Source: an uncultured Candidatus Saccharibacteria bacterium (GTDB lineage: Bacteria; Patescibacteriota; Minisyncoccia; Phycocordibacterales; UBA5272). From it: a stretch of DNA of 64,000 nucleotides. The position numbers and the translations under genes are program-made. How positions within the stretch are numbered: the first letter of the stretch is position 1; every line of letters starts with the position of its first letter. The notes beneath the pieces were generated by a model. It worked only from the letters and a program-made list of their open reading frames with translations, searched no databases and was not told the DNA's origin. Below are positions 1 to 64,000 of the stretch, piece after piece. The stretch lies in the NCBI GenBank assembly GCA_964457775.1, contig CAYWEW010000001.1, positions 17,783-81,782 of the forward strand, written 5' to 3'.

Positions 1-723
1 TTTAACACTATTTAAATCTCCACCACTAAGAACAACACTCATTTTCCCTTTTGGTAATTCTTGTTTTGAGCCAGGAATAACAGAGGAGGTTACTATGGAA
101 GGTTCAAGTGCAAGGAGAGTGTCTAATTTGTATTTTATAGCATCTTCATCCAAATCATTTTGTTCTGCACTATGCGAAGGGTCATTATTTTGCAAGAATG
201 TATAGATTATGAAAGCGTTCGTTTCAAGCATTACCCTTTCGACTGTTTTACGAACCGACTCTAACTTTTCTTTTGTTTTTTCATCTGCCTTTTCATAGAA
301 TTCCAAAATTTTATGCTTTAGAAGTTTTAATTTTTCACTATTTTCGATGTGAGTACTTATATCTTCTTTATTGTTTACTCTTTCATCTTCTGGAAGATCG
401 GTATCCTTAGATAAACTCTCAACGAAACGATTAGAATCCTCATTTTGTACAGAAGACAATTTGCCATATTCTATATCAGCCTCAACCCCATCTAGAACTA
501 AGCTATTTTCAATCTTGCTTCTTAATGAATCAACTACCTCTCTTTGAGACATTTTGCTCGCCAAAAAAGCCAGGAGATTTTCAATATGTTTATGTACTTC
601 ATAAAATTCTGGTGATTGATGAGGTTTTTCTACATCAAAAAACTTTGGGGTTTTATTTCCATTATCTTCATTTTTATTATCGTGCTTACCTTCAACAAAT
701 TGTGGATTCTCTAAAGTACTCAT
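1..723 (-). CDS. Hypothetical acidic protein, N-terminal ~240 aa; the ORF runs off the left window edge
   Basis: Manual reverse-strand translation from ATG at 723 (MSTLENPQFVEGKHDNK...) has no stop down to position 1. It is absent from the ORF track because its stop lies outside the window. Confidence 0.4.
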   Translation of the reverse strand, partial: MSTLENPQFVEGKHDNKNEDNGNKTPKFFDVEKPHQSPEFYEVHKHIENLLAFLASKMSQREVVDSLRSKIENSLVLDGVEADIEYGKLSSVQNEDSNRFVESLSKDTDLPEDERVNNKEDISTHIENSEKLKLLKHKILEFYEKADEKTKEKLESVRKTVERVMLETNAFIIYTFLQNNDPSHSAEQNDLDEDAIKYKLDTLLALEPSIVTSSVIPGSKQELPKGKMSVVLSGGDLNSVK

Positions 724-727
724 GTTT

Positions 728-1243
728 TTATTTATTTTTATCTCTCAAGTCCATAAGCATGCGAGCCACCACTTCTACATCATTAACATTTTCCATTATA
801 AATTCTTGTTCAGTTCCAGCACTTTGTACTTTTAATTTTCCATATCCAAAAAAAGTAGCCACGAATCCACTTTTCTCAAAAGAAACATCCTGAATGCGGT
901 TAAGTTGCATAAAAGCTTCTTCTCTTTCAAAAATTTGTTTTTGGTTAACTGCAATAATGTGTCTGTCAGTTACATACCAGGTGTCGAGATAGTCTTTTGT
1001 CCAAGCATAAAAAAAGCTAGTCCAAAATATAATCACAAACATAACAAGAAGCATACCAATATAACTATCAATGTTAATATCAATAAAAGACAAAGACCCT
1101 CTAGCGGTAAAATAATTTGCCCCGATTAAAAAAATAAAACAAGCAAAAAAATGAATGAAAAAATCTTCGACATAAACCATCCAGTGTTTACGAACTTTCT
1201 CCAACATTACTTCACCTTCTTCTAATAATTGTTCCTGTTCCAT
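728..1243 (-). CDS. Membrane protein with bacterial PH-like (bPH_2 / YdbS-YdbT-like) domain
   Basis: 171 aa with two N-terminal TM helices followed by a soluble domain (VTDRHIIAVNQKQIFEREEAFMQLNRIQDVSFEKSGF...GYGKLKVQSAG) typical of membrane-flanked bPH_2 proteins. Confidence 0.5.
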   Translation of the reverse strand: MEQEQLLEEGEVMLEKVRKHWMVYVEDFFIHFFACFIFLIGANYFTARGSLSFIDINIDSYIGMLLVMFVIIFWTSFFYAWTKDYLDTWYVTDRHIIAVNQKQIFEREEAFMQLNRIQDVSFEKSGFVATFFGYGKLKVQSAGTEQEFIMENVNDVEVVARMLMDLRDKNK

Positions 1244-1475
1244 ATACTTAAATCGCTAACATATAAATAAATAATAGGACTGAACCAAAAAGAAAAAACA
1301 ATCTCGCTATTTGTACCCCTTTTTCATTTTTACCAAATTTCCACCAAACATATAATAGAATTCCTGCAAGAGGAATATAGATAACTAATGTTGTGAATAA
1401 AATAATAAGCGCTCCGTCCATGTATTAAGTATATCAGAAGATAGTGAATGGATCATATTTTGTTGTTGGTAAAAG

Positions 1476-1504
1476 TTGACATATATACATATTTATGATA
1501 TAAT
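1476..1504 (+). promoter_or_regulatory. Sigma70-type promoter with exact consensus TTGACA-17 nt-TATAAT
   Basis: ttgaca(1476-1481), spacer tatatacatatttatga, tataat(1499-1504). GGAGG RBS at 1535 and ATG at 1545 follow. Confidence 0.6.
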
Positions 1505-1544
1505 ATAGATTGGCAGTTCTTTCTAATTCCTTTTTGGAGGTGTC

Positions 1545-1979
1545 ATGGAAACAGTAATTCAAAAGAAAGTTCAAGGTTTGGCTGAAATGGTTATTGCTTT
1601 GAACGAGCTTTTCGGTAACCATTTGTGCCGTCTTAAGTTAAATGATGGCGCTGTCAATTTTCCGAAAAGGGATTACTCTTTCGGCGAGGCAATTGTTGGT
1701 ACCAATAATTCTTTGGTATTGAGATTCCTTATGTGTGATGACAATAGCCCTGGTGATTTGACGCCGTCGGTTCATGCGGTTGAGATGAACTTTATCAACT
1801 GCGACCACATCATCATAAATGAGCCAGGGTCAGATGACGTGTCGGTCGAGTTTTACTCAATCGATTGGCATACGTACCACAACGCCCCTGGATACGAATC
1901 CCCGATTGCCGGCTTCCAAACCGAAAGGGCTCGTCGCCTACTCGCTCCGATACATGTTGGCAAGTTAACCTACATGTGA
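1545..1979 (+). CDS. Hypothetical protein (144 aa)
   Basis: ORF with GGAGG RBS 6 nt upstream and a perfect promoter. The 3' half is GC-richer than the surroundings. Confidence 0.5.
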   Translation: METVIQKKVQGLAEMVIALNELFGNHLCRLKLNDGAVNFPKRDYSFGEAIVGTNNSLVLRFLMCDDNSPGDLTPSVHAVEMNFINCDHIIINEPGSDDVSVEFYSIDWHTYHNAPGYESPIAGFQTERARRLLAPIHVGKLTYM

Positions 1980-2029
1980 TTCGGATGTCTTTCAGAACCG
2001 CGTAACTTTTATAGTTATGTGGTTTTTTC

Positions 2030-4744
2030 TTATAAAGAGTATTTCTTCATTATTTCCGCTGTTACTTCGTCCACTGGACGGCCGTAGGTTAAGTAACTTA
2101 ACTCTTTTAATGCGTCAATCTTTGTAATGTCACCACGGGGAGGAAATGGTACGAACATATCAAATGGTTTCTTTGGGTCACCATTTGCTAGTATTTTTAT
2201 ATATGCATTATGATTAGATATTTTCATTATATCTCCCGCATTAAATGTTGGTTCAAACTTTGACTCAAGATACTTAGCATCTTCTGGAGAAACTCTATGT
2301 ATTGCCATAGATCCAACGTTACCGAATACTGCACCTTTGATGTCTTCGGTAAGTTGTCCAATATATTGATGAGCAACAGTGAGCGACAATCTATACTTAC
2401 GGGCCTCTGACAGAATAGACGCAATTGCTGGAGTGGTAACGTTTTGGAATTCATCAATATACAAAAAAAAGTCTGGCCGAATATTAGTGTCAACTCTTCC
2501 AAGTGCTGCTTGTGCGAATTTTCCAACAATAATTAGACCGAGTAACTCTGCATTCTTATCACCAAGCTTACCCTTTGCAAGATTAACAAGGAGTATCTTT
2601 TTTGTATCCATTATTTCTCTAAAATTAAACGCGGACTTTTCTTGGGCAATAATTGGACGCATAATGTCGTTTGACATAAACACATCGAATTTACTATTAA
2701 CATATTGTGTCCAATTTTGAAGACCTTGATCCCCTGTTGTCTTCTCCGCATTTTGCCAAAATTGCAAAATGAGAGGATTCTTGCATTTTGATAATTTATA
2801 ATCACGAAAATCTTTATCAGAAAACACACGTGAAATATCAAGTAGAGTGTTACCTGATTCTGGATGCTCCATAACTAACAATGTGGCATTACGGAAATAT
2901 TGCTCAAATCCTGGGCCTCCAGTTGCCTTCATATCAAACAATTTATCAAATATACCAAGAAGTTCATTAACCACAAAAGTCTTCGTTTCTGGATGATTTC
3001 TGTCATATTCAAGCATATTTAGCCCCATAGGACGTGGCATATACGCAGGATCAAAGTAAATCACATCTTTAGCCCTTTCAGCTGGAATATTCGCGAGAAT
3101 ATCTACAATATCCGTACCGTGTGGGTCGATGAAACAACAGCCTTCCCCATTATTAATATCCTGAATTATCATTCGCTTCAAAAAAACGGTCTTACCAGTA
3201 CCCGTCTGCCCTATAACATACATATGCCTCATACGGTCTTCTTTTCCGAAATGAATTTCTGTTTCTAGTCCTCTGTTTTTATTAACTCCAAGAATTATTC
3301 CTTCTGAACATAAATCAACTGGTGCTGGTGATTGTGTATAAGAGCTCTCTCTAACGTTTCCAACATCTTTTGACTGCATTGGAAAATGGAATATTGATGC
3401 AAGTTCTGAAAGATTAAGTGGGTAACTCTCATCCTCATTCCACAAACGATAAGAATAACGATGAAGTAATGCTTTTTGTTTTCTTCCTTCTACTTCTTCC
3501 CATTTTATACTGTTACCATTTATTTCAGCGAATTGTGAAAAAGATGCTTCCAATTCTCCACGTATTGCCTGAGCACGAGAAAGTGAAGATGCTGACGAAA
3601 CGATACGAATATTTGTTTCTATAATTGTCTTTGAAAGTTTTTCTTGGATAAGTTTGGTTGCACTTTCATCTATGTGTGTTGTTTTCTTCTCTTTATCTTT
3701 TTCAATTTCTTCTTTTGATTTTCCACCTGAAAACATTTCTCCTAGAAGATGAAGTGACTCCTTGAGTATGCTTTGTTTATCAATTACACGCTTAAGTGTC
3801 TCTCCTTTTCTTAAATCTTCTAACATTTCTCCGAATCGCTTCGCGAACACATCTCCTGCAGGACGAATTAATATTTGCAAAGCAAGACCTTCATCATCTT
3901 TTGCCATTTTGGTAAAAGAAGCGATTATAACCGTCATTGGGTCACCTTCCATTGTTGCATAAGTTTTAATCGGCAGAACTGGGTGCGTCATATGAGTCGC
4001 ATATGAGCAAGCGGTGATAGCATGGTCGTGGAAAATATTATAATCTTCTTTGCATTCTTTTACCTGTGCAGTCGGGAAAATACCTAAAACTACTTTTTCA
4101 AAAAGTGGGGCATAGTCTATATGAACTGCGCAATAAAATACTGCCGTTGTAACACCGTTTGCAACTGCAAGTTCAAGAGAATAATAATTCTTCTCTTTAT
4201 TCGTTGCATCAGATGCCAGTGCTTGCATAGAAGCATACCACTGCTCCATTAGCCCCATCATTTCTTTTACTTGTTTTGTTTGACCATCCCCTGCATCAGG
4301 CAATACTATTTCGAACAATTTCATGTGGAGAGCTTTCCATTCATCCTTTGATACATCATTTTTTAATTCATGTCCTGAAATTAAATATTGAACAACAAAT
4401 CTTTCAAAATCATCTTCCACTTGTGGGCTATTCAAATCTTCTGCTACTTTAAAAGCATTTTTTATACCCTTTTCAGCCATAACCTGAGAAAGCATACGGA
4501 CTTGAGCGTCTGTTTCCTTTGGTGCTAACCATTCAAGCAATCGGTGCTGTTCACCCGCAGAAACATGGGCTGTTGGTGCAATAATTTTTTCTAAAGGAGT
4601 TTCTTTATAATCACGCACAACTTCATGAGCTCTATCTTTTTCTGTAAATCTACCTTCGAAACCTTTTGCTCTTTCCATTTTATCTGCAACTTGAGAACGA
4701 AGATAAGCAATCTCTTCTTCAGGAGTTGTAAATTGAGTATTCAT
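2030..4744 (-). CDS. FtsK/HerA/TraG-superfamily P-loop ATPase, VirD4/TraD (type IV coupling protein)-like but without N-terminal TM segments
   Basis: 904 aa. Walker A IGQTGTGKT is followed by CFIDPHGTDIV. Walker B FFLYIDEFQNV is followed by EARKYRLSLTVAHQYIGQL, resembling the TraG-D_C RK..(Q..QL) motif. The N-terminal ~450 aa is a soluble helical region. Confidence 0.65.
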   Translation of the reverse strand: MNTQFTTPEEEIAYLRSQVADKMERAKGFEGRFTEKDRAHEVVRDYKETPLEKIIAPTAHVSAGEQHRLLEWLAPKETDAQVRMLSQVMAEKGIKNAFKVAEDLNSPQVEDDFERFVVQYLISGHELKNDVSKDEWKALHMKLFEIVLPDAGDGQTKQVKEMMGLMEQWYASMQALASDATNKEKNYYSLELAVANGVTTAVFYCAVHIDYAPLFEKVVLGIFPTAQVKECKEDYNIFHDHAITACSYATHMTHPVLPIKTYATMEGDPMTVIIASFTKMAKDDEGLALQILIRPAGDVFAKRFGEMLEDLRKGETLKRVIDKQSILKESLHLLGEMFSGGKSKEEIEKDKEKKTTHIDESATKLIQEKLSKTIIETNIRIVSSASSLSRAQAIRGELEASFSQFAEINGNSIKWEEVEGRKQKALLHRYSYRLWNEDESYPLNLSELASIFHFPMQSKDVGNVRESSYTQSPAPVDLCSEGIILGVNKNRGLETEIHFGKEDRMRHMYVIGQTGTGKTVFLKRMIIQDINNGEGCCFIDPHGTDIVDILANIPAERAKDVIYFDPAYMPRPMGLNMLEYDRNHPETKTFVVNELLGIFDKLFDMKATGGPGFEQYFRNATLLVMEHPESGNTLLDISRVFSDKDFRDYKLSKCKNPLILQFWQNAEKTTGDQGLQNWTQYVNSKFDVFMSNDIMRPIIAQEKSAFNFREIMDTKKILLVNLAKGKLGDKNAELLGLIIVGKFAQAALGRVDTNIRPDFFLYIDEFQNVTTPAIASILSEARKYRLSLTVAHQYIGQLTEDIKGAVFGNVGSMAIHRVSPEDAKYLESKFEPTFNAGDIMKISNHNAYIKILANGDPKKPFDMFVPFPPRGDITKIDALKELSYLTYGRPVDEVTAEIMKKYSL

Positions 4745-4785
4745 AGGTACAGTATATAGTTACTGGTTACTAGTTACTAGTGGAT

Positions 4786-4816
4786 ACAAAATCGGCCACT
4801 TCGTGGCCGATTTTGT
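4786..4816. terminator. Rho-independent terminator-like hairpin (13-bp perfect stem)
   Basis: acaaaatcggccac-ttcg-gtggccgattttgt, flanked by T/A runs, lies between two minus-strand genes. Confidence 0.55.
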
Positions 4817-4827
4817 ATTTTCATAAA

Positions 4828-5493
4828 TTAAACTGTTGGCTTTACTGGTTGAGCAAGTGGTGGTGGTACTAATTCCTCTGATATAGCTGGTTCCATATTT
4901 TGAACTACAGGTGCACTAGCTACTTCTACTACAGGAGTCGAATCAATAACCTCTGTTGCTATTGTTTGTGCTGGAATAGATTGTGCTACCACAGGTGATT
5001 CTTCTACTACTGTTGAAACTTCTACTTGAGAAATAACCTCAACTGGAACTTCTACAATTCCTGGTACTTCTACAGCTTCTGTCACTGGAGCTTCTTCAAC
5101 TACAGCAATCGGTTCCGGTGCTGATGGTCTCCATGATGAAACAGGTGGCACAGTTTCTGCAACAACAGGAGCCGTTACAGGCTCTACGGTTGGTGTAGGC
5201 ACTTCCACAACTGGTTGTGCGGGTTCTTGTGCAACTACCGGCTCTGATACTGGAGCTGGTGCAACAACCTCCACGGGAGCAGGAGCACTTACTGGTGTAA
5301 TCACTGGACTAACCACTTCTTCAGCTGGAGATGGGGCGGGTGTTGTCGTAACTGGTGGTACAGGAACTTGCGCTATAACTTCTGCTGGGTGGGATTTGTT
5401 AAGAACAACAAGCAGTACAACCAAAATAAGGATTACCGGTACCAAAAAAATAATTAATGGTGTATTCGCAAAAAAAGAAGAGATGGTTTCCAT
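4828..5493 (-). CDS. Membrane-anchored Pro/Val/Glu/Ala-rich low-complexity protein
   Basis: 221 aa. N-terminal TM (LIIFLVPVILILVVLLVVL) is followed by repetitive PVxxP/EVV tracts. Confidence 0.5.
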   Translation of the reverse strand: METISSFFANTPLIIFLVPVILILVVLLVVLNKSHPAEVIAQVPVPPVTTTPAPSPAEEVVSPVITPVSAPAPVEVVAPAPVSEPVVAQEPAQPVVEVPTPTVEPVTAPVVAETVPPVSSWRPSAPEPIAVVEEAPVTEAVEVPGIVEVPVEVISQVEVSTVVEESPVVAQSIPAQTIATEVIDSTPVVEVASAPVVQNMEPAISEELVPPPLAQPVKPTV

Positions 5494-5592
5494 GAAAAAT
5501 AAGCTTTTAATTTTTAATATATATATAGTGTAACCCCCTTATTAAAGAGAGTAAAGGAATAATGTGAGCAACCATAATATATAAAATCTTAA

Positions 5593-6000
5593 TTAATTAG
5601 TTTTTTCTGGTGGTGTGTACACGGCACTTCCTAAAGCAAGTATCGGTAAAAAGATGAACGGTAACAATACTAGTCCAATTGTAAACGGAATGTCAAATCC
5701 AAATCTTTTACTTAGGTGATAAGATAGATATATACTAACAACCCAACTTACGACTGGTATAAAAAAACCGATCAATAACCACCACGGCTTACCCACAATA
5801 GCAGTCCAAACATACATATTATAAAAAGGAATAATCGCTTCCCACCATTTACGTCCAGCTTTTTTGAAAATTAAAATAATGGACGCAACCATTACAATTA
5901 AAAAAATTGCAAGAAATCCAAAAAATGCACTTCCGCCTAACATTGCCATTGGACCAAAACTAGAGGAACTAAAGGATGATATATTTTGAAAATAATTCAT
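5593..6000 (-). CDS. Small polytopic membrane protein (3-4 TM), hypothetical
   Basis: 135 aa, hydrophobic segments with a KKAGRKWWEAIIPFYNMY loop. Confidence 0.5.
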   Translation of the reverse strand: MNYFQNISSFSSSSFGPMAMLGGSAFFGFLAIFLIVMVASIILIFKKAGRKWWEAIIPFYNMYVWTAIVGKPWWLLIGFFIPVVSWVVSIYLSYHLSKRFGFDIPFTIGLVLLPFIFLPILALGSAVYTPPEKTN

Positions 6001-6044
6001 AATAAATAGATTATTGATAACTTTTTTAGTATATCAAAAACAAA

Positions 6045-6815
6045 TTAAAGAACAGTAAGTATTTCTGCCTTCCCTTCTGTAATCAAAATCGTGTGTTCAA
6101 AATGAGCAGACTTTTTATGGTCCTTGGTAATGAAAGTATAGCCATCGTCTGCCAAATATACTTCATCAGTTCCATGATTAACCATCGGTTCAAGTGCAAG
6201 CACCATACCTGGAACAAGTTTAGGTCCTTTTATACCATCATCAAAGTTCGGCACATATGGTTCTTCATGAACTTTGTAACCGACACCGTGCCCTGATAAT
6301 ATTTTTACAATACCGTATTTTTTTGGTATTGATTTTTCAATGGCTTTTGAAATATCATTTACATAGTTTCCACCTCTAGCAGCATTTATTCCTGCCATGA
6401 GTGCCTCCTTGGTAACTCTCATCAACTCTTCATCTTCTTTACTAATCTTTCCAACAGCAACCGTGACAGCAGAATCAGATATCATTCCTTTATGTGTCAC
6501 TCCACCATCTAACCCAACTATGTCCCCCTCTTTTAGTACTCTATCCCCACCTATACCATGAACTACTTCATCATTAACTGAAATACAAATACTTCCAGGA
6601 TATGGATAGGAGGCTCCAAAAGGCTTGTAGTTAAGAAATGCCGGCTTATCCCCCATATCAGTAATCATTTTATAAACAAAATCATTTAAATAACCAGTTG
6701 TGACTCCCGGTTTTACTTCTTTTGAAACAGCTTGAAGCACCGAGGCTAACCTCTTACCACTTTCCCGTAGTTTTTTTATATCATTTTCATTTTTAAGTTT
6801 AATGTCGTATTTCAT
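6045..6815 (-). CDS. map: Methionine aminopeptidase type I
   Basis: Type I MetAP active-site motifs (VVHGIGGDRVLKEGDIVGLD, HGVGYKVHEEP, LALEPMVN, SAHFEHTILIT). Canonical position after adk. Confidence 0.9.
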   Translation of the reverse strand: MKYDIKLKNENDIKKLRESGKRLASVLQAVSKEVKPGVTTGYLNDFVYKMITDMGDKPAFLNYKPFGASYPYPGSICISVNDEVVHGIGGDRVLKEGDIVGLDGGVTHKGMISDSAVTVAVGKISKEDEELMRVTKEALMAGINAARGGNYVNDISKAIEKSIPKKYGIVKILSGHGVGYKVHEEPYVPNFDDGIKGPKLVPGMVLALEPMVNHGTDEVYLADDGYTFITKDHKKSAHFEHTILITEGKAEILTVL

Positions 6816-6817
6816 AA

Positions 6818-7420
6818 CTAATTATTTTTTAAGGAATTCAATTTCTGCATAATTTCATTTTGAACTTCTTCAATAGTTTGATTGCCATTTATACGTAAAA
6901 CGACATAGCGAGGGTCATTCAAATAAACATCAAGTGTTGGTAATACATCTGTCTCGAACCAATCCATACGATTAGTAACATCAGATTCTATCTTGTCATC
7001 TTCACGTCCACGTAAAGCGATGTGTTTTCTTGAAACACTTTCCGACGTTTCTAAATAAATTACAATTGGTTTCTGATATCCCAAAAAATTAATTGCACTA
7101 TGTAAAACATGAACCTCAAAAGGCTTTCTTGGTGCACCATCTAGGATAATAGTTTCTCCTCCTTTTAAATTATCAATAAAAAAGTTTGACCACCCCCAAA
7201 CTGCCAAAAATTCTGGTTGAAGAGCTCCTGTGTCATTAATATTTTTGGCCAATTTTGCTACATAATTATCTTTTGTAATAAAATCACGAAATCCACCACC
7301 TGTAGTGACATGAATAACTTTCTCCACACCTTGATTCATTAGAGTGCTCCTAAGTAATTCGGCTTGTGTTCCTTTCCCACTCCCAGAACGTCCAATCAAA
7401 ATAAAGAATTGTTTCTGCAT
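6818..7420 (-). CDS. adk: Adenylate kinase
   Basis: P-loop GRSGSGKGTQAELL and ILDGAPR motif. Sits between secY and map as in the spc operon. Confidence 0.85.
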   Translation of the reverse strand: MQKQFFILIGRSGSGKGTQAELLRSTLMNQGVEKVIHVTTGGGFRDFITKDNYVAKLAKNINDTGALQPEFLAVWGWSNFFIDNLKGGETIILDGAPRKPFEVHVLHSAINFLGYQKPIVIYLETSESVSRKHIALRGREDDKIESDVTNRMDWFETDVLPTLDVYLNDPRYVVLRINGNQTIEEVQNEIMQKLNSLKNN

Positions 7421-7561
7421 CTAACAATACTACCATAAAACATATACTTGTAACTAGTTATGCTTCCCTTGATAATAACCTTATTCTCTTTCTAATTCCT
7501 TGGAACAGTAGCACTAATATCTAAAATTGTTTTAAATTTATTAATCATAATTAGTTAATTA

Positions 7562-8413
7562 CTATCTAAAGCCAGACAATTTACCATCTCTTGTATACTC
7601 TGACTGAAGATCTGCTGACTGCTTGCTGCCGTCCTGATTAACTACTTCAATTCTAACTATGTCGAGTTTTTGTGAATAAGTAAAATCAGCATGAAGAGTG
7701 CTGTCATCGTAGCAAACATCTTCATTAAAACTGCCAATTTTACTATTCTTTTTTCTTTCAATACAGACATATGCCGTTCCTTGTGAACTGTCGTTATTGG
7801 GAACTACTTTAGCAACAAGAACCAGATCATGTCTCTCAAAAAAATTAATAGTTGCGTTATCAAATCTAGCTATTTTCAGTAAATTTTCTGGGCTTAATCT
7901 TGGCACTTTTGTTACACGTGCTGGTTCAACTGCAGAAATTCCATACTTTTCTGCTAACCTTGGTATTATTGTTTTTTTCGCTAGTTCAATAAATTCGTAT
8001 CTATTATTAAATTGTTTAAAAGTACAGGATGAATCCATAATATGTTCACCTGTTTCGGAATAAATGCCAAATTGTATTGATGCACATCTAAAAGTAAGAA
8101 CTGCTGGGCCAAATTTAACCAATGGAATATTTCTTTTTGCTAGCTCTTGATTAAAAAGGGTTTCGTTTTGTATGAGCATCCTCCTAAACTGCATCTCACT
8201 ACTTTCTTGAAATTCTACACCAGAGGTCTCTGCTAAAGCATTTTCTGATGTAACAATTTGTCCACCTGCAACAGCTGTACCAACAAGAATTGCTGTACTG
8301 ATTGTATTCCTAACGCGACCAAAAATATCTTTTTCTTTATTATCTGATTTTAATTGTGGTAAATTTTCTTCTATATTTTCCATATTATATATAAGTATAT
8401 ATCTATATAGCAA
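7562..8413 (-). CDS. Hypothetical protein with N-terminal TM anchor, inserted between secY and adk
   Basis: 283-aa ORF with no recognisable motif. The start codon is uncertain (MLYRY... or MENIEEN...). Confidence 0.45.
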   Translation of the reverse strand: MLYRYILIYNMENIEENLPQLKSDNKEKDIFGRVRNTISTAILVGTAVAGGQIVTSENALAETSGVEFQESSEMQFRRMLIQNETLFNQELAKRNIPLVKFGPAVLTFRCASIQFGIYSETGEHIMDSSCTFKQFNNRYEFIELAKKTIIPRLAEKYGISAVEPARVTKVPRLSPENLLKIARFDNATINFFERHDLVLVAKVVPNNDSSQGTAYVCIERKKNSKIGSFNEDVCYDDSTLHADFTYSQKLDIVRIEVVNQDGSKQSADLQSEYTRDGKLSGFR

Positions 8414-8519
8414 TGTTACCTAAATAAAATATAAATATTGATCAAATTTACAAAAAGACCAATAAACTTGGCCAATTTTGTTTATCTAATAAATAATTAC
8501 CGAAAAGACTAATCAATTA

Positions 8520-9788
8520 TTAATACTCCCTCATCGATAGCTGGGCGTCAATTTTCTTAATAACATCAAGAACAACAGACACTGCAATCAAAAGAGATGT
8601 ACCTCCAACCTGTATGGCTGTTAACCCAGTCATACCTTGAACAATAACTGGAAGTACTGCAACAAGACCCAAGAAAATTGCACCAAAGAAAGTAATACGT
8701 CCCAGAACATAACCAATGTATTCTGCGGTCTGAAGACCTGGACGAAAACCTGGAACGAAGGCTCCGTTCTTCTGAAGATTATCTGCTGTTTTTTCTGGAT
8801 CAAACATAACTGCTGTATAGAAGTATGTAAATGAAACAACCAGCAAGAAATAAGCACTTCCATATACCCACTGATTAGCTAAGAGTGTGTTAACTGTACG
8901 TGCAAATGACTGAAGTGATACTTGTGATGATGTTGCAAGCAATTGACCAATTAATTGTGGGAAAAGTAGTATAGAGATAGCAAAAATAATTGGAATAACA
9001 CCAGCTTGATTAAGACGAAGAGGAAGATATGTTGAAGCTCCAAGTGGGCTTCCTCCACCCATTCGTGACTGACGAGCGTAAGTAACAGGAACAGGACGTT
9101 CAGCTTCTGTAACATATACAACTCCAGCAATAACAACGAGAGATAGAACTAGTAGGCCGACAAGCATTGGGATTTGTGAGACATCAAATGTCACAAAAAA
9201 TTGACTAAGACTTTGTGGAATAGCTGCAACAATTCCTGCAAAGATAATAAGTGAGACTCCATTTCCAATACCTCTTTCATTAATTTGTTCTCCGAGCCAC
9301 ATCATGAGCATAGTTCCTGCAGTTACAATAATGATATTTGCAACCATAACTGATTGTGCAAGTTGTGGAATCACATTTTGTCTTTCAAGTAGAGTAATAA
9401 GTGCGAATCCTTGTAATATAGCAAGAGGAAGTGTTAACAGTCTTCCATACTGTACGAATCTACGACGCCCAGCATCCCCTTCTTCTTGATACATCTCTTT
9501 AATACGTGGTGAGAGTACTGTTGTTAATTGCATAATAATTGAGGCAGTAATATATGGACCAACTCCAAGCATTACTATTGAAAAAGATGAGATACCTCCT
9601 CCAGCAAAAACATTAAGCATACTCAAAAAACCGTTATTAGAAAGGTACTCTGCGAGATTTGAAGCATCAACCCCTGGAATTGGAATAACGGCTAATACGC
9701 GAGTAAGTAGCAAAATGCCAATAACAAAGAAAATGCGGTTACGTAGTGACCTGTCGGAAAATATTACCTTGATTGTTTTCATAATCAA
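8520..9788 (-). CDS. secY: Preprotein translocase subunit SecY
   Basis: 422 aa, 10-TM profile, SecY-like N-terminus (RIFFVIGILLLTRVLAVIPIPGVD). Confidence 0.9.
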   Translation of the reverse strand: MIMKTIKVIFSDRSLRNRIFFVIGILLLTRVLAVIPIPGVDASNLAEYLSNNGFLSMLNVFAGGGISSFSIVMLGVGPYITASIIMQLTTVLSPRIKEMYQEEGDAGRRRFVQYGRLLTLPLAILQGFALITLLERQNVIPQLAQSVMVANIIIVTAGTMLMMWLGEQINERGIGNGVSLIIFAGIVAAIPQSLSQFFVTFDVSQIPMLVGLLVLSLVVIAGVVYVTEAERPVPVTYARQSRMGGGSPLGASTYLPLRLNQAGVIPIIFAISILLFPQLIGQLLATSSQVSLQSFARTVNTLLANQWVYGSAYFLLVVSFTYFYTAVMFDPEKTADNLQKNGAFVPGFRPGLQTAEYIGYVLGRITFFGAIFLGLVAVLPVIVQGMTGLTAIQVGGTSLLIAVSVVLDVIKKIDAQLSMREY

Positions 9789-9867
9789 AGTATTATATCA
9801 CAATAAATAGCTTGTGGCTATAAGCCTTTTTTTGAAAAAATCTATTTAAAATGTACAATTTTATTAA

Positions 9868-10512
9868 CTATTTGTACAAAATGTACACGTCACTTAATTT
9901 ACCTTTTGATTCCACTTGAAATGAATATTCTCCATTATAAATATTCCTAAAATCTGTAACTTTAAAGTTAATTTGTTGAGTTTTGTCTGGCATAGGATAC
10001 GCTGGGAGTATCATCTTCTTTGATATTTCTGCTCCCGCCGTTAAAGTTACAATATTAGAACCACTGTCGAAATTTTTTCCAGAAATAGAAACAACCATTG
10101 ATTTGCCATCTTCAGTAATTTTTATGTTATTTATTGTTGGCAAAATTTCTTTTGGTTTATTAGTAGTACTTTTTGAAGATGTTGATTGTGTATTATTGGT
10201 AATAGACAATACTTTTGTACTCGTTGAATTTTCACTAGTACTGGTGGAATAATTTATAATTTTACAATTATCTACACTTGGAATAACGCTCCCATCAGGA
10301 CATGTTTTATTTTTTGGTACACATATTTCATTTTCTAAATATTCATCATCTCCACATTCTATTTTGTCTGTTAATATTGGAGCTAATTCACTAGAAATAT
10401 CCCCATCTTTACTATTTTTCATCTTGTACAAAACATAACCAGAAAAAGCTATGGCTGCGACTGATAGCAACACCACCATTAATACTTTTAAAATATTAAA
10501 GAAATTTTTCAT
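9868..10512 (-). CDS. Hypothetical Ser/Thr-rich secreted/anchored protein inserted between rplO and secY
   Basis: 214 aa, N-terminal TM/signal (LKVLMVVLLSVAAIAFSGYVLY), Cys pairs, S/T/N-rich middle. Confidence 0.45.
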   Translation of the reverse strand: MKNFFNILKVLMVVLLSVAAIAFSGYVLYKMKNSKDGDISSELAPILTDKIECGDDEYLENEICVPKNKTCPDGSVIPSVDNCKIINYSTSTSENSTSTKVLSITNNTQSTSSKSTTNKPKEILPTINNIKITEDGKSMVVSISGKNFDSGSNIVTLTAGAEISKKMILPAYPMPDKTQQINFKVTDFRNIYNGEYSFQVESKGKLSDVYILYK

Positions 10513-10550
10513 ATTATATTAAGTATACATTTATTATAAATAAATACTAA

Positions 10551-10582
10551 ATACAAAGAGCGGCCTTAGGCCGCTCTTTGTA
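10551..10582. terminator. Terminator-like perfect hairpin downstream of rplO
   Basis: atacaaagagcggcc-ttag-ggccgctctttgtat. Confidence 0.55.
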
Positions 10583-10626
10583 TTAATAAATTCACAGTTT
10601 GAATGCAAATCTATATTATAAACATT

Positions 10627-11187
10627 TTATTTCTTTTTCTTAGATACAGTCTTACCCTTATTTGACTTCTTCTCCGCCTTCTTCATTTTCTTATCAGCAA
10701 TTTTCTTCAATTGTTCATCTGACTGTGGCTTTGGCTTTTCTTCAATAGTAATAGTTCCTCCAGCTTTTTCAATCTTTGTTTTTGCTGTTTCTGAAACATT
10801 ACATCTTTCAAATGATAATGCTACAGTTAATTCACCATTTCCAAGAATTTTTACCTTTGGATTCTTTCCGAATGACAGAGCAATAAGTCCTTTTGCAATA
10901 AGAGATGTTGGATTAACAACCTCACCTTTTCCAAATACATTTAATGCTCCAACGTTTACCACAGCCTCAGGACCACGATAGAATACTGAAACTGAACGAT
11001 TCTTACCGTGTCCACGCAATTTTGGAAGCTTCTTGATAATGTCACGCATAGCAGGACGAACACGATGCCCTGCACGAGCTGTTTGTCCCTTTCCTCCATG
11101 ACCTGAAGTTTTTCCACGTGTACCACCACGTCCTACTAATTTACTTTTCTTATGCGCGTGTTCGCGTCTTATTTCGTGTATTTGCAT
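10627..11187 (-). CDS. rplO: 50S ribosomal protein L15 with Lys-rich C-terminal extension
   Basis: KLVGRGGTRGKTSGHGGKGQ...LRGHGKNRS L15 signature. The ~40-aa KK-rich tail is extra. Confidence 0.9.
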   Translation of the reverse strand: MQIHEIRREHAHKKSKLVGRGGTRGKTSGHGGKGQTARAGHRVRPAMRDIIKKLPKLRGHGKNRSVSVFYRGPEAVVNVGALNVFGKGEVVNPTSLIAKGLIALSFGKNPKVKILGNGELTVALSFERCNVSETAKTKIEKAGGTITIEEKPKPQSDEQLKKIADKKMKKAEKKSNKGKTVSKKKK

Positions 11188-11193
11188 AGTCGT

Positions 11194-11943
11194 TTAATTA
11201 GTTGTTGGTAATGGTATTGCAATTGCTTCTCCTTCAACCTTTGTTGCTTGAACTGGAGCTTCACCATGAGCATAAGCAATTTGTTCAAGTGCCTTCATAG
11301 TTGCACGTGCATTGTTTAGTTTATTCTTTGTTCCAGAATAAAACTTTGCAGTAACGTCAGAAAGTCCAGCAAGTGATAATATTGTTCGGGCTGAAGAACC
11401 AGCAATGAGTCCACGACCACGGTTTGGCATTATCATTACAGATGATGACTTAAACTTCGCTTCAATATCATGTGATAATGACTTTTGCTTTGAAAGTTTA
11501 ATTGTAATCATGTTTCTCTTTGCAGCCTTGAGAGCCTTTTCAATAGCAACTTGAGTATCGAGTGCTTTTCCTGTACCTAATCCGATACGTCCATTTCTAT
11601 CTCCAGCAACAATTGCCACTGAAAGCGTAAAACGACGACCACCAGAAACCACACGAGTCACGCGACGAATACTGATAGTCTTACTATCGAATTCTGGCTT
11701 CTCACGAGGAGCACGCGGTGGGCGACCACCTTGTTTTCCACCTGGTTTACCTCCGCGCTGTCCCTGTCCTCCACGAGCTCCACGCGGTGCACCTCTGTCC
11801 ATACGATCTTGAGCAACTGCAACATTTCCTGTTGCAACTGTTGATGCAGGTGTTACTGGAGCAGTTACTTCAACTGCAGGAGCTGGAGTTTCTACTACTG
11901 TTTCTACTACTGTCTCTTCTGTTGTTTTAATTTCTTCTTTCAT
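11194..11943 (-). CDS. rpsE: 30S ribosomal protein S5 with Gly/Arg-rich N-terminal extension
   Basis: S5 core (ISIRRVTRVVSGGRRFTLSVAIVAGDRNGRIGLGTGKA...). Start placed at the internal ATG (MKEEIK) 4 nt after the rplR stop. Confidence 0.9.
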   Translation of the reverse strand: MKEEIKTTEETVVETVVETPAPAVEVTAPVTPASTVATGNVAVAQDRMDRGAPRGARGGQGQRGGKPGGKQGGRPPRAPREKPEFDSKTISIRRVTRVVSGGRRFTLSVAIVAGDRNGRIGLGTGKALDTQVAIEKALKAAKRNMITIKLSKQKSLSHDIEAKFKSSSVMIMPNRGRGLIAGSSARTILSLAGLSDVTAKFYSGTKNKLNNARATMKALEQIAYAHGEAPVQATKVEGEAIAIPLPTTN

Positions 11944-11947
11944 ATAA

Positions 11948-12298
11948 TTAAAAATTAAGACCAGCTTCACGAGCACCTTCAGCTAGTGCTGCTACTCGAC
12001 CACGGTACGAGAACCCGCCACGGTCAAATACGACTGTGGTAATTTTGTTTTTCTTTGCTTCTTCAGCAAGTTTCATCCCCACTTTCTTTGCACGCTCAAC
12101 TTTTGTGATTTTGTCACTAAGGGAAATATCAGATGCTGAGGCTAGTGTTACTGCCTTCACGTCATCAATTAATTGCGCATACATATAGCGGTTTGAACGA
12201 AATACGCAAAGTCTAGGACATTCTGCTGTTCCTGATACACGAGAACGAATCTTCTTATGAAGACGTGCTCGCTTTTCTGTTTTAATATTTGTTTTCAT
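11948..12298 (-). CDS. rplR: 50S ribosomal protein L18
   Basis: C-terminal GGFSYRGRVAALAEGAREAGLNF is L18-specific. Confidence 0.9.
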   Translation of the reverse strand: MKTNIKTEKRARLHKKIRSRVSGTAECPRLCVFRSNRYMYAQLIDDVKAVTLASASDISLSDKITKVERAKKVGMKLAEEAKKNKITTVVFDRGGFSYRGRVAALAEGAREAGLNF

Positions 12299-12315
12299 AT
12301 ATTTATTTTGACAGA

Positions 12316-12849
12316 CTATGCTGATTTCTTACCTTGCTTACGACGTACAACTTCATCACTATAACGAATACCTTTACCCTTATATGGCTCAGGCTTCTTT
12401 AGTGAACGAATTTGATTTCCAAAGAGTCCGACTGCCTCCTTATCGATACTTGTAATAGTGAGAGCACCTTTTTCAGCAACAACATTAATTCCCTTTGGAA
12501 TTACTTTGATGATTTGGTGTGAGAAACCAAGGTTAAGATATAAATCTGTTCCTTTTACTTCCCATTTAAATCCTACACCTTCTACAAGAAGTCTTTTACT
12601 AAATGGAGTAACTACACCTGCCACCATATTTTTGATATGAGACATATATGTTCCCCAGAGTGACCTTGAGAATTTATCGTTACGACGAGGTTCAGCTGTG
12701 ATTACACCGTTTTCAATCTTGAAATCGATTTCATCACGAAGCTCGCGCACGAGTTCTCCTTGTGGCCCTTTGACACGTACAGCATGGGCATCAAATGTTA
12801 CTTCGACACCTGCTGGAATTTGTATTTGTTGTTTTCCTATTCTGCTCAT
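12316..12849 (-). CDS. rplF: 50S ribosomal protein L6
   Basis: MSRIGKQQIQIPAGVEV...; start set at ATG 12849 (the track ORF starts further upstream inside rpsH). Confidence 0.9.
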   Translation of the reverse strand: MSRIGKQQIQIPAGVEVTFDAHAVRVKGPQGELVRELRDEIDFKIENGVITAEPRRNDKFSRSLWGTYMSHIKNMVAGVVTPFSKRLLVEGVGFKWEVKGTDLYLNLGFSHQIIKVIPKGINVVAEKGALTITSIDKEAVGLFGNQIRSLKKPEPYKGKGIRYSDEVVRRKQGKKSA

Positions 12850-12856
12850 ACGTTTT

Positions 12857-13240
12857 TTACCAGATTGTGAATAATAGTTCGCCGCCGACCTGTTCTTTGC
12901 GGGCTTGTTTGTCACTTAAGATTCCTTTCGGAGTCGAAAGTACTGTCATACCATGTCCATACTTGAAAGGCTTGATATCCTTTACGCCAGTATAGATACG
13001 CTTTGACTGCTTTGATACACGCGCTACACCTTGTATACGCGGAGTATCTTTTTTATATGCTAATACTACTTCTACAGTTGGTTTTACACCTTCCGTAACA
13101 GTGTATGTCTTAACATATCCTTCTTGTTTGAGAAGCTCTAATATCGCATTCTTCAGCTTTGACGCAGGAAGAGTAACGGTTGTCTTTTTTACTAGACCAC
13201 CGTTTTTAATTGCGATGAGCATGTTTGCTATTTGATCCAT
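12857..13240 (-). CDS. rpsH: 30S ribosomal protein S8
   Basis: MDQIANMLIAIKNG... S8 N-terminus, 127 aa. Confidence 0.9.
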   Translation of the reverse strand: MDQIANMLIAIKNGGLVKKTTVTLPASKLKNAILELLKQEGYVKTYTVTEGVKPTVEVVLAYKKDTPRIQGVARVSKQSKRIYTGVKDIKPFKYGHGMTVLSTPKGILSDKQARKEQVGGELLFTIW

Positions 13241-13252
13241 ATAATAATTTTA

Positions 13253-13438
13253 TTACCAAGAAGCCTTCTTAATGCCTGGAATCATACCTTCGTTCGCAAG
13301 CTCACGAAAACATGTTCGGCATAGACCAAAATCTCGCATGAATCCGCGCTTTCGACCACATTTAAAGCAACGGTTTACTATTCTTGACGAGAACTTTGGC
13401 TTCTTATTGCTACGAGCAATAGTTGATGTTTTTGCCAT
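13253..13438 (-). CDS. rpsZ: 30S ribosomal protein S14 type Z (zinc-binding)
   Basis: 61 aa with CxxC...CxxC ([10 protein letters not shown]...CRTCFRE). Confidence 0.9.
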
Positions 13439-13613
13439 TGTTGTTGTTTTTTAATTAAACCATCTGAATATCACGCGTTTGTTCGTAAATATTGATTAAA
13501 TATATACGTATTTACCCAAAACTTACGGAGATACACGGATTACAGACAGCTTCGTAATACTACCACAAAAGTCTATTTTAAGCTAGTAATTGTTAGTCAT
13601 AATTATAAAAAAC

Positions 13614-13650
13614 AAAAGCGACATCTTCGATGTCGCTTTTTGTTGTATTA
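13614..13650. terminator. Terminator hairpin; member of a recurring AAAAGCGACATCTT-n-GATGTCGCTTTT family
   Basis: aaaagcgacatc-ttcg-gatgtcgcttttt. Near-identical copies occur at 17309-17340 and 58440-58470. Confidence 0.55.
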
Positions 13651-13683
13651 GCTAAAACCTAATTGCTAATAACTAAAGACTGT

Positions 13684-16600
13684 CTACTGACATGTCTCAT
13701 CTCTCATCGCCTGTCTTGTAACTTCATAAACCATTCCGGTTGGAGCAAGACCTATAGTTGCTTGGTAACCTTTTACAGCTTCTATAGTTTTATCACCATA
13801 AAATCCTGAGACTTCATTTAATAGTCCTTTAGATTGTAGGAATTTTTGTAATGTAGTTACTGCTGATGATTCTGCTCCTCGGTGAAGGTTGCGTGATATG
13901 TAAATGCATGCTGTACTTGCACCTAATACTTTAGCATTACCATTACTTGAGCTACTAAGTGTAACGACTTTTACCAAAACCTGTGTGGATGTTGAACCAT
14001 TTACACCCCCACATTTCATCCCATAATAAATACTATTTGTTACTGGCTTAATTGTTAAAGTGCCACTTGTGGCCCTTGTAACTGGACCATATTGCCCTGC
14101 GTGACTAAAATCACAATAATCAACATTAGTTGACGACCATCTCAAGGTTGTTGATCCATTAAGTGGCACCTGTGTTGGGTTTACTGTCATAGTAATTGTT
14201 GGTATTTTTAATACTGCAGGAGCAACCACTGTTGGGGTTGGAGTCAATGTATAAGTTTTTATAGTACCAGTTCCTCTTAGGCACATATCTGCATTTTTTG
14301 GTCCACTTGCGTCACAATAACTAATACATGCACTATCTGTATCCGCTACTGATGTTGCTGGGTTTGGTGATGCAATCATATTTGTGGCAGTATTTGTTCC
14401 CCCTCTAAAAAGACCACAAGTTAGTCTTGCCGTCGTATTAGTGACAACTGGTGTTGGTGTTGTAACTACAGAACCATTAACTATAAACGAATTTATTGGG
14501 AAATTGTAGATTAAAGCACCATGATGTTGTATATTGCCACCGATAAAATCATTCCATTTAAACGATGCAGGTAAGGCAAGGGAAGAAATTAATTTTGGTG
14601 TAAGACCTGTCTGTATTGTACCTGATACAGTTGCAAATACAGAAAATGTAATTGATGTACCTGCCGGTATCTCAAACGGAGAACTAGACGTTATCAAAAT
14701 ATATGACTCTAAAACCGTTGCAGATAAACCTGCTATAGTTGTATTACCATTTGCAACTCGTGGTGAAGAAATTTTAAAGCCATTTATACCAATTGAGGAA
14801 ACATTAAGAATAGTTGATGTAAAACCTATTTTTCCATTTACATCAGCACTCACTGTGAATTCACCAATCTTATTTTCAGAACCAAGCACTAGTGAGCCCC
14901 CACCATTACTTAAAGTAACTGTTGGTTTTGAAGCAACAAGTGTCATAATATTTGAGGATACTGGTGTGTTATTTATTATTACTGAACCATTAGCATTAGT
15001 TACTTCAATGTAATTAAGTGTTAATTTAACATTAGATACGCCAGAAGTTAAACTTCCTCCTGATGTTGAATTCTGAAAACCACTAAACTTAACTGTAACA
15101 GGCACATCGACTCCTGTTGAAGAAACAGGTAAGCTTAGTCCTGTAGCTGTTACGTTACCATTCACAACTGGAGCCGTTACTCCTCCAACAGTAACACTAG
15201 TTACAGCATCATTGCCTGTAGTTGAGAATCTTAGTTCACGAACAGTTGCAGACGTGTTAAATTCGGAAGTTCTAAGTTTAAATGTTGCAATACCGAATGT
15301 TGAACCGCCAACTACGAATTGTGATACAGGCGATGATGACACTAGTGTTGGATTAGCAATAGAAACAGAAGAAGTGTTCATGGCTGAAACTGCTGCTGTA
15401 GCCTGACTTGAATTAGTTATTGTTGTTGGGGTTTGATTTGGGCTTGGAGATGTCGCCATAGTTGGTGCTGGAGCTGAAGCGGGTGGTATATTTGAGTAAA
15501 TTTCCTCCATTTCCCATGTACATCTAATTGATTTTGTAGGATTATTATAACTATTAGTTACACAGTTAGTATATGCGTATTCTTTTGAAACATTTTCCGT
15601 AGAAATAAATGGCGCTGCACTACCTCCCAAATAACCTTTGTATGAACCCAGTTGAGTGGTAGGTATTGTTGTTATTTCTTGTTGAACATTCAAACCATAA
15701 TTGTTACTATTCCCTGTTCGAGAATTAGTAATATTTATAGTATGAAAACCAGATGAAAGATTTCTTGTTAATGCAAAGTCGCTTTTCTTAATAGAAATAA
15801 TACTATCTGTAGGATTAAATTTACTAACCATAGAATTACCCATGCCGTCTATTTGCAAATAATTACCATCTAAGTTTAATCTAGCTCCAGAAATTGTTAT
15901 ATATCCACTTACATCAGTTGCTTTAGATATATATGGCGAAGTTTCACCGATGATAATTACACTATTACTCTTCGCGTAGTTTACATATGAAGAAACATCA
16001 ACGACTTTTTGTGTGTTGGTGTTAATATCAACATAAGAAAGGTTCGAAGGCCTAAAACTATAAGCGCCAGCAAATAATTCTTTGGTTGGAATTGTATTTC
16101 TAATATAAATTGTAGCTGTATCATTTGCCTTGATTATTAGATTAGTGTCATTGGAATAATTATAGTCAGAAATAAAGCTGGACACAGAGCCTCTGTATTT
16201 TACGCCATTAGAATTAATACGCACATTTTCATTATTAACAAATCCTCCTAAATTTGTTGCAACGCCATACACACCATACACATCTATATCTGAATTTCCA
16301 GCAGTGATTTTTACCTTTGCAACACCAACTAATTCTGTCTCTTTATTATTTAAGTCATAAGAAAGTTTAATTGATGGTGCTCCAACAAACTCAATAACGG
16401 GGTATATCGTATTTGAAGAACTTAGTGCGCTTTCGGTTGTAAATGATAGAAACTCTCCCTTAACATTTCCTTTTGAGCCACTTGCAACTATTCTATAGTA
16501 ATATGTTGTATTGGGAGCCAGTTTGTAAATATTTGTTGAGCAACTTACAACTGTGTTTCCATCGTAGATATATGAACATGGCGTTGCGTTCAATTGTCCG

Positions 16601-17253
16601 TACATTGATGTCCCCCATTCAAACCAAGCTTTGGGTTTTAAAGTTCCATTATTAGGTTCAACATATCCAGCGATAAGAGCACTGTTATTTGTATAGTTAG
16701 CTCCAGTTGTTTTAACAGACACAAAAGAAAGGGTCTCTGATGTATTAGTGCGACACGGTTCATAAGAAACAGCACCATTACAATTATATATAGTTTCAAC
16801 AGGATTGTTTACATTAGGAGTTTTTGTTGACGGAACATCAACTGAAACAGTTTTAGTGTTTACTGAAGAAGCACTTCTACAGCTTATCTCCCTTATCTTC
16901 GCTCGTGTCACAGGACCAACATAACCAGAAGTTATGAACCCGTTCTTTTTTTGAAAATATTTAACTGCTTTAAGAGTAGAAGGACCGAACACGCCATTAG
17001 GTTCTGCTGTAAGAAACCCTTGGTCTTGAAGGAAATATTGTAAATCAGATACTTCTCCGTTAGTATTAGAATCTTTTGATTTCTTATAAGTTAAGTTATA
17101 AGATAAATCTGTACATCCCTCACTTGCTTGGTCTGGGGCTTCATCACCAACAATACTTGTTGTAACAGGAACCGCTATTGATGTTGCTGAAACAATTGAT
17201 AAAGAAAAACAAATTCCACTGATAATAGCACCTACTGTTAAATATTTTTTCAT
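13684..17253 (-). CDS. Giant secreted/surface protein (1189 aa) with two peptidoglycan-binding (PG_binding_1-like) domains
   Basis: Signal peptide (MKKYLTVGAIISGICFSLSIVSA). PGBD-like DLQYFLQDQGFLTAEPNGVFGPSTLKAVKYFQKKNGF near the N-terminus and LQKFLQSKGLLN...GDKTIEAVKGYQATIGL at the C-terminus. Long T/S/N-rich beta-type middle. Confidence 0.7.
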   Translation of the reverse strand: MKKYLTVGAIISGICFSLSIVSATSIAVPVTTSIVGDEAPDQASEGCTDLSYNLTYKKSKDSNTNGEVSDLQYFLQDQGFLTAEPNGVFGPSTLKAVKYFQKKNGFITSGYVGPVTRAKIREISCRSASSVNTKTVSVDVPSTKTPNVNNPVETIYNCNGAVSYEPCRTNTSETLSFVSVKTTGANYTNNSALIAGYVEPNNGTLKPKAWFEWGTSMYGQLNATPCSYIYDGNTVVSCSTNIYKLAPNTTYYYRIVASGSKGNVKGEFLSFTTESALSSSNTIYPVIEFVGAPSIKLSYDLNNKETELVGVAKVKITAGNSDIDVYGVYGVATNLGGFVNNENVRINSNGVKYRGSVSSFISDYNYSNDTNLIIKANDTATIYIRNTIPTKELFAGAYSFRPSNLSYVDINTNTQKVVDVSSYVNYAKSNSVIIIGETSPYISKATDVSGYITISGARLNLDGNYLQIDGMGNSMVSKFNPTDSIISIKKSDFALTRNLSSGFHTINITNSRTGNSNNYGLNVQQEITTIPTTQLGSYKGYLGGSAAPFISTENVSKEYAYTNCVTNSYNNPTKSIRCTWEMEEIYSNIPPASAPAPTMATSPSPNQTPTTITNSSQATAAVSAMNTSSVSIANPTLVSSSPVSQFVVGGSTFGIATFKLRTSEFNTSATVRELRFSTTGNDAVTSVTVGGVTAPVVNGNVTATGLSLPVSSTGVDVPVTVKFSGFQNSTSGGSLTSGVSNVKLTLNYIEVTNANGSVIINNTPVSSNIMTLVASKPTVTLSNGGGSLVLGSENKIGEFTVSADVNGKIGFTSTILNVSSIGINGFKISSPRVANGNTTIAGLSATVLESYILITSSSPFEIPAGTSITFSVFATVSGTIQTGLTPKLISSLALPASFKWNDFIGGNIQHHGALIYNFPINSFIVNGSVVTTPTPVVTNTTARLTCGLFRGGTNTATNMIASPNPATSVADTDSACISYCDASGPKNADMCLRGTGTIKTYTLTPTPTVVAPAVLKIPTITMTVNPTQVPLNGSTTLRWSSTNVDYCDFSHAGQYGPVTRATSGTLTIKPVTNSIYYGMKCGGVNGSTSTQVLVKVVTLSSSSNGNAKVLGASTACIYISRNLHRGAESSAVTTLQKFLQSKGLLNEVSGFYGDKTIEAVKGYQATIGLAPTGMVYEVTRQAMRDETCQ

Positions 17254-17308
17254 ATACTTATTAGTGTAACCTATATATACTCATAAGTCCTTGTTGGAGT
17301 GTTAATAG

Positions 17309-17340
17309 CAAAAGCGACATCTTAAGATGTCGCTTTTGTA
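17309..17340. terminator. Terminator hairpin, identical copy of the 58440 hairpin
   Basis: aaaagcgacatc-ttaa-gatgtcgcttttgtattt. Confidence 0.55.
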
Positions 17341-17406
17341 TTTACTTTCAACTTTTGAATTAATAAATTCGCGACTTGGTTGCAAATTAATTAAATGTTC
17401 TATAAT

Positions 17407-18804
17407 CTACCAAGAGAATGGCGCTGGGTTAGAAACTACCGTTGCCTTTGATGTTCCAATCACTTCCCCTCTTAAATTACTTACAATTACTTCGAAGACA
17501 ACTTCTTGTCTGTACCATGTAGGGTTAGTTATCATTGCTGGAATTTCATTTTGGAATGATGTTGGTGCAAGCGGAATAACAAAGTCTTGGCCACATCCAA
17601 CTCCTGCAATACTTACCGATACAGATGATGGGCAAATTGCATGAATCTTGATTGAATAATTTCCAAACAATGTATTATTCCATGAAGTTCCAGTTGGAAT
17701 ATTCAAATATAATTTGAATTTCTCTCCTGAATCAACTGGTGTCTTACTTGCTCCTAATGTTACATTTGCATAACCATAATATGGGCGACGAATAGTTATA
17801 GGTGCAACTGCGGCACGGAAGTTGGATACATTCCCTGCGATATCAGTCATTGGTGTAGCTATAACAATCTTAAATGATCCCTGTTGATTATTATCACAAG
17901 CTCCAGCACACACTGCATCTAATATTTCTTTTGTAAGTACGAATGAGAAACTATTACCTGATGTAACTGCTACTTGCTTACTTTGTCCTGTGCTTCCATT
18001 TTCAACTAGGATTTGAAGTTGTGCAATATTAAGATTACTTGTTGTCCATGATAAATAGACAGTATCCCCTTCGTTGTATAATGCGTTTGAAGTTGGACTT
18101 GTAATAGTAAGTGTTCCTGGTTGTGGAACAACACCATAAGCATAACCAGTTGATGGATTATATGTTAATCCAGTGCTTTGAATTTGATTTTGTGTTGTTG
18201 CAGGAATAAGTACATTTGTAGGAATAGAAGTATTTATTGCCTGATATTCATTTGAAGAATAGTTTGAAGTGTAAGCTGAAGAATAATAAGGAGTATTATT
18301 ATTTAAGATGTTTGAAAGAGAAATATTATTTTCTTGAGGAGTTGCATAAATAACAGGAGTTGTAACTTGTGGAGAAATAACAACTGCGTATGGGTCATAT
18401 TGATCAACATAAGTGATACCAGAACTATATCCATAATAACTGTACTCGTTATATGAATACATGTCGCCACGAACATCAGAATCACAAAGTCTCTCATTTA
18501 CAGCGTTACGAGTTGATTCTCCAACTTGACCAGTCATTGAGATATTATTATCTCTTTGGAATTTCATCACTGCCTGCTTTGTTCCCTGTCCAAAATAGCC
18601 ATTTGGGGTTGCATATAAATATCCAGCCTTTGAAAGCATATTTTGAAGCACATAAACATCGTTATTTTCTGACCCAACTTGTAAAGTTCTATTGATTTGA
18701 GTTGTACAAGTGTTTACCGGTGTATTGTTAAAATACCCAGCAAATACTGCCGTTTGACCACCAAAAACCCCCAGAAAACCCAATAATATAATAATCTTTT
18801 TCAT
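17407..18804 (-). CDS. Secreted protein (465 aa) with one peptidoglycan-binding-like domain
   Basis: Signal peptide MKKIIILLGFLGVFGGQTAVFA. PGBD-like DVYVLQNMLSKAGYLYATPNGYFGQGTKQAVMKFQRDNNI. Confidence 0.6.
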   Translation of the reverse strand: MKKIIILLGFLGVFGGQTAVFAGYFNNTPVNTCTTQINRTLQVGSENNDVYVLQNMLSKAGYLYATPNGYFGQGTKQAVMKFQRDNNISMTGQVGESTRNAVNERLCDSDVRGDMYSYNEYSYYGYSSGITYVDQYDPYAVVISPQVTTPVIYATPQENNISLSNILNNNTPYYSSAYTSNYSSNEYQAINTSIPTNVLIPATTQNQIQSTGLTYNPSTGYAYGVVPQPGTLTITSPTSNALYNEGDTVYLSWTTSNLNIAQLQILVENGSTGQSKQVAVTSGNSFSFVLTKEILDAVCAGACDNNQQGSFKIVIATPMTDIAGNVSNFRAAVAPITIRRPYYGYANVTLGASKTPVDSGEKFKLYLNIPTGTSWNNTLFGNYSIKIHAICPSSVSVSIAGVGCGQDFVIPLAPTSFQNEIPAMITNPTWYRQEVVFEVIVSNLRGEVIGTSKATVVSNPAPFSW

Positions 18805-18950
18805 AATACCTTCACCCTACACTATTTTTAATAAAATGTCAAGGGTTATTTCGCATAAAAGATTACTGCAAATGGTACAAAAATAGTTCATTTTTGTTAT
18901 GTATTTTGCTAAAACTACGGACTAATGGCAGAAGGCTGTATAATATTCCT

Positions 18951-19871
18951 ATGCCTGAATTACCTGAAGTACATACAACCACGACCGGACTACAGGGAGT
19001 CTTGCCTCGCCTTGTGATAAAAGATATATGGACTGATATGTGGAGTGCCTCAAATCTAGCCAAAAATACTATAAAAGATAAGAAATATTTTCCATATTTT
19101 CAGAAACATGTTCTTAATCAAAAAGTAAAAAATGTAGAACGTAGAGCGAAATATATACTGATAAATTTAGAAAATGATTTTACAGTTATTGTTCACATGA
19201 AAATGACTGGTCATTTGATGTATGGCAAATATGTTATAAATAAAAAAAGTAACGGCAAAGAGTGGTCATGGTTACCAGTTTCCAAAAATACACCTTTGCT
19301 TGATAAATACAATCGTCATATTCATATCGTTTTTACCCTTTCTAACGGTAATCATTTAGTTTATTGTGATTCAAGAAAATTCGGCGGGATGATGGTAATG
19401 AAAACATCTTTAATTCATACCGAAAAATTATCTCACATTGGACCCGAACCTCTCGAAACGTCATTTACGTTAAAATCATTCGAAGAACGCATTATGAAAT
19501 CCCCTACTCGCCCAATCAAAACAGTTCTGATGGACCAAACTATTATTGCCGGCATCGGAAATATTTATTCAGATGAGATGTTACATATGTCACACATTCT
19601 TCCAACAAGAACAGCGAAGAGTTTGGATAAAAAGGAAATAAGTCTACTTTTCAAATCTATGAAGGACGTCTTAGCTAAAGGAATTGATTTTGGTGGAGAC
19701 AGTATGAGTGATTATAGAAATATAAAAGGTGAACGTGGAGAATTCCAAAACAAACATCTTGTATATCTTCGTCACAAGCTTCCTTGTAAGACAAAAAAAT
19801 GTGCTGGGGTTATAAAAAAAGAAAAAATTGGAGGAAGGAGTGGGCATTATTGCCCTGTTTGCCAGAAATAA
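18951..19871 (+). CDS. fpg: Formamidopyrimidine-DNA glycosylase (Fpg/Nei family)
   Basis: Starts MPELPEV (catalytic Pro2/Glu3), H2TH region, C-terminal zinc finger CPVCQK. Start set at the internal ATG rather than the upstream TTG. Confidence 0.8.
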   Translation: MPELPEVHTTTTGLQGVLPRLVIKDIWTDMWSASNLAKNTIKDKKYFPYFQKHVLNQKVKNVERRAKYILINLENDFTVIVHMKMTGHLMYGKYVINKKSNGKEWSWLPVSKNTPLLDKYNRHIHIVFTLSNGNHLVYCDSRKFGGMMVMKTSLIHTEKLSHIGPEPLETSFTLKSFEERIMKSPTRPIKTVLMDQTIIAGIGNIYSDEMLHMSHILPTRTAKSLDKKEISLLFKSMKDVLAKGIDFGGDSMSDYRNIKGERGEFQNKHLVYLRHKLPCKTKKCAGVIKKEKIGGRSGHYCPVCQK

Positions 19872-20237
19872 AAAACAGCGCAATCTTTTGCGCTGTTTTG
19901 GAATACGTTTTGTTTTTCTTGGTGGCTCTGGACCATGCTCATTGAGCAGTGAGTAGAGGAATTTTACATACTCCTCATCTCGCTTCCACCACAAACAAAC
20001 TTTCCAAAGATTCTCCAATGCTTCAATTCTTTCTAATACAAGTTTTCTTGCATATAAACTGTCCCCAATATAAAAATCTGGATTATTTTTTCTCCAAGTG
20101 GTCAAAGCTATGTCTGTTTTGTAGTCCCACTTAAAAGCTTTTTCTTCTCTACTTAAATACCCTGATTGATACAAAATAAAAGAAAGTGACATTAGTCCAA
20201 CTATGTTTGCACAAAGTGTCCCAGTTTCCATTTTCAC
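19671..20237 (-). CDS. Hypothetical protein; the 3' ~200 nt overlap the fpg 3' end convergently
   Basis: 188-aa ORF. The N-terminal 120 aa look protein-like (MKMETGTLCANIVGLMSLSFILYQ...). The tail overlapping fpg is suspicious. Confidence 0.3.
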   Translation of the reverse strand: MKMETGTLCANIVGLMSLSFILYQSGYLSREEKAFKWDYKTDIALTTWRKNNPDFYIGDSLYARKLVLERIEALENLWKVCLWWKRDEEYVKFLYSLLNEHGPEPPRKTKRIPKQRKRLRCFLFLANRAIMPTPSSNFFFFYNPSTFFCLTRKLVTKIYKMFVLEFSTFTFYISIITHTVSTKINSFS

Positions 20238-20321
20238 ACTCCTAAAAATGAACTACAACAATACTAAATTAAAAAATACATAAGCGCAACTATCTATCAA
20301 CTGGTAGCTAATCATTAGTCC

Positions 20322-20507
20322 TTGTATACTATAAACAATATGATGACCTTCATAAAAATCTTTGCAATCTTTTGGGTGATTTGGATTCTTTGGTATATAA
20401 CAGGAGGACCACTTCGGGATGATAAGACTAAACCATTTATTGGATTTAATAAGTCGGGACAGTTGGAGACTTTTGGGACGAGTACGGTAGATGGATTGAA
20501 GAAGTAA
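20322..20507 (+). CDS. Small hydrophobic protein (61 aa), hypothetical
   Basis: One TM segment (FIKIFAIFWVIWILWYI). No clear RBS. Confidence 0.3.
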   Translation: MYTINNMMTFIKIFAIFWVIWILWYITGGPLRDDKTKPFIGFNKSGQLETFGTSTVDGLKK

Positions 20508-20515
20508 GACTGAAC

Positions 20516-21256
20516 TTAAACTAATTTAATGATACTTATTAACAAATAAATACTTAAAATTACCATAGCTAGAATAGTAATTTTATCAGTTAATGATTTA
20601 GACAGCTTTAGCATACCTCTTCTAATTATAATATTAGACACAAATAAAAATGGGATAGCGTACAAAACTCCAACAAGATCACTTGGTTGAATAATTTTAG
20701 CTTCCAACATTACTGATATCTTAACTAAAAAAATGACTGGTAATAAAAAACTTATCGTTCCAAACATCTGTGATAAAGTAAATCCTTTTGAAGCAAAGTA
20801 TGAATTCAAAAATCCCCCACCAGGCAAAGCTGCTCCGGTAACAGACCCAGCAAATATGCCAATAAATTGCTCTTTCCAAAATGAATCTTTAACTACTGTA
20901 GTTTTGTCAATTATTTTTATTTTTTTATAAACATAATAAACAGAGAACACAAACATCAAAACTAGAAGTATTATTGGTTTCATGTTTACCAGAAACAATG
21001 AACCTATAAATGCCCCAACAACACACGGAATCAAAAGATTTTTTGCATCTCTCCAGACAACATCTTTTCTAAACACATACAAAGAAATAATAGCGTTAAC
21101 GAAAAAGAAAGAGCTTGTAAGTCCGGTTGCTTTTATTATATTAATGTCAGTAAAAATATTTAAAGCATTGGTAGTTAGCATACTTCCACCAGCAGTAACA
21201 ACTGGTGCTAAAAAAGAATATGCTATAAAAATTAGTGCTTCGTATATGTGGTTCAT
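20516..21256 (-). CDS. TauE/SafE-family (DUF81) membrane permease
   Basis: 246 aa, ~7-8 TM, glycine-rich motifs AGGSM and ALPGGGF typical of TauE/SafE sulfite-exporter-like proteins. Confidence 0.55.
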   Translation of the reverse strand: MNHIYEALIFIAYSFLAPVVTAGGSMLTTNALNIFTDINIIKATGLTSSFFFVNAIISLYVFRKDVVWRDAKNLLIPCVVGAFIGSLFLVNMKPIILLVLMFVFSVYYVYKKIKIIDKTTVVKDSFWKEQFIGIFAGSVTGAALPGGGFLNSYFASKGFTLSQMFGTISFLLPVIFLVKISVMLEAKIIQPSDLVGVLYAIPFLFVSNIIIRRGMLKLSKSLTDKITILAMVILSIYLLISIIKLV

Positions 21257-21463
21257 AAATTTGTTTGTTGTGCGTTTTTATTCCTTATACGTTTAGAACC
21301 CCCAGAAGGGTGATCTTCCTCAGTAAACTTTTTTCGTCAAAAAAGTTTCATCGGACGGGCTCGTGGTTTTTCTTGCTAGAAAAACATCACTCCGCCTTTC
21401 GATCCCTTACGCAAGTGACACTGGTCACTCGCTCTGGTTTCCCAAAAACGCTTCGCTTATTTT

Positions 21464-21536
21464 GTGCCCCCAGAAGGGATCGAACCTTCGACCGTCTGCT
21501 TAAAAGGCAGCTGCTCTACCGACTGAGCTATAGGGA
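21464..21536 (-). tRNA. tRNA-Lys (anticodon UUU)
   Basis: Manual cloverleaf: acceptor GTCCCTA/TGGGGGC (two G-U pairs), D-arm GCTC-AGTCGGTA-GAGC, anticodon loop CTTTTAA, T-arm GAAGG-TTCGATC-CCTTC, discriminator A, no encoded CCA. Confidence 0.8.
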
Positions 21537-21842
21537 CATGTTTTTTATTTTACTACCTACTAACTAGGTAAACGTTTTAATATATCTACCGACTTGCGTC
21601 AACGCTTGCTAGCTTATGACATCTTCGCTTCCAGGAAGCGAATCTGTTGATTCGGCCACGTTCTCTAGCTACGCGGGACCCTTAATGGTAATTAGGATGA
21701 ATAACATTAAACATCTTTTTACTAATAACGTTTCAATATACTAACATAAAATACAATACTTTTCCAGTATGGGAAGAGAGTTGGTTTATAAACGTACTTT
21801 CTTCCCCATATAATCACAGAGAATATCTGTTACACTTAATTT

Positions 21843-22931
21843 ATGAACAAAAAGTTTCTATATTATTTCATTGCTGTCTTATTGGTCGGTAGTATTCCTG
21901 GAGTTACATACTTGGTTCGTAATCGTATACCACAAACAGAATCACCCTCAAATAAAGAACACACCTGCACACAGGTTCCAAAAATTTGTCCTAACGGTAC
22001 AGCCATTTACAGGACAGGGCCTAGTTGTATATTCTTACCTTGCCCTACTGACACTGGAACAACGACAAATAATATAAATGTGTCAGAATCGACTAGTGCC
22101 AAAATTTCTACGTCTACAATTATTACCGAAAATTTAGTTAAACAAAAATCATCCCCTCAACCTGTAAAAGTGGAAGAGTCCATTTTTTCTAAAATAACTT
22201 CTTCAATCTCTTCTGCCATCAACTCAGTTACATCTTCATTTAGCAATAACCCCACTGTAGTTAATTACAGTCCAAATAACACCAACATCCCACCTTCTAC
22301 TTATGTATCGAGCTCATCCACTTCTCCATACAAACAATTACCACCAGAAAATTTTGCAGGAGAAAAATATATTGTAAAAGATGGTGTCATACTTTCAACA
22401 GATAACAGACTAGTTTATACAATTCCAAAAGAGGTAATTAACAATGTAAGTTCTTCACAACCAGGATGGACCAACACCATAATCAATGTCGTTGCAGTTG
22501 GGGCCGTAGCTCCAGTGCTACCAAATAATGCAATTCCAATTGAAGACCTTCCAGGAAAATATTACTTAAGTCAAAACTCATTCGGGAATATAAATGAATG
22601 TGAATTTTCTAACAAAATATTTATTTTAGACACAATTGCAGACACGGTAACACTTATGTATGAAGAGAATAATACGACCCTTTCACGCGATGACCCAAGA
22701 GCATGTAATAGTGAAATTTTTCTTTTAAAAACAGAAGCAAGTAATCTTATTCTTAAGTATCACACTATTGGGACGAATACGCTTTGTGATAGTGCCTGGA
22801 GTGAGCCAGAAAAAACATTTTATCTTGATGTAACAAAACTACGTACTGAAGGAATGAGAAAATATATTATTCCAGAAAGTCTTTCTGCGGGGGCTGAAGC
22901 TGAGGAGGAAGCATGCAGGAGTAGTTTGTAA
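21843..22931 (+). CDS. Secreted/anchored Ser-Thr-rich hypothetical protein (362 aa)
   Basis: N-terminal TM (YYFIAVLLVGSIPGVTYLV), Cys-containing region, long S/T/N low-complexity tract. Confidence 0.5.
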   Translation: MNKKFLYYFIAVLLVGSIPGVTYLVRNRIPQTESPSNKEHTCTQVPKICPNGTAIYRTGPSCIFLPCPTDTGTTTNNINVSESTSAKISTSTIITENLVKQKSSPQPVKVEESIFSKITSSISSAINSVTSSFSNNPTVVNYSPNNTNIPPSTYVSSSSTSPYKQLPPENFAGEKYIVKDGVILSTDNRLVYTIPKEVINNVSSSQPGWTNTIINVVAVGAVAPVLPNNAIPIEDLPGKYYLSQNSFGNINECEFSNKIFILDTIADTVTLMYEENNTTLSRDDPRACNSEIFLLKTEASNLILKYHTIGTNTLCDSAWSEPEKTFYLDVTKLRTEGMRKYIIPESLSAGAEAEEEACRSSL

Positions 22932-23018
22932 AGTCAAAAGTTTATAAAGTTGAAAGTTAATACAATACGAACCAGTCACGAAATGATTGGTTCGTATTTA
23001 CTTTATAGACTTTTGACT

Positions 23019-23648
23019 TTAAAGACTGAGTATTATTTTCTCTAATTCTACTTTCAAATCAGCTTCACCTCGATGAGCTAATATCGGTGCACGTATTAAT
23101 TTCCCCCCAATTTCTTCGCATTCATTCAGTGTGAATTTTGATGGTTTTCCAAGCTTTACATCACTCCAGACACCTTGGAATTTCCACCACAATGCGCCAT
23201 TTATGGCCTCAGGACTATCCAAATCCCTTATCCTCATCCATTCTATCCAAACCTCCTTTTTGTCTCTCCTTGCGAACAAATTACAAAAAGTAAACACATC
23301 AACATCTTTTTCTTTCCCCTCTCTTGCATCATAAACTTTCTCTGCATATTTTGTTAATCGTGTAACACGATTCGCATCTGAAAACGGCTCATCGATAATA
23401 AATATATTAGTTGATTCTTTCATCTCAGGTAATAATCTAACCACCTCATCACGTGAAGAAGCTACGTCCATAACTTGAATAAGATTCGCGATAACCTTAT
23501 CTCCAAATAAGTTTGATGCGGAAATTAATGGCTCAAGTGTCGCAACTTGTTCACTATAAATATGAGCCGATACATTACCTAGTTTATTAAGCAACTCATA
23601 TGCCTTCTCTCTCTTATTCGTATCTGTTCCAACAATCGCGTATATCAT
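23019..23648 (-). CDS. Hypothetical protein, possibly a short DNA polymerase III delta (HolA)-like subunit
   Basis: 209 aa directly downstream of polA. Weak HolA-like N-terminus (IYAIVGTDTNKREKAYELL...IFIIDEP). Assignment is tentative. Confidence 0.4.
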   Translation of the reverse strand: MIYAIVGTDTNKREKAYELLNKLGNVSAHIYSEQVATLEPLISASNLFGDKVIANLIQVMDVASSRDEVVRLLPEMKESTNIFIIDEPFSDANRVTRLTKYAEKVYDAREGKEKDVDVFTFCNLFARRDKKEVWIEWMRIRDLDSPEAINGALWWKFQGVWSDVKLGKPSKFTLNECEEIGGKLIRAPILAHRGEADLKVELEKIILSL

Positions 23649-23653
23649 ACATG

Positions 23654-26005
23654 TTAAATAATTTGTAAATTACTTCCAAGAGTTCGTGAGGCTTTAATAG
23701 GTAAATCAGACAGCTTTCTTTTTGAGAGAACATTTTCAAGTACGAGAACTAATTCATCTGCAACTTTTTCTGCAATGTCTTCATCTATTTCAAAAACTAG
23801 TTCATCGTGAATCTGTAATACTAACTTAACCTTGTCATCCAACTTCTTTTCATTAATAAAATCCGCCGTATCTAACATTGCCAACTTAATAATATCCGCA
23901 CTCGTCCCCTGCACTGGAGCATTAATCGCAATACGCTCACCGGACGCACGAAGAAATGGTAGAGGACTTTTGAGTAATGGAACTTCACGACGACGGCCTA
24001 ATAGTGTCTCGGTATATCCATGCTTCCACGCGAAAGCTTTCACTTCTTCAAGATATTTCATTAGTGTCGAGAAAGTAAATTTGTACTGATCATAAAATTC
24101 CTGCGCTTCTTTTCGCTCAACACCCATACCCTCTTTCAGAGCTGTTACTCCCATACCATAGAGAATTCCGAAATTAATTGCCTTAGCTTTTCTTCTCATA
24201 TCAGAAGTTACCTTTTCTTCTTTTACCCCGAATACTCTCGCTGCGGTTCCAGTGTGTACATCAATTCCTTTTTGGAAAATCTCAACCAAATTTTCATCCC
24301 CTGACAAAATAGCTGCGGCTCGCAAATCAATCTGAGCATAATCACATGAAAGCAAAACTTTCCCCTTCGCTGAAATAAAAGCAGACCTTACCTTTTGACC
24401 AAGTTCGCTCTTAATTGGAATGTTTTGCAAATTTGGCTCCTCACAACTAAATCTTCCTGTCCCCGAACCTGTCTGCACGAAATGTGCATGTATTCTTCCG
24501 TCATCCTTCACATATGTTGGCAGTGAGTCAATATAAGTTGAAAGTAGTTTTGTAAGTTCACGATATTCTAGAATATAAACAATTGACGGATGTTCATCCT
24601 TAATCTTTTCAAGCTCAGAAACATTGGTGCTCTTCTGCCCAGTTTTGGTTTTTTTAATTTTGGTTCCAAGATCTAGCTTTTCATATAAGACTTCTCCTAA
24701 TTGTTTTGGAGATGAAATATTAAATTCACTGCCTACTGACTCATAAATTTTTTGTTCGAGAACTTTCACTTGAGCATGTAACTCCTCGCTCATCTTTTTT
24801 AATTTATCTACATCTAATGTAATACCATTCTTCTCCATTTCATCCACTCTTTTAATAAGTGGCTTTTCGACATTAATAAACAAATCCCAAAGCTTTTCTT
24901 TTTTGAGTTCCTCTTCTAGGAATTTTCGCATCCCATCTCTAGTTTTTTCTCCGGTAATATTTTCTATATCCTCTATAGGTGCCTTTGTCATTTCACTATG
25001 AAGAAGATGCGTCATAACTTGAAGTTCTTTCATATCTTCTTCACTTATTATTTCTTTTTCTTCTACGACAGTTTCTTGTGTGAGGCCTCCCTCATCTTTC
25101 ATTGCATGTAAACGATTACGCATAGAACGAAATTCGTACAAATCACACATCTCTTGATACTTTGGTATGTTAATTGTTTCTAACCATACTTTTTCTGGTT
25201 CATTATAAGTGACTGGGGCATCACGTCTAATTGTTGCAAGCGTCTTCGAAAATAATGCTTCGTCTTCCCCTTCTTCAAGAAGTCCTACAATACGTTCTTT
25301 GAATCCGTCGTCCAATAATTGTTGTCTGTTGTTTTTCAATACTTCATATATTTTCTCAACTGAACCATAATGCTTAATAAGTTCTGTTGCAGTCTTATCT
25401 CCAATGCCTTTGATGCCAATAATATTATCTGATGTATCTCCAGCGAATCCTTTATAATCAGGAATATGTTCTGGACCAAAACCAAATCTATCCATCACAC
25501 TTTTTGTATTAAATAAAACTGTCTCTGCACCTTTTTTGAAAGTATATACAGTTACTTTATCATCATCAATTAGCTGAAAGGTATCCATATCACCACTAGC
25601 AATAATAATTCTAGTATCTTTATGTTTTTTTAATTGTTCAGCAATTGTTCCTAATAAATCGTCAGCCTCGAACCCTTCGCATGTATAAACTGGTATAGAA
25701 AGAGCTTCACATAATTTGTAAGACTCTTTAATTTGATCAATAAGTTCGTCATCTGTTTTTTGTCTTCCACCTTTATAGGCATCATAACTAAGATGACGAA
25801 ACGTTGGTTTCGGTAAGTCATAACATGCTGCAATATAATCTGGTTTTATGTTTTCGTAAATTTTAAGCACCATAGACAAGAACCCGTACAGTGCTCCTGT
25901 TGGTCTACCGTCACGTGTAGCGAATCCTCCCATAGCATGGTAACCGCGATGTAATATCGCATGTGCATCAAGTAACACAATAGTTTTCATTGTGCTTTTT
26001 TTCAT
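23654..26005 (-). CDS. polA: DNA polymerase I (5'-3' exonuclease + polymerase domains)
   Basis: 783 aa. The N-terminal 5'-nuclease domain carries acidic clusters. Pol A motifs RRKAKAINFGILYGMG and QIHDELVFE. Confidence 0.9.
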   Translation of the reverse strand: MKKSTMKTIVLLDAHAILHRGYHAMGGFATRDGRPTGALYGFLSMVLKIYENIKPDYIAACYDLPKPTFRHLSYDAYKGGRQKTDDELIDQIKESYKLCEALSIPVYTCEGFEADDLLGTIAEQLKKHKDTRIIIASGDMDTFQLIDDDKVTVYTFKKGAETVLFNTKSVMDRFGFGPEHIPDYKGFAGDTSDNIIGIKGIGDKTATELIKHYGSVEKIYEVLKNNRQQLLDDGFKERIVGLLEEGEDEALFSKTLATIRRDAPVTYNEPEKVWLETINIPKYQEMCDLYEFRSMRNRLHAMKDEGGLTQETVVEEKEIISEEDMKELQVMTHLLHSEMTKAPIEDIENITGEKTRDGMRKFLEEELKKEKLWDLFINVEKPLIKRVDEMEKNGITLDVDKLKKMSEELHAQVKVLEQKIYESVGSEFNISSPKQLGEVLYEKLDLGTKIKKTKTGQKSTNVSELEKIKDEHPSIVYILEYRELTKLLSTYIDSLPTYVKDDGRIHAHFVQTGSGTGRFSCEEPNLQNIPIKSELGQKVRSAFISAKGKVLLSCDYAQIDLRAAAILSGDENLVEIFQKGIDVHTGTAARVFGVKEEKVTSDMRRKAKAINFGILYGMGVTALKEGMGVERKEAQEFYDQYKFTFSTLMKYLEEVKAFAWKHGYTETLLGRRREVPLLKSPLPFLRASGERIAINAPVQGTSADIIKLAMLDTADFINEKKLDDKVKLVLQIHDELVFEIDEDIAEKVADELVLVLENVLSKRKLSDLPIKASRTLGSNLQII

Positions 26006-26469
26006 ACTCTATTTTTTTCATCCATCTCTTCATACATCAAAGTAACTTCTCGAGTATCATCATCGATTATGGTAAAAAGCATTTCTAGGTCCGGCTTCAG
26101 ATATTTCATCTTTGTTGGCCATTCAATAGCCAAGATAGTATCTGACTCTCCTAAGTCATCTTCGATTCTAAGAACGCGACCCTCTTGTGGAGTATTGAAT
26201 CTATACGCATCAATGTGAATTAATTTTTTGAATTGGGCATGTTCTGCATCGTATTCTTTTTTTAGAATAAATGTAGGACTATTAACCTTATGTTTATCTA
26301 TACCAATTAAAGATGCAAGTTCTTTTGTAAATGTAGTTTTACCTGAACCTAAATCACCATCAAGTAGAAGCACTTTTGCTTTTGAAGTTTCTTTTGTATA
26401 CAGCAAATGAAGAACTTTTTGAGCAAGTTCTTCCATGTCCTTTTCAGTTACTTCAAAGGTTTCTTTCAT
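26002..26469 (-). CDS. tsaE: tRNA threonylcarbamoyladenosine biosynthesis protein TsaE
   Basis: LLDGDLGSGKTTFTKELA...VNSPTFIL is the YjeE/TsaE signature. Overlaps the polA start by 4 nt. Confidence 0.8.
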   Translation of the reverse strand: MKETFEVTEKDMEELAQKVLHLLYTKETSKAKVLLLDGDLGSGKTTFTKELASLIGIDKHKVNSPTFILKKEYDAEHAQFKKLIHIDAYRFNTPQEGRVLRIEDDLGESDTILAIEWPTKMKYLKPDLEMLFTIIDDDTREVTLMYEEMDEKNRV

Positions 26470-26485
26470 ATAACATATAATACCA

Positions 26486-26518
26486 CAAAAGAGCGACCAC
26501 TTCGTGGTCGCTCTTTTG
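26486..26518. terminator. Terminator hairpin
   Basis: caaaagagcgaccac-ttcg-gtggtcgctcttttg. Confidence 0.55.
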
Positions 26519-26552
26519 TTAACTTTCGTCTCACATAAGGCATTATTTTATG

Positions 26553-28487
26553 TTACTTTGCATTCTCTTTATCTTCTTGATAAGAGGCATATATACTACG
26601 CGCAAGTATGAAGATGATAAATATTATAGCAATGAGAGCTAACCATTCAACAAGATTGTTTGGCATAAAACCTCTCTCACTGCCTGCTCCAATTACTTTC
26701 TTAGCTCCAGTATCTTTATTACTGATACTGTCATTAGGAGTAATTGAACCTACAACATAAGCAGTTACCTCGTCCTGTACAGATGTATTTGGAACCGTAT
26801 AAATTACATATGCTGTAGTTACTATTGATTTACCAATCGTAGCATCTTGTGCAATTTTGCCTGAGATAGCTACAACTCCTTCTGCGTGAGCATCAAGTGT
26901 GTCTTGATTGATTGTTAATATATGTGTTGCTTCATCATATACACCAGAAGTTGCGAGATCGAATTTTATTTCTGCAGGAATTAGAACTTTTACAACTACA
27001 CCTTTAAGACGTGAGTCTGTAGCATTCTTGTAAGTAATTCTATATGACACTGGAGAATTTGCAGAAAGATTTCCTTCACTTTTTTCTACTCTAAGAGTTA
27101 CAAGCTTTTCACCTTGATTAAGCATTGATGCTTGTGTTTCACTTTTTGCATAGAAACTAGAACCATCTGTACATGTTACGAGAGTTTGTTTCTTAACAAC
27201 TTCTGTAACTACTTTCTTTGTAACAGTCTTCTTTGTTGTTGTGACAGGCTTTACATATGTGGTTACAGCATTCTTTGTGACAAAACTCACTATTTCACCT
27301 TTTACAATTCCATATTGATTCTGCATTACAGCACGACAGTAATAACGTGTTGATGGCTTAAGATTTGCAAGTACATTTGAAAATGGTGCAGATGATGAAT
27401 TACCAATTGAAGCAGTTGCTGTTGTTCGACCAAGACTTGATGTTTCACCATATTCGAACCATCCAGTTGAAGGTGCTCCGTTTGCAATAAGCCCAATACC
27501 GTTACAACGACCACTTGTGTTTGTGATTTGAGTTACAACTGAAGTAACAACATTGTTGAATTTAACGGTTGGTAAAGGAGTAACTGTAGGATATCTAACT
27601 ATTGGTTGAGTATTGTAGTAATTCGAACCACTATAATATGTTGTTGGTTGTGTGTAATTATTAGTATTGTAATTTACAGGACAAAGTGATGAATAAGAAA
27701 CGATTGTTCCATTCCAACATGTGTAATTTGTATTTACTGTATTAATTGTACATACACCATTAACTAATGTTGAGCCAGATGGACATGAAGTATTTGTAAT
27801 TTGGCAAGTACCATTTATAAGAGTTGACCCTGATGGACAAGATACTGAATTAATCTGACATGTTCCGTTTACTAATGTTGAGCCTGATGGACAAGATACA
27901 TTATTATTGTTTGTATATCCACCGTAAGTGTATCCATAACTACCAACTGTTGGTGCGTAATTATAACCACCATAGTTATAACCAGCTTGACCATAACTAA
28001 TTCCAATTTGATATGAAGGTGAACTGTATGATGAAACACCGTATGTTGCTGATGAAACATCAGATGTTGTGTATGGTGGGTAGTTTACACCAGTTTCATA
28101 AGTAGGATATGTTGTGTCTGTGTTATAAGTTGGGTAGGTAGTACCACCACTGTACGATGTTGAGTACGTAGTACCGGTGTCATATATTGGATATGTAGTT
28201 CCTCCACTGTATACAGGATATGTAGTTCCCCCACTGTATGTAGTACCAGTGTCATATATTGGATATGTAGTTCCTCCACTGTATACAGGATATGTGGTTC
28301 CCCCACTGTATGTAGTACCAGTATCGTATATTGGATAATTTGTTGTTCCGCCGGAATATGAACTTACTGAACCAACAAACCCATCATCAAATTGAAGTTG
28401 AGCAAAGGCAATAGAAGTACCTTGAAGAAGCAGAACTCCTGCAAGAAAAACAGATACAATGTTTTGTTTTTTCATGATTGTTTTCAT
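26553..28487 (-). CDS. Repetitive cell-surface protein (644 aa) with signal peptide, tandem peptide repeats and C-terminal TM anchor
   Basis: Signal MKTIMKKQNIVSVFLAGVLLLQGTSIAFA. About three 24-aa YSGGTTYP(V/I)Y repeats, three 18-aa SCPSGSTLxNGTCQI repeats, C-terminal LVEWLALIAIIFIIFILA. Confidence 0.65.
   Translation of the reverse strand: MKTIMKKQNIVSVFLAGVLLLQGTSIAFAQLQFDDGFVGSVSSYSGGTTNYPIYDTGTTYSGGTTYPVYSGGTTYPIYDTGTTYSGGTTYPVYSGGTTYPIYDTGTTYSTSYSGGTTYPTYNTDTTYPTYETGVNYPPYTTSDVSSATYGVSSYSSPSYQIGISYGQAGYNYGGYNYAPTVGSYGYTYGGYTNNNNVSCPSGSTLVNGTCQINSVSCPSGSTLINGTCQITNTSCPSGSTLVNGVCTINTVNTNYTCWNGTIVSYSSLCPVNYNTNNYTQPTTYYSGSNYYNTQPIVRYPTVTPLPTVKFNNVVTSVVTQITNTSGRCNGIGLIANGAPSTGWFEYGETSSLGRTTATASIGNSSSAPFSNVLANLKPSTRYYCRAVMQNQYGIVKGEIVSFVTKNAVTTYVKPVTTTKKTVTKKVVTEVVKKQTLVTCTDGSSFYAKSETQASMLNQGEKLVTLRVEKSEGNLSANSPVSYRITYKNATDSRLKGVVVKVLIPAEIKFDLATSGVYDEATHILTINQDTLDAHAEGVVAISGKIAQDATIGKSIVTTAYVIYTVPNTSVQDEVTAYVVGSITPNDSISNKDTGAKKVIGAGSERGFMPNNLVEWLALIAIIFIIFILARSIYASYQEDKENAK
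27757..27920. repeat. Three tandem 54-bp repeats inside the surface-protein gene (encode the SCPSGSTLxNGTCQI units)
   Basis: Units begin at 27757, 27811 and 27865 with about 80% identity. Confidence 0.7.
28100..28345. repeat. About 3.4 tandem 72-bp repeats inside the surface-protein gene (encode the YSGGTTYP units)
   Basis: Near-identical units start at 28179 and 28251 (gtcatatattggatatgtagttcctccactgtatacaggatatgt...). Confidence 0.7.
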
Positions 28488-28521
28488 AATTGTTTTATCT
28501 ATTACCTTTAATAAGAATTAT

Positions 28522-28550
28522 ATTATATCACCTTTATTATTAAATGTCAA
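28522..28550 (-). promoter_or_regulatory. Minus-strand sigma70-type promoter with exact consensus TTGACA-17-TATAAT driving the surface-protein gene
   Basis: Reverse complement reads cTTGACAtttaataataaaggtgaTATAATataattc, about 35 nt upstream of the ATG at 28487. Confidence 0.55.
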
Positions 28551-28564
28551 GCCCTTTTTATAAT

Positions 28565-28595
28565 AAAAAACAGGTCACCAAAGGAGGTGACCTGT
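28565..28595. terminator. Terminator hairpin downstream of the 266-aa minus-strand gene
   Basis: aaaaaacaggtcacc-aaaggag-gtgacctgt. Confidence 0.5.
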
Positions 28596-28615
28596 GCTGA
28601 GCATACAGCTTGCTT

Positions 28616-29416
28616 TTACTTCTGCTGATAGGTAACTTGGTCAATTTCAACCCTTCCACCACCACCAACACGGCCGATCCAGACGCTTTCCGACTCCCCT
28701 TGTTTCGGAGAAATAATCGAGAAAGTGGCACAGAACGGGGGCCTTCCCTCTCCGTTGCCGGAGGAGAAGATGCACCTGCCAGGATTTTGCTGGGTGGCAG
28801 TGTTTTCGCGCCAATACCAAACGGCATCAGAGCGAGAAACGTGACCAGTAACTACGGGTGGAACGACGGCGGGTATGACTGGTGCAGAAGCTGTGGCTGG
28901 AATCACTGGTTTTTTTGGTTTTTCCGCCTTCGGTTTACTGGTCGGCTTTTTGGGAGTCACCGGAGCAACTACCACCTTGTCTTCCATGTTCGGCTTTTGG
29001 ACCTCACTTGTAGGACAAGCAACTTCACACTTCTTCGCCAAGGCGATTAGTGCTTGGTCAGCCTTCTTTTCAACCGAAGCAAGACCGTTCTTGACCCCCG
29101 CAACCTCGCTGTTATCAGCTTTGGTAAACCAGAGAACAGTTCCAGTAATCAGAGCAAGACCAATCGCAAGCAAACTGCACCAGGAGCAACCTTTGTTGTT
29201 CTTAGGTGAATCGCCACCGGATGACGGAGGAGGTGTGTCACCACCAAGTCCGTTTTCCCTGAAAGACTTTTCAGCCTTTCTGGCGGCGTCCGAAGCTTCT
29301 TTCGACGCGGCGTCAGCTGCTTTTTTGGCGGCTGCGGCGGAAACTGCTTTCTGTGCTGCTTTTTCCATTTCCTCCGCAGCAATGCGGAGGCCTTCAGGTG
29401 TGATCTTCTTGGTCAT
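28616..29416 (-). CDS. Hypothetical bitopic membrane protein with N-terminal Ala/Lys-rich coiled coil; GC-rich gene
   Basis: 266 aa. Strong RBS (aaggaggtcatcATG), cytoplasmic AAEEMEKAAQKAVSAAAAKKAADAASK, one TM (CSLLAIGLALITGTVLWF), Pro/Lys-rich extracellular part. The gene is about 55% GC against about 35% background. Confidence 0.55.
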   Translation of the reverse strand: MTKKITPEGLRIAAEEMEKAAQKAVSAAAAKKAADAASKEASDAARKAEKSFRENGLGGDTPPPSSGGDSPKNNKGCSWCSLLAIGLALITGTVLWFTKADNSEVAGVKNGLASVEKKADQALIALAKKCEVACPTSEVQKPNMEDKVVVAPVTPKKPTSKPKAEKPKKPVIPATASAPVIPAVVPPVVTGHVSRSDAVWYWRENTATQQNPGRCIFSSGNGEGRPPFCATFSIISPKQGESESVWIGRVGGGGRVEIDQVTYQQK

Positions 29417-29556
29417 GATGACCTCCTTTAAATTGATTTTTCAAAATATCATTAACGACTGAATTTACCTGTCGATGACTCTGTGGATGATTATATCATA
29501 TTATTATTAAAAAGTCAAGCTTTACATCTACGAAAAGTACTGCATTATTTCAAAAT

Positions 29557-29592
29557 AAAAACCCCTCTAATCTTTCGATTTGAGGGGTTTGT
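29557..29592. terminator. Terminator hairpin downstream of the lipoprotein gene
   Basis: aaaaacccctc-taatctttcgattt-gaggggttt. Confidence 0.5.
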
Positions 29593-29610
29593 TGGGAGTG
29601 CCGGATTCGA

Positions 29611-30267
29611 CTACTCCCCTTTGTGAGGATCGTCCGGCAGCATGCAGACCATGTTGCCGTCTTGCGGATGACCTTGCCATGCGAGCTTAGCCCAGACTTT
29701 GCCATCCTTACAGCGCGATGGAACTGCACTTGCAACCTTTTCGGGTTGGGTACTGTTGCCAGCGCGATGCGAGTCGTCCGGTGCCATGCAGACCATGTTG
29801 CCGTCTTGCGGATGACCTGGCCATGCGAGCTTAGCCCAGACTTTTCCATCACTACAACGGTTCTGCGGTTGGGTCATGACTTGTTGGACTTGTTGTTGTT
29901 CGCTTTCGCAGTATTTGTTACCTGCGAATGCTCCGACAAGCCCACCGATGATGGCACCGATTCCACGGTTTTCCTCACCACCAATCAGTGCACCACCTAC
30001 AGCACCAGCTGCACCGCCGACAAGTTCACACTTACCGATGTTGGCTCCTGCCTGCATCACTGGTGCAAAATTCCCTTGCGGTTGCGTAATCAGGCGCCCA
30101 TCCCAGCATTCCTGAGGTTGGCCGAGTTTTTGTGGTGCAGGAACGCACCCTGGAGGAAGACGATACGAGTTATTCGCACCGACTCCCATACCCATGCCAC
30201 CTGTTGCACATCCTCCGAGGAGGAGTGTGGCAACAGCGAGAAGTACTGCAAACAGTTTGTTTTTCAT
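29611..30267 (-). CDS. Lipoprotein with glycine-zipper (SlyB / 17-kDa-antigen-like) segment and two tandem 45-aa Cys-containing repeats; GC-rich
   Basis: Signal plus lipobox-like LLLGGC. Glycine zipper VGGAAGAVGGALIGG...GAIIGGLVGAFAG. Repeats C(S/K)DGKVWAKLAW(P/Q)GHPQDGNMVCM(A/L)PDD. Confidence 0.6.
   Translation of the reverse strand: MKNKLFAVLLAVATLLLGGCATGGMGMGVGANNSYRLPPGCVPAPQKLGQPQECWDGRLITQPQGNFAPVMQAGANIGKCELVGGAAGAVGGALIGGEENRGIGAIIGGLVGAFAGNKYCESEQQQVQQVMTQPQNRCSDGKVWAKLAWPGHPQDGNMVCMAPDDSHRAGNSTQPEKVASAVPSRCKDGKVWAKLAWQGHPQDGNMVCMLPDDPHKGE
29636..29905. repeat. Two tandem 135-bp repeats inside the lipoprotein gene
   Basis: cgtccggcagcatgcagaccatgttgccgtcttgcggatgacc... at 29641 and again at 29775 (about 90% identity). 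Confidence 0.7.
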
Positions 30268-30381
30268 GACTTTCTCCTGTAATTAGAATCAATGAGCAGA
30301 TCTCATTTGATTGGAATGATTTCCAACCTACTGAGCTGTATATAGTATACATGTTTTATGGATTTTGTCAAGCTAAATTAT

Positions 30382-30410
30382 TTGACAAATGTACTATACT
30401 ATAGTATATT
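30382..30410 (+). promoter_or_regulatory. Sigma70-type promoter TTGACA-17-TATATT
   Basis: ttgacaaatgtactatactatagtatatt; RBS aaaaggag and ATG 30454 follow. Confidence 0.5.
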
Positions 30411-30453
30411 ATATTTGTTCTTTTCCATACGACGATAAAAAGGAGCCTCTAAA

Positions 30454-30651
30454 ATGGTCCACCCAGTACTGAAAAAAGCGATAGTTGACGGCAGAAAGAG
30501 TGAACTCGAGATTCTCGCAACCCAGTTTCACGAGCAACTCAGCCTACGTGATACTGGAGCAACAGCAAAGATCACCTACAAAGCAATCAAGACTCTGGCG
30601 ACTCCAGAAGAAGTGATTGAAATTCTAGAAAATGAATTCAATTTAGTGTAA
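30454..30651 (+). CDS. Small hypothetical protein (65 aa) with strong promoter, RBS and terminator
   Basis: MVHPVLKKAIVDGRKSELEILATQFHEQLSLRDTGATAKITYKAIKTLATPEEVIEILENEFNLV. Confidence 0.45.
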   Translation: MVHPVLKKAIVDGRKSELEILATQFHEQLSLRDTGATAKITYKAIKTLATPEEVIEILENEFNLV

Positions 30652-30661
30652 ACCACAAACA

Positions 30662-30690
30662 TCAACCCCCGACTAGTTCGGGGGATTTAT
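30662..30690 (+). terminator. Terminator hairpin
   Basis: atcaacccccgac-tagt-tcgggggattt. Confidence 0.55.
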
Positions 30691-30751
30691 ATATGTTGTT
30701 TGTTAAAATTTTTTGACAAATTATATAAAGGTTTTATTAAAAATGACTAAA

Positions 30752-30785
30752 AGTGACCCTGTAAGGGGTCACTTTTTTTAAACAC
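30752..30785 (+). terminator. Second terminator hairpin with T-tract
   Basis: aaaagtgaccc-tgtaa-ggggtcacttttttt. Confidence 0.55.
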
Positions 30786-30814
30786 AGAATCCTGAAAACT
30801 TAAGATTTTAGATG

Positions 30815-30897
30815 CAGTACGAGGAGCATAGGAATTTTTCGAGGAAGTCGTACAAATAGTACGACGACTAAGAAAAATTCCGTAGCGACAAAGTAAT
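30815..30897. repeat. Copy a of a ~85-nt structured intergenic repeat family (four copies in the window)
   Basis: acgaggagcataGGAATTTTTCgaggaaGTCGTACaaataGTACGACgactaaGAAAAATTCCgtagcgacaaagta. Outer 10-bp stem encloses an inner 7-bp hairpin. Ends 19 nt after the rplE stop. Confidence 0.6.
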
Positions 30898-30915
30898 GCG
30901 CTAAAATATTAAGTT

Positions 30916-31470
30916 TTATGCTTTTTTGAACGGGATGCCGAGTAGTTCAAAGAATCGAGTCGCCTCCTCTTTTGTCTTTGCCGTTGTTCCAAGAGTAATA
31001 GCCATACCGAACACATCCTTTAATTCTTCATCGTGAATTTCTGGGAAGATAGTATGTTCCTTGATGCCAAATGTCATATTACCAATATTGTCTACTGATG
31101 TACGATTAAGACCACGGAAGTCCTTTGTACGTGGAAGTGAAACATTGAGTACCTTATCCAAGAAACCAAACATGCGAGCACCGCGAAGTGTTACTGCAAC
31201 ACCGATTGGATCCCCTTCACGAGTTTTGAATGACGCAACTGACATCTTCGCTTTACGAATAGTTGCCTTTTGTCCTGTAATCTTTGAAAGACGATCGAGA
31301 ACTAAGTCGTTAAATTTTTTATCACGCTTCATTGCTGAGCCCGTAGCTACAGAAATGTTAACCTTAACAAGTCTTGGGGCTGCCATTATATTCTTATAAC
31401 CAAATTCTTTTGCAAGAACTGTATACGCTTGCTTTTGCTTATCTTGTACACTCATTATTTTTTCTGCCAT
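30916..31470 (-). CDS. rplE: 50S ribosomal protein L5, detached from the rest of the cluster
   Basis: 184 aa, L5 motifs (MAAPRLVKVNISVATGSA..., GVAVTLRGARMFGFLDKV). Confidence 0.9.
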   Translation of the reverse strand: MAEKIMSVQDKQKQAYTVLAKEFGYKNIMAAPRLVKVNISVATGSAMKRDKKFNDLVLDRLSKITGQKATIRKAKMSVASFKTREGDPIGVAVTLRGARMFGFLDKVLNVSLPRTKDFRGLNRTSVDNIGNMTFGIKEHTIFPEIHDEELKDVFGMAITLGTTAKTKEEATRFFELLGIPFKKA

Positions 31471-31647
31471 ATATTTATTCTAAGCACGATTGGTCCTTGA
31501 GGATATACCTTTCCGGACGTTATACGTCGCTTATTTGTAGAAATTTTCCTTTCTACATTACTGTTAGTAGACTTATACTCTACTACAAAATGGACTATTT
31601 GTAAACAACAAAAATCGACCACTTTTGCTATTTAAATATGCATTATT

Positions 31648-32097
31648 TTATTTCTTTTGAGCTTTCTTAATAACCCCCAACCTAAACTCTGAATATATAG
31701 CATATCTATTAGCAAAAAATGGATTCTCTTTTTCCAATATCTTATATGCAAAAGAAACAATTTCTTTAGTTGAAACATATTTACTTCTTAATTTCATAAT
31801 TTCATCAATTATTTCTCTAGTTAATCTCTTAGCCTTAGCTGCATCGTCTCCCTGGTCACGAATTTTTCCCCCTATTACTGCATTAAAAATAGAAACAAAA
31901 AGCTTTTCATAAACGAATTTCTTTCGGACTAAATTCCTTTTAACAACAAACAATGAGTCGTGTGAGAAATATTCTGTTGTTGTATATATTTCTCCACATT
32001 TCAAACACTTTCTTCTCCGCCAAACCCCTACCTCATCAGTTGTTTTTCGAGAATTAATGACTTCAGTTTTTATACTTTTACAAAATGGACATTTCAT
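31648..32097 (-). CDS. nrdR: Transcriptional repressor NrdR (zinc ribbon + ATP-cone)
   Basis: MKCPFCKS...TEVINSRKT...RRRKCLKCGEIYTTTE N-terminal zinc ribbon; 149 aa. Confidence 0.85.
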   Translation of the reverse strand: MKCPFCKSIKTEVINSRKTTDEVGVWRRRKCLKCGEIYTTTEYFSHDSLFVVKRNLVRKKFVYEKLFVSIFNAVIGGKIRDQGDDAAKAKRLTREIIDEIMKLRSKYVSTKEIVSFAYKILEKENPFFANRYAIYSEFRLGVIKKAQKK

Positions 32098-32226
32098 GTA
32101 TACATATTGTCATAAAAATATATAAATATCAATAGATATGTATACATACAGCCATATCAATTATTTTGATAACAAATACACTGATATGTGTAGTTCTTTT
32201 ATTAATCACAAATAAGGAGAATCAAA

Positions 32227-33318
32227 ATGAATAAAGATATTAAAAGAATCGTCATCACTGGTGGCCCCTGCTCTGGTAAAACTACAGGCATGAGCTATCT
32301 TTCACAAAAACTTTCCGACTTAGGTTATCATGTTATTGTTGTCCCGGAATATGCAACTGAAGTCATAAATGGAGGTGTTACCCCTAGTAAAAATATTTCT
32401 ATTTATGACTTTCAAGAAAACATCGTTCTTGGCCAAATAGAAAGAGAAAAACGTTATCTTTCTTTTGCAAAATGTCTTGAAAGTGAAAAAGTTATTATTA
32501 TTTTCGACCGTGGGACCCTTGATTCGAAAGCGTATATCGATGAAGAATCTTGGTTAGTGATGTTGGAAGAAAATAGTTTAAATGAAGTCAAACTTCGTGA
32601 TGAAAGTTATGACGCGGTTATTCATATGCGTACTGTTGCATTAGGTAAAGAAGAGTTTTATACCAAATTGAACAACAGCGCTAGATTTGAAAATCCAGAA
32701 GAAGCAAGAGTGGCTGACGAAAAAACTTTATCCTCATGGATTGGACACACACATCTACGTGTTATTGATAATCGTGATGATTTTTCTTCCAAAATACATC
32801 GAGTTCTTGCTGAAGTACTTCATGTGCTAGGTGAGCCAATACCTCTTGAGATTGAAAGGAAATACTTGGTGAATGAATCTTTTGATTGGAAAAATATTCC
32901 TGTCGCCTACCAAGAAATAGATATTGAGCAAGCATACTTGGTCATAGGTGGAAGAATCAGAAAAAGAGGTCAAGGTGATGTCTTTATTTATACCGAGACC
33001 CATAAAGAAGACATTGGTGGAAGTTTCATTCGCACTGAAGTTGAGAAGAGGATTTCTTCTCGTGAATATCACGATAAGTTAAAAAATATTGTCCCTGGAA
33101 GTAGTATTATCAAGAAAAAAAGAATTTGCTTTGTCTATAATGAGCAATACTTTGAACTTGATTACTTCATCGATATAAAACAAAATCCTTATCTTGAAAT
33201 AGAACTCACCGACAAAAATCACGAAATTAATCTTCCTCCTTGGATTCCAGTTATTAGGGATGTGACGGAAGAAGTGGGTTTTAGTAATCGTGAACTTGCT
33301 CTTAAGTCTTGTGGTTAA
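32227..33318 (+). CDS. Fusion protein: N-terminal P-loop NTPase (AAA_28/NadR-like) + C-terminal CYTH (triphosphate tunnel metalloenzyme) domain
   Basis: Walker A ITGGPCSGKTT and Walker-B-like IIIFDRGTLD in the first ~190 aa. The second half begins with the CYTH signature IEIERKYLV. Confidence 0.55.
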   Translation: MNKDIKRIVITGGPCSGKTTGMSYLSQKLSDLGYHVIVVPEYATEVINGGVTPSKNISIYDFQENIVLGQIEREKRYLSFAKCLESEKVIIIFDRGTLDSKAYIDEESWLVMLEENSLNEVKLRDESYDAVIHMRTVALGKEEFYTKLNNSARFENPEEARVADEKTLSSWIGHTHLRVIDNRDDFSSKIHRVLAEVLHVLGEPIPLEIERKYLVNESFDWKNIPVAYQEIDIEQAYLVIGGRIRKRGQGDVFIYTETHKEDIGGSFIRTEVEKRISSREYHDKLKNIVPGSSIIKKKRICFVYNEQYFELDYFIDIKQNPYLEIELTDKNHEINLPPWIPVIRDVTEEVGFSNRELALKSCG

Positions 33319-33323
33319 AACTA

Positions 33324-33351
33324 AAAAACGGACACTTAGGTGTCCGTTTTT
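33324..33351 (+). terminator. Terminator hairpin
   Basis: aaaaaacggacac-ttag-gtgtccgtttttg. Confidence 0.55.
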
Positions 33352-33522
33352 GATCAGCAAATTATAAATCACCAAATTTATTTCATGGAAGAAGCTTTAC
33401 TATAAAATATTCTGCTTTCTTTAGTTATTTAAGAATGACTTACAATCAAAATTATACGTGATTTTTTACTTAACTATCGTTTTGTAAAAACATATTATAA
33501 TAATTGTTATATTAAAAATAAA

Positions 33523-34425
33523 TTAACCTCCACCACTACCTCCACCAACATCGCCAGGACCTTCATAATTAGGATCTCCTAATATTATTAAATCAAAAAA
33601 ACTATCAGACATTCCTTGGTGTGTATTTACCCCAGATTTTATACTAGTTACACCATCCGCTTTATCTCCAGAACCCCTAGGAGAATAAAATCCATGATTA
33701 TAGTATTTCATATACCAAGAATAGCTGCCTGCTCTAGGGTCTAAAACTTTCCAAACACGAGCTGGACCAGCCCCACCCCCACAAGCATTCATGTCATTTG
33801 CCCACATTACATAGCGAATTTTTTGGCCACAGTTTTGTGTTGTTGGTGGTTTAGTTTGTGTACATAAAGAATCTGATATGGTTTGCCCCAAAGAATTAAC
33901 ACAAGGGATGACTCTTGTTTGTGCTAATAATTGAGTGTAAGACTTTGTAACTCTTTGACCACAACCATCCGAACCGTTATAAACAATTTCATTATGAGTA
34001 GTAGTGTTCACGACTGTACTACATGACCCCCATGTAGCGGTAGTACTCCAACCAGCGTCACAAATAACGTTACCATTAATGTCTGTAATAAGACCAGCCT
34101 TACAATTAATAGGAAAACCTCCAGAAGAAACACTCTTAGAAACTTTTGAGTCCACATAACTCTTAGTAACCAAAGTAGAAGGATCATCTGCATCCTGTGT
34201 AAGAGCAGAGTATCCTTTATTCCCTCCTGTAATAGTAAAAGGGGATCTTACTTTAAAAGGTCCCAATTTTTCTTGTAAAACAGTACCTACGTTCACAGGG
34301 GCACTTACATTATTAGCTGGAGGTATTCCTGCTGGAGCCCCCGTCCATGCATAAGCAACAGTTCCAAGTACAACAGAAAGCACAAAAATAACTGATGCTT
34401 TATTAAAGGAATCTACTTTATTCAT
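33523..34425 (-). CDS. Secreted hypothetical protein, paralog 1 (300 aa), Gly-rich C-terminus
   Basis: N-terminus MNKVDSFNKASVIFVLSVVLGTVAYAWTGAPAGIPPANNV is shared with the neighbouring gene. Multiple Cys. Ends GDVGGGSGGG. Confidence 0.5.
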   Translation of the reverse strand: MNKVDSFNKASVIFVLSVVLGTVAYAWTGAPAGIPPANNVSAPVNVGTVLQEKLGPFKVRSPFTITGGNKGYSALTQDADDPSTLVTKSYVDSKVSKSVSSGGFPINCKAGLITDINGNVICDAGWSTTATWGSCSTVVNTTTHNEIVYNGSDGCGQRVTKSYTQLLAQTRVIPCVNSLGQTISDSLCTQTKPPTTQNCGQKIRYVMWANDMNACGGGAGPARVWKVLDPRAGSYSWYMKYYNHGFYSPRGSGDKADGVTSIKSGVNTHQGMSDSFFDLIILGDPNYEGPGDVGGGSGGG

Positions 34426-34631
34426 ATTATCTTAATTTTAATTGTTTTAAATTCTAATGTAAAGGAACAAAAGGTAAAAAGGACACCGCCATTTGTCGTT
34501 CTTGATCAGCAAATTATAAATCACCAAATTTATTTCACAGAAGAAGCTTTACTATAAAAATATTCTGCTTTCTTTTGGTCTTTCAAAAATTAATTTATAA
34601 TAAATGTTATATTTACTTTTTGTTACTTAAA

Positions 34632-35609
34632 TTAATAAGCTCCGTATAAATTGTAACAAACGTTCTTAACAGCTGTTGGATTTCCACATGCACCATATGC
34701 ATAACAACTTGCTACATATCCCATTTTTTGATCAGGTGTAGGTTTAGCTCTGTAACAATCAAAACATTCTCCAGAACCACCACAAATATCAGTACGAACC
34801 ACATAAGTATACAAATGTGTACAAACATCATTAAGAACATAATATTGTGCGCCACACACTGTACAATTTCTATTTGTATAAGAACCGCCAAGAACGCCAT
34901 TTGTACATAGGCGACTCTCACTAACAGAGGCGCAAGTTTGACCAGAAGTTACCGCAGTTGTTTGGTATGCTGTTACTGATTGACCACTTGAAACTGTTGT
35001 ATTCCAAGGAGATGGACACGACGCACCCGGCGTTACCGTACAATTTCTATTAGTATAAGACCCGCTTAGCACAGTATTAGTACATAGACGATTCTGACTT
35101 ACTGACTCACAAGTTTGACCATAAGGAACAGCAGCTGTTTGATATGTGGTTACTGATTGACCGCTAGCAATTGTGCCACCCCAAGGCACAGTACAGGATG
35201 TTGGACTCAAAACTTTACAAACAATATTACCATTAAAATCTGTACCTAGAACGTCACAACCCGAAAGAGCGCTAAAGTTAATACCATCTATACCACTTGT
35301 ACCAATACCTAAAGATGAGGTAGATGTCCAGGAAGCATTTCCTTCGGCATCAGAAGTTAATATTTTACCTTCTCCTGCACCCGGAGCAAAGTTAAAAGCA
35401 GTATATGCTTTTAATAAACCGTCTATACCAAGTGACCCTGCCTTAAGTTGAATTGTATTACCTACGTTTACTGGTGCGTCAACATTATTAGCAGGTGGTG
35501 TTCCTGCTGGTGCCCCTGTCCAAGCATAAGCAACAGTTCCAAGTACAACAGATAGCGCAAAAATAACTGATGCTTTATTAAAGGAATCTACCTTGACTGA
35601 TTTGTTCAT
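34632..35609 (-). CDS. Secreted hypothetical protein, paralog 2 (~325 aa), with internal ~55-aa Cys-containing repeat
   Basis: N-terminus MNKSVKVDSFNKASVIFALSVVLGTVAYAWTGAPAG. Repeats CT(V)PW..TxxSGQSVTxYQTxAVxxGQTCxSVSxxRLCTNxVLxGSYTNRNCTV x2. Start set at the internal ATG 35609. Confidence 0.5.
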   Translation of the reverse strand: MNKSVKVDSFNKASVIFALSVVLGTVAYAWTGAPAGTPPANNVDAPVNVGNTIQLKAGSLGIDGLLKAYTAFNFAPGAGEGKILTSDAEGNASWTSTSSLGIGTSGIDGINFSALSGCDVLGTDFNGNIVCKVLSPTSCTVPWGGTIASGQSVTTYQTAAVPYGQTCESVSQNRLCTNTVLSGSYTNRNCTVTPGASCPSPWNTTVSSGQSVTAYQTTAVTSGQTCASVSESRLCTNGVLGGSYTNRNCTVCGAQYYVLNDVCTHLYTYVVRTDICGGSGECFDCYRAKPTPDQKMGYVASCYAYGACGNPTAVKNVCYNLYGAY

Positions 35610-35660
35610 TATATAAGTATACCTTTTTCTGAGGTGTTTAGAAGTGTACAAGATAAATAA

Positions 35661-35687
35661 AAAACAGACACTTTCGTGTCTGATTTT
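35661..35687 (-). terminator. Terminator hairpin immediately downstream of rplX, ending the S10-to-L24 block
   Basis: aaaacagacac-tttc-gtgtctgatttt. Confidence 0.55.
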
Positions 35688-35727
35688 ATTTATCTTTCGA
35701 AAATTTATTCTAAAAACTCCCTATAAA

Positions 35728-35985
35728 CTATTTTACCTTCTTTTCTTTCTTAACTTCCTTTACTTTCTTTTCAGTTAATTTTACATTACTTGCGTCCATG
35801 GACATTGCAATTTCTACAATACCACCTTTCTCCCCTGCTTTCTTGGCCTTGATATGCTTCTTCATAAGGTTAACACCTTCAAGCACTACACGATTCTTCT
35901 CGCGTAACACAGATGTTACAACAGAAGACTTTCCTTTGTCCTTACCTGCTATCACTATTACTTTGTCTCCTTTTTTTACGTGCAT
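35728..35985 (-). CDS. rplX: 50S ribosomal protein L24
   Basis: MHVKKGDKVIVIAGKDKGK KOW motif, Lys-rich C-terminal tail. Confidence 0.85.
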   Translation of the reverse strand: MHVKKGDKVIVIAGKDKGKSSVVTSVLREKNRVVLEGVNLMKKHIKAKKAGEKGGIVEIAMSMDASNVKLTEKKVKEVKKEKKVK

Positions 35986-36001
35986 ATATTTATTATTAAA
36001 A

Positions 36002-36382
36002 TTAAATTATTTCAGGTGCTAGGGACGCAATCTTCTTATAACCTTCGATACCAGTTAATGAAAGTTCGCGTGGAATTGGACCGAAAACACGTCCTGCCTT
36101 AGGTTCCTTCTTTGTCTTATCAACAACAACAACTGCATTGTCATCAAAACAAATATATGAGCCATCAGAACGACGAACTTGCTTTGTTGTACGAACAACA
36201 ACACCATAAACGATATCCTTCTTCTTTACTTGCTTTCGAGGTTCTGCAACCTTAACAGAAAGTACAACCAAATCACCAATCGATGCATAGCGACGCTTTG
36301 AACCACCGAGAACTTTGAAAACACGGCCAAATTTTCCGCCTGAGTTATCTGTTATCTTTACATTTGTGCCTGCTTGTATCAT
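36002..36382 (-). CDS. rplN: 50S ribosomal protein L14
   Basis: MIQAGTNVKITDNSGGKFGRVFKVLGG... Confidence 0.9.
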   Translation of the reverse strand: MIQAGTNVKITDNSGGKFGRVFKVLGGSKRRYASIGDLVVLSVKVAEPRKQVKKKDIVYGVVVRTTKQVRRSDGSYICFDDNAVVVVDKTKKEPKAGRVFGPIPRELSLTGIEGYKKIASLAPEII

Positions 36383-36414
36383 ATATTTCTGTTTAGATTG
36401 CTAATAAATTATTT

Positions 36415-36690
36415 TTACTTACTGTTTTCTTTGTAACCAAGAACTGTAAAATTCTTATCCTTTGAAAGTGGACGACATTCTTCAATAATTACATTGTCCC
36501 CTATTTTGTAAGTATTGTTTTCATCGTGAGCCTTGTAACGCTTATCGATTTTGAAATACTTTCCGTATTTTTTGTGAGCAACGTAACGGTTTACGTTTAC
36601 AACAACAGTCTTATCCATCTTGTCAGATACAACTTTACCAGTAAGTTTCTTTGGTGATGTTGTTGTTGGTTTTGTTTGAGTAGTTTTCAT
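36415..36690 (-). CDS. rpsQ: 30S ribosomal protein S17
   Basis: LTGKVVSDKMDKTVVVNVNRYVAHKKYGKYFK matches the S17 core. Start set at ATG 36690 (the TTG at 36717 would overlap rplP). Confidence 0.85.
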   Translation of the reverse strand: MKTTQTKPTTTSPKKLTGKVVSDKMDKTVVVNVNRYVAHKKYGKYFKIDKRYKAHDENNTYKIGDNVIIEECRPLSKDKNFTVLGYKENSK

Positions 36691-36703
36691 ATATTTAAAA
36701 TAA

Positions 36704-37123
36704 TTAACGAGCGACAACGCGTGTCTTTACAGGAAGCTTACACCCAGCCTTACGAAGTGCTTCACGAGCAACCACTTCTGTAACTCCATCAATTTCAAAA
36801 AGAATTCTTCCTGGACGAACTTCAAAAACATATCGATCTGGATCTCCTTTACCTTTACCCATAGGAACTTCAGCTGCTTTTTGAGTTACAGGACGGTCTG
36901 GGAAAATACGAATCCAAAGCTTTGCAGTCTTACCTGCTGAACGCTGGCAAGCACGACGAGCAGCTTCGATTTGATTTGCAGCAACACGGCAAGGTGTTTC
37001 AGCCTTAAGACCGAACGATCCAAAAGCAACAGTAATACCACGTGATTCTGGGCGTGCTAGTTTAGCCTCTGAGAGGCGGGCGGTCTGCCATTTTCGGTGT
37101 TTTACTTTCTTTGGGAATAACAT
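36704..37123 (-). CDS. rplP: 50S ribosomal protein L16
   Basis: MLFPKKVKHRKWQ...GKGKGDPDRYVFEVRPGRILFEI. Confidence 0.9.
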   Translation of the reverse strand: MLFPKKVKHRKWQTARLSEAKLARPESRGITVAFGSFGLKAETPCRVAANQIEAARRACQRSAGKTAKLWIRIFPDRPVTQKAAEVPMGKGKGDPDRYVFEVRPGRILFEIDGVTEVVAREALRKAGCKLPVKTRVVAR

Positions 37124-37138
37124 ATACGTTTCTTTAAA

Positions 37139-37813
37139 TTATTTAGTTGTGTCCTTCTTATCAAACTTCATACCACGATATATCCATACCTTGATACCGA
37201 TAACACCGTAGGTCATATTCGCACGTTCACGAGCAAAGTCAATGTCGGCACGAAGTGTTTGTAGTGGAATACCTCCACGCTTGATTTGTTCACGACGAGC
37301 CATTTCAGCTCCTCCTAAACGACCAGATACTGCGATACGTGCACCTTGTACATCACGATTAGCCATCACCTTCTCAATTGTTGTCTTAAGTACACGACGG
37401 AAAGGAAGACGCTTCTCAATTCCTTCTACAATCATAGCTGCAACAATAGCTGCATCCGCTTCTGGAGAAGAAACTTCAATAATATCTAACTTAACATCTT
37501 GTGGAACAATAATCTTAAGACGTGCCATTTCTTTCTTAAGTGATGCACGGAGTTTTTCGATACCGTCTCCACCACGACCAATAATCATACCTGGGCGTGA
37601 AGTGTGAATCATAATGCGGTACTGCTTCTCAGTTCTTTCAATTTCAATAAGTGAAAGATACATCCCTTTTAGGCGCTTTGTCATCCATGCACGAACAAGA
37701 ACATCAGCACGAAGATGATCAACGTATTGATTGGTATCCTTGCCGAACCAACGTGACTTCCAGTCGCGGATGATTCCAAGTCTATGTGAATATGGGTGTA
37801 CTACGTGTGTCAT
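37139..37813 (-). CDS. rpsC: 30S ribosomal protein S3
   Basis: KH domain and S3 C-terminal domain (GIIRDWKSRWFG...). Confidence 0.9.
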   Translation of the reverse strand: MTHVVHPYSHRLGIIRDWKSRWFGKDTNQYVDHLRADVLVRAWMTKRLKGMYLSLIEIERTEKQYRIMIHTSRPGMIIGRGGDGIEKLRASLKKEMARLKIIVPQDVKLDIIEVSSPEADAAIVAAMIVEGIEKRLPFRRVLKTTIEKVMANRDVQGARIAVSGRLGGAEMARREQIKRGGIPLQTLRADIDFARERANMTYGVIGIKVWIYRGMKFDKKDTTK

Positions 37814-37817
37814 AAAA

Positions 37818-38153
37818 TTATTTTGCTTCTTTCTTAACTGCTACCGGTGCTAATTCGATAAACACTTTACTTGTGTGCTTATGAATTGGAAATGCGCGAC
37901 CCATTGCTCTTGGCATCCAACGCTTAATTACTACTCCCTTATCTACTGTTGCAGTCTTCACCATAAGTTCTGCTGCTGGCACTCCAGCGTTTGCTACAGC
38001 TGAATCAAGAAGCTTCTTAATTGGAAGAGCTCCACGCTTAATAAGATGTGAAAGTATAGCTTGTGCTTGTACAGCTGACTTACCTTTAACAAGTTCGGTA
38101 ATTAAACGAACTTTTCTAGGTGCTTGGCGATAATTGTTAAGTGATGCTTTCAT
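37818..38153 (-). CDS. rplV: 50S ribosomal protein L22
   Basis: 111 aa, L22 fold signature (AVQAQAILSH...KRWMPRAMGRAFPIHKHTSKVFIEL). Confidence 0.9.
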   Translation of the reverse strand: MKASLNNYRQAPRKVRLITELVKGKSAVQAQAILSHLIKRGALPIKKLLDSAVANAGVPAAELMVKTATVDKGVVIKRWMPRAMGRAFPIHKHTSKVFIELAPVAVKKEAK

Positions 38154-38156
38154 ATA

Positions 38157-38501
38157 TTATTTCTTCTTAGTATCAGTTGCGGACTTTGCAGCCTTAGCAG
38201 CAGTAATTTCTGATTCTTTCTTCTTCTGATCAATTTCCTTTTGCATCTTACCTCCGTGTCTTGTAAATTTACGTGTTGGAGAAAATTCACCAAGCTTATG
38301 ACCAACCATATCTTCAGTAATAAGAACTGGAATATGAGTCTTGCCATTGTATACACCAAAAGTGAAACCTACCATTTCAGGCGCAATGTCAGAACGACGA
38401 ATCCATGTCTTAATAACGTCCGTTGTTTCTGGGCGTTTACCAAGTACTTTCTTTAGTACTCGTTCGTCTACGTATGGTCCTTTGTGAAGTGATCTTGTCA
38501 T
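38157..38501 (-). CDS. rpsS: 30S ribosomal protein S19 with Lys-rich C-terminal extension
   Basis: [19 protein letters not shown]...[27 protein letters not shown]. Confidence 0.9.
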
Positions 38502-38612
38502 TTTGGTTAAGTTGGCTTATTATATCAGATTTTGGCTTAAAGTAAAGCGTTTTATGGATTTTAGGTTTGTATTTTACTACTCATTAATTTCCAATCTCTA
38601 CTTTAAAATTTA

Positions 38613-39452
38613 TTATTTCTTCTTACGTACTACACGACGGGATACAATGTGTACATTTGAATATTTCTTTGGAGTTCTTGTCTTATGTCCTCCGGTTGTC
38701 TTTCCTTGCTTTGTCTTTGGACGACGTGTTCCTCGTGGTTGTGCTCCTTCACCTCCTCCGTATGGGTGGTCTACTGGGTTACGAGCCATCGCACGTGTCT
38801 TTGGACGAATACCCAAGTGGCGTGAACGTCCAGCCTTTCCAATGTTACGAAGACGATACTCTTCATTTGAAACTTCACCAATTGAAGCAAAACATGTATC
38901 CACTACTTTACGAATTTCGGTTGATGGAAGTTTGATTGAAGTAAATCCATTATCGTGAGCAACGACTTGAGCGTAAGTTCCAGCTGAACGAACTAGCTTA
39001 GCACCTGCACGTAACTTAAGTTCTACGTTGTATACAAAAGTACCTACAGGGATATTCTTAAGTGCAAGACGATTACCTACATTTAGGTCAGCTTTTTCTG
39101 AAACAATAAATGTATCCCCTACTTTCATTGAACGAGGAACAAGAACATAACGTTTTGCTCCATCTGCATATGATGCTAGCGCAATAAAACCTGAACGATT
39201 TGGATCGTATTCAATAGTTTGAAGTTTTGCAGGAATATCTTTTTTGTCATATACAAAATCAATCTCACGGAAAGAACGCTTGTGGCCTCCTCCTCTGTGT
39301 TGTGATGTAATACGTCCGAAAGCGTTACGTCCTGAACCACGTCTAAAACCTGATGTGAGCGGCTTATATGGATCGTTGGTTGTAAGTACTCCTCGGTATG
39401 TTACCGTGGTCATATTACGACGTGATGGGGTTGTTGGTTTATAGGTTTTCAT
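38613..39452 (-). CDS. rplB: 50S ribosomal protein L2
   Basis: 279 aa; GRNAFGRITSQHRGGGHKR and C-terminal PVDHPYGGGEG motifs. Confidence 0.9.
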   Translation of the reverse strand: MKTYKPTTPSRRNMTTVTYRGVLTTNDPYKPLTSGFRRGSGRNAFGRITSQHRGGGHKRSFREIDFVYDKKDIPAKLQTIEYDPNRSGFIALASYADGAKRYVLVPRSMKVGDTFIVSEKADLNVGNRLALKNIPVGTFVYNVELKLRAGAKLVRSAGTYAQVVAHDNGFTSIKLPSTEIRKVVDTCFASIGEVSNEEYRLRNIGKAGRSRHLGIRPKTRAMARNPVDHPYGGGEGAQPRGTRRPKTKQGKTTGGHKTRTPKKYSNVHIVSRRVVRKKK

Positions 39453-39470
39453 ATTCGTTTACTATCTTAA

Positions 39471-39800
39471 TTATGAGAGTGAAATAGTATCTCCTTTGTT
39501 AAGGAAAATAACTGCTTTCTTGAGACCAGCCTTTGTTCCAAATTTTCCACGAATGAATGTATTCTTGCGAGGCATGTTAGTGATGTTAATCGCTTTAGGA
39601 GTTACTTTGTACTCTTTTTTGAAAGCATCTAATACAGTGTGCTTGGTTGCGTCTTTTCTAACTACGAATGTATATGCATTTGCAGATGATTGCATTGAAG
39701 CTTTTTCAGTAATACGAGGAGCGATAATAACCTTTGAAGATGCTACTGTGTCTACTTTTTCTACTGCTGTCTTTTCAGTTGTTGTTTTCTTTGTTGCCAT
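39471..39800 (-). CDS. rplW: 50S ribosomal protein L23
   Basis: 109 aa, position between L4 and L2, L23-like core. Confidence 0.85.
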   Translation of the reverse strand: MATKKTTTEKTAVEKVDTVASSKVIIAPRITEKASMQSSANAYTFVVRKDATKHTVLDAFKKEYKVTPKAINITNMPRKNTFIRGKFGTKAGLKKAVIFLNKGDTISLS

Positions 39801-39806
39801 ATACGT

Positions 39807-40472
39807 TTATTTATTTACTTTAGAAGAAAGATAAGCAATTGTTTCTTCTGGATTAGCAATAACCAAGTATCTTGTATTAGCTAAATCAAGAGGGTTAAGA
39901 TCATCCATATTATGAAGAGTCATGTATGGAAGATTACGGAATGCGCGCTTTGTTACATCCTCACCTTTCTTAATTGTCATATACACATTGTTTGGCTTCT
40001 TGTAACAAAGAGTCTTGAAACCTTCGATAGTAGTAAGACCTTTCATAGCCATATCTGCATCTTTTGTCTTACCGGTTTGAGTAGGAACAGAATCAACGAA
40101 AATAACTTTACCCGCTTTAACCTTTGCAGACAAAAGTGAGAATAGTGCAGCAACTTTCATTCCCTTAGGAATAGTCTTCTTATAATCCTTATCATTTCTA
40201 GGACCAAAAGTTACACCTCCACCTTTCCATAATGGTGACTGTGCAGAACCATGACGAGCACGTCCAGAACCTTTTTGTGCCCATGGCTTCTTGTGAGTTC
40301 CACGAACTTCAGCTCTGTTTTTTGTGTGAGCAGTACCAGCGCGTCTATTAGACGCTTGTGAATAAAGAACTTGTGATACGAGATCAGCATTCCACTTAGC
40401 ACCAAAAATATTCTCTGGTACTTCGAGTGACTTTGCTATCTTTCCTTCCATTGTATAGACGTTTACTTTCAT
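39807..40472 (-). CDS. rplD: 50S ribosomal protein L4
   Basis: 221 aa; GTAHTKNRAEVRGTHKKPWAQKGSGRARHGS motif. Confidence 0.9.
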   Translation of the reverse strand: MKVNVYTMEGKIAKSLEVPENIFGAKWNADLVSQVLYSQASNRRAGTAHTKNRAEVRGTHKKPWAQKGSGRARHGSAQSPLWKGGGVTFGPRNDKDYKKTIPKGMKVAALFSLLSAKVKAGKVIFVDSVPTQTGKTKDADMAMKGLTTIEGFKTLCYKKPNNVYMTIKKGEDVTKRAFRNLPYMTLHNMDDLNPLDLANTRYLVIANPEETIAYLSSKVNK

Positions 40473-40478
40473 ATAATT

Positions 40479-41087
40479 TTACTTAGTTGTCTTGATTTCC
40501 ACAAGTGTTCCACGCTTTCCTGCAACCGCACCCTTAAGAAGGATGATTCCATTCTCAAAATCAACATCAAGAATTGTTACATTCTTTTGTGTGATACGAT
40601 CACTTCCCATACGACCCGCCATTCTCTTTCCCTTGAAAACTCTCTGTGGGCCTGTTGCTCCAATAGAACCAATTTCACGCATTGAGTGCTTCTGACCATG
40701 CTGATGCCAACCTCCGTGCATACCATGACGCTTCATTGGACCTTGAAAACCTTTACCTTTTGAAACACTAGATACTGTTACAATATCTCCTTTGTTGAAA
40801 ACATCACATGCAATTGTAGCTCCAAGTGACAAGTCCCCTGGTGCTGTACGGAATTCCTTAGATACTTTATGAGGAGTTCCCTTAAAGTGTCCAAGTAACG
40901 CCTTTGACATACGCTCCTTCTTTTGTTCCCCTTGTCCAACTTGTATAGCATCATATCCATCAGTTGCTACAGTCTTAAGAGCGGTCACTGTTAAGGGTGT
41001 TGCCTTAAGAATTGTTGCAGGGTGAACTTTTCCGTCTTCGGAAAAGAATTCTGTCATATGTTGTTTTGTTGCGAGTGTGAATTTCAT
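40479..41087 (-). CDS. rplC: 50S ribosomal protein L3
   Basis: 202 aa; VSSVSKGKGFQGPMKRHGMHGGWHQHGQ motif. Confidence 0.9.
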   Translation of the reverse strand: MKFTLATKQHMTEFFSEDGKVHPATILKATPLTVTALKTVATDGYDAIQVGQGEQKKERMSKALLGHFKGTPHKVSKEFRTAPGDLSLGATIACDVFNKGDIVTVSSVSKGKGFQGPMKRHGMHGGWHQHGQKHSMREIGSIGATGPQRVFKGKRMAGRMGSDRITQKNVTILDVDFENGIILLKGAVAGKRGTLVEIKTTK

Positions 41088-41127
41088 GGTGTTTTCTTGT
41101 GTCTGATAGATTATCTGACTATTTTAT

Positions 41128-41514
41128 CTATGCCATCTTTACATCTATATCAACTCCAGATGGAAGTGATAGATTTGTAAGAGCTTCAATTAGCTTTGCA
41201 TTTGGATTTACGATGTCAACGAGACGCTTATGCACTCTCATTTCGAACTGTTCACGTGCATCTTTATAAATAAATGATGAACGGTTAACTGTATAACGCT
41301 TGATTTCTGTTGGAAGCGGAATTGGTCCAAGAATTATAGCCTCGAAACGACGTGCAGTGTCAATAATCTGCTTCACGGAAGCATCAAGAACTTTACTTTC
41401 ATATGCGCGTACACGAATACGAAGCTTCTGGGTGTCTTGAGCTTTAGATGGCTTTGTTACTTTTTTTACAGCTTTTTTAGTTGCTGTTTTTGTAGCTGTT
41501 TCGGTTGCTGTCAT
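41128..41514 (-). CDS. rpsJ: 30S ribosomal protein S10 with ~28-aa Thr/Lys-rich N-terminal extension
   Basis: QKLRIRVRAYESKVLDASVKQIIDTARRFEAIILGPIPLPTEIKRYTVNRS is the S10 core. Confidence 0.9.
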   Translation of the reverse strand: MTATETATKTATKKAVKKVTKPSKAQDTQKLRIRVRAYESKVLDASVKQIIDTARRFEAIILGPIPLPTEIKRYTVNRSSFIYKDAREQFEMRVHKRLVDIVNPNAKLIEALTNLSLPSGVDIDVKMA

Positions 41515-41560
41515 GCTTGTAAGGATTTAATCTATCATACTTTGATAGAAAGTTAAAATA

Positions 41561-42754
41561 TTATGCAATTATCTTTGTTACCACACCGGCACCAACTGTC
41601 TTACCTCCTTCACGGATAGCAAAACGTCCTTGTTCTTCAAGAGCAATTGGAGCGAGAAGCTTAACAGTGAACTTTGCAGTATCTCCTGGCATAATCATTT
41701 CTACACCAGCCGCTAATGTAACTTCACCTGTAACGTCAGTTGTACGTACATAGAACTGTGGCTTGTAACCATTCAAGAATGGAGTGTGGCGTCCACCTTC
41801 TTCCTTCTTAAGGATGTAAACTTCACATTCAAAGTCTGTATGAGGCTTTACTGAACCTGGCTTAGCAAGAACTTGTCCACGCATAATGTCTTCCTTCTTG
41901 ATACCACGAATAAGAATACCGGCGTTATCACCTGCTTGTCCTTCTGGAAGTGACTTGTTGAACATTTCAATACCAGTAACAACTGTCTTAACAGTGTCCT
42001 TAAGACCGACAATTTCAATTTCTTCGTTAATCTTAACGATACCACGTTCAATACGTCCTGTTACCACAGTTCCACGTCCTTCGATAGTGAAAATGTCTTC
42101 TACAGGCATAAGGAATGGCTTTGTAGTATCACGCTCTGGAACTGGAATCCATGTATCAAGAGCAGTCATAAGTTCTACAATTCTTTGTGCCCAAGGATCA
42201 TTAATATCAGTAGCTTCTGATGCCTTAAGACCTGAACCACGGATAACTGGTGTATTAGCACCATCAAATCCTTGCTTTGTAAGGAGTTCACGAACTTCTT
42301 CTTCAACGAGTTCAATCATATCTGGATCATCAACCATATCACACTTGTTTAGGAAAACCACGATCTTTGGCACTCCAACCTGCTTGGCTAGGAGAATGTG
42401 TTCACGTGTTTGTGGCATAGGTCCATCAGTTGCTGCTACTACGAGAATAGCACCGTCCATTTGAGCTGCACCAGTAATCATGTTCTTAATATAGTCAGCG
42501 TGACCAGGAGCATCAATATGCGCATAGTGACGATTAGCTGTCCAATACTCTGAGTGAGAAAGAGAAATGGTAATACCACGAGCTTTTTCTTCAGGAGCCT
42601 TGTCAATTTCATCAACACCCTTTAACTTAATAGTTTGATCCATTAAGTGAAGTACGTTTAAAATACCTGATGTAAGAGTAGTCTTTCCGTGGTCAACGTG
42701 ACCGATAGTTCCTACGTTTACGTGTGGTTTTGAGCGATCAAATGTATCTGCCAT
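41561..42754 (-). CDS. tuf: Elongation factor Tu
   Basis: [23 protein letters not shown]-motifs; 397 aa. Confidence 0.95.
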
Positions 42755-42823
42755 ATGTTTTTGTTGGGTCTTGTCTCATCTCTAATTTGTCGGCTAAACA
42801 ATTTTTGTTAAAATTGTCGCCCG

Positions 42824-42843
42824 AACATTTGTAAACAAATGTT
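42824..42843. promoter_or_regulatory. Perfect 9-bp inverted repeat (operator-like palindrome) in the tuf/cmk divergent intergenic region
   Basis: AACATTTGT-AA-ACAAATGTT, about 70 nt upstream of the tuf start codon. Confidence 0.3.
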
Positions 42844-43039
42844 TTAGGGAGGATATTGGACTAATTAATTATTTAAATAAAAAGAAACTGGAAACTAATA
42901 AATTACACACTACTTAGCCAAGCAAGATTTCAGTAGATGCTAAGTGAGTCTTGCAATACTATCACATTTCATGACTATTTGCAAATTATATATTCTATTG
43001 CTATTTAAGGTGTTAAATTTTTGATATACTCTATATTAT

Positions 43040-43720
43040 ATGAAGATAAACCCTGTTCCAATTATCGCAATTGATGGGACTTCCTCCTCTGGAAAAGGTA
43101 CTATTGCTTACAAACTTGCAGAATATTTTGGTTATAATTATTTAAATGCTGGTGCACTTTATCGCCTATCTGCTTATACCGCACTTGCGAATAATGTTAA
43201 CCTTTCACACAAGGAAGCGCTGATTCAAATCGCCTCTCAGCTTCGTCCACATTTTAAAGGAAAGCAAATTATTGTTGACGGAAAAGACGTGTGGCCTATC
43301 ATTTCCACCCAAGAATACGGTAATCATGCATCAGTAATAAGTCCAATTAAAGAGCTCAGAGAAGCTCTTTTTTATGCCCAAAGAAAAATGATTGCTCCCC
43401 CTGGCCTGGTCGCTGAAGGGAGAGATATGTGTAACCATGTTTTTACTGATGCAAAAGTAAAATTTTACCTTAATGCGGATGTAACGGTGCGAGCAGAACG
43501 TAGATTAATTGATGAGCAAAAGAAAGGTACAGGTAAAACACTTGAAATGATAGAAAAAGAATTAGAATTGCGTGACCATCGTGATATGACTCGTGAATTA
43601 GGAAGATTATATCCAGCAGATGATGCTTGTATTATTGATACAGGAAATAAAACAATTGAAGAAGTGTTGGAAGAATGTATTGATTGGTGCGAGGTACAAG
43701 GTATAGTCGTTAGTCGTTAG
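43040..43720 (+). CDS. cmk: Cytidylate kinase
   Basis: IIAIDGTSSSGKGTIAYKLAEYFGYNYLNAGALYR P-loop/NMP-binding signature; 226 aa. Confidence 0.85.
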   Translation: MKINPVPIIAIDGTSSSGKGTIAYKLAEYFGYNYLNAGALYRLSAYTALANNVNLSHKEALIQIASQLRPHFKGKQIIVDGKDVWPIISTQEYGNHASVISPIKELREALFYAQRKMIAPPGLVAEGRDMCNHVFTDAKVKFYLNADVTVRAERRLIDEQKKGTGKTLEMIEKELELRDHRDMTRELGRLYPADDACIIDTGNKTIEEVLEECIDWCEVQGIVVSR

Positions 43721-43744
43721 TCGTTAGGAAAATTATACAGAACA

Positions 43745-43767
43745 AAAGCGCGTCGTAGACGCGCTTT
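43745..43767 (+). terminator. Terminator hairpin after cmk
   Basis: aaagcgcgtc-gtag-acgcgcttt followed by an A/T run. Confidence 0.5.
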
Positions 43768-43784
43768 ACCAAAAAAAACTGGCT

Positions 43785-44168
43785 TCACAATTTTTCTCTT
43801 TGAATCTTCTCCAAATTATTGTAATCAAGCAGATGTACACGAGCCTCAAGAACTAAAACGATCCCACTCCATAGTGTGTAGAAATTTTTCACATCAACCA
43901 CAGAAGGTTGATTTTCTTCTGGCTGTATAGCCTTAATGCGCCTTATTAAACTACGCACATCCCCAATATCAGCTCTTCCAGACCAAGCAATTGACCTTCC
44001 AGCCCAGTAGGAAATTACAGCGTTAGTGACTCCTATAGACCTTTCCGTCCAGCAAGGTAAAGCTTTGACCGATTTGAAAAGAATATCTACTCCTTCAAAA
44101 AGAGGTCTAACCATTAATGTTTCCACATCATCTGAATCAAAATCAAACAACTTTGTAGGTTTTTCCAT
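43785..44168 (-). CDS. Hypothetical protein (~127 aa)
   Basis: Start set at ATG 44168, which has GGAGGAG 5 nt upstream (MEKPTKLFDFDSDD...). Confidence 0.45.
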   Translation of the reverse strand: MEKPTKLFDFDSDDVETLMVRPLFEGVDILFKSVKALPCWTERSIGVTNAVISYWAGRSIAWSGRADIGDVRSLIRRIKAIQPEENQPSVVDVKNFYTLWSGIVLVLEARVHLLDYNNLEKIQREKL

Positions 44169-44224
44169 GACTCCTCCAGTATTGAACAAGCTAAATGCAA
44201 TCTAACATAGTTAATTGTAAGAGA

Positions 44225-44249
44225 AAAGCACGGCCTGCGGCCGTGCTTT
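44225..44249 (-). terminator. Terminator hairpin abutting the stop of the Nudix gene
   Basis: aaagcacggcc-tgc-ggccgtgcttt. Confidence 0.5.
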
Positions 44250-44772
44250 AAAGAACTTCATCTAAAACTTTTATTTCTGGTTCAACTTTTTTGCCAAGCA
44301 ATTTCACTTCATAAACATTCCTTTCCCCTTTGAACATTTTTTCAAAGATGTGTTTGTCGGCAGGCATCATTTCATTATATGGAATAGTTTCCACACTAAA
44401 AAATGTTGGTGCCCCCATTTCTTCACCTTCTACTGGTTCACTTAACCATTTTTTAAGAAAGAAAAAAGAAACGTCCATAAATGGTTCAAAACTTCCGTCA
44501 TCTTTCTTTGTATAAAAATAAACTCGCGCAACAATTTCCAAATCTTTTTTACTTGCAGTAACCCCTGATTCATCTAGTAACTCACGAATAGCAGTATCAA
44601 AGATGTTTGTATCTCCTTCTTCCATCTTTCCACCATATCCGTTATATGTTCCTAGACTATACCCGATGGAACCATTTTCATGATGTATTGCCTGCTTTTT
44701 ACGAGCGAGACAAATATTTCCAACACCATCAATTAAAAGAACGACAGTTGCTTTTTTCGTGGGTTTTTCCAT
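44248..44772 (-). CDS. Nudix-family hydrolase (degenerate Nudix box)
   Basis: GYGGKMEEGDTNIFDTAIRELLDESGV approximates Gx5Ex7REUxEExGU; 174 aa. Confidence 0.55.
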   Translation of the reverse strand: MEKPTKKATVVLLIDGVGNICLARKKQAIHHENGSIGYSLGTYNGYGGKMEEGDTNIFDTAIRELLDESGVTASKKDLEIVARVYFYTKKDDGSFEPFMDVSFFFLKKWLSEPVEGEEMGAPTFFSVETIPYNEMMPADKHIFEKMFKGERNVYEVKLLGKKVEPEIKVLDEVL

Positions 44773-44804
44773 GATGATTCTCCTGTAAAGTTCAACTATT
44801 AAAA

Positions 44805-45380
44805 CTATATACTTTTATTAAAATTTGTAAACTTTTTACTAATAATAACTATTACTATCAAAAAGCCAAATAATACTGCAGACATGAGTGGGAATGTAAC
44901 AAATCCGAATTCTATGAATGATGGCTTTGAACAATCAACGGCGAATGGGGCAGTTGAGCATGGCGCAAGTACATTATAACCAATTTGTAAAATGTGATGG
45001 TCTATAGCGATAATAAGCCCAACCGCGGAGAGTAATAATGAGTAAGGGAGAATATTTCTGTCTTTTTTGTACCATGCAAAACCAAATAAAAATATTTGTG
45101 AGTACAAAAATATTCTTTGATACCAACATAAACTACACGGAGCATAGAAAAGATAATCAGAATAAAAAAGTGACATCAGTGTCCCCCACAATGTCGCAAA
45201 AAATCCGAGAGGTAGAACGTTTTCAGAAATAAATTTCAGTAACTTTGGCTCCCGCCTATCCTCTCTAAAGTAAATTGCAAACGAAATATAACAAACGAGA
45301 AGCAACAGCGCTCCACCACCTATAATTGTTGCGATGGATAAATAGTGATTCAAAAATGAGGCAATAGTTTCTTTGTTCAT
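44805..45380 (-). CDS. DsbB/BdbC-like disulfide oxidoreductase membrane protein
   Basis: 4 TM. First loop CxxC (APCSLCWYQR), second loop Cys pair (APCSTAPFAVDC). Confidence 0.5.
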   Translation of the reverse strand: MNKETIASFLNHYLSIATIIGGGALLLLVCYISFAIYFREDRREPKLLKFISENVLPLGFFATLWGTLMSLFYSDYLFYAPCSLCWYQRIFLYSQIFLFGFAWYKKDRNILPYSLLLSAVGLIIAIDHHILQIGYNVLAPCSTAPFAVDCSKPSFIEFGFVTFPLMSAVLFGFLIVIVIISKKFTNFNKSI

Positions 45381-45482
45381 AATTACATTCTATCAAATTA
45401 CAAACTAAAAGCACGGCACCGTAGGTGTCGTACTTTCTATGTATCTTGAATGTATCCCCTAAAAAGTCAGAAATTGAATGAA

Positions 45483-45563
45483 ATGCGCGAAGCGAGGATA
45501 TTTTTATGAGAAGACATACTTACGCGTACGGCGACTCGTAAAAATATTATCGCGACAAAGCAG
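45483..45563. repeat. Copy d of the ~85-nt structured repeat family
   Basis: gcgcgaagcgagGATATTTTTAtgagaagacatacttacgcgtacggcgactcgTAAAAATATTatcgcgacaaagcag, 10 nt past the secF stop. Confidence 0.55.
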
Positions 45564-45572
45564 TTCGTCAAT

Positions 45573-46448
45573 TTATAACTTTTTACCATTCCAGACGGTA
45601 AGGAGAGGAGAAGCCACAAATATCGATGAGTAAGTCCCCACAAACATACCGATAATAAGTGTAAGCGTAAACCACTTTGTCATAACTGGACCAAAGAAGA
45701 ATAGGGCAAGCAAAGCTAAAATAACAGTTACTGAAGTATTAATAGAACGTGTAAATGTTTGCATAAGACTCGCACCAACTATTTCATCGAATGATTGCTT
45801 CTTGCCTGATAACTTCAAATTCTCACGAATTCTATCGAACACCACAATCTTATCTGAAATAGAAATACCAATAATAGTAAGAAGAGCAATTACAAAAAGT
45901 GTATCTACTTCAGCACCATACTTATGTGAAAGAATCACATACACACCAGTTGGAACAATTATGTCGTGAATAAGTGTAACCATTGCTATTACACCATATT
46001 TCCATGATTGAACTGGGAGTGAAACTTCACGGAAAGAGAAAGCGATGAAAGCAAGAATAGCAAGAACCACAACAATAAGAGCAATGATTGCCTTCTTAGT
46101 CATCTCAGCACCGAGTGTTGGACCGACTGTGTTCACTTGAGTAAATTCAAAAGGGGTAGCATTGTTTACGTTTGCAAGTTTTGTAATTACTGGACCAATT
46201 TCTTCATATGTTTTTGAAGAAATAAAACGATAAGTTAATTCCCCTGTTTTATATAATGCTATACCTTCTTGCTCAAAAACTTCTTCTATAAGTTCTGCAG
46301 ATTGAGTACTATAAGTAATATCAATAACTGAACCTCCAGTAAAATCAATACCTTGCTTGATGCCGTATGTGCTAATAAGAAGTAAGGAAGCGACAACTAG
46401 TGTTATTGATAATCCAATAAAGAATATTTTGTGTTTAATTATTTGCAT
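45573..46448 (-). CDS. secF: Protein translocase subunit SecF
   Basis: 291 aa, 6 TM, downstream of secD. Confidence 0.85.
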   Translation of the reverse strand: MQIIKHKIFFIGLSITLVVASLLLISTYGIKQGIDFTGGSVIDITYSTQSAELIEEVFEQEGIALYKTGELTYRFISSKTYEEIGPVITKLANVNNATPFEFTQVNTVGPTLGAEMTKKAIIALIVVVLAILAFIAFSFREVSLPVQSWKYGVIAMVTLIHDIIVPTGVYVILSHKYGAEVDTLFVIALLTIIGISISDKIVVFDRIRENLKLSGKKQSFDEIVGASLMQTFTRSINTSVTVILALLALFFFGPVMTKWFTLTLIIGMFVGTYSSIFVASPLLTVWNGKKL

Positions 46449-46467
46449 AAATTTTATGTTAAAGAAA

Positions 46468-47754
46468 TTATTTACTAGAAAATCCAGAACTGAATAAGAA
46501 TTTCATCAATCGACTACTTGATTTATTTGCAATCGCTCTCATGAATACACGAGTAACCAGTTGAGCAGAAATAAGGGAGACTACTGCACCTAAGAAGAAA
46601 GTGAAGGCAAAGCCTTTCACAACAGATGTTCCCATCCAGAAAAGAATTACTGATACGATGATAGCTGCAATATGTGAATCACGAATAGATGTCCAAGCTC
46701 TTGCGAACCCTAGTTCTACAGCATCGAACAATCCCTTACCTCCACGTATTTCTTCTTTCATGCGTTCAAATGTAAGCACATTCGCATCCACCGCGAGCCC
46801 AACAGAAATAATGAATCCAGCAATACCAGCTGAAGTCAGAGTTACTGGAATAAATTTAAAGAGTGCAAGCATAATCGCACTGTAGGCCACAAGACCAAGT
46901 GATGCCATTATTCCTGGAAGACGATACCAGACTATCATGAAGATAACAACGAGAATAAATCCAATTATTCCTGCCCTAACTCCTGCATTCACCGCTGACG
47001 TTCCTAGTGTTGGTCCAACAACATTTGTTCCAGAAAGTATAACGGGGAGAGGAAGAGCTCCTGCGTTTAAGCGCCCAACGAGCGTTCGCGCTTCATCGAT
47101 TGTAAAATTCCCGGAAATAACTGCCTTACCCCCTGTGATTTCTTCATTTACTACTGGTGCAGAAATTGGAAGACCGTCTAAGAATATCGCAACTTGCTTC
47201 CCGATATTTGCTTTTGTAATTTGAGCGAAAAGTTTTGCCCCTTCATCGTCAAAAATAAGTTCCACTTTTGGTTTGTTAGTTGTTTGATCAAACACGAGTC
47301 CAGCACGATCTAAGTAACGACCAGTAAGTGCTGATAATTCATAACCATTTATAAAATCAATTGACGAAGTTGACTCTTTTGTTCCTGGTTTAATTGTACG
47401 AAAGTCTAGCACTGGCGTCTCCCCAATCATCTTTTCTGCAGCGGCTACATCAGTTACACCTGGTAATTCAACAATCAATCTCCATTCGGAAGCTAAGCGT
47501 GAATACTGTGTTGTAACTGTCGGTTCACGTACACCGAAGAGATTCACACGACGCTCAACCACATCACGAAGTGATGCGACAGACGCTGATACATCCGCAT
47601 CTTTTGGTAATGAACTTATATCAATTTTGTAAGTAAGTGCAGAACCCCCTGCCAAATCAAGACCTAAAACAAAGTCTTTTCCACCATTTATTAAAAAATA
47701 CCCCAATGCAATCGTTGCAATCACCACCCATACTGCTTTAATTTTATGCTTCAT
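46468..47754 (-). CDS. secD: Protein translocase subunit SecD
   Basis: 428 aa with periplasmic domain and C-terminal 6-TM SecD/SecF fold. Confidence 0.85.
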   Translation of the reverse strand: MKHKIKAVWVVIATIALGYFLINGGKDFVLGLDLAGGSALTYKIDISSLPKDADVSASVASLRDVVERRVNLFGVREPTVTTQYSRLASEWRLIVELPGVTDVAAAEKMIGETPVLDFRTIKPGTKESTSSIDFINGYELSALTGRYLDRAGLVFDQTTNKPKVELIFDDEGAKLFAQITKANIGKQVAIFLDGLPISAPVVNEEITGGKAVISGNFTIDEARTLVGRLNAGALPLPVILSGTNVVGPTLGTSAVNAGVRAGIIGFILVVIFMIVWYRLPGIMASLGLVAYSAIMLALFKFIPVTLTSAGIAGFIISVGLAVDANVLTFERMKEEIRGGKGLFDAVELGFARAWTSIRDSHIAAIIVSVILFWMGTSVVKGFAFTFFLGAVVSLISAQLVTRVFMRAIANKSSSRLMKFLFSSGFSSK

Positions 47755-47846
47755 AATCTGACGATTATATCATAAAGGTATTAGTTAGACACTAGTTGCG
47801 TTTATTAAGTAATATATAATACATGATGCCGTGATATACTTTTATT

Positions 47847-48212
47847 ATGTTTAATTTTTGGCCATATTTATTAAGACTTGCCGTTGCTTTCTATTTTATT
47901 TACCCTCACGGGCAAGCACTAATGTTGGGGGTAAAGAAGGTTGGGGTCGCTGCTTTTACTTGTATTAATGAATACATTCCGACGACTATTGCTTTTACTA
48001 TTTGGCATGCATGTTTTGTTTTACTGGGAATTCTTATCCTTATTTGGCCAAGACCAATACTACCACTTCTGGTAGCTCTTATTATTCTTTCTAGTCAGTT
48101 ATACATTAACTTCGCAATGCATGGATACGCCACAAACAGCATGCTGTTATTTATTCTACTTCTTGTATCTCTTGCCCTTATAATTTATCATTCTCGTCCA
48201 CAGTTTCGTTAA
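47847..48212 (+). CDS. Small polytopic membrane protein, hypothetical
   Basis: 121 aa, 4 predicted TM. Confidence 0.4.
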   Translation: MFNFWPYLLRLAVAFYFIYPHGQALMLGVKKVGVAAFTCINEYIPTTIAFTIWHACFVLLGILILIWPRPILPLLVALIILSSQLYINFAMHGYATNSMLLFILLLVSLALIIYHSRPQFR

Positions 48213-48252
48213 ACAGCTACTTACATTGAATTGTGATTGCAAATAAATAAAA

Positions 48253-50421
48253 ATGACTTCGTACAATCTCACATCTTCAATTTCCTCAATTGCTCGAATA
48301 AATCCTGACCATCAAGAAGGGTTAAAGCGACTACATATAGAAAACATAAGTGATTTACTTTATCATTTCCCTACTCGTTATGCAGATATACGCGAAGAAG
48401 CTCATGTTGTAAATATAAAAAAGGGAGACCAGGTTACTATTTATGGTGTCATGGAAAAAGTCACTATCAAAAGAAGTTTCAGAGGACATATGCCAATGAC
48501 AGAAGCAAGAGTTGCAGATGATACTGGAATAATAAAATGCATTTGGTTTAATCAAGCATATATTGGCAAGATGTATCCTGACGGAACCAAGGTAAAAGTT
48601 GCGGGGGTGGTTAATGAAGATAGCCGTGGAGTATTCCTTTCTAATCCAACAATAGAACGACTAGTTGCACTACCTGAACACAGTGACTCACTTTTCGCAT
48701 CCACTGTTGCTCCAGAATTTCTTACACCTATATATAGAGAAACAAAGGGTGTCTCATCTTTATATCTTTACACACTCATCAAGAAAGCTATTTCAGGTGG
48801 AGTACTCGATAATGTCACTGACCCTATTCCATCACATATAACCAAAAAACTTCACCTTCCAGAATTAAAAGATGCGCTTCTTTATATTCACTTTCCAAAG
48901 AACGAAGCCTTAACTGTGGCTGCTCGTAAAAGATTCGCTTTTGAAGAAATATTTTATCTTCAACTAAAACAATATAAAGAAAAAGTTGAAGCCAAACATT
49001 CTCTTGCTTATCCCATAACTATCGACAACAAAGAAATTGATAAGTTCATCAAATCCTTCCCCTTTACTCCAACTAAGGCCCAATTAGATGCCATAGAATC
49101 AATTTTAAAAGACGTTTCAAGAAAAGAACCAATGGGAAGACTGCTTGAAGGTGACGTTGGTAGTGGTAAGACTTTTGTTGCTGCGGTTGTGTCGCATGCC
49201 ATACTACAAAATAGAGTTGGAAAATCTGGAACAAATCTTCAAATTGCATATATGGCCCCAACTGAAATTTTGGCCAAGCAACACTTCGAAAGTTTTATTA
49301 GTTATTTTAAAGGAACTGGAATTGAAATTGGGTTGTTAACCAGCGCTGGTTGTTCGAAGTTCCCAAGTAAAACTGACAAAACGTCCCACACTACTATTTC
49401 CCGTGCACAATTACTTAAATGGTTAGCTGATGGCAGAGTATCAATTGTTATAGGAACACATTCACTTATTCAAAAAACAATACAATTTTCTAATCTCGCA
49501 TTAATTATTATTGATGAACAACATCGCTTCGGAGTAAAACAACGAAAACTTCTAGCTTCTAAAAAAGGTGAAGTCAGAAAAGAACTCCCTCACCTACTAT
49601 CGATGACTGCTACCCCGATTCCACGAACACTAGCTCTCACTATCTTCGGAGACCTAGACCTCACTGTAATTGACACAATGCCAAAGGAACGCAAAAAAAT
49701 TATTACTGAAATAATAAAAAGTAAAGACAGGACTGAAACCTATGAGAAAATTCGTAAAGAATTAGAAGCTGGACGACAAGTCTATGTAATATGTCCACGT
49801 ATAGATGAACAAGATGAGGAAGAAGCTCAAAAAAGAACTTTAAAAAGTGTGAAGGAGGAAGCGAAAAGATTATCAGAAATTATTTTCCCAGAATTTATTG
49901 TTGATATCTTGCACAGCAAAATGAAAAAAGAAGAGAAGGAAGAAGTTATGCAAGATTTCTTGGATAAAAAATCTGACATATTAGTTGCTACTTCAGTTAT
50001 CGAAGTTGGTATCAATGTACCGAATGCAACGGTGATTGTTATAGAACACGCTGATAGATTCGGACTCGCACAACTTCACCAACTTCGTGGTCGTGTCGGA
50101 CGACGAGAGTACCAATCCTATTGTTATCTGTTTACTGAGAGCGTTGGCGAGATAACACAAACACGACTGAAGGCACTAGTTAATGCAAAGAATGGGTTCG
50201 AGCTTGCAGAAGCAGATATGATGGCACGTGGCATAGGAATGCTTATGGATGGAAAACAGTGGGGAATTAGTGATCTTGCAATGGAAGCTATTAAGAATCC
50301 GAAGTTAGTTGAGATAGCACGTGATGAAGCGCGCGAGTTACTCGATAATGACGGAACATTAGAAAATTATCCCGACCTAGCAGAAATAATTAAAAGTCGC
50401 GAAACTGTTCACATGGAATAA
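48253..50421 (+). CDS. recG: ATP-dependent DNA helicase RecG
   Basis: Wedge/OB N-domain, helicase motif I LLEGDVGSGKTFVA, DEQHRFG, C-terminal helicase domain; 722 aa. Confidence 0.9.
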   Translation: MTSYNLTSSISSIARINPDHQEGLKRLHIENISDLLYHFPTRYADIREEAHVVNIKKGDQVTIYGVMEKVTIKRSFRGHMPMTEARVADDTGIIKCIWFNQAYIGKMYPDGTKVKVAGVVNEDSRGVFLSNPTIERLVALPEHSDSLFASTVAPEFLTPIYRETKGVSSLYLYTLIKKAISGGVLDNVTDPIPSHITKKLHLPELKDALLYIHFPKNEALTVAARKRFAFEEIFYLQLKQYKEKVEAKHSLAYPITIDNKEIDKFIKSFPFTPTKAQLDAIESILKDVSRKEPMGRLLEGDVGSGKTFVAAVVSHAILQNRVGKSGTNLQIAYMAPTEILAKQHFESFISYFKGTGIEIGLLTSAGCSKFPSKTDKTSHTTISRAQLLKWLADGRVSIVIGTHSLIQKTIQFSNLALIIIDEQHRFGVKQRKLLASKKGEVRKELPHLLSMTATPIPRTLALTIFGDLDLTVIDTMPKERKKIITEIIKSKDRTETYEKIRKELEAGRQVYVICPRIDEQDEEEAQKRTLKSVKEEAKRLSEIIFPEFIVDILHSKMKKEEKEEVMQDFLDKKSDILVATSVIEVGINVPNATVIVIEHADRFGLAQLHQLRGRVGRREYQSYCYLFTESVGEITQTRLKALVNAKNGFELAEADMMARGIGMLMDGKQWGISDLAMEAIKNPKLVEIARDEARELLDNDGTLENYPDLAEIIKSRETVHME

Positions 50422-50467
50422 TTGAGGTGGAAATTTTCCATTATTTTTGATATAGTTTAGAGCAATT

Positions 50468-50540
50468 GCATCCGTAGCTCAGTTGGTAGAGCCGTCGTCT
50501 TATACACGACTGGTCCCTGGTTCGAGTCCAGGCGGATGCA
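50468..50540 (+). tRNA. tRNA-Ile with unusual UAU anticodon (reads AUA)
   Basis: Manual fold: acceptor GCATCCG/CGGATGC, D-arm GCTC-AGTTGGTA-GAGC, anticodon stem GTCGT/ACGAC with loop CTTATAC (U33, UAU, A37), T-arm CCTGG-TTCGAGT-CCAGG, discriminator A, no CCA. Confidence 0.75.
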
Positions 50541-50745
50541 CAAAAGAACGAAGTGAATTTTGTGCATCCGAAGAAACACAACTGCTTGTGTTTCGTCTGG
50601 ACGAGAAAGCCACAAGCATATTTTGCTAGCAAGCAAAATGCTATACCTAAAAGGTCATTCTGTTGAATGAGGAGTGACTGATTAGAAAATCATGTCGTGA
50701 GACCAAAGCAAAAATTTTTGTGACAACAAAAATTTATTTGTAGGA

Positions 50746-50766
50746 GAGTCCAGGCGGATGCACAAA
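50746..50766 (+). repeat. 21-bp direct repeat of the tRNA-Ile 3' end (att-like)
   Basis: gagtccaggcggatgcacaaa is identical to 50524-50544. Confidence 0.7.
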
Positions 50767-50866
50767 TTACGCACCTGTTCACAACTAGTATTTACTTACT
50801 TTTTTGTGGGTGTACCATTAAGTTAGGCTCTTTAAAGTAAGACTGTTCAAAAAAGGAGGAATCACC

Positions 50867-51094
50867 ATGAATGCAATAGATTCAGTTTCAAATGTATCAC
50901 GACTGCAACCTCAATCCGGAGTTGCAAATGAACCCAAAGCGTCTGCAGTTAAGACAAGAGAAGAAGCTCCGCCTTCATCTGTTGTTCATCTCAGCAGAAA
51001 AATAGAACCTGACACAGATGTCGGATACGGGCATTTGTCAGACAGGAAAAATGCTGGGCGGTCACCATACCCAGCTGATGTTCTGAAATCGTAA
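50867..51094 (+). CDS. Small hypothetical protein (75 aa)
   Basis: RBS aaaggagg 7 nt upstream. Terminator aaaggcgacc-ttgt-ggtcgccttttt at 51115-51142. GC higher than background. Confidence 0.45.
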   Translation: MNAIDSVSNVSRLQPQSGVANEPKASAVKTREEAPPSSVVHLSRKIEPDTDVGYGHLSDRKNAGRSPYPADVLKS

Positions 51095-51214
51095 CTACGC
51101 TACGATTCAAACATAAAAGGCGACCTTGTGGTCGCCTTTTTGTATTGAGCACAACACAAATAAAATATGATAGTATTCATTTAGAAAGTCCTATCTTAAT
51201 TACGAGGAGTTAAA

Positions 51215-51529
51215 ATGAGTAGAGAAGAATACACTTTTATTGGTGGGATGATTGCTGGTCAACACTGTATGGTTTTGAATCCAAGGCACCCATCATGGAC
51301 AAAAGAAGAGGATGACCGTTATCGAAGAGATTTTTTAAGTGAAATTTATATGGATACATCTATAAGTGAATTTCGTCACGGTTGTCGTACCAATCTCGGT
51401 CGTTATAATGGTCGAGACATAGAAAGACTTTCTCTTCCTGATGTGTTGCAATTATGTTTTCCAGAAACACCAGAAGAAGCAATGCTTGCGTTTTCTATCT
51501 CAAACTTTTGGGTTGGGAGAGTTTTGTAA
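51215..51529 (+). CDS. Small hypothetical protein (104 aa)
   Basis: RBS gaggag. Terminator aaaggcaatc-gcaa-gattgccttttt at 51543-51570. Confidence 0.45.
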   Translation: MSREEYTFIGGMIAGQHCMVLNPRHPSWTKEEDDRYRRDFLSEIYMDTSISEFRHGCRTNLGRYNGRDIERLSLPDVLQLCFPETPEEAMLAFSISNFWVGRVL

Positions 51530-51606
51530 ATCATTCACCAAAAAAAGGCAATCGCAAGATTGCCTTTTTGTATTTTAACTACACACTACCAACTACGTAC
51601 TATTCT

Positions 51607-53517
51607 TTATACTACTTCCACTTTCTTCTTCACTGGTATACCATGTAGAGTTAAAATCTTTTCAAACTCCTCTCTTTCAATATTTTCTACACGCATAAGT
51701 TCTTCTGCGATAGCAACTAGCACTGTACGTTTATCAAGAATAATATTTCTAGCTCTCTGCCATGCTTCATCTAAGATACGCTTCACTTCGCCATCGATTT
51801 TTTCTCCATACGCTTCACTATATTCTTTGCTGTAGAAAACACTACGTTGTTCTCCTTCTGGTACATAAGTCACCGGACCAAGTGTACTCATACCATAACG
51901 CGTAACCATAGCGCGAGCCATCGCTGTTGCTACTTGCAAATCATTTGATGGGCCAGTTGTGATATCACCAAATATTTCTTTCTCTGTAACATAACCACCG
52001 AGTGACATCGCGATATCATCCAAGAATGTCGCACGACTCATGAGTCGTCTTTCATCAAGCGGAAGCTTAAGTGTATACCCTCCAGCGTGTCCTCGAGCAA
52101 TAATAGATATCTTATGTATTGGGTCAGCATCAGGTAAACATGATGCAACAAGAGCGTGTCCTGCTTCATGATATGCAGTTATTTTCTTTTCTTGTGGAGT
52201 AAGCACATGACTCTTTCTTTCGGGACCGAGCATAACCTTTTCAATAGAGCGTATGAGGTCATACTGTGCGACACTCTTTCTTTCTTCCCGTGCTGCTAGG
52301 ATTGCTGATTCATTCATAAGTGAATAAAGATCTGCACCAGAAAATCCTGGAGTGCGTTCTGCGATGACTTTCAAATTAACATCTTCTGCGAGTGGTTTTA
52401 ATTTTACATGCACACCAAGTATTGCTTCACGATCATTTCTGTCTGGCAAATCAAGTGTGACTCGTCTATCGAATCTTCCTGGACGAAGAAGTGCTTGATC
52501 AAGTACATCCGGTCTGTTAGTTGCTGCCATAATAATCAAATTCATAGTTGGTTCGAATCCATCCATCTCAACCAGTATTTGATTAAGTGTTTGCTCACGT
52601 CCTTCACCTTGACCACCGAGTGACGGTGAACGTGTGCGTCCAACTGCATCTATTTCATCAATAAAAATAATTGCTGGTGCCGCTTTCTTTGCCATGTCAA
52701 ATAAATCACGCACACGAGACGCTCCTACACCGACGAACATCTCTTCGAATTCACTTCCAGATAAATGGAAGAATGGTACTGCTGCCTCACCTGCCACAGC
52801 ACGAGCAAGCATTGTCTTTCCTGTTCCTGGTGCCCCCATCAAAAGAACCCCTTTTGGAATTTGTGCGCCTATGTCTGTAAACTTTTGTGGAGCTCGAAGG
52901 AATTCTACGATTTCTAATAATTCTTCTTTAGCTTCTTTTGCACCTGCAACGTCTTTGAACAGTATTTTTTCTTTCGTGTCGTCTGGATAAATAACTTTTG
53001 CACGTGATTGTCCAAAAGAAAGAGCTTGAACATTTGCTCCTTTGATTCCACGAGCTAGCCACCAAATCATGAATCCTAAGAAAAGAATTGGAAGTATGAT
53101 TGGAATAAGTGAACCCCAAAATGACAACCCTCTCTCAGACGAAACGGTAATCGTAGTTGTTGCGAGTGTTGAAGTGCTAACTCCGTATATTTTGAGTGCT
53201 TCAAGAATTGAAACCCCTGTTTCTTTTTTACTTAAAACTTTTGTTTTATCTATTTTTTCTCCTGTAAGGGCATCTCCTTCTACAGTGATTGCTATTATTT
53301 GTTGTTGATTAACAAGCTCTGCAAATGAAGAAAGTGGAATAATTGGTGTGGCTTTCTTTTCAGAAAAAATAGAGTACCCCCAAACTAGGAACATAAAAAT
53401 AATAAAGGAACCGAACAACTGCTGAGAAAAACTCTGCACCTTTTTTGCAGTTGTAACTTTTTCCCCATCCTTTTTTGTTATTTTTCCTATTTTTGGCATT
53501 TTCATCTTTTTCATCAA
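51607..53517 (-). CDS. ftsH: ATP-dependent zinc metalloprotease FtsH
   Basis: N-terminal TMs, AAA module [18 protein letters not shown]...DEIDAVGR, protease HEAGHAL motif. Confidence 0.9.
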
Positions 53518-53569
53518 ACCATTCTATCATATTCAACTAAATAGGTAATGTATATGCTAAAATCTAAAT

Positions 53570-54001
53570 ATGCGTTTGATAGATAGTAAAAAACTACATC
53601 TCACTTATGTAATAACAGATAGCCTTGAAGCAGGTGTTGAGCTTTTTGGTTTTGAGGTAAAGGCTCTACGTAAAAAGTTGGGTTCACTTGATGGTGCTAA
53701 GGTTTTAATTCGTGGTGGTGAGGCATTTCTTGTTGGTGTTTATATTCCACCATACCAAGTAGCGAATACTCCGAAGGGTTATGACCCCTATCGTACTCGT
53801 AAATTACTTCTCAAAAGATCTGACATTGAGAATTTGTACAACAAAGAACAATCAAAGACCTTGACATTACATCCAAATTCATTGTATTCTACACACAACC
53901 TCATTAAATGTGAGGTTGCTGTTTGTAAGAAAAAAGATAGTAAAGATAAGCGAGAAGATATTAAGAAAGATATTGCTCGCAGAGAATTACGTTCTATATA
54001 A
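53570..54001 (+). CDS. smpB: SsrA-binding protein SmpB
   Basis: 143 aa; GxEVKAL and RTRKLLL motifs; tmRNA gene lies directly downstream. Confidence 0.85.
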   Translation: MRLIDSKKLHLTYVITDSLEAGVELFGFEVKALRKKLGSLDGAKVLIRGGEAFLVGVYIPPYQVANTPKGYDPYRTRKLLLKRSDIENLYNKEQSKTLTLHPNSLYSTHNLIKCEVAVCKKKDSKDKREDIKKDIARRELRSI

Positions 54002-54044
54002 TCACGACAACGTGTCTGAATTTTAAAATTAAGAATATTACCTT

Positions 54045-54128
54045 AGATACGCGAAGCAACAAATTTTTAGAAGAAGGCGTACTAATAGTACGACGACTGA
54101 TAAAAATGAAGTTGCGACAAAGTAGATG
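54045..54128. repeat. Copy b of the ~85-nt structured repeat family, 23 nt upstream of the tmRNA 5' end
   Basis: tacgcgaagcaacAAATTTTTAgaagaagGCGTACtaataGTACGaCgactgaTAAAAATgaagttgcgacaaagtagat. Confidence 0.55.
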
Positions 54129-54151
54129 AGGTAAGATTGTTTATTTTAATT

Positions 54152-54538
54152 GGGGGTGACTTTGGCTTCGATACTAAGAATATGATGTATGTGCTGTATC
54201 GAGACTGCTCTTACACTCGTAAACGTTTTGAGCAACCATGTTGCAAACTCAACTGGCAAGGCTATCCGTTCGCCATACGCGTTCGGACTAGTTCCAGCAT
54301 TCGTCTAATTTAGACCTATCTGGTGTCCTTCTTTTTCGTATCTACGGAAAAAGTCTGGGCAATATAACAGAAGATGTAGGTTATCTTGTTGCATAGCAAC
54401 CTAACCGAAACAAACATGCTATACATTCATTGTTTTCGTTTGTTTTCTATAATGAATACGAACACATGAAGCAAACTACATACAGTAGATTCATGCACCA
54501 TACATTATTACACGCGGGTTCAATTCCCGCCACCTCCA
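54152..54538 (+). ncRNA. ssrA: tmRNA (ssrA), one-piece, ~387 nt, CCA not encoded
   Basis: 5' GGGGGTGACTTTGGCTTCGAT and 3' CACGCGGGTTCAATTCCCGCCACCTCCA match the conserved tmRNA tRNA-like ends; acceptor strands pair. Candidate tag ORF GCA AAC ... GTC TAA at 54243-54308 (ANSTGKAIRSPYAFGLVPAFV). Confidence 0.7.
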
Positions 54539-54592
54539 CAAATACAAAATACTCCACCCCTCTGGTGGAGTATTTTGTATTTGTGGAGGTGG
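54530..54592 (+). terminator. 29-bp perfect hairpin that includes the tmRNA 3' acceptor strand
   Basis: CCACCTCCACAAATACAAAATACTCCACC-cctct-GGTGGAGTATTTTGTATTTGTGGAGGTGG. Confidence 0.5.
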
Positions 54593-54617
54593 AGAAAGCC
54601 AACTGCTTGGCTTTCAA

Positions 54618-54804
54618 GGGAATTGAATACTGGGTCGCGAAATCATCTGTTACGAACAAAGTGAGTAACTGATTTTGTGACCAATTCCCCCACCTTCGTC
54701 ACTTTCGGGGAACTGAATGCGGGTCGGGAATCTGCTTCGATCAAAGCTGATTAGTAAATCACGTCGGGAGACGCTAGGCAGATTTGTGACCGATTCCATC
54801 TCCT
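54618..54804 (+). repeat. Two tandem structured units (79 and 98 nt) downstream of tmRNA; each has a long-range closing helix and ends with a degenerate copy of the tmRNA 3' end
   Basis: Unit 1 GGGAATTGAATaCtGGGTCGcGAAATCATCTG...CTGATTTTGTGACCAATTCCCCCACCT. Unit 2 GGGGAACTGAATgCgGGTCGgGAATCTG...CAGATTTGTGACCGATTCCATCTCC. Compare tmRNA TTCAATTCCCGCCACCTCC. Confidence 0.5.
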
Positions 54805-54902
54805 AAAATAAAATTTGATGTTGATTTGATATCTCCCCTCTTGTATTGTAGGATACGAAACAGAACTCATTTTGAGTCGTGTACTTTTAAAGGGAGAAAC
54901 CC

Positions 54903-55562
54903 GTGAACGAAATCACTTTACATGCTATTGCTACAAAATTCGTTGACCTCATCTTGAAGTATCAGGACAGTTGGCAAGTAATTACAGAGTTACCAGAAAA
55001 CGAAATGTCTGTATTTTTTTTAATTGTCAGAACAGTTGGTTTTGAAATAACAGAAGTAAAAGAAGGAAAACTTGTTGGTCATTATCATGACCAAGACGGT
55101 ATCACTGGGAAAACGTATCCGATCAACAAACTTTGTCCATTTAAAGTAGTCAATAAAGATCGTGATAACTACAACGCAACAAATTGGTTAGATAGTATGT
55201 TTTCTACTGTAATATCTTCACACAATGGTAAGCCCTACGGGGAATATGATCTACTTGTCGAAAGAGTAATTGAAGCTGTAAGAAAAAGTATTCACCTTAC
55301 TCCTGTTTTGTTGACATCTGAAGGCGACACGCTGCGTGAATATCCATCTGACAATCTTTTCAAACACACAAACGATAGCGACAAACTTGGTTCAAGTGTC
55401 GGTGTTCACAAAGTTTGTAATGGATTCATGGACCGAAAATCTACAACAGAAACACACGATGTAATTCTCTGTAGAAGTTGTGGACTTAGAGTTTCTTTCC
55501 CAAACACAATAAAAACATACGGTGAACTGAGGCAATTCTTTAACTCAAAGCTTAACAATTGA
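54903..55562 (+). CDS. Hypothetical protein (219 aa), GTG start, C-terminal Cys cluster
   Basis: RBS agggag; HKVCNGF...CRSCG possible zinc-binding; no recognisable domain. Confidence 0.45.
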   Translation: MNEITLHAIATKFVDLILKYQDSWQVITELPENEMSVFFLIVRTVGFEITEVKEGKLVGHYHDQDGITGKTYPINKLCPFKVVNKDRDNYNATNWLDSMFSTVISSHNGKPYGEYDLLVERVIEAVRKSIHLTPVLLTSEGDTLREYPSDNLFKHTNDSDKLGSSVGVHKVCNGFMDRKSTTETHDVILCRSCGLRVSFPNTIKTYGELRQFFNSKLNN

Positions 55563-55681
55563 AGCATTAACCTTTTGCAACAATCCCCAACTCCTATCTA
55601 GTAACTATATGTGAACGGTGGGAGTTTTTATAACAAAAATGCCACTAACTTTCGAAAGTGGCATCTGAGAAACTTTTTCAT

Positions 55682-56167
55682 TTAACGCGAAACATCTCCA
55701 CAAAACTTACAAACACCTTCAGAATAAACACCGAGGCAGTTTTTGCTTATATGAATCCTTGCATGAAAATTGTAGCTGTCTGCCAAATTAACCGCAAAAT
55801 TAACCATGGAATTCATTCCCTTTCTTTCTTTGTTACTGAACATGCTTCTACTGACAGCTTCAAAGACACCTCCTGAAATGTATCCTTTATTATTTTTTTG
55901 CCAAATCTCTGATGTTTTTGAAACAATGTTATGGTCAAGACCTTTACGCGGAACTGGCCAAGTTACAACTTCTATTGGCTCTTCAGCTACTGATAAATCA
56001 TATTTTGGGAGACCAGCTTTTTCCTCAAGCTTCCGTAAACAATCATCAATACTTGAGCCGACAACATTCATACGAATATGTTGTGGTGGGCTAATAATTT
56101 GACTAACCCTTCCAAAAATTCCAAAACCTTGAAAAAACCCAATCATTTTTTGACTGATGGATAACAT
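55682..56167 (-). CDS. Hypothetical protein (~161 aa) with C-terminal CxxxxxxCxxC
   Basis: Start set at ATG 56167, which has GGAGG upstream (MLSISQKMIGFF...). Confidence 0.45.
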   Translation of the reverse strand: MLSISQKMIGFFQGFGIFGRVSQIISPPQHIRMNVVGSSIDDCLRKLEEKAGLPKYDLSVAEEPIEVVTWPVPRKGLDHNIVSKTSEIWQKNNKGYISGGVFEAVSRSMFSNKERKGMNSMVNFAVNLADSYNFHARIHISKNCLGVYSEGVCKFCGDVSR

Positions 56168-56344
56168 GGCACACCTCCGTAATGTGTAGACATTTAAAAA
56201 AACTACTGAGTGCATCCTACTATAATGAATAATATAGTCAATAAAAATAAATACTCAAACCCTTCCCAATATTCCAATAATATGTTATAAAATATCTAGC
56301 CAAATTTAGTCAAATTTTGTTCATTAACTAAAGGGGAAGTAGCT

Positions 56345-56902
56345 ATGAGTGACGTTGTGATTGCACTACGCGGTGACGAGTCCGAAAAACTCATCAATGG
56401 AATTCGTGCAGTTGTTACACCCTTTGTCGGTATATCTGGCGAGGGGTACCGCGCGCAACTCGGCATTGGTCTTGCGATTTCGGGAAATACAGCGATTTTT
56501 TGGGGAACCATTGTTCCTCATTCATTGATTCAGTCCTGGCGTGGTATGAAAATACTTGAACAGGCTGATTCCATTAATTCCACTGAGACATTGTGCTCGT
56601 GTTTCACTGTTGCTAAAAACGATATCAACAATGCAACAAATCACTATATCAAATCATTGGCTCGTTCTTTTGGAGGAGTGGATGCTTTGCAAGATATTCG
56701 TTATGAAATACTACGCTCTTTTCCAACCGCTGACGAAATCACAACCATGATTACAAAGTTGCGCGAACATAACCTTCCTGTTGACACCCGAGAGATTGAA
56801 GAGGCGGTGAACCTTAACCACATTGCAGATACTTCCGTCATAAGGGAGATGATTCGCACAAACCGTGAATTGTTCTCACGCGCCGTCCTCAATTTTGCTT
56901 AA
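56345..56902 (+). CDS. Hypothetical protein (185 aa)
   Basis: RBS aaagggga; perfect terminator CCCTCTTGATGAATTC...GAATTCATCAAGAGGGTTTTTG at 56913-56958; GC elevated. Confidence 0.45.
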   Translation: MSDVVIALRGDESEKLINGIRAVVTPFVGISGEGYRAQLGIGLAISGNTAIFWGTIVPHSLIQSWRGMKILEQADSINSTETLCSCFTVAKNDINNATNHYIKSLARSFGGVDALQDIRYEILRSFPTADEITTMITKLREHNLPVDTREIEEAVNLNHIADTSVIREMIRTNRELFSRAVLNFA

Positions 56903-56987
56903 CCCCTTTTCAACCCTCTTGATGAATTCCCTCAAACAGAATTCATCAAGAGGGTTTTTGTTTGTATTGTAATAAGAGAACATTTTA

Positions 56988-57545
56988 TTGCCCTTCATGT
57001 ATTTATATGGTATTATCTATGTATATAACCCCTTGGCAGAAAAAGTAAACATCAATAATAATATCCGTTCACTAAAACTTCGTGTCATTGGACACAACGG
57101 AGATAACTTAGGTGTTCTCACAAAAGATGAAGCTTTAGCTCAAGCAAAAGCTCTTGGACTAGACCTTATCGAAGTATCTCCTCATGCTGAACCCCCTGTT
57201 GCTCGTATTGCTGATTACGGAAAGTACACATATGAAACTTCTAAGAAATTAAAAGAAGTTAAAGCAAAGGCACACATCACTGAAACCAAAACAGTACAGA
57301 TTAGTGTGTCCATTAGTGATAATGACCTTATGATGAAAGCTAAGAAAACTGCTGAGTGGATTAATGAAGGCCACCGTGTAAAAATCGACCTACAATTAAA
57401 AGGCCGTACAAAATATATGGACGACAAATTCCTTCGTGAACGCATGAATCGCATTTTGGCTATTATCCCTGCGGATTATAAAATTGCTGAACCTTTGAAG
57501 AAGATTCCGAAGTCTATGATGGTGGTACTGGAGAAGGCTAAGTAA
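56988..57545 (+). CDS. infC: Translation initiation factor IF-3; start codon uncertain (possibly non-AUG)
   Basis: INNNIRSLKLRVIGHNGDNLGVLTKDEALAQAKALGLDLIEVSP aligns with the IF-3 N-domain. The C-domain follows. Canonical infC-rpmI-rplT order. Confidence 0.8.
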   Translation: MPFMYLYGIIYVYNPLAEKVNINNNIRSLKLRVIGHNGDNLGVLTKDEALAQAKALGLDLIEVSPHAEPPVARIADYGKYTYETSKKLKEVKAKAHITETKTVQISVSISDNDLMMKAKKTAEWINEGHRVKIDLQLKGRTKYMDDKFLRERMNRILAIIPADYKIAEPLKKIPKSMMVVLEKAK

Positions 57546-57554
57546 TTTAAATAC

Positions 57555-57582
57555 TTGACAAAAAGTATCAGTATGATATACT
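57555..57582 (+). promoter_or_regulatory. Promoter TTGACA-16-TATACT upstream of rpmI-rplT
   Basis: ttgacaaaaagtatcagtatgatatact. Confidence 0.45.
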
Positions 57583-57781
57583 GTTACTTGTCCGACGGAG
57601 AGGGTTCTCCGTTAAGCGACCTAAAATCAATTAGCCAGATTCTGGTGGTCCCTACTGCATTGTGCGGTGGGGACTTTTTCGTTTTGTAATATACTCACTT
57701 AAACCAATGTACGAAGCCCTTGATATTCTTGATAATGTATGATAAAATACCCCAACTATCTGAAAGGTATAGAAAAATTCT
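57583..57781 (+). promoter_or_regulatory. ~200-nt structured leader with attenuator-like hairpin + U-run upstream of rpmI (candidate L20-responsive ribosomal-protein leader)
   Basis: ACGGAGAgggtTCTCCGT hairpin, then GGTCCCtactgcattgtgcggtGGGGACTTTTTCGTTTTG. Confidence 0.3.
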
Positions 57782-57970
57782 ATGAAGACAAACAAATCAT
57801 TCTTAAAACGTCTCCGTGTTACCAAAAATGGTAAAATCTTAGCTCGTAAGCCAGGACTTAACCATTTCAATGCAAAAGCATCACGATCAAAGCAACTTGC
57901 TGGCAAAAGAGCTCAGGATTTTGCTATGACAGGAAAGGAAAAGTCACGTTTTCTTCCAGGAATGTTCTAA
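57782..57970 (+). CDS. rpmI: 50S ribosomal protein L35
   Basis: MKTNKSFLKRLRVTKNGKILARKPGLNHFNAK... Confidence 0.85.
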   Translation: MKTNKSFLKRLRVTKNGKILARKPGLNHFNAKASRSKQLAGKRAQDFAMTGKEKSRFLPGMF

Positions 57971-58006
57971 TCCTTTAAGACTCATTAATTTATTTAATCA
58001 ACCACT

Positions 58007-58357
58007 ATGTCACGCGTAAAAAGAAGTTTAATGGCGATGAAGCATCGCAGAAATGTACTCAAGCAAGCTAAAGGCTTTCGTTTTGGTCGTTCAAAGAAAG
58101 AAGTAGAAGCAAAGGTTGCTCTTCGTCATGCTGGAGCTCATGCTTTTGCACACAGAAAAGACAAGAAGACTGACATGCGTCGCCTCTTCACTACTCGTCT
58201 TAACGCTGGACTACGCGCTCTTGATATTACTTACTCTGTTTTCATTGGAATGCTATCAAAGAAGAATATTTCAATAAATCGTAAAATGCTCGCAGAAATT
58301 GCAGCAGAGAACCCAGAAACATTCACAAGAATTGTTGCACAAGTTCGAGAAGCGTAG
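58007..58357 (+). CDS. rplT: 50S ribosomal protein L20
   Basis: MSRVKRSLMAMKHRRNVLKQAKGFRFGRSK... Confidence 0.9.
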   Translation: MSRVKRSLMAMKHRRNVLKQAKGFRFGRSKKEVEAKVALRHAGAHAFAHRKDKKTDMRRLFTTRLNAGLRALDITYSVFIGMLSKKNISINRKMLAEIAAENPETFTRIVAQVREA

Positions 58358-58439
58358 AGCTTCGAAGAGTTCCGTAGCTAGCAAGCGAAGGAACGTTCAT
58401 AAACTACTAAGTCAAAAGTATAAGGCACTTAAAAAACAC

Positions 58440-58470
58440 AAAAGCGACATCTTAAGATGTCGCTTTTGTA
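58440..58470 (+). terminator. Terminator hairpin (identical to the 17309 copy)
   Basis: aaaagcgacatc-ttaa-gatgtcgcttttgtattttt. Confidence 0.6.
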
Positions 58471-58514
58471 TTTTTACAAACTCCATCAGCACAGACTTTA
58501 GTCAAAAATTGCTT

Positions 58515-58598
58515 TAGCTACGCGAAGCATAGATATTTTTTAAAGAAGACGTAGTAGACCTACGGCGACTGAAAAAAATATCTTAGCGACAAAGTAGA
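58515..58598. repeat. Copy c of the ~85-nt structured repeat family, 16 nt past the stop of the LOG-like gene
   Basis: tacgcgaagcatAGATATTTTTTaaagaagaCGTAGtagacCTACGgcgactgAAAAAAATATCTtagcgacaaagtagat. Confidence 0.6.
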
Positions 58599-58613
58599 TA
58601 AAATAATTTTTAA

Positions 58614-59186
58614 CTAAAGTCTAAGTTCCCTTTCGCCGTTAAGCTCTTGCTTTCTTACCATCTTAATCAACTTTTCTATCATTATTTTTGGGTCTTTTTC
58701 AAAAATAACATTTGGATTTGTTCGATCACTATTTTTTATGATATTTTGAATCACTTCATCTGTCGCCCACTCTCCAACAAGTACTCCAAGAGGCATATTA
58801 GCTTCCCAAGCCACTGTAAACTCATGAATAGTACCAATACGACCACAACCAATTACAACCGCATCTGACGAGCGTATAAGCATGAGGTCGCGTCCAGGAA
58901 AACCGAACCCTGTGTATACGACGGTGTCCATAGCCTTAAGTGGTAATCTGTACACCTCCACATGTTCTTTCTTGCTTGCTGCAGGAGAAAGACCAAAAGA
59001 AAATCCCCCTGCCTCCTTTGCCCCTTCAGCTGCATACATAGGAAAACCGCTTGTTGCACCTGTAACAATCTGACATCCTTGTCTAGCAATCTCACGACCA
59101 ATTTCTTTAGCAATTGGTATTACAGATGGTCCACAATGTGCTATTTCAGCAGCGCCTGAGACACTGATAGTAATTCGTTGTTTCAT
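58614..59186 (-). CDS. LOG-family / TIGR00725-type Rossmann-fold nucleotide-binding protein (lysine-decarboxylase-like)
   Basis: GATSGFPMYAAEGA and VVIGCGRIGTIHEF match the LOG GGGxGxM / PGGxGTxEE motifs. Confidence 0.55.
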   Translation of the reverse strand: MKQRITISVSGAAEIAHCGPSVIPIAKEIGREIARQGCQIVTGATSGFPMYAAEGAKEAGGFSFGLSPAASKKEHVEVYRLPLKAMDTVVYTGFGFPGRDLMLIRSSDAVVIGCGRIGTIHEFTVAWEANMPLGVLVGEWATDEVIQNIIKNSDRTNPNVIFEKDPKIMIEKLIKMVRKQELNGERELRL

Positions 59187-59225
59187 TTTACTAGTATATA
59201 GTTACTGGTTGATAGTTACTAGTGG
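59187..59225 (-). promoter_or_regulatory. Promoter cassette: CCACTA + three tandem heptamers + TATATACT + 6 nt + ATG (likely short-leader or leaderless mRNA)
   Basis: Minus strand reads CCACTAGTAACTATCAACCAGTAACTATATACTagtaaaATG, 31/33 identical to the cassette at 4751-4783. Confidence 0.45.
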
Positions 59226-59230
59226 ACTAC

Positions 59231-60604
59231 TTAATCTAATTCAAGAACATCCCCTCTTTCTGGAACAACAACCGGAACATCATATGTTTCGTGAATTCGT
59301 TGACCTAAGAAATATGTACTCTTTGGTTCACCAAGTACAACAATCACCTTCTTAAGTGACGGAGCAGTTGTACCAACGAATTCAACAAGATGCTCTGAGT
59401 CTTTGTGCGCAGAGAATCCATGAATGTTAACCACACGCGCTCGAAGTGGAATCATATTTCCATTAATGTATAGTTCTTTTTCTTCATCAACTATACGGCG
59501 TCCTAATGTATTAACCGCCATATATCCGACAATAATAATTGTACTGTTTGGATCTGGAAGATACTTCGCCTCATGATGTAAGATACGTCCACCATTACTC
59601 ATACCACTTCCAGCGATAATAACTTTTGGACGATTATCACCATTAATAGCCTTACTCTCTTCTGGTGTTGCTGTTTGTATTAAACCCTTGAATGCAAAAA
59701 TATCATCACCACTTTTAATTGTAGCCTCAATATTTTCATTGAACCAACTGTCATATTTTTTATAAATTTTTGTAATATTAATACCAAGTGGGGAATTAAG
59801 GTAAACAGGAATTTCTGGTATTTGCTTACTTTCAACTAATTCATTAAATGCGAGTAACATTTCTTGTGTGCGTTCAATAGAGAATGCTGGAATAAGAACT
59901 GTACCTCCCTTTGCAACCGTACTTACAACCGCCTCCTTAAAAATCTCAATACGTCTATCCTTGTCTTTGTGATTTCTGTCTCCATATACACTCTCAATCA
60001 CCAAGTAATCAATATCCTTAAGCGGTGTTGTGTCTTTCATTAATGGTGAAGGGGTATTCCCGAGATCACCAGTAAAGGCAAGTTTCTTTCCTTTGTATGC
60101 AATTTCAACAATTGAACTTCCCAGTATATGTCCAGCATCATGTAGAGTAATTACAGCATTACCATCATTTGTTTCTATGACAAATTCCTTTTCATAAGTA
60201 AGTGTTGTTCCCCATAGGTGCATACTCTCAAATACATCTTTTTCTTCATAAATCATTGGCGCACCTGAGTGAAGCGACTCTTTTGTTAAAAGTCCCAATG
60301 AATCAAGCATGATAAGTTCTGCCATTTCACGCGTAGGTTCGGTACTGATAATTTGATTTTTGAATCCTTCACGAACAAGATATGGAATACGTCCAACATG
60401 GTCAAGGTGAGCGTGAGTCACAAAAAGATAGTCAATACTTTTTGGGTCATAAATAAAAGGTGCACTGTTAATCGGAATAGAATATTTCTCGCCTTGTACA
60501 AGACCGCAGTCAATGAGAATTTTTTTGCCTCCGAATTCAACTAGGAAGTTGGAACCTGTAGGCATTTGAGCGCCACCCGCAAAAGTAATTTTAAATGTAG
60601 ACAT
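59231..60604 (-). CDS. MBL-fold beta-CASP hydrolase (RNase J / CPSF-like RNA-metabolising enzyme)
   Basis: HxHxDH motif VTHAHLDHVGRIPYL; 457 aa with downstream beta-CASP-like region (His/Asp-containing motifs). Confidence 0.65.
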   Translation of the reverse strand: MSTFKITFAGGAQMPTGSNFLVEFGGKKILIDCGLVQGEKYSIPINSAPFIYDPKSIDYLFVTHAHLDHVGRIPYLVREGFKNQIISTEPTREMAELIMLDSLGLLTKESLHSGAPMIYEEKDVFESMHLWGTTLTYEKEFVIETNDGNAVITLHDAGHILGSSIVEIAYKGKKLAFTGDLGNTPSPLMKDTTPLKDIDYLVIESVYGDRNHKDKDRRIEIFKEAVVSTVAKGGTVLIPAFSIERTQEMLLAFNELVESKQIPEIPVYLNSPLGINITKIYKKYDSWFNENIEATIKSGDDIFAFKGLIQTATPEESKAINGDNRPKVIIAGSGMSNGGRILHHEAKYLPDPNSTIIIVGYMAVNTLGRRIVDEEKELYINGNMIPLRARVVNIHGFSAHKDSEHLVEFVGTTAPSLKKVIVVLGEPKSTYFLGQRIHETYDVPVVVPERGDVLELD

Positions 60605-60664
60605 GAGAATAGTTGGTGGTTATTAGTTACTGGTTCTTAGTTTAATACTAAAAATTAAAAATAC

Positions 60665-61021
60665 CTACTTACGAACAAAAAGGTAGGCAATACTCATACC
60701 AATAAACCCATTAATTAAATCTTTTATTGTATCTACCCAACCTCCCCAGTCTTGAGCAAACATTACGTCGTGTATATATTCATAAGCTTCCCATGTAACT
60801 GCGATCATGATGTAAGTCAAGTATAATTTCTTATATGAGACAGAATTTCCTTTATATGAAAGAATTGCCCCTGTAAGTGATGCAACTCCGAAACCTCCCA
60901 TAATATGCATCGGAATATCTAACCACCATAATTCATAATATAAATATGAAGGATCAAAAACGAATTTTGAAAGACAAAACAATATAATAAGATATGATGC
61001 TGAAATAATGATATGTTTCAT
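60665..61021 (-). CDS. Small 4-TM membrane protein, possibly VanZ-like
   Basis: 118 aa; C-terminal DTIKDLINGFIGMSIAYLF. Assignment is weak. Confidence 0.4.
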   Translation of the reverse strand: MKHIIISASYLIILFCLSKFVFDPSYLYYELWWLDIPMHIMGGFGVASLTGAILSYKGNSVSYKKLYLTYIMIAVTWEAYEYIHDVMFAQDWGGWVDTIKDLINGFIGMSIAYLFVRK

Positions 61022-61121
61022 AATTACAGTATATAGCGTTTAGTGTTTAGCGTATAGTGGGGGACATATTCATAAATTTGTTTTATAAAAACAAATGAGG
61101 TCAAGCAAATTATGCTCAACC

Positions 61122-61664
61122 TCATGTAATACGAAACTGTTTTGATTTTATTTTGTGAATCCATGATTCCACCCCTTTTGATGTGAGTAGAGTCCGATAA
61201 TGCCTTGTTCTCTTGGTCGTATGAAGGGCTATCTTTTTCTTTCTTGCGAAGCTACTCCACTTTTTCCTTTTCTGATTTGCTGTTAGAAAAACCCATTCCA
61301 AGTGAGAAGGATTGAAGCACAGAGTCCTTTTGCAAAGATGATCGATACTTAGCCCACAAGCAGAGTATGCAGCATACAACTCGAAAAAAGTTTCCTTATC
61401 CTGTTTGTTATAAAAATCAAAACCTGGACGAAGAATAAGTAACTCCTCTAGAACTTTTGCCACTCTATGTACTGGGAATTTAAGTGACCTCCCTTTGTAG
61501 GTTAAATTAATTCGCCCATAAGAACCATCCTCACCACGTGTGGAAACTGTTACTTTTTGGCAATAACCAGTCCAAAGAGCGCAGTCCCCTTCTCTTTTTG
61601 AATGAGTGCACAATCGATCTACTAAACTAATGTATTTTCCCAAAATTTTCCTTTCGTTAATCAA
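61122..61664 (-). CDS. HNH homing-type endonuclease (HNH_3 family), free-standing
   Basis: CGLSIDHLCKRTLCFNPSHLEWV is the His-Me finger; upstream beta-hairpin region GYCQKVTVSTRGEDGSYGRINL. Confidence 0.6.
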   Translation of the reverse strand: MINERKILGKYISLVDRLCTHSKREGDCALWTGYCQKVTVSTRGEDGSYGRINLTYKGRSLKFPVHRVAKVLEELLILRPGFDFYNKQDKETFFELYAAYSACGLSIDHLCKRTLCFNPSHLEWVFLTANQKRKKWSSFARKKKIALHTTKRTRHYRTLLTSKGVESWIHKIKSKQFRIT

Positions 61665-61916
61665 GTTATAAAAACAACAATGTTAAAAGGATGGTAACAA
61701 AAACAGCCACTTTGTGCAATTAGAAATTAAACAAATTAAAAATCCCTTTATAAATAAAGAGATTTTTAATTTGGGAACTTGGGGCATCTTCCTGATGTTT
61801 TATGTCAGGTGGGTGGGAAACGAATAGGACCACGGTCCAGTTCTCAATATTCCATAACCCAAAGATGCATTATCCAGAAAAATACCTAAGTTCCCTATCT
61901 AGTATTATATTCCTGC

Positions 61917-62485
61917 TATAAAAAAAGTAAAGGGAAAGAAAATATCCATGCTTAAGCATGGATATTTTCTTTAATGGAGGTACTTCGTATCATGTATCTG
62001 TTCGATTGTCGATACGTGGGTAGAGAATCGTAGGTCCTCGAACTCGTACTAATATCTCATCACCCTTGATACTTGATTAGGCAGATACATATTCTTGAAG
62101 TACCTATACTCATTCTATTCCCGCCGCAAAAAATTGCAATATCCCTCCAAGCGATTTTGCGGTGGATTAGGTGGATATGTAATTAGCATGTAACTTGTAG
62201 CGTGTAGCGTGTAGCGTGTAGCGTGTAGTAAAATTATAGAAAAGAAAATACCCGATGACACTCATCGGGTATTTTCTATAGTGGAGGTACTTACGATTAT
62301 TGTTTGTATTATAAGATATGAGAGAGACATGCGTCACGAACGACTATGCACTATCTGACATCCTATAATCCTTCGAAGGTAAACAAACAAATATATCAAA
62401 GCACCTATGACCATTATAGCCCTCAAAAAAAACCATGCAAGTCTAAATTTTCATGTGGATTAGGTGGACAGTGGGGACAACAAAT
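61917..62485 (-). repeat. Two tandem diverged ~250-nt non-coding units, each ending (minus strand) in a hairpin + U-tract; candidate paralogous sRNAs
   Basis: Shared blocks include GAAAATAYCC...GGRTATTTTC hairpins (61936-61967, 62249-62281), GGAGGTACTT and TGGATTAGGTGGA. No ORF of 60 aa or more lies in 61665-62596. Confidence 0.4.
62195..62229. repeat. Heptamer microsatellite (GTGTAGC)x4.5
   Basis: tgtagcgtgtagcgtgtagcgtgtagcgtgtagta. Confidence 0.8.
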
Positions 62486-62523
62486 AGTTTAAAGTCTGTA
62501 AAGTCAAAAGTCCTTAAAGTGGT

Positions 62524-62556
62524 TAAAAATAGAAGCGAAACCTTTGGTTTCGCTTG
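62524..62556 (-). terminator. Terminator hairpin downstream of ndk
   Basis: agaagcgaaacc-tttg-gtttcgcttgtattttt. Confidence 0.5.
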
Positions 62557-62596
62557 TATTTTTACTTTCGACTTTATAGACTTTACGGACTTTTGA

Positions 62597-63208
62597 CTAT
62601 TCTAATATTCCATCCAAGTTCACGTCGTAAAGAATTTCATCTTGAACTAAACGGTAGTCCAAAATCTCATTTTCGTTAAACCAAATTGGAATTTCGTATG
62701 ATGCTTCCGCTGGATTATCTGTGCAGTGAATTAGGTTTCTTACTGCGCGACCATCAACATCACAAATATTATATGTATCTATTGTGAAGTCCCCTCTTAT
62801 TGTTCCAACATCTGATGTTGCTGGTTCAGTTCCACCAACCAACTTCTTCACTATAGCAACAGATGAGTTACCTTCAACAATAAATCCAACCACAGGCCCT
62901 GCTGTCATGTATTTTACTAGAGCACGAATAATATCTTTTCCGTATTCTATTGCCTCCTTTTCAACTGGAAGTCCTGCCTTTTTAAGATACTCTATGGTGT
63001 TTGACCCTTTCTTATTGAACCATACATCATCTTTATTATAATGCTTCCAACATTGATCTTCTGTTGGTATGAACATTTTGAGACCAATAATTTTGAGACC
63101 TGTTCTTTCAATTCTCTTAATTATTTCACCAACGAGTGAACGCTGAATTCCGTCAGGCTTAATCATTACATAGGTTCGTTCTTTTTTTGGATGTGTTGCT
63201 TGTGACAT
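62597..63208 (-). CDS. ndk: Nucleoside diphosphate kinase, long variant with ~55-aa insertion
   Basis: ERTYVMIKPDGIQRSLVGEIIKRIERTGLKI and NLIHCTDNPAEA (active-site His) motifs; 203 aa against the usual ~140. Confidence 0.75.
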   Translation of the reverse strand: MSQATHPKKERTYVMIKPDGIQRSLVGEIIKRIERTGLKIIGLKMFIPTEDQCWKHYNKDDVWFNKKGSNTIEYLKKAGLPVEKEAIEYGKDIIRALVKYMTAGPVVGFIVEGNSSVAIVKKLVGGTEPATSDVGTIRGDFTIDTYNICDVDGRAVRNLIHCTDNPAEASYEIPIWFNENEILDYRLVQDEILYDVNLDGILE

Positions 63209-63218
63209 AAAATAGATA

Positions 63219-63265
63219 GTAGTTTGTATTCAGTAGAATGTAGCTAAATACAAATACTGAATACA
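63219..63265. promoter_or_regulatory. 14-bp perfect inverted repeat with 19-nt loop between ndk and the downstream gene
   Basis: GTTTGTATTCAGTA-gaatgtagctaaatacaaa-TACTGAATACAAAC. Confidence 0.35.
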
Positions 63266-63335
63266 AACAAAATTAAAAAACTAATAAATAATGTAGATTA
63301 TTCTAGCATAATTTAGCAACTTTTTCTAACAAACA

Positions 63336-63785
63336 CTAAGCTTGTGGTGGAGTAGGTGCTGTAGCAGATTGGGCATTCCCTTCTTGTGATAGTGGTTTAT
63401 TATTTACTTCATTGTTGACTGGGATACCAGCAATAGGTGATACATTTACAAACTGATTAGAGTTAGTTAGAGACTTTTTAAAGTCTGCTGAGTAAAAAAG
63501 TTTTATAAATATTTGGAGAGCTATATAATAAAAAAATATCAAAAAAAGTAAATACGATAAATAAATGAATTTATGGTAAAGCAAAGGGTATACAATTACA
63601 AAAACAAAAATTGATGGTGCTACAGAATTTAAAAGGTTTGAAAATGAGCTACATTGGTTTATGTCTATATTAATAAAAATTCCGGAACAAAAAATAATAT
63701 GATTTGAAAAATAGAATAATGAAACCATACCAACAACATACGTAGCAAAAAGTAAAAATTTATTAAGAACGGTAGAGGTAGTCAT
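63336..63785 (-). CDS. Hypothetical polytopic membrane protein (149 aa) with Asn/Pro-rich C-terminal tail
   Basis: ORF with hydrophobic core; C-terminus ...IPVNNEVNNKPLSQEGNAQSATAPTPPQA. Confidence 0.4.
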   Translation of the reverse strand: MTTSTVLNKFLLFATYVVGMVSLFYFSNHIIFCSGIFINIDINQCSSFSNLLNSVAPSIFVFVIVYPLLYHKFIYLSYLLFLIFFYYIALQIFIKLFYSADFKKSLTNSNQFVNVSPIAGIPVNNEVNNKPLSQEGNAQSATAPTPPQA

Positions 63786-63886
63786 AAATTAAGTATATCT
63801 ATTTATAAACTAAAAACAAATCACATGCGTGATTTGTTTTTAAACATATTTAATTCTTACTAAGAATTAAATAAAAATAACAAAAA

Positions 63887-64000
63887 CTAAGCTTGTGGTG
63901 GAGTGGGTACTGCTGTGAGCTGTGAATTATTTTCTTGTGGTGCAGAATTGTTAACTACTTCGTTATTGACTGGGATACTTGCCACAGATGAAACATTTTC
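63887..64000 (-). CDS. Partial tandem paralog of the preceding gene (C-terminal 37 aa in window)
   Basis: ...IPVNNEVVNNSAPQENNSQLTAVPTPPQA*; the DNA is ~80% identical to 63336-63450. Confidence 0.35.
   Translation of the reverse strand, partial: ENVSSVASIPVNNEVVNNSAPQENNSQLTAVPTPPQA

Follow-up and report, generated by a model that had tools for sequence, protein, structure and literature searches.

The interval between ssrA and the genes infC, rpmI and rplT, at positions 54903-56960 of the window (the whole stretch of 64,000 nt that was analyzed), is best explained, in our moderately confident reading, as a mosaic: a decayed integration hot-spot at ssrA, an accessory cassette carrying one gene (ORF1), and two resident genes of the lineage (ORF2 and ORF3). 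The initial annotation had regarded all three genes as one GC-rich islet of ORFans, probably acquired horizontally. Its gene calls were confirmed: ORF1 (54903-55562, plus strand, 219 aa), ORF2 (55682-56167, minus strand, 161 aa) and ORF3 (56345-56902, plus strand, 185 aa) are the only ORFs in the interval, an SD-like motif precedes each of them (GGGAG, GGAGGTG and AGGGGA, respectively), and no integrase or recombinase is present, none of the three matching a recombinase family. The claimed GC content of 45-48% over a background of ∼35% did not hold. That of the interval is 38.0% compared with 37.0% for the window (66th percentile of 2058-bp windows), and of the individual genes (ORF1, 36.2%; ORF2, 36.4%; ORF3, 44.3%) ORF3 alone reaches 44%. 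Nor are the genes strict ORFans, as homologues were found for ORF1 (35 sequences), ORF2 (three) and ORF3 (360 clusters). A false call of a "GC-rich ORFan island" is thereby put right.

Searches of Pfam, NCBIfam, PADLOC and PHROGs with all three proteins returned nothing significant. No family of PADLOC-DB 2.0 was matched at E≤1 by any of them, which leaves the suggested defense origin unsupported; the same applies to a phage remnant, as PHROGs had no match to ORF1 or ORF2 and none better than E≥0.013 to ORF3, and as a scan of IMG/VR with ORF1, the one protein used there, revealed no relatives. When Rfam was searched at a permissive threshold between 54500 and 57100, only hairpin-like matches to pseudo-miRNAs appeared. 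Because relatives are labeled "Gracilibacteria", an alternative genetic code (TGA = Gly) was considered for the locus; it was rejected on account of a 1-nt indel following the TGA of ORF1 between the window and a related locus (L011; see below), and also because code 11 leaves long conserved genes uninterrupted.

Comparison with related loci separated the three genes from each other. Positions 50002 to 60700 of the window are collinear with the loci L007-L009, at ∼80% nucleotide identity. In all three, ORF2 and ORF3 are present and ORF1 is missing, the gap corresponding to ∼54815-55636 of the window. An empty site was thus found for ORF1 only, with a cassette of ∼0.82 kb lacking from L007-L009. 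Between ssrA and infC, ORF2 and ORF3 are retained in L007-L010 (81%/55% amino acid identity in L007-L009; 64% in L010), and ORF1 is absent from all four. In L007, GC content of the homologues of ORF2 and ORF3 is 38.1% and 36.3%, respectively, that of the locus being 37.3%; the high value of ORF3 is therefore particular to the window. Conservation at this locus with similar GC, which the initial annotation itself had named as the observation that would speak against its proposal, was encountered for two of the three genes. What survives of the proposed horizontal acquisition is that the 3′ flank of ssrA is variable and ORF1 accessory. This flank is empty in L007, carries ORF1 in the window, and in L010 contains, at the same site and between two repeat units, a gene pair consisting of DUF2726 and a 199-aa gene (29.7% GC). 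The gene tables of L007-L010, in which Pfam assignments are given, include no call for an integrase or recombinase.

The variable site lies directly behind the tmRNA gene. As stated in the initial annotation, ssrA is located upstream of the three genes (54152-54541, plus strand); it was identified as a full-length match to the Rfam tmRNA family (RF00023, 89.3 bits, E 2.4e-33) with the 3′ end GGGTTCAATTCCCGCCACCTCCACAA, was missed by ARAGORN, and is directly preceded by smpB (53570-54001). Its end overlaps a perfect inverted repeat of 29 nt (54530-54592, plus strand; 100% complementary, 5-nt loop), in which the 3′ acceptor strand of tmRNA pairs with the trailer and which holds the terminator hairpin and T-run of tmRNA. 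An equivalent long hairpin is found in L010, where the inner sequence differs and the pairing is kept. Two structured tandem repeats of ∼100 nt follow (54593-54806). Unit A (54593-54697, plus strand) comprises, in the computed consensus structure, AGAAAG-hairpin-CTTTC and then GGGAATTG ... CAATTCCC CCACCT, and finishes with the tmRNA 3′ end of its own genome in degenerate form (CAATTCCCCCACCT). Unit B (54692-54806, plus strand) is truncated at its 5′ end, where ACCT joins it to unit A. CGATTCC-ATCTCCT (CGATTCCATCTCCT), a degenerate version of the relatives' tmRNA 3′ end, closes unit B immediately before the ORF1 cassette. L007 possesses a single unit, with which unit B aligns, unit A being additional; L010 possesses two, separated by the other cargo. 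The copy of the tmRNA 3′ end closing the unit is intact in L010 (CGATTCCGCCCACCTCCACAAA) and degraded in L007 (CGATGAAGCCCACCTCCACAAA). Of the att-like repeats originally reported, only these degenerate copies were found: the window contains no exact second tmRNA 3′ end, nor a further copy of its last 26 nt within three mismatches. A 15-mer of the repeat unit gave at least 120 matches in IMG/VR, which, the pattern being short, were taken as chance and treated as uninformative. The 3′ flank of ssrA appears to be a small, decayed integration hot-spot.

The ORF1 cassette starts directly 3′ of the last tmRNA-3′-like repeat and is a self-contained, monocistronic unit of ∼0.82 kb with a σ70-like promoter, 5′-UTR, coding sequence and terminator. 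The region upstream of the start codon (54823-54902, plus strand) contains, according to a promoter scan, a promoter-like site (TTGATA at 54826, a 17-nt spacer, and TAGGAT ending at 54854), the 5′-UTR and the SD sequence; downstream, an intrinsic terminator (55590-55630, plus strand; arms 55590-55598 and 55617-55625, then a T-run) was read from the sequence. Distant lineages have the promoter, 5′-UTR and GNRA-capped terminator in conserved form. In L011, a copy of ORF1 with 67% identity resides in another context, followed by btpA and infC. Homology between the two loci spans from 54790/54823 to 55630, that is, it ends with the terminator, which is kept in L011 with A-U pairs standing for G-U pairs. 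The stretch 54823-54902 is roughly 85% identical to L011 as estimated by eye, and in the printed alignment the noncoding flanks of ORF1 look better conserved than its coding sequence. A similar tmRNA-3′-like stretch (CCRATTNC-TCTYYTAAAATA) comes before the cassette in the window as well as in L011. Because L011 shares this stretch and the neighbor infC, the arrangement fits an ancestral position of ORF1 directly 3′ of ssrA; the difference between the lineages may reflect either a gain in this one or a loss in the relatives.

The product of ORF1 belongs to an uncharacterized family that is widespread but patchily distributed in Patescibacteria, and the gene is accessory, being missing from the closest relatives. 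Two collection scans returned 45 ORF1-related loci, partly redundant; the family counts 39 nonredundant loci; 35 full-length homologues across Patescibacteria share 38-67% identity, and a pattern scan of 185,579 species-representative genomes recovered 10 loci. The C-terminal cysteine clusters highlighted by the initial annotation are genuine and resemble metal-binding sites: a quartet of His/Cys in ORF1 and a quintet in ORF2. In ORF1, which also contains YPIN and HTRD motifs, the C terminus has the form HxxC...CxxC, and H169, C172, C190 and C193 are invariant in the 35 sequences. N75, S129, E146, H155, Y206 and R210 are invariant as well, and D142 and D158 nearly so. The AF2 model of ORF1 was confident (pLDDT 92.7 overall) and places the quartet on strands 165-169, 175-180, 185-190 and 196-200 (pLDDT >95), that is, with the CxxC/HxxC knuckles on predicted β-hairpins as in a zinc ribbon. 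The model matched no solved or viral structure; the best hit in a fold search of BFVD had an E value of 0.026 and a probability of 0.09. A profile search of PDB sequences with the family gave only subthreshold matches to zinc ribbons. The C-terminal knuckles weakly resemble ribbons of the RPABC4/Rpb12 type (Zn_ribbon_RPAB4, E 0.03; Pol II subunit 12, E 0.34), but these hits miss every threshold and are confined to ∼20 residues, the other ∼170 residues being without relative. An HNH-like reading of the stretch "HD...CxxCH" was rejected because of its spacing and for lack of support from Pfam or the fold, and neither structural nor profile similarity to the catalytic cores of HNH or other nucleases or of recombinases was observed. 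ORF1 is probably a zinc-ribbon protein that binds nucleic acid.

Members of the ORF1 family lie immediately 3′ of, and co-oriented with, tRNA and tmRNA genes far more often than expected by chance. A t(m)RNA gene on the same strand was found within 500 nt upstream at 10 of 29 loci (2.3% expected; P≈5e-10), and within 500 nt downstream at none of 17; when the upstream distance was extended to 1.2 kb, 12 of 13 t(m)RNA genes on either strand were co-oriented with ORF1. Their identities comprise Ser (three anticodons), Leu, Val, Lys (twice), Trp, Phe and tmRNA. Copies of ORF1 that are 84-86% identical adjoin tRNA-Ser(GGA), tRNA-Ser(GCT) and tRNA-Trp, and others of the same similarity adjoin tRNA-Val and tRNA-Phe, in each case with unrelated flanks. 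At the tRNA-Ser loci, homology of the cassette begins right after the CCA end; more generally, the distance from the end of the tRNA to the cassette ranges from 59 to 1112 nt. In L015, only 59 promoterless nt separate tRNA-Leu from the start codon of ORF1; most cassettes have their own promoter and, in addition, a terminator upstream. At about half of the loci, no tRNA is nearby. Neither exact seeds nor local alignment with shuffles revealed a significant direct repeat of a tRNA 3′ end behind the ORF1 homologues, T-loop motifs of partial tRNAs did not systematically flank the homologues, and among 136 flanking ORFs at 25 loci no integrase or transposase recurred. As these flanking genes look like housekeeping genes, an island context of ORF1 is not evident.

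In the mosaic reading, the ORF1 cassette would relocate or be transferred by recombining next to t(m)RNA genes, with the recombination functions probably provided in trans, and may be likened to cargo-only, cis-mobilizable remnants of tRNA or ssrA islands. The tRNA-free half of the family does not suit such mobility, nor do the housekeeping-like neighbors devoid of a recurrent integrase or transposase and the lack of tRNA 3′ repeats or partial tRNAs at homologues outside the present locus. L011, where ORF1 is again found upstream of infC and behind a similar tmRNA-3′-like stretch, points in the same direction.

This arrangement, shared by the window and L011, also supports another, though rather unlikely, explanation: ORF1 could be an old resident, ancestrally located just 3′ of ssrA or, in other lineages, of tRNA genes, that was displaced by small ssrA-integrating elements and deleted in L007 and L010. 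Adjacency would then stem not from mobility but from a functional or transcriptional link (read-through expression, or involvement in t(m)RNA biology). The short promoterless spacer in L015, the cassette homology that starts at the CCA end of tRNA-Ser genes, the nearly uniform co-orientation with upstream t(m)RNAs, and the housekeeping flanks free of integrases are all compatible with this explanation. However, it requires two independent losses (L007 and L010), and it agrees poorly with the patchy occurrence of the gene (10 loci in the pattern scan), with closely similar copies beside different tRNAs in unrelated flanks, with the great diversity of the neighboring tRNAs, and with a cassette that usually brings its own promoter and lies behind a terminator.

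Still less probable is that ORF1 itself is the mobility protein, that is, a recombinase or homing endonuclease of a new kind, encoded by a minimal element of one gene. As a zinc-ribbon protein it would recognize the T-arm/3′ end of t(m)RNA genes and insert the cassette of ∼0.8-1 kb just downstream; this would amount to a new class of elements in Patescibacteria, without canonical integrase or long att repeats. No gene other than ORF1 is shared by all loci, its promoter and terminator accompany it in a unit of ∼0.8-1.0 kb, the many t(m)RNA genes it adjoins share only the T-arm/3′ end, and no other recombinase recurs nearby; its zinc ribbon, the invariant or near-invariant polar residues, and a fold without solved relative would also suit such a role. 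Against it stand the variable distance between tRNA and cassette, the many loci without a nearby tRNA, and the absence of likeness to any nuclease or recombinase fold; moreover, terminal inverted repeats and target duplications were looked for and none was detected, and there is no sign of several copies per genome. The original proposal, one GC-rich foreign cargo of three genes at ssrA (defense, toxin-immunity or phage remnant), is hardly tenable: its position beside ssrA and the att-like repeats, the differences among relatives at this site, the composition of ORF3 (44% GC, GC3 0.41) and the lack of annotation for any of the three genes would suit it, but it is already largely refuted by synteny and composition (the interval has background GC, and in relatives ORF2 and ORF3 keep their place and have unremarkable GC), and the phyletic patterns of the three genes differ, the database searches mentioned above (IMG/VR for ORF1 only) gave no match, ORF2 and ORF3 are divergently transcribed, and distant ORF3 homologues have no ORF2 partner.

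Among known systems, the genomic islands at ssrA of Dehalococcoides, with tandem direct repeats of the ssrA 3′ end and integrase-less, "cis-mobilisable" remnants (PMC3146451), resemble the present locus in that a variable region immediately follows a single-copy tmRNA gene, boundaries, here putative, are marked by copies of the tmRNA 3′ end (from T-loop to 3′ terminus), cargo differs between relatives, and some segments lack an integrase. Those islands, however, measure several kb, with direct repeats as far as 100 kb beyond ssrA, whereas the units here are ∼170 nt and the cargo 0.8-2 kb; the ssrA-infC interval contains no integration module in the window or in the related loci examined, and the window has degenerate repeats, beyond which lie conserved, core-like genes (ORF2 and ORF3). 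The tRNA-linked flexible islands of Prochlorococcus, tycheposons, bear tyrosine recombinases and replication modules and leave remnants flanked by partial tRNAs (bioRxiv 10.1101/2020.12.28.424599). Common to these remnants and the present case are streamlined genomes with flexible genes clustered at tRNA genes, partial-tRNA leftovers of successive integrations, and cargo of unknown function; ORF1 cassettes differ in being single genes among housekeeping neighbors and, outside the present locus, in having no detectable partial-tRNA repeats. With free-standing homing-endonuclease genes and minimal insertion sequences, which are selfish cassettes of one gene, the cassette shares a single conserved gene (∼0.7 kb) under its own expression signals, a patchy distribution, and closely similar copies in differing contexts, but neither in sequence family nor in fold does ORF1 resemble HNH, GIY-YIG, LAGLIDADG, DDE, or tyrosine or serine recombinases, nor were terminal repeats or target duplications seen.

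The ssrA flank in this lineage of Patescibacteria thus appears to be a miniature integration hot-spot, with one variable cargo gene in the window. ORF1 represents an uncharacterized, confidently folded family whose statistically strong bias toward positions 3′ of t(m)RNA genes finds no explanation in integrases or att repeats. Should a targeting mechanism lie behind this bias, genes in ultra-small genomes without classical mobile elements would have a new way to move; should function lie behind it, the bias would point to a t(m)RNA-linked protein not yet known.

ORF2 and ORF3 are divergent resident genes that are vertically conserved at this locus within the lineage, and they constitute neither recent foreign cargo nor a toxin-antitoxin operon. 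A toxin-antitoxin operon fits poorly because they are divergently transcribed (minus and plus strand, respectively) from a common spacer of 177 nt (56168-56344; promoter-like sites on the minus strand at 56258-56214); no significant domain was found, and the only hint of a type II system (RelB_like_antitoxin, E 0.22) was below threshold. ORF2 is lineage-restricted, with three homologues of 161-175 aa (81, 80 and 64% identity), which also favor a length of 161 aa over a possible TTG/ATG extension to 177 aa. H135, H139, C144, C153 and C156, which form its C-terminal cluster, are invariant in the four sequences. The AF2 model of ORF2, built from four sequences, was unusable (pLDDT 37.8). Downstream of ORF2, a terminator hairpin (ATGCCACT...AGTGGCAT; 55639-55664) emerged from the alignment with L007 and L010; it corresponds to the hairpin that, in L007, directly follows the tmRNA-3′-like repeat. 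ORF3 (motifs PHxLIQSWRGMKxLEQ and TLCACW) is a member of a large uncharacterized family: a profile search retrieved 360 clusters with E≤1e-3 (222 with E≤1e-10), including many long forms of 320-370 aa. That the long homologues are fusions of ORF3 and ORF2, or that the divergent neighbors of distant ORF3 homologues are ORF2-like, was tested and proved not to be so. The clean terminator previously noted behind ORF3 is indeed there, an intrinsic terminator (56912-56963, plus strand) made up of a perfect 18-bp stem with a 9-nt loop (hairpin 56912-56956) and the adjoining T-run.

Between the tmRNA gene ssrA (54152-54541; Rfam, 89 bits; no call by ARAGORN), which is preceded by ftsH and smpB, and infC-rpmI-rplT, the interval 54903-56960 carries three genes: ORF1 (54903-55562, + strand; 219 aa, GTG start, SD GGGAG), ORF2 (55682-56167, − strand; 161 aa, SD GGAGGTG), and ORF3 (56345-56902, + strand; 185 aa). 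An upstream start could extend ORF2 to 177 aa; its homologues are all 161-175 aa long. A perfect 18-bp hairpin with a T-run (56912-56963) follows ORF3. The initial annotation was only partly right: these ORFs, this terminator, and the Cys clusters in two of the proteins were confirmed (H169, C172, C190, and C193 do not vary among 35 ORF1 sequences, nor do H135, H139, C144, C153, and C156 among four of ORF2), but not the elevated GC content or the ORFan label. The ssrA-infC interval is best read as a mosaic, in which the ssrA flank would be a decayed integration hot-spot, ORF1 an accessory, self-contained cassette of a patchily distributed family relocating around tRNA and tmRNA gene flanks, and ORF2 and ORF3 probably resident, lineage-specific genes.

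The tmRNA gene ends in ACAA, with no encoded CCA, and its 3′ acceptor strand (CCACCTCCACAA...) pairs with its own trailer in a perfect 29-nt inverted repeat (54530-54592) with a terminator inside; in L010, a more distant relative with other cargo at this flank, the equivalent long hairpin is retained around a different inner sequence. Two structured repeats of ∼100 nt follow, unit A (54593-54697) and unit B (54692-54806). In each, an AGAAAG-hairpin-CTTTC element leads into an extended stem (GGCGGAATCG...CGATTCCGCC); its 3′ strand copies the T-loop/T-stem/acceptor end of tmRNA, and the complement of that end lies upstream. Unit A resembles the tmRNA variant of its own genome (CAATTCCC), unit B that of the relatives (CGATTCC). 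Equivalent units lie on the minus strand of L010 (∼3150-3260 and ∼1110-1290) and of L007 (∼6780-6900), a relative's contig. In the consensus of five copies from three genomes, 8 of 31 predicted pairs showed compensatory changes; the repeat region folded far more stably than shuffled sequences (z = −9.4), and no match to the unit was found in Rfam. The unit may represent either a miniature integrative element of non-coding type (attP arms) or an RNA of a new type. The repeats appear to be the signature of serial ssrA integrations decayed to att-proximal arms. On a miniature scale, the flank resembles the tandem ssrA repeats and the segments lacking an integrase in Dehalococcoides (PMC3146451) and the partial-tRNA remnants of Prochlorococcus islands (bioRxiv 10.1101/2020.12.28.424599). 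It is a variable site: in L010, the tmRNA gene is followed by one unit, a DUF2726 gene, and a 199-aa ORF (unrelated genes). Beyond them come a tmRNA 3′ end in degenerate form, another unit (closed by an intact tmRNA 3′-end copy), ORF2, and ORF3. The L010 cargo (1852-3012, minus strand, 29.7% GC), restriction-endonuclease-like in its DUF2726 part and of unknown kind in the 199-aa gene, exemplifies foreign cargo more clearly than the window does.

ORF1 had 35 full-length homologues in Patescibacteria (38-67% identity; Moranbacteria, Wolfebacteria, Kaiserbacteria, Berkelbacteria, Minisyncoccia, and others), and protein look-up together with genome and metagenome scans yielded 39 non-redundant loci. 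Compared with L007, the segment specific to the window spans ∼54815-55636. The homology block shared with L011, a locus whose ORF1 copy is 67% identical, runs from 54790/54823 to 55630 and contains a promoter-like site (TTGATA-17-TAGGAT), the 5′-UTR, the coding sequence, and a terminator; identity, estimated by eye from the alignment and not computed, is ∼85-88% in non-coding and ∼70% in coding sequence. A 1-nt indel directly after the TGA of ORF1 confirms that this codon is read as a stop at this locus. A 5′-UTR motif, AGCACATTCCCAAACC, is common to distant Patescibacteria lineages carrying ORF1, and a GNRA-capped terminator (GGGCGGGtAAGA-GAAA-TCTTcCCGCC plus T-run) lies just 3′ of homologues from very distant ones (both at L005, L012, L013, L014, L015, L016, L019, L020, L021, and others), followed at some loci by AAAGAATTTGCCGCCA-AAGAAAA. 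In L011, ORF1 is followed by btpA and, after it, by 33 nt that match the infC leader perfectly, so that ORF1 lies upstream of infC there as well. These 33 nt, with which the infC region begins (window 57022-57054; L011 1969-2001), are fully identical even though the two ORF1 proteins share only 67% identity, and they may form a conserved leader of infC or an autoregulatory element. As a similar tmRNA-3′-like stretch also precedes ORF1 in both, either gain of ORF1 here or its loss in L007 and L010 is possible.

Upstream sequence of 500 nt or more was available for 29 non-redundant loci. In 10 of them, a tRNA or tmRNA gene on the same strand (Ser-GGA twice, Ser-UGA, Ser-GCU, Leu-CAA twice, Val-CAC, Trp-CCA, Lys-UUU, and tmRNA) ended within 500 nt before the ORF1 start, a strong excess over the empirical background of 2.3% per 500 nt (binomial P ∼5e-10); within 500 nt downstream there was none (0/17 loci). 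In two further loci such a gene lay farther away, at 800 and 1112 nt, and in another a tRNA on the opposite strand was 142 nt off; Phe-GAA and Lys-CUU were farther off or on shorter contigs. That ORF1 is an ancestral resident gene tied functionally or transcriptionally to these RNA genes is rather unlikely, though to be kept in mind. ORF1 copies 84-86% identical adjoined different tRNAs and had no flanking genes in common, and at tRNA-Ser loci homology of the cassette starts directly after the CCA end. Mobility of an accessory cassette would probably be supplied in trans. Outside the window locus, neither tRNA 3′-end repeats nor partial tRNAs were found flanking ORF1, its distance to the tRNA varied, and the 136 flanking ORFs belonged chiefly to housekeeping families and included no recurring integrase or transposase, all of which argues against a classical island. 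A minimal tRNA-targeting element mobilised by the ORF1 protein itself is improbable. The very confident AlphaFold2 model of the family (pLDDT 92.7, pTM 0.81) shows two helical hairpins, a four-stranded sheet, and a C-terminal β-rich module with the H/C quartet, then a helix. Foldseek gave at best E 0.24 against PDB and E 0.026 (probability 0.09) against BFVD, a PDB sequence profile search only sub-threshold zinc-ribbon matches, and IMG/VR no relatives. Against Pfam, NCBIfam, PADLOC, and PHROGs, all matches of ORF1-ORF3 were sub-threshold (best E 0.013; ORF3, PHROGs), and the ORF2 model was too poor for use. We infer that ORF1 most likely encodes a nucleic-acid-binding protein of the zinc-ribbon type. 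The bias of its family towards tRNA and tmRNA gene flanks, with the unmatched fold, is the one unexplained, potentially interesting feature; in kind, the locus is an ordinary one, with conserved hypothetical genes and a variable site linked to a tRNA/tmRNA gene.

Contigs L007-L009 (two assemblies labelled 'Ca. Gracilibacteria bacterium') were collinear with window positions 50002-60700 at ∼80% nucleotide identity, in the common order recG, tRNA-Ile(UAU), ftsH, smpB, tmRNA, ORF2, ORF3, infC, rpmI, rplT, LDcluster4, and a beta-CASP gene. As ORF2 and ORF3 are syntenic in L007-L010 and of ordinary GC content in L007 (38.1% and 36.3%; locus 37.3%), the horizontal acquisition proposed initially is contradicted for these two, but not for ORF1, which is missing from L007-L009. 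The supposed GC elevation (∼45-48% against ∼35%) dissolved on recount: the interval has 38.0% and the window as a whole 37.0%, which places the interval at the 66th percentile among segments of its size, with 36.2% in ORF1, 36.4% in ORF2, and 44.3% in ORF3. Homologues exist for all three, ORF2 having three relatives (81, 80, and 64% identity) and ORF3 three by word-indexed search and 360 clusters (50% identity clustering; 222 at E ≤ 1e-10) by profile. The three genes do not have a common history, and a single foreign three-gene islet is largely refuted.

ORF3 (GC3 0.41) differs in GC content from its syntenic, 55%-identical L007 homologue (5499-6044), and its 3′ third could not be aligned at the DNA level, which indicates rapid evolution of the gene and a shift in composition peculiar to this lineage. 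More distant homologues have other surroundings and no ORF2 partner. Many relatives (among them P0045, P0047-P0051, P0054, P0057, P0064, P0065, P0069, and P0078) are 320-370 aa long, with an additional conserved C-terminal domain (SLGVFF.DLGI.NF ... GGYG.DWGHI.L.ELD) that had no Pfam match and proved unrelated to ORF2. The only truly GC-rich part of the window is 28616-30282 (52-55% compared with 37%), where one reading frame encodes a glycine-zipper protein (Gly-zipper_Omp / Rick_17kDa_Anti), the Gly codons of which may be the source. The tRNA-Ile (anticodon TAT) is unusual in bacteria, the usual form being the CAU (lysidine) tRNA-Ile2; the copies in the window (50468-50541, + strand) and L007 (10745-10818) are 98.7% identical.

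Follow-up and report, generated by a model that had tools for sequence, protein, structure and literature searches.

6S RNA, with which bacteria keep RNA polymerase on hold, is among their few nearly universal regulatory RNAs, and typical 6S RNAs are about 180-200 nt long. In those of the E. coli type, release is achieved by a rearrangement that joins the 3' strands of the bubble and of the adjacent helix in a hairpin (PMC8876501), and in Bacillus 6S RNAs a small hairpin in the 3' bubble strand is already possible in the free RNA (PMC8876501; PMC8414754). Engineered truncated 6S-1 RNAs of 78-82 nt without the -35 arm (6S78 and 6S82cp; PMC8876501) bind polymerase, template product RNA and are released; a bubble with short arms thus suffices for these steps, which makes a 6S RNA of 130 nt feasible and a natural mini-6S plausible. 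We analysed a 64,000-nt stretch of DNA (the window) from an ultra-small Parcubacteria-type bacterium, in which three related elements, here called A, B and C, lie side by side. The reading that we favour, with a probability of roughly 70%, is that these are three independent small-RNA genes on the minus strand, A and C being miniature 6S RNAs with C as the ancestral copy, and B a bubble-less duplicate of A.

The RNAs of this family share with 6S/SsrS (RF00013) the rod, the large bubble, its GGG...CCCACCU border, the release hairpin and the organization as a stand-alone gene in conserved synteny. They differ from it in core length (about 130 versus about 185 nt), in an apical ('-35') arm that is far shorter, in an intrinsic terminator of their own, in the three tandem copies, and in a score that is under the threshold or missing. 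As for Bacillus subtilis 6S-1 and 6S-2 (bsrA and bsrB), there is more than one 6S-type gene per genome, with different promoters and presumably different regulation; the Bacillus genes, however, are unlinked and both have a bubble, whereas here the genes are adjacent and B is bubble-less. 6S78 and 6S82cp are laboratory constructs with about 10-fold lower affinity, while the natural RNAs described here keep a long closing stem. Finally, Ms1 RNA of Actinobacteria is also a 6S-like rod in a lineage without detected canonical 6S, but it associates with the core polymerase, measures about 300 nt and does not have the GGG/CCCACCU signature.

The features of the locus, from high to low coordinates, are the following.

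62483-62601, no strand assigned: ndk terminator region (inverted repeats I1-I3 and I6, terminator scan, TRF period 9)
62455-62468, minus strand: upstream box of gene B, TCCACCTAATCCAC, an exact repeat in A and B, about -47 to -60 from the RNA start
62413-62440, minus strand: promoter B, with TTGCAT at 62435-62440, a 16-nt spacer and TATAAT at 62413-62418 (read from the sequence)
62236-62408, minus strand: RNA B, about 172 nt (fold, alignment with L013 and L010)
62184-62228, no strand assigned: heptamer microsatellite TAGCGTG/GTGTAGC, spacer between terminator B and the gene A box (89% matches, TRF)
62162-62175, minus strand: upstream box of gene A, TCCACCTAATCCAC (repeat copy, conserved in relatives)
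62112-62139, minus strand: promoter A, with TTGCAA at 62134-62139, a 16-nt spacer and TAGAAT at 62112-62117 (promoter scan, family-wide -10 position)
61927-62107, minus strand: RNA A, about 180 nt, 6S-like (fold, covariation, model R2, release-hairpin test)
61904-61931, minus strand: promoter C, with TTTACT at 61926-61931, a 16-nt spacer and TATAAT at 61904-61909 (promoter scan)
61725-61898, minus strand: RNA C, about 174 nt, 6S-like (R2 score, identity, covariation, CCUGA...UCAGG hairpin)
61122-61664, minus strand: gene for a His-Me finger/HNH-like endonuclease of 173-180 aa (Pfam)

As the original prediction had stated, positions 61665-62596 are devoid of ORFs of 60 aa or more (the longest have 56 and 48 aa); this 0.9 kb lies between ndk and the small endonuclease gene. 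The two tandem units that it had described, A and B, proved to be real, with shared ordered blocks far above chance: the 26-nt block AAGTACCTCCAYTAWAGAAAATAYCC has exactly two copies in 64 kb (0 expected by chance), TCCACCTAATCCAC has two (0.3 expected at up to 2 mismatches), and block order is the same in both units with a spacing of 293-307 nt. Also as claimed, each unit terminates on the minus strand in a hairpin, here of 16-17 perfectly matched base pairs, with a T-rich run behind it (62277-62243 and 61972-61935); the terminator scan detected 5 terminator-like sites versus 0.9 expected. The units of about 250 nt exist, but their proposed boundaries mixed promoter DNA with the transcribed part, since each combines some 85 nt of promoter region, including a TCCAC-N4-TCCAC box, with an RNA of 172-181 nt downstream. 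The elements had been taken for a pair, which holds for A and B; a related third one, at 61725-61931 inside the same interval, had been overlooked. Of two additional palindromes, GGACCACGGTCC is located at 61827-61838 and not at 61860, and that at 62100 corresponds to the 5' strand of the closing stem of unit A. The heptamer microsatellite is present as described, with 6.4 copies according to TRF when degenerate ones are included; Logan contigs of the same strain break at it. The ndk terminator region, which is upstream of unit B and outside the RNAs, contains an inner bidirectional hairpin (62524-62564) within an imperfect inverted repeat of about 115 nt built from GACTTTACA-like 9-mers.

Of the identities originally offered, paralogous minus-strand small RNAs ending in a hairpin and U-tract is the supported one: each unit has a predicted promoter with a conserved -35/-10 and a predicted terminator, compensatory and G.U pairs fit an RNA of the minus strand only, and sequence conservation exceeds that of the neighbouring genes. 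The 6S-like identity of A was not reached at that time, and the ancestral copy C was missed. All 20 family members examined have a TATAAT-like -10 whose end lies 4-5 nt ahead of the modelled start, and right behind the RNA comes a strong hairpin with a U-run; terminator sequences vary freely while the RNA core stays fixed.

A very different reading, which we consider highly improbable, is that the GGAGG motifs of the plus strand precede genes for small peptides, either leader peptides or a type I toxin, or that a protein gene has decayed here. Short ORFs do follow GGAGG (13 aa in A, and 16-25 aa in the invariant segment of B), but they are unlike between A and B and among relatives, and substitutions preserve base pairs, not codons. 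The GGAGG itself is the complement of the closing-stem CCUCC; the promoter box TGGATTAGGTGGA and the closing-stem complement GGAGGTACTT had been mistaken for RNA segments or for a ribosome-binding site. Moreover, a 46-nt segment of B is identical in three genomes, with no synonymous change and no nearby ribosome-binding site. Regarding a pseudogenised protein gene, tblastn searches with the ORFs that relatives have at this position gave no match in the window, and their 596-aa and 85-aa ORFs have left no trace there.

Remnants of a mobile element, either MITE-like inverted repeats or homing-endonuclease or intron debris left by the HNH-like gene, would account for the long imperfect inverted repeat with conserved ends that each unit forms and for the neighbouring His-Me finger endonuclease, which occurs in varied contexts. 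We regard this origin as very unlikely. The 64-kb window contains the tandem copies only, and the locus is orthologous across relatives: the RNAs occupy the same chromosomal position in distant ones, including L024, L027 and L102, where the endonuclease gene is missing. G.U pairs, together with model scores that favour one strand, indicate RNA and not DNA symmetry, each unit has its promoter and terminator, and Rfam yielded no match to introns of group I or II or to RNA families related to IS elements. The endonuclease gene, whose Pfam matches (zf-His_Me_endon and HNH_3) are both under the cut-off, has been inserted between the DUF2238 gene and RNA C, outside the RNA array; its homologues occupy unrelated contexts, the distant ones being found by tRNA genes, in an ATP synthase operon and by a photolyase gene, without RNAs. 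A HEARO or IscB omega-RNA was also rejected. IscB-type ORFs combine RuvC and HNH in about 400-500 aa, and the neighbour here is only a His-Me finger protein of 173-180 aa; the RNAs occur without it, and no HEARO match was obtained. Searches with a gapped DNA pattern (from the box to the closing stem) gave a single chance match, in a Chitinophagales coding region, in genome contigs and none in viral contigs. A replication origin, considered because the TCCAC boxes resemble DnaA boxes, was discarded, as 23 DnaA boxes were found in the window versus 22 expected, unclustered, and neither GC skew nor gene orientation switches at this place.

The fold of the A/C-type RNAs is a rod composed of a closing stem, a two-sided bubble of 14-17 nt and an apical stem, and it is supported by covariation. 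When 8 A/C-type sequences were aligned with plain MAFFT, RNAalifold produced 37 pairs, 19 of them with compensatory changes, and many G.U pairs. With 13 sequences, paired cells amounted to 90.8%, compared with 57.7% in shuffled and 37-48% in slid controls, and both sides change in 32 of the 37 pairs; because A7 and A8 were aligned by fitting to a model, they are biased towards the structure of that model. The broad MAFFT alignments A4-A6 had slipped one column around GGG, and were replaced by a model-guided alignment and left unused for models. GGG, CCCAC and a U two bases later are invariant in 13-16 family members. For comparison with the 150-200 nt or so of 6S RNAs, the modelled core measures 129-136 nt, or 172-181 nt if the mature RNA keeps the terminator hairpin. 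This covariation-supported rod with its two-sided bubble was found in A, C and the relatives, and not in B.

In RNA A (fold z = -5.7), the closing stem is followed by the 5' bubble strand at 62066-62081, GGG at 62063-62065, the apical stem and CCCAC at 62016-62020, the signature being GGG and CCCACGU. GUAUC in its 3' bubble strand is able to pair with GAUAC on the 3' side of the closing stem, and its 3' part comprises the linker ACCUCCAUUA (61972-61981), the terminator hairpin (61935-61972) and the U-run. The promoter of C overlaps this U-run and is conserved in the relatives L013 and L010. In RNA C the last pairs of the closing stem join UCUG (61875-61878) to CAGG, followed by the 5' bubble strand GAUAAUGCAUCUUU at 61861-61874 and GGG at 61858-61860; the apical stem carries the hairpin GGACCGUGGUCC (61827-61838), after which come CCCACCUGA at 61805-61813, the 3' bubble strand and UCAGG at 61791-61795. 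CCUGA of the 3' bubble can pair with this UCAGG as a hairpin, and the terminator hairpin (61732-61773) precedes the U-run. RNA C is the best conserved of the three, its identity to L013/L010 being 92-93%, versus 69-84% for the flanking genes.

RNA B shares the promoter, both the 5' and 3' ends and the terminator with A, but it has no bubble. Its body (62278-62408) is rod-like (fold z = -4.9), with 47 predicted pairs and a 13-nt 5' bulge, and both the two-sided bubble and the GGG/CCCACCU signature are absent. The 3' part consists of the linker ACCUCCACUAU (62278-62288), the terminator hairpin (62243-62277) and the U-run. A 46-mer at 62314-62359 is invariant in the two syntenic relatives L013 and L010; alignment with them showed 3 compensatory pairs and many G.U pairs, with identities of 88-89% versus the 69-84% of the flanking genes. 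The promoter arrangement is also kept in both relatives; with a -35 that agrees with the consensus at only 3 of 6 positions, it was missing from the output of the consensus scan. The upstream box is a tandem TCCAC that is DnaA-box-like (TAATCCACA versus TTATCCACA, 8 of 9 matches). RNA B scored weakly with family model R1 (20.4 bits) and gave no match with model R2.

Model R2 was built from five distant relatives only. In the 64 kb it ranked C first (54.7 bits, E = 1e-9) and then A, at 34.0 bits (E = 5e-5), and reverse-strand scores were far lower. Long generic hairpins reach 20-30 bits with the family models; therefore, scores near 30 bits were counted only together with synteny and the signature. 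The distant-relative model also retrieved more members directly after ndk in other loci. C-type RNAs occur in many Parcubacteria as a single gene after ndk, with the DUF2238 and beta-CASP genes next in most loci. The tandem TCCAC box is located upstream of every A-, B- and U-type RNA in relatives and nowhere else in 104 loci.

This synteny raises the alternative that the RNAs are tandem cis-acting leaders (riboswitches or attenuators) that control the DUF2238/beta-CASP ribonuclease operon through their terminators, since in at least 10 distant loci a single RNA lies directly upstream of same-strand DUF2238 and beta-CASP genes with a terminator between. We consider this quite unlikely. Downstream of A and of B comes in each case a further RNA gene that has a promoter of its own, the inserted endonuclease gene comes after C, and a 596-aa or an 85-aa ORF lies between copies in relatives. 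Inspection by eye revealed TATAAT/TACAAT-like hexamers between the terminator and the start codon in L032, L064, L102 and L063, and no obvious anti-terminator pairing with the terminator. The members in L030, L043 and L052 lie after ndk, and DUF2238/beta-CASP were not detected in the sequence available for these loci (about 330 nt after the RNA in L030 and about 300 nt in L052). No riboswitch family was matched in Rfam; a TPP riboswitch in particular was rejected, since CUGGAUAAUGC and ACCUGA of C are not conserved in distant members, their order differs and there is no Rfam TPP match. An SRP RNA was dismissed as well, the apical region being the variable part and no SRP match being found.

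In A and C the nucleotides at the edges of the bubble, GGG...CCCAC(C/G)U, correspond to those of the Rfam 6S consensus. The printed consensus reads CC-(16-nt bulge)-GGGagccc...gggcaCCCACCUgg...gCaGG, and the equivalent in C, UC-(14 nt)-GGG...CCCACCUGA...UCAGG, matches it. The closing pair YC:GG together with GGG...CCCACCU was found in the family, and B lacks it. Using RF00013, two distant members were matched, L102 with 24.2 bits (E = 0.0022 in a 191-nt scan, E = 0.63 in 55 kb; model positions 41-146) and L064 with 17.1 bits (E = 0.089), in both cases the lowest E of all families, and both far under the gathering threshold of 46.4 bits. Apart from a short CRISPR-repeat match in L064 (18.5 bits, E = 0.33), 6S was the only Rfam family that family members matched. 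No Rfam 6S match was obtained for L063 and L032, and the Rfam scan proposed in the original prediction left the window without a match, whether the gathering threshold or E <= 10 was applied; the window copies had no score even in a 146-nt scan of C. Conversely, R2 and R3 did not retrieve E. coli ssrS (L104, 984-1166), also with filters off; at the signature, E. coli ssrS departs from the consensus, with UUCACCU versus CCCACCU. For the release hairpin, in which the 3' strands of the bubble and of the adjacent helix come together, 11 of the 13 members gave a better fold than shuffled sequences (p < 0.05; combined p = 6e-13, the sequences being related). The complementary segments form release triplets, with CCUGA/UCAGG in C, GUAUC/GAUAC in A and matching sets in relatives. 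As a product-RNA hallmark we looked for GG at positions 4-6 (PMC8414754); inspection by eye was mixed, with GAUUAGGCAG as a possible product for A and none found for C.

These RNAs might instead be lineage-specific structured small RNAs that merely resemble 6S, acting as base-pairing regulators or as sponges of proteins unrelated to polymerase; in one variant, an exposed C-rich ACCUCCA linker or the C-rich bubble would bind Shine-Dalgarno regions. The sub-threshold level of all Rfam 6S matches, with none for the window copies, the failure of the family models on E. coli ssrS and the missing bubble in B agree with such a role, as does the single-stranded ACCUCCAY linker that A, B and U-type relatives keep between rod and terminator. 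However, this CCUCC linker is absent from C-type and distant members, and the conserved nucleotides flank the bubble as in the 6S consensus and are not in a single-stranded seed. In addition, the three-way complementarity among the 5' helix, 3' bubble and 3' helix strands suits 6S release and would be useless for a seed-pairing RNA. We therefore regard a mere lookalike as unlikely, and A and C as most likely miniature 6S RNAs, a reading based on sequence and structural modelling. A text search retrieved no paper reporting a 6S RNA in Patescibacteria/CPR.

According to this 6S reading, the locus would work as a head-to-tail array in the order B, A, C, each gene with a sigma-70-type promoter and an intrinsic terminator. 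By analogy with characterised 6S RNAs, the bubble of A and C would pass for an open promoter and trap the holoenzyme of the housekeeping RNA polymerase. During release, synthesis of a short product RNA would use the 5' bubble strand as template and run on into the closing stem; the product would lie, for example, within 5'-AUUAUCCAGAAAAAUAC for C and 5'-GAUUAGGCAGAUACAU for A. The 3' strand set free in this way, UCAGG in C and GAUAC in A, would next join CCUGA or GUAUC, respectively, of the 3' bubble strand in a hairpin, and formation of this hairpin would expel the polymerase. The ancestral copy is C, which is probably constitutive. A would be an older duplicate whose promoter gained the tandem TCCAC box, which suggests separate regulation. 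B would be a younger duplicate of A that kept the promoter, the 5' and 3' ends and the terminator, and whose interior closed into an almost continuous helix; since this interior is closed, B has probably lost promoter mimicry and acquired another role. The more far-reaching proposal of a Parcubacterial minimal 6S without a real '-35' arm, organized as an array with divided labour (C constitutive, A under a tandem TCCAC, DnaA-box-like operator and B with a new function), is speculative and, taken as a whole, doubtful. In that proposal B might, for instance, be a double-stranded rod that exposes its CCUCC linker, which is anti-Shine-Dalgarno-like, or might act as a decoy for proteins specific to double strands.

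The curated 6S model finds nothing in the window of this ultra-small bacterium or in most of its relatives. If the RNAs are the 6S RNAs of the CPR, a dedicated model would improve the annotation of a very large bacterial radiation, and a natural form of about 130 nt would test how little RNA is enough to hold RNA polymerase. The tandem array, with its distinct promoters and bubble-less paralogue, would also offer a compact system for studying paralogue divergence. Should they not be 6S RNAs, they would still constitute a strongly conserved, covariation-supported RNA family in organisms where very few regulators are known.

The interval 61665-62596, flanked by ndk and a His-Me finger/HNH-like gene, was confirmed by ORF scan to lack any ORF of at least 60 aa. 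The two tandem units (A and B) of the original prediction proved real: a 26-nt and a 14-nt block are present in two copies each in the 64-kb window, with no copies beyond these units, in identical order and 293-307 nt apart. A terminator scan bore out the hairpin and T-rich run closing each unit on the minus strand (perfect, 16-17 bp), and the heptamer microsatellite between the units was found as described. A search of the region against Rfam, suggested as a check, gave nothing credible at E <= 10, and the scan of the whole window returned only tmRNA and two tRNAs. The features, from ndk to the endonuclease gene, are:

62597-63208, minus strand, ndk (Pfam NDK, E = 1e-36)
62408 to ~62236, minus strand, transcription unit B (predicted promoter and terminator)
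62107 to ~61927, minus strand, transcription unit A (predicted promoter and terminator)
61898 to ~61725, minus strand, transcription unit C (predicted promoter and terminator)
61732-61773, minus strand, terminator of RNA C
61122-61664, minus strand, His-Me finger/HNH-like gene, 173-180 aa (below Pfam cut-offs)

Independent short-read assemblies of the same strain (Logan contigs L001-L004) stop at the heptamer microsatellite (62199) or within unit B, so assembly is difficult here and many MAGs may lack the region. The ndk terminator (62483-62601) sits in a ~115-nt imperfect inverted repeat of 9-nt GACTTTACA-like units, and relative L010 carries another direct repeat, GTAACACTTTATGACTTTT twice, at this position. 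Elsewhere in the window, ARAGORN detected a tRNA-Ile with anticodon UAU (50468-50541, plus strand); such a tRNA is uncommon in bacteria for AUA, the usual one being a lysidine-modified CAU tRNA. Local G+C reaches 0.46 (vs ~0.36) at 28000-30300, with overlapping ORFs on both strands, one of which (29611-30267, minus strand) encodes a glycine-zipper membrane protein that probably explains the rise.

Read on the minus strand, the blocks listed in the original prediction are indeed shared by A and B, but they resolve as a promoter box, a closing-stem complement and a terminator. Thus, TGGATTAGGTGGA is the complement of the box TCCACCTAATCCAC, located ~47-60 nt upstream of the RNA start in both units and followed by TTGCA(T/A), a 16-nt spacer and TA(T/G)AAT; the RNA starts ~7 nt past this -10 hexamer, at AUAGGU(G/A)CUU. 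GGAGGTACTT complements AAGUACCUCC, which forms the 3' side of the closing stem and pairs with the RNA 5' end, and the terminator is the AGAAAATAYCC hairpin. Element C follows the same plan (TTTACT, 16 nt, TATAAT, RNA from AUAGGG, then a closing stem), its promoter having no box. In all 20 family members collected, the modelled start lies 4-5 nt past the end of a TATAAT-like hexamer, and the closing stem leads directly into a strong hairpin with a U-run. Since each RNA has a promoter-like hexamer and a terminator, the region is predicted to hold three complete transcription units, B, A and C. The A/B box (TCCAC-N4-TCCAC; 62455-62468 and 62162-62175) is DnaA-box-like, TAATCCACA agreeing with TTATCCACA at 8/9 positions; no enrichment of DnaA boxes was found elsewhere in the window. 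Loci L056 (~3600-3635) and L060 (~1638-1673) carry three GTGGA(A/T) boxes, with 11-nt spacing and in opposite orientation, upstream of the RNA promoter.

Judged by the source names of its closest ndk homologues, the organism belongs to the candidate phyla radiation and is of Parcubacteria/Paceibacterota type. Contigs found through close homologues of the endonuclease and ndk products supplied syntenic loci:

L013: ndk, 830-bp gap, endonuclease
L010: ndk, unit B, 596-aa ORF (no Pfam domain), third conserved element, endonuclease
L024 and L027: one A-like unit and the third element, then directly DUF2238 and a beta-CASP ribonuclease gene; endonuclease gene absent

Unit B is almost intact in L013 and L010 (85-89% identity), and unit A was lost in the former and replaced in the latter. 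Element C (61725-61931) is the best-conserved sequence of the neighbourhood, at 92-93% identity; the protein genes on either side reach 69-84%. A single RNA of this kind separates ndk from the DUF2238 and beta-CASP genes in about ten distant loci, whose ndk is 60-72% identical. The endonuclease gene, the 596-aa ORF and an 85-aa HTH ORF of L024 are insertions between RNA genes. Inserts differ by relative, with a Pro/Gln/Val-rich protein in L010/L011 (L010 2617-4407) and an HTH_3-like one in L024 (5023-5280). The endonuclease gene resembles a free-standing homing endonuclease and lies between RNA C and DUF2238 in the window clade only; its homologues (49-62% identity) are found beside tRNA genes (L015-L019), between atpB and atpA (L020) and by a photolyase gene (L021). 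Upstream of the distant homologue in L015 (4270-4640), there are tandem near-identical tRNA-like segments (AAAGATAGCGGAGTAGAGTAAAGGTAACTC...) interrupted by an N run, which may reflect either a partial tRNA array in repeated form or faulty assembly.

These comparisons bear on several other explanations. Neither of the two ORFs of the relatives (596 and 85 aa) left a tblastn remnant in the window; together with the substitution pattern, this contradicts a pseudogenised protein gene and the degenerate leader peptides that had been considered. Debris of a mobile element, earlier tied to the HNH gene, is contradicted by a location that is orthologous in different genera, by the absence of other copies in the 64-kb window and by the strand-specific RNA pairing. 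A cis-regulatory leader of the DUF2238 and beta-CASP genes would fit the synteny with both, but only in part: the RNA copies are followed by other RNA genes and inserted ORFs, -10-like hexamers were seen by eye downstream of the terminators in L032, L064, L102 and L063, and inspection by eye revealed no pairing competing with the terminators. The two genes (59231-61021, minus strand) encode a small membrane protein (DUF2238) and a beta-CASP/RMMBL ribonuclease (457 aa, aCPSF1/Cas14-like type), and are syntenic with the RNA array in many Parcubacteria. A functional link with this ribonuclease is conceivable, since 6S RNAs of B. subtilis are processed by RNase J1, likewise a beta-CASP enzyme (PMC10578484).

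A- and C-type RNAs have a common core (GGGU, 3-nt bulge, G(G/A)(A/G)A, UAUUG, variable hairpin, U(U/C)(C/U)C, U, ACCCAC), in which the replacement of GGAA:UUCC by GAGA:UCUC is itself a covariation. From a plain MAFFT alignment of eight sequences, RNAalifold gave a rod of 37 pairs, 19 with compensatory double changes; its many G.U pairs are A.C mismatches on the opposite strand. A covariance model of these eight (R1) found an additional member after ndk in L102 and, with filters off, candidates exactly at the positions chosen by eye in L064, L056, L060, L032 and L094. A second model (R2), built from five distant RNAs only, had its two best hits of the entire window in C (54.7 bits, E = 1e-9) and in A (34.0 bits, E = 5e-5), each in minus-strand orientation. 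With R2, the C and A/U-type RNAs were also recovered from L013, L010, L024 and L027, and extra members appeared directly after ndk in L030, L052 and L043. In a 13-sequence alignment, fitted to a model and composed of related sequences, 90.8% of cells were paired vs 57.7% when shuffled and 37-48% with slid partners, and 32/37 pairs had both-side changes. Since generic long hairpins score 20-30 bits with the family models, weaker matches were counted only with synteny and signature. One such hairpin, a ~100-nt near-perfect palindrome (L010 10942-11042), reaches ~30 bits on both strands with R2, so scores near 30 bits are unspecific. The tmRNA gene (54152-54541, plus strand; 89.3 bits in Rfam) is directly followed by a near-perfect palindromic hairpin (54528-54594) that overlaps its 3' end and scores ~22 bits on both strands with the rod-shaped RNA model. 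A- and C-type RNAs are thus predicted to be one RNA family; the paralogous minus-strand sRNAs originally proposed are supported by the promoters and terminators, the covariation and the conservation, but the third copy, C, had been missed.

The consensus fold comprises a closing stem of ~22 bp and an internal loop (bubble) with 13-17 unpaired nt per side, closed apically by an invariant GGG:CCC helix, followed by a covarying 4-bp helix and a variable apical hairpin. At permissive thresholds, the Rfam family with the lowest E-value for two distant members was 6S/SsrS (RF00013), matched in register and on the correct strand. L102 scored 24.2 bits over model positions 41-146, with E = 0.0022 when 191 nt were scanned and 0.63 when 55 kb were; L064 scored 17.1 bits (E = 0.089). 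Both scores are well under the gathering score of 46.4 bits. In L064, a 25-nt match to a CRISPR repeat had a slightly better bit score (18.5) but a worse E-value (0.33). The window copies gave zero Rfam matches, even in a 146-nt scan of C, as did L063 and L032. E. coli ssrS, atypical at the signature (UUCACCU), was missed by R2 and by the 13-sequence model R3.

The invariant nucleotides of the family are those of the Rfam 6S consensus, which reads CC, 16-nt A/U-rich bulge, GGGagccc ... gggcaCCCACCUgg...gCaGG; C reads UC, 14-nt bulge, GGG ... CCCACCUGA-CAUAAAACA-UCAGG, and A reads GGG ... CCCACGUAUC ... GAUAC. In C, UCAGG (3' helix strand) complements both UCUG (5' strand of the last closing-stem helix) and CCUGA (3' bubble), and the three segments covary across relatives:

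L102: 5' helix strand CUAC, 3' bubble segment CCUAC, 3' helix strand GUAGG
L064: 5' helix strand CUUAA, 3' bubble segment CCUAA, 3' helix strand UUAGG
L032: 5' helix strand UCUAG, 3' bubble segment CCUAGU, 3' helix strand ACUAGG
L056: 5' helix strand CCUAAU, 3' bubble segment CCUAAUA, 3' helix strand UAUUAGG

The hairpin of 3' bubble and 3' helix strands was stabler than shuffled controls in 11/13 members. It corresponds to the rearrangement of known 6S RNAs, in which product-RNA synthesis unwinds the downstream helix and the freed 3' helix strand forms with the 3' bubble a hairpin driving polymerase release (PMC8876501). The family RNAs are short (core ~130 nt); since 6S-1 RNAs truncated to 78-82 nt, devoid of the '-35' arm, can still bind polymerase, serve as templates for product RNA and undergo release (PMC8876501), a 6S RNA with such a natural core is mechanistically plausible. 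Because the scores leave membership unproven, A and C were classed as 6S-like and not as demonstrated members; most probably (roughly 0.7) they are the 6S RNA of this lineage. The main alternative, an sRNA family other than 6S, appears unlikely.

B shares with A the box, the promoter, the first 10 nt, the last ~17 nt (AAGUACCUCCAYUAW) and the terminator, with residual likeness around AAGG(G/A)U(G/U)AU. Its interior is a nearly continuous helix of 47 predicted pairs, interrupted by one bulge of 13 nt on the 5' side, and the inspected fold contained neither the GGG/CCCACCU signature nor a 3' bubble strand. R1 scored B at 20.4 bits (E = 0.28), and the R2 window search did not match it. B is under selection: it retains 88-89% identity to L013/L010, a 46-nt invariant segment and three compensatory changes besides several G.U pairs; judging from its fold, it probably no longer mimics an open promoter. 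In the simplest history, a single C-type gene would be ancestral, a duplicate with a box-bearing promoter would have arisen (the U/A type present in L024 and L027), B would have derived from A in the common ancestor of the window, L013 and L010, and A would subsequently have been lost in the latter two.

6S RNA is already known as a kind, and a full-text literature search returned no report of it in Patescibacteria. The novelty lies in miniature 6S-like RNAs that form a family in Parcubacteria and escape the curated model, in their conserved site after ndk, and in a tandem array of three genes that includes a promoter with the box and a derivative without the bubble. No new principle follows unless B or the box proves to act unexpectedly; the finding is of use for annotation and for the question of what a minimal 6S RNA may be.
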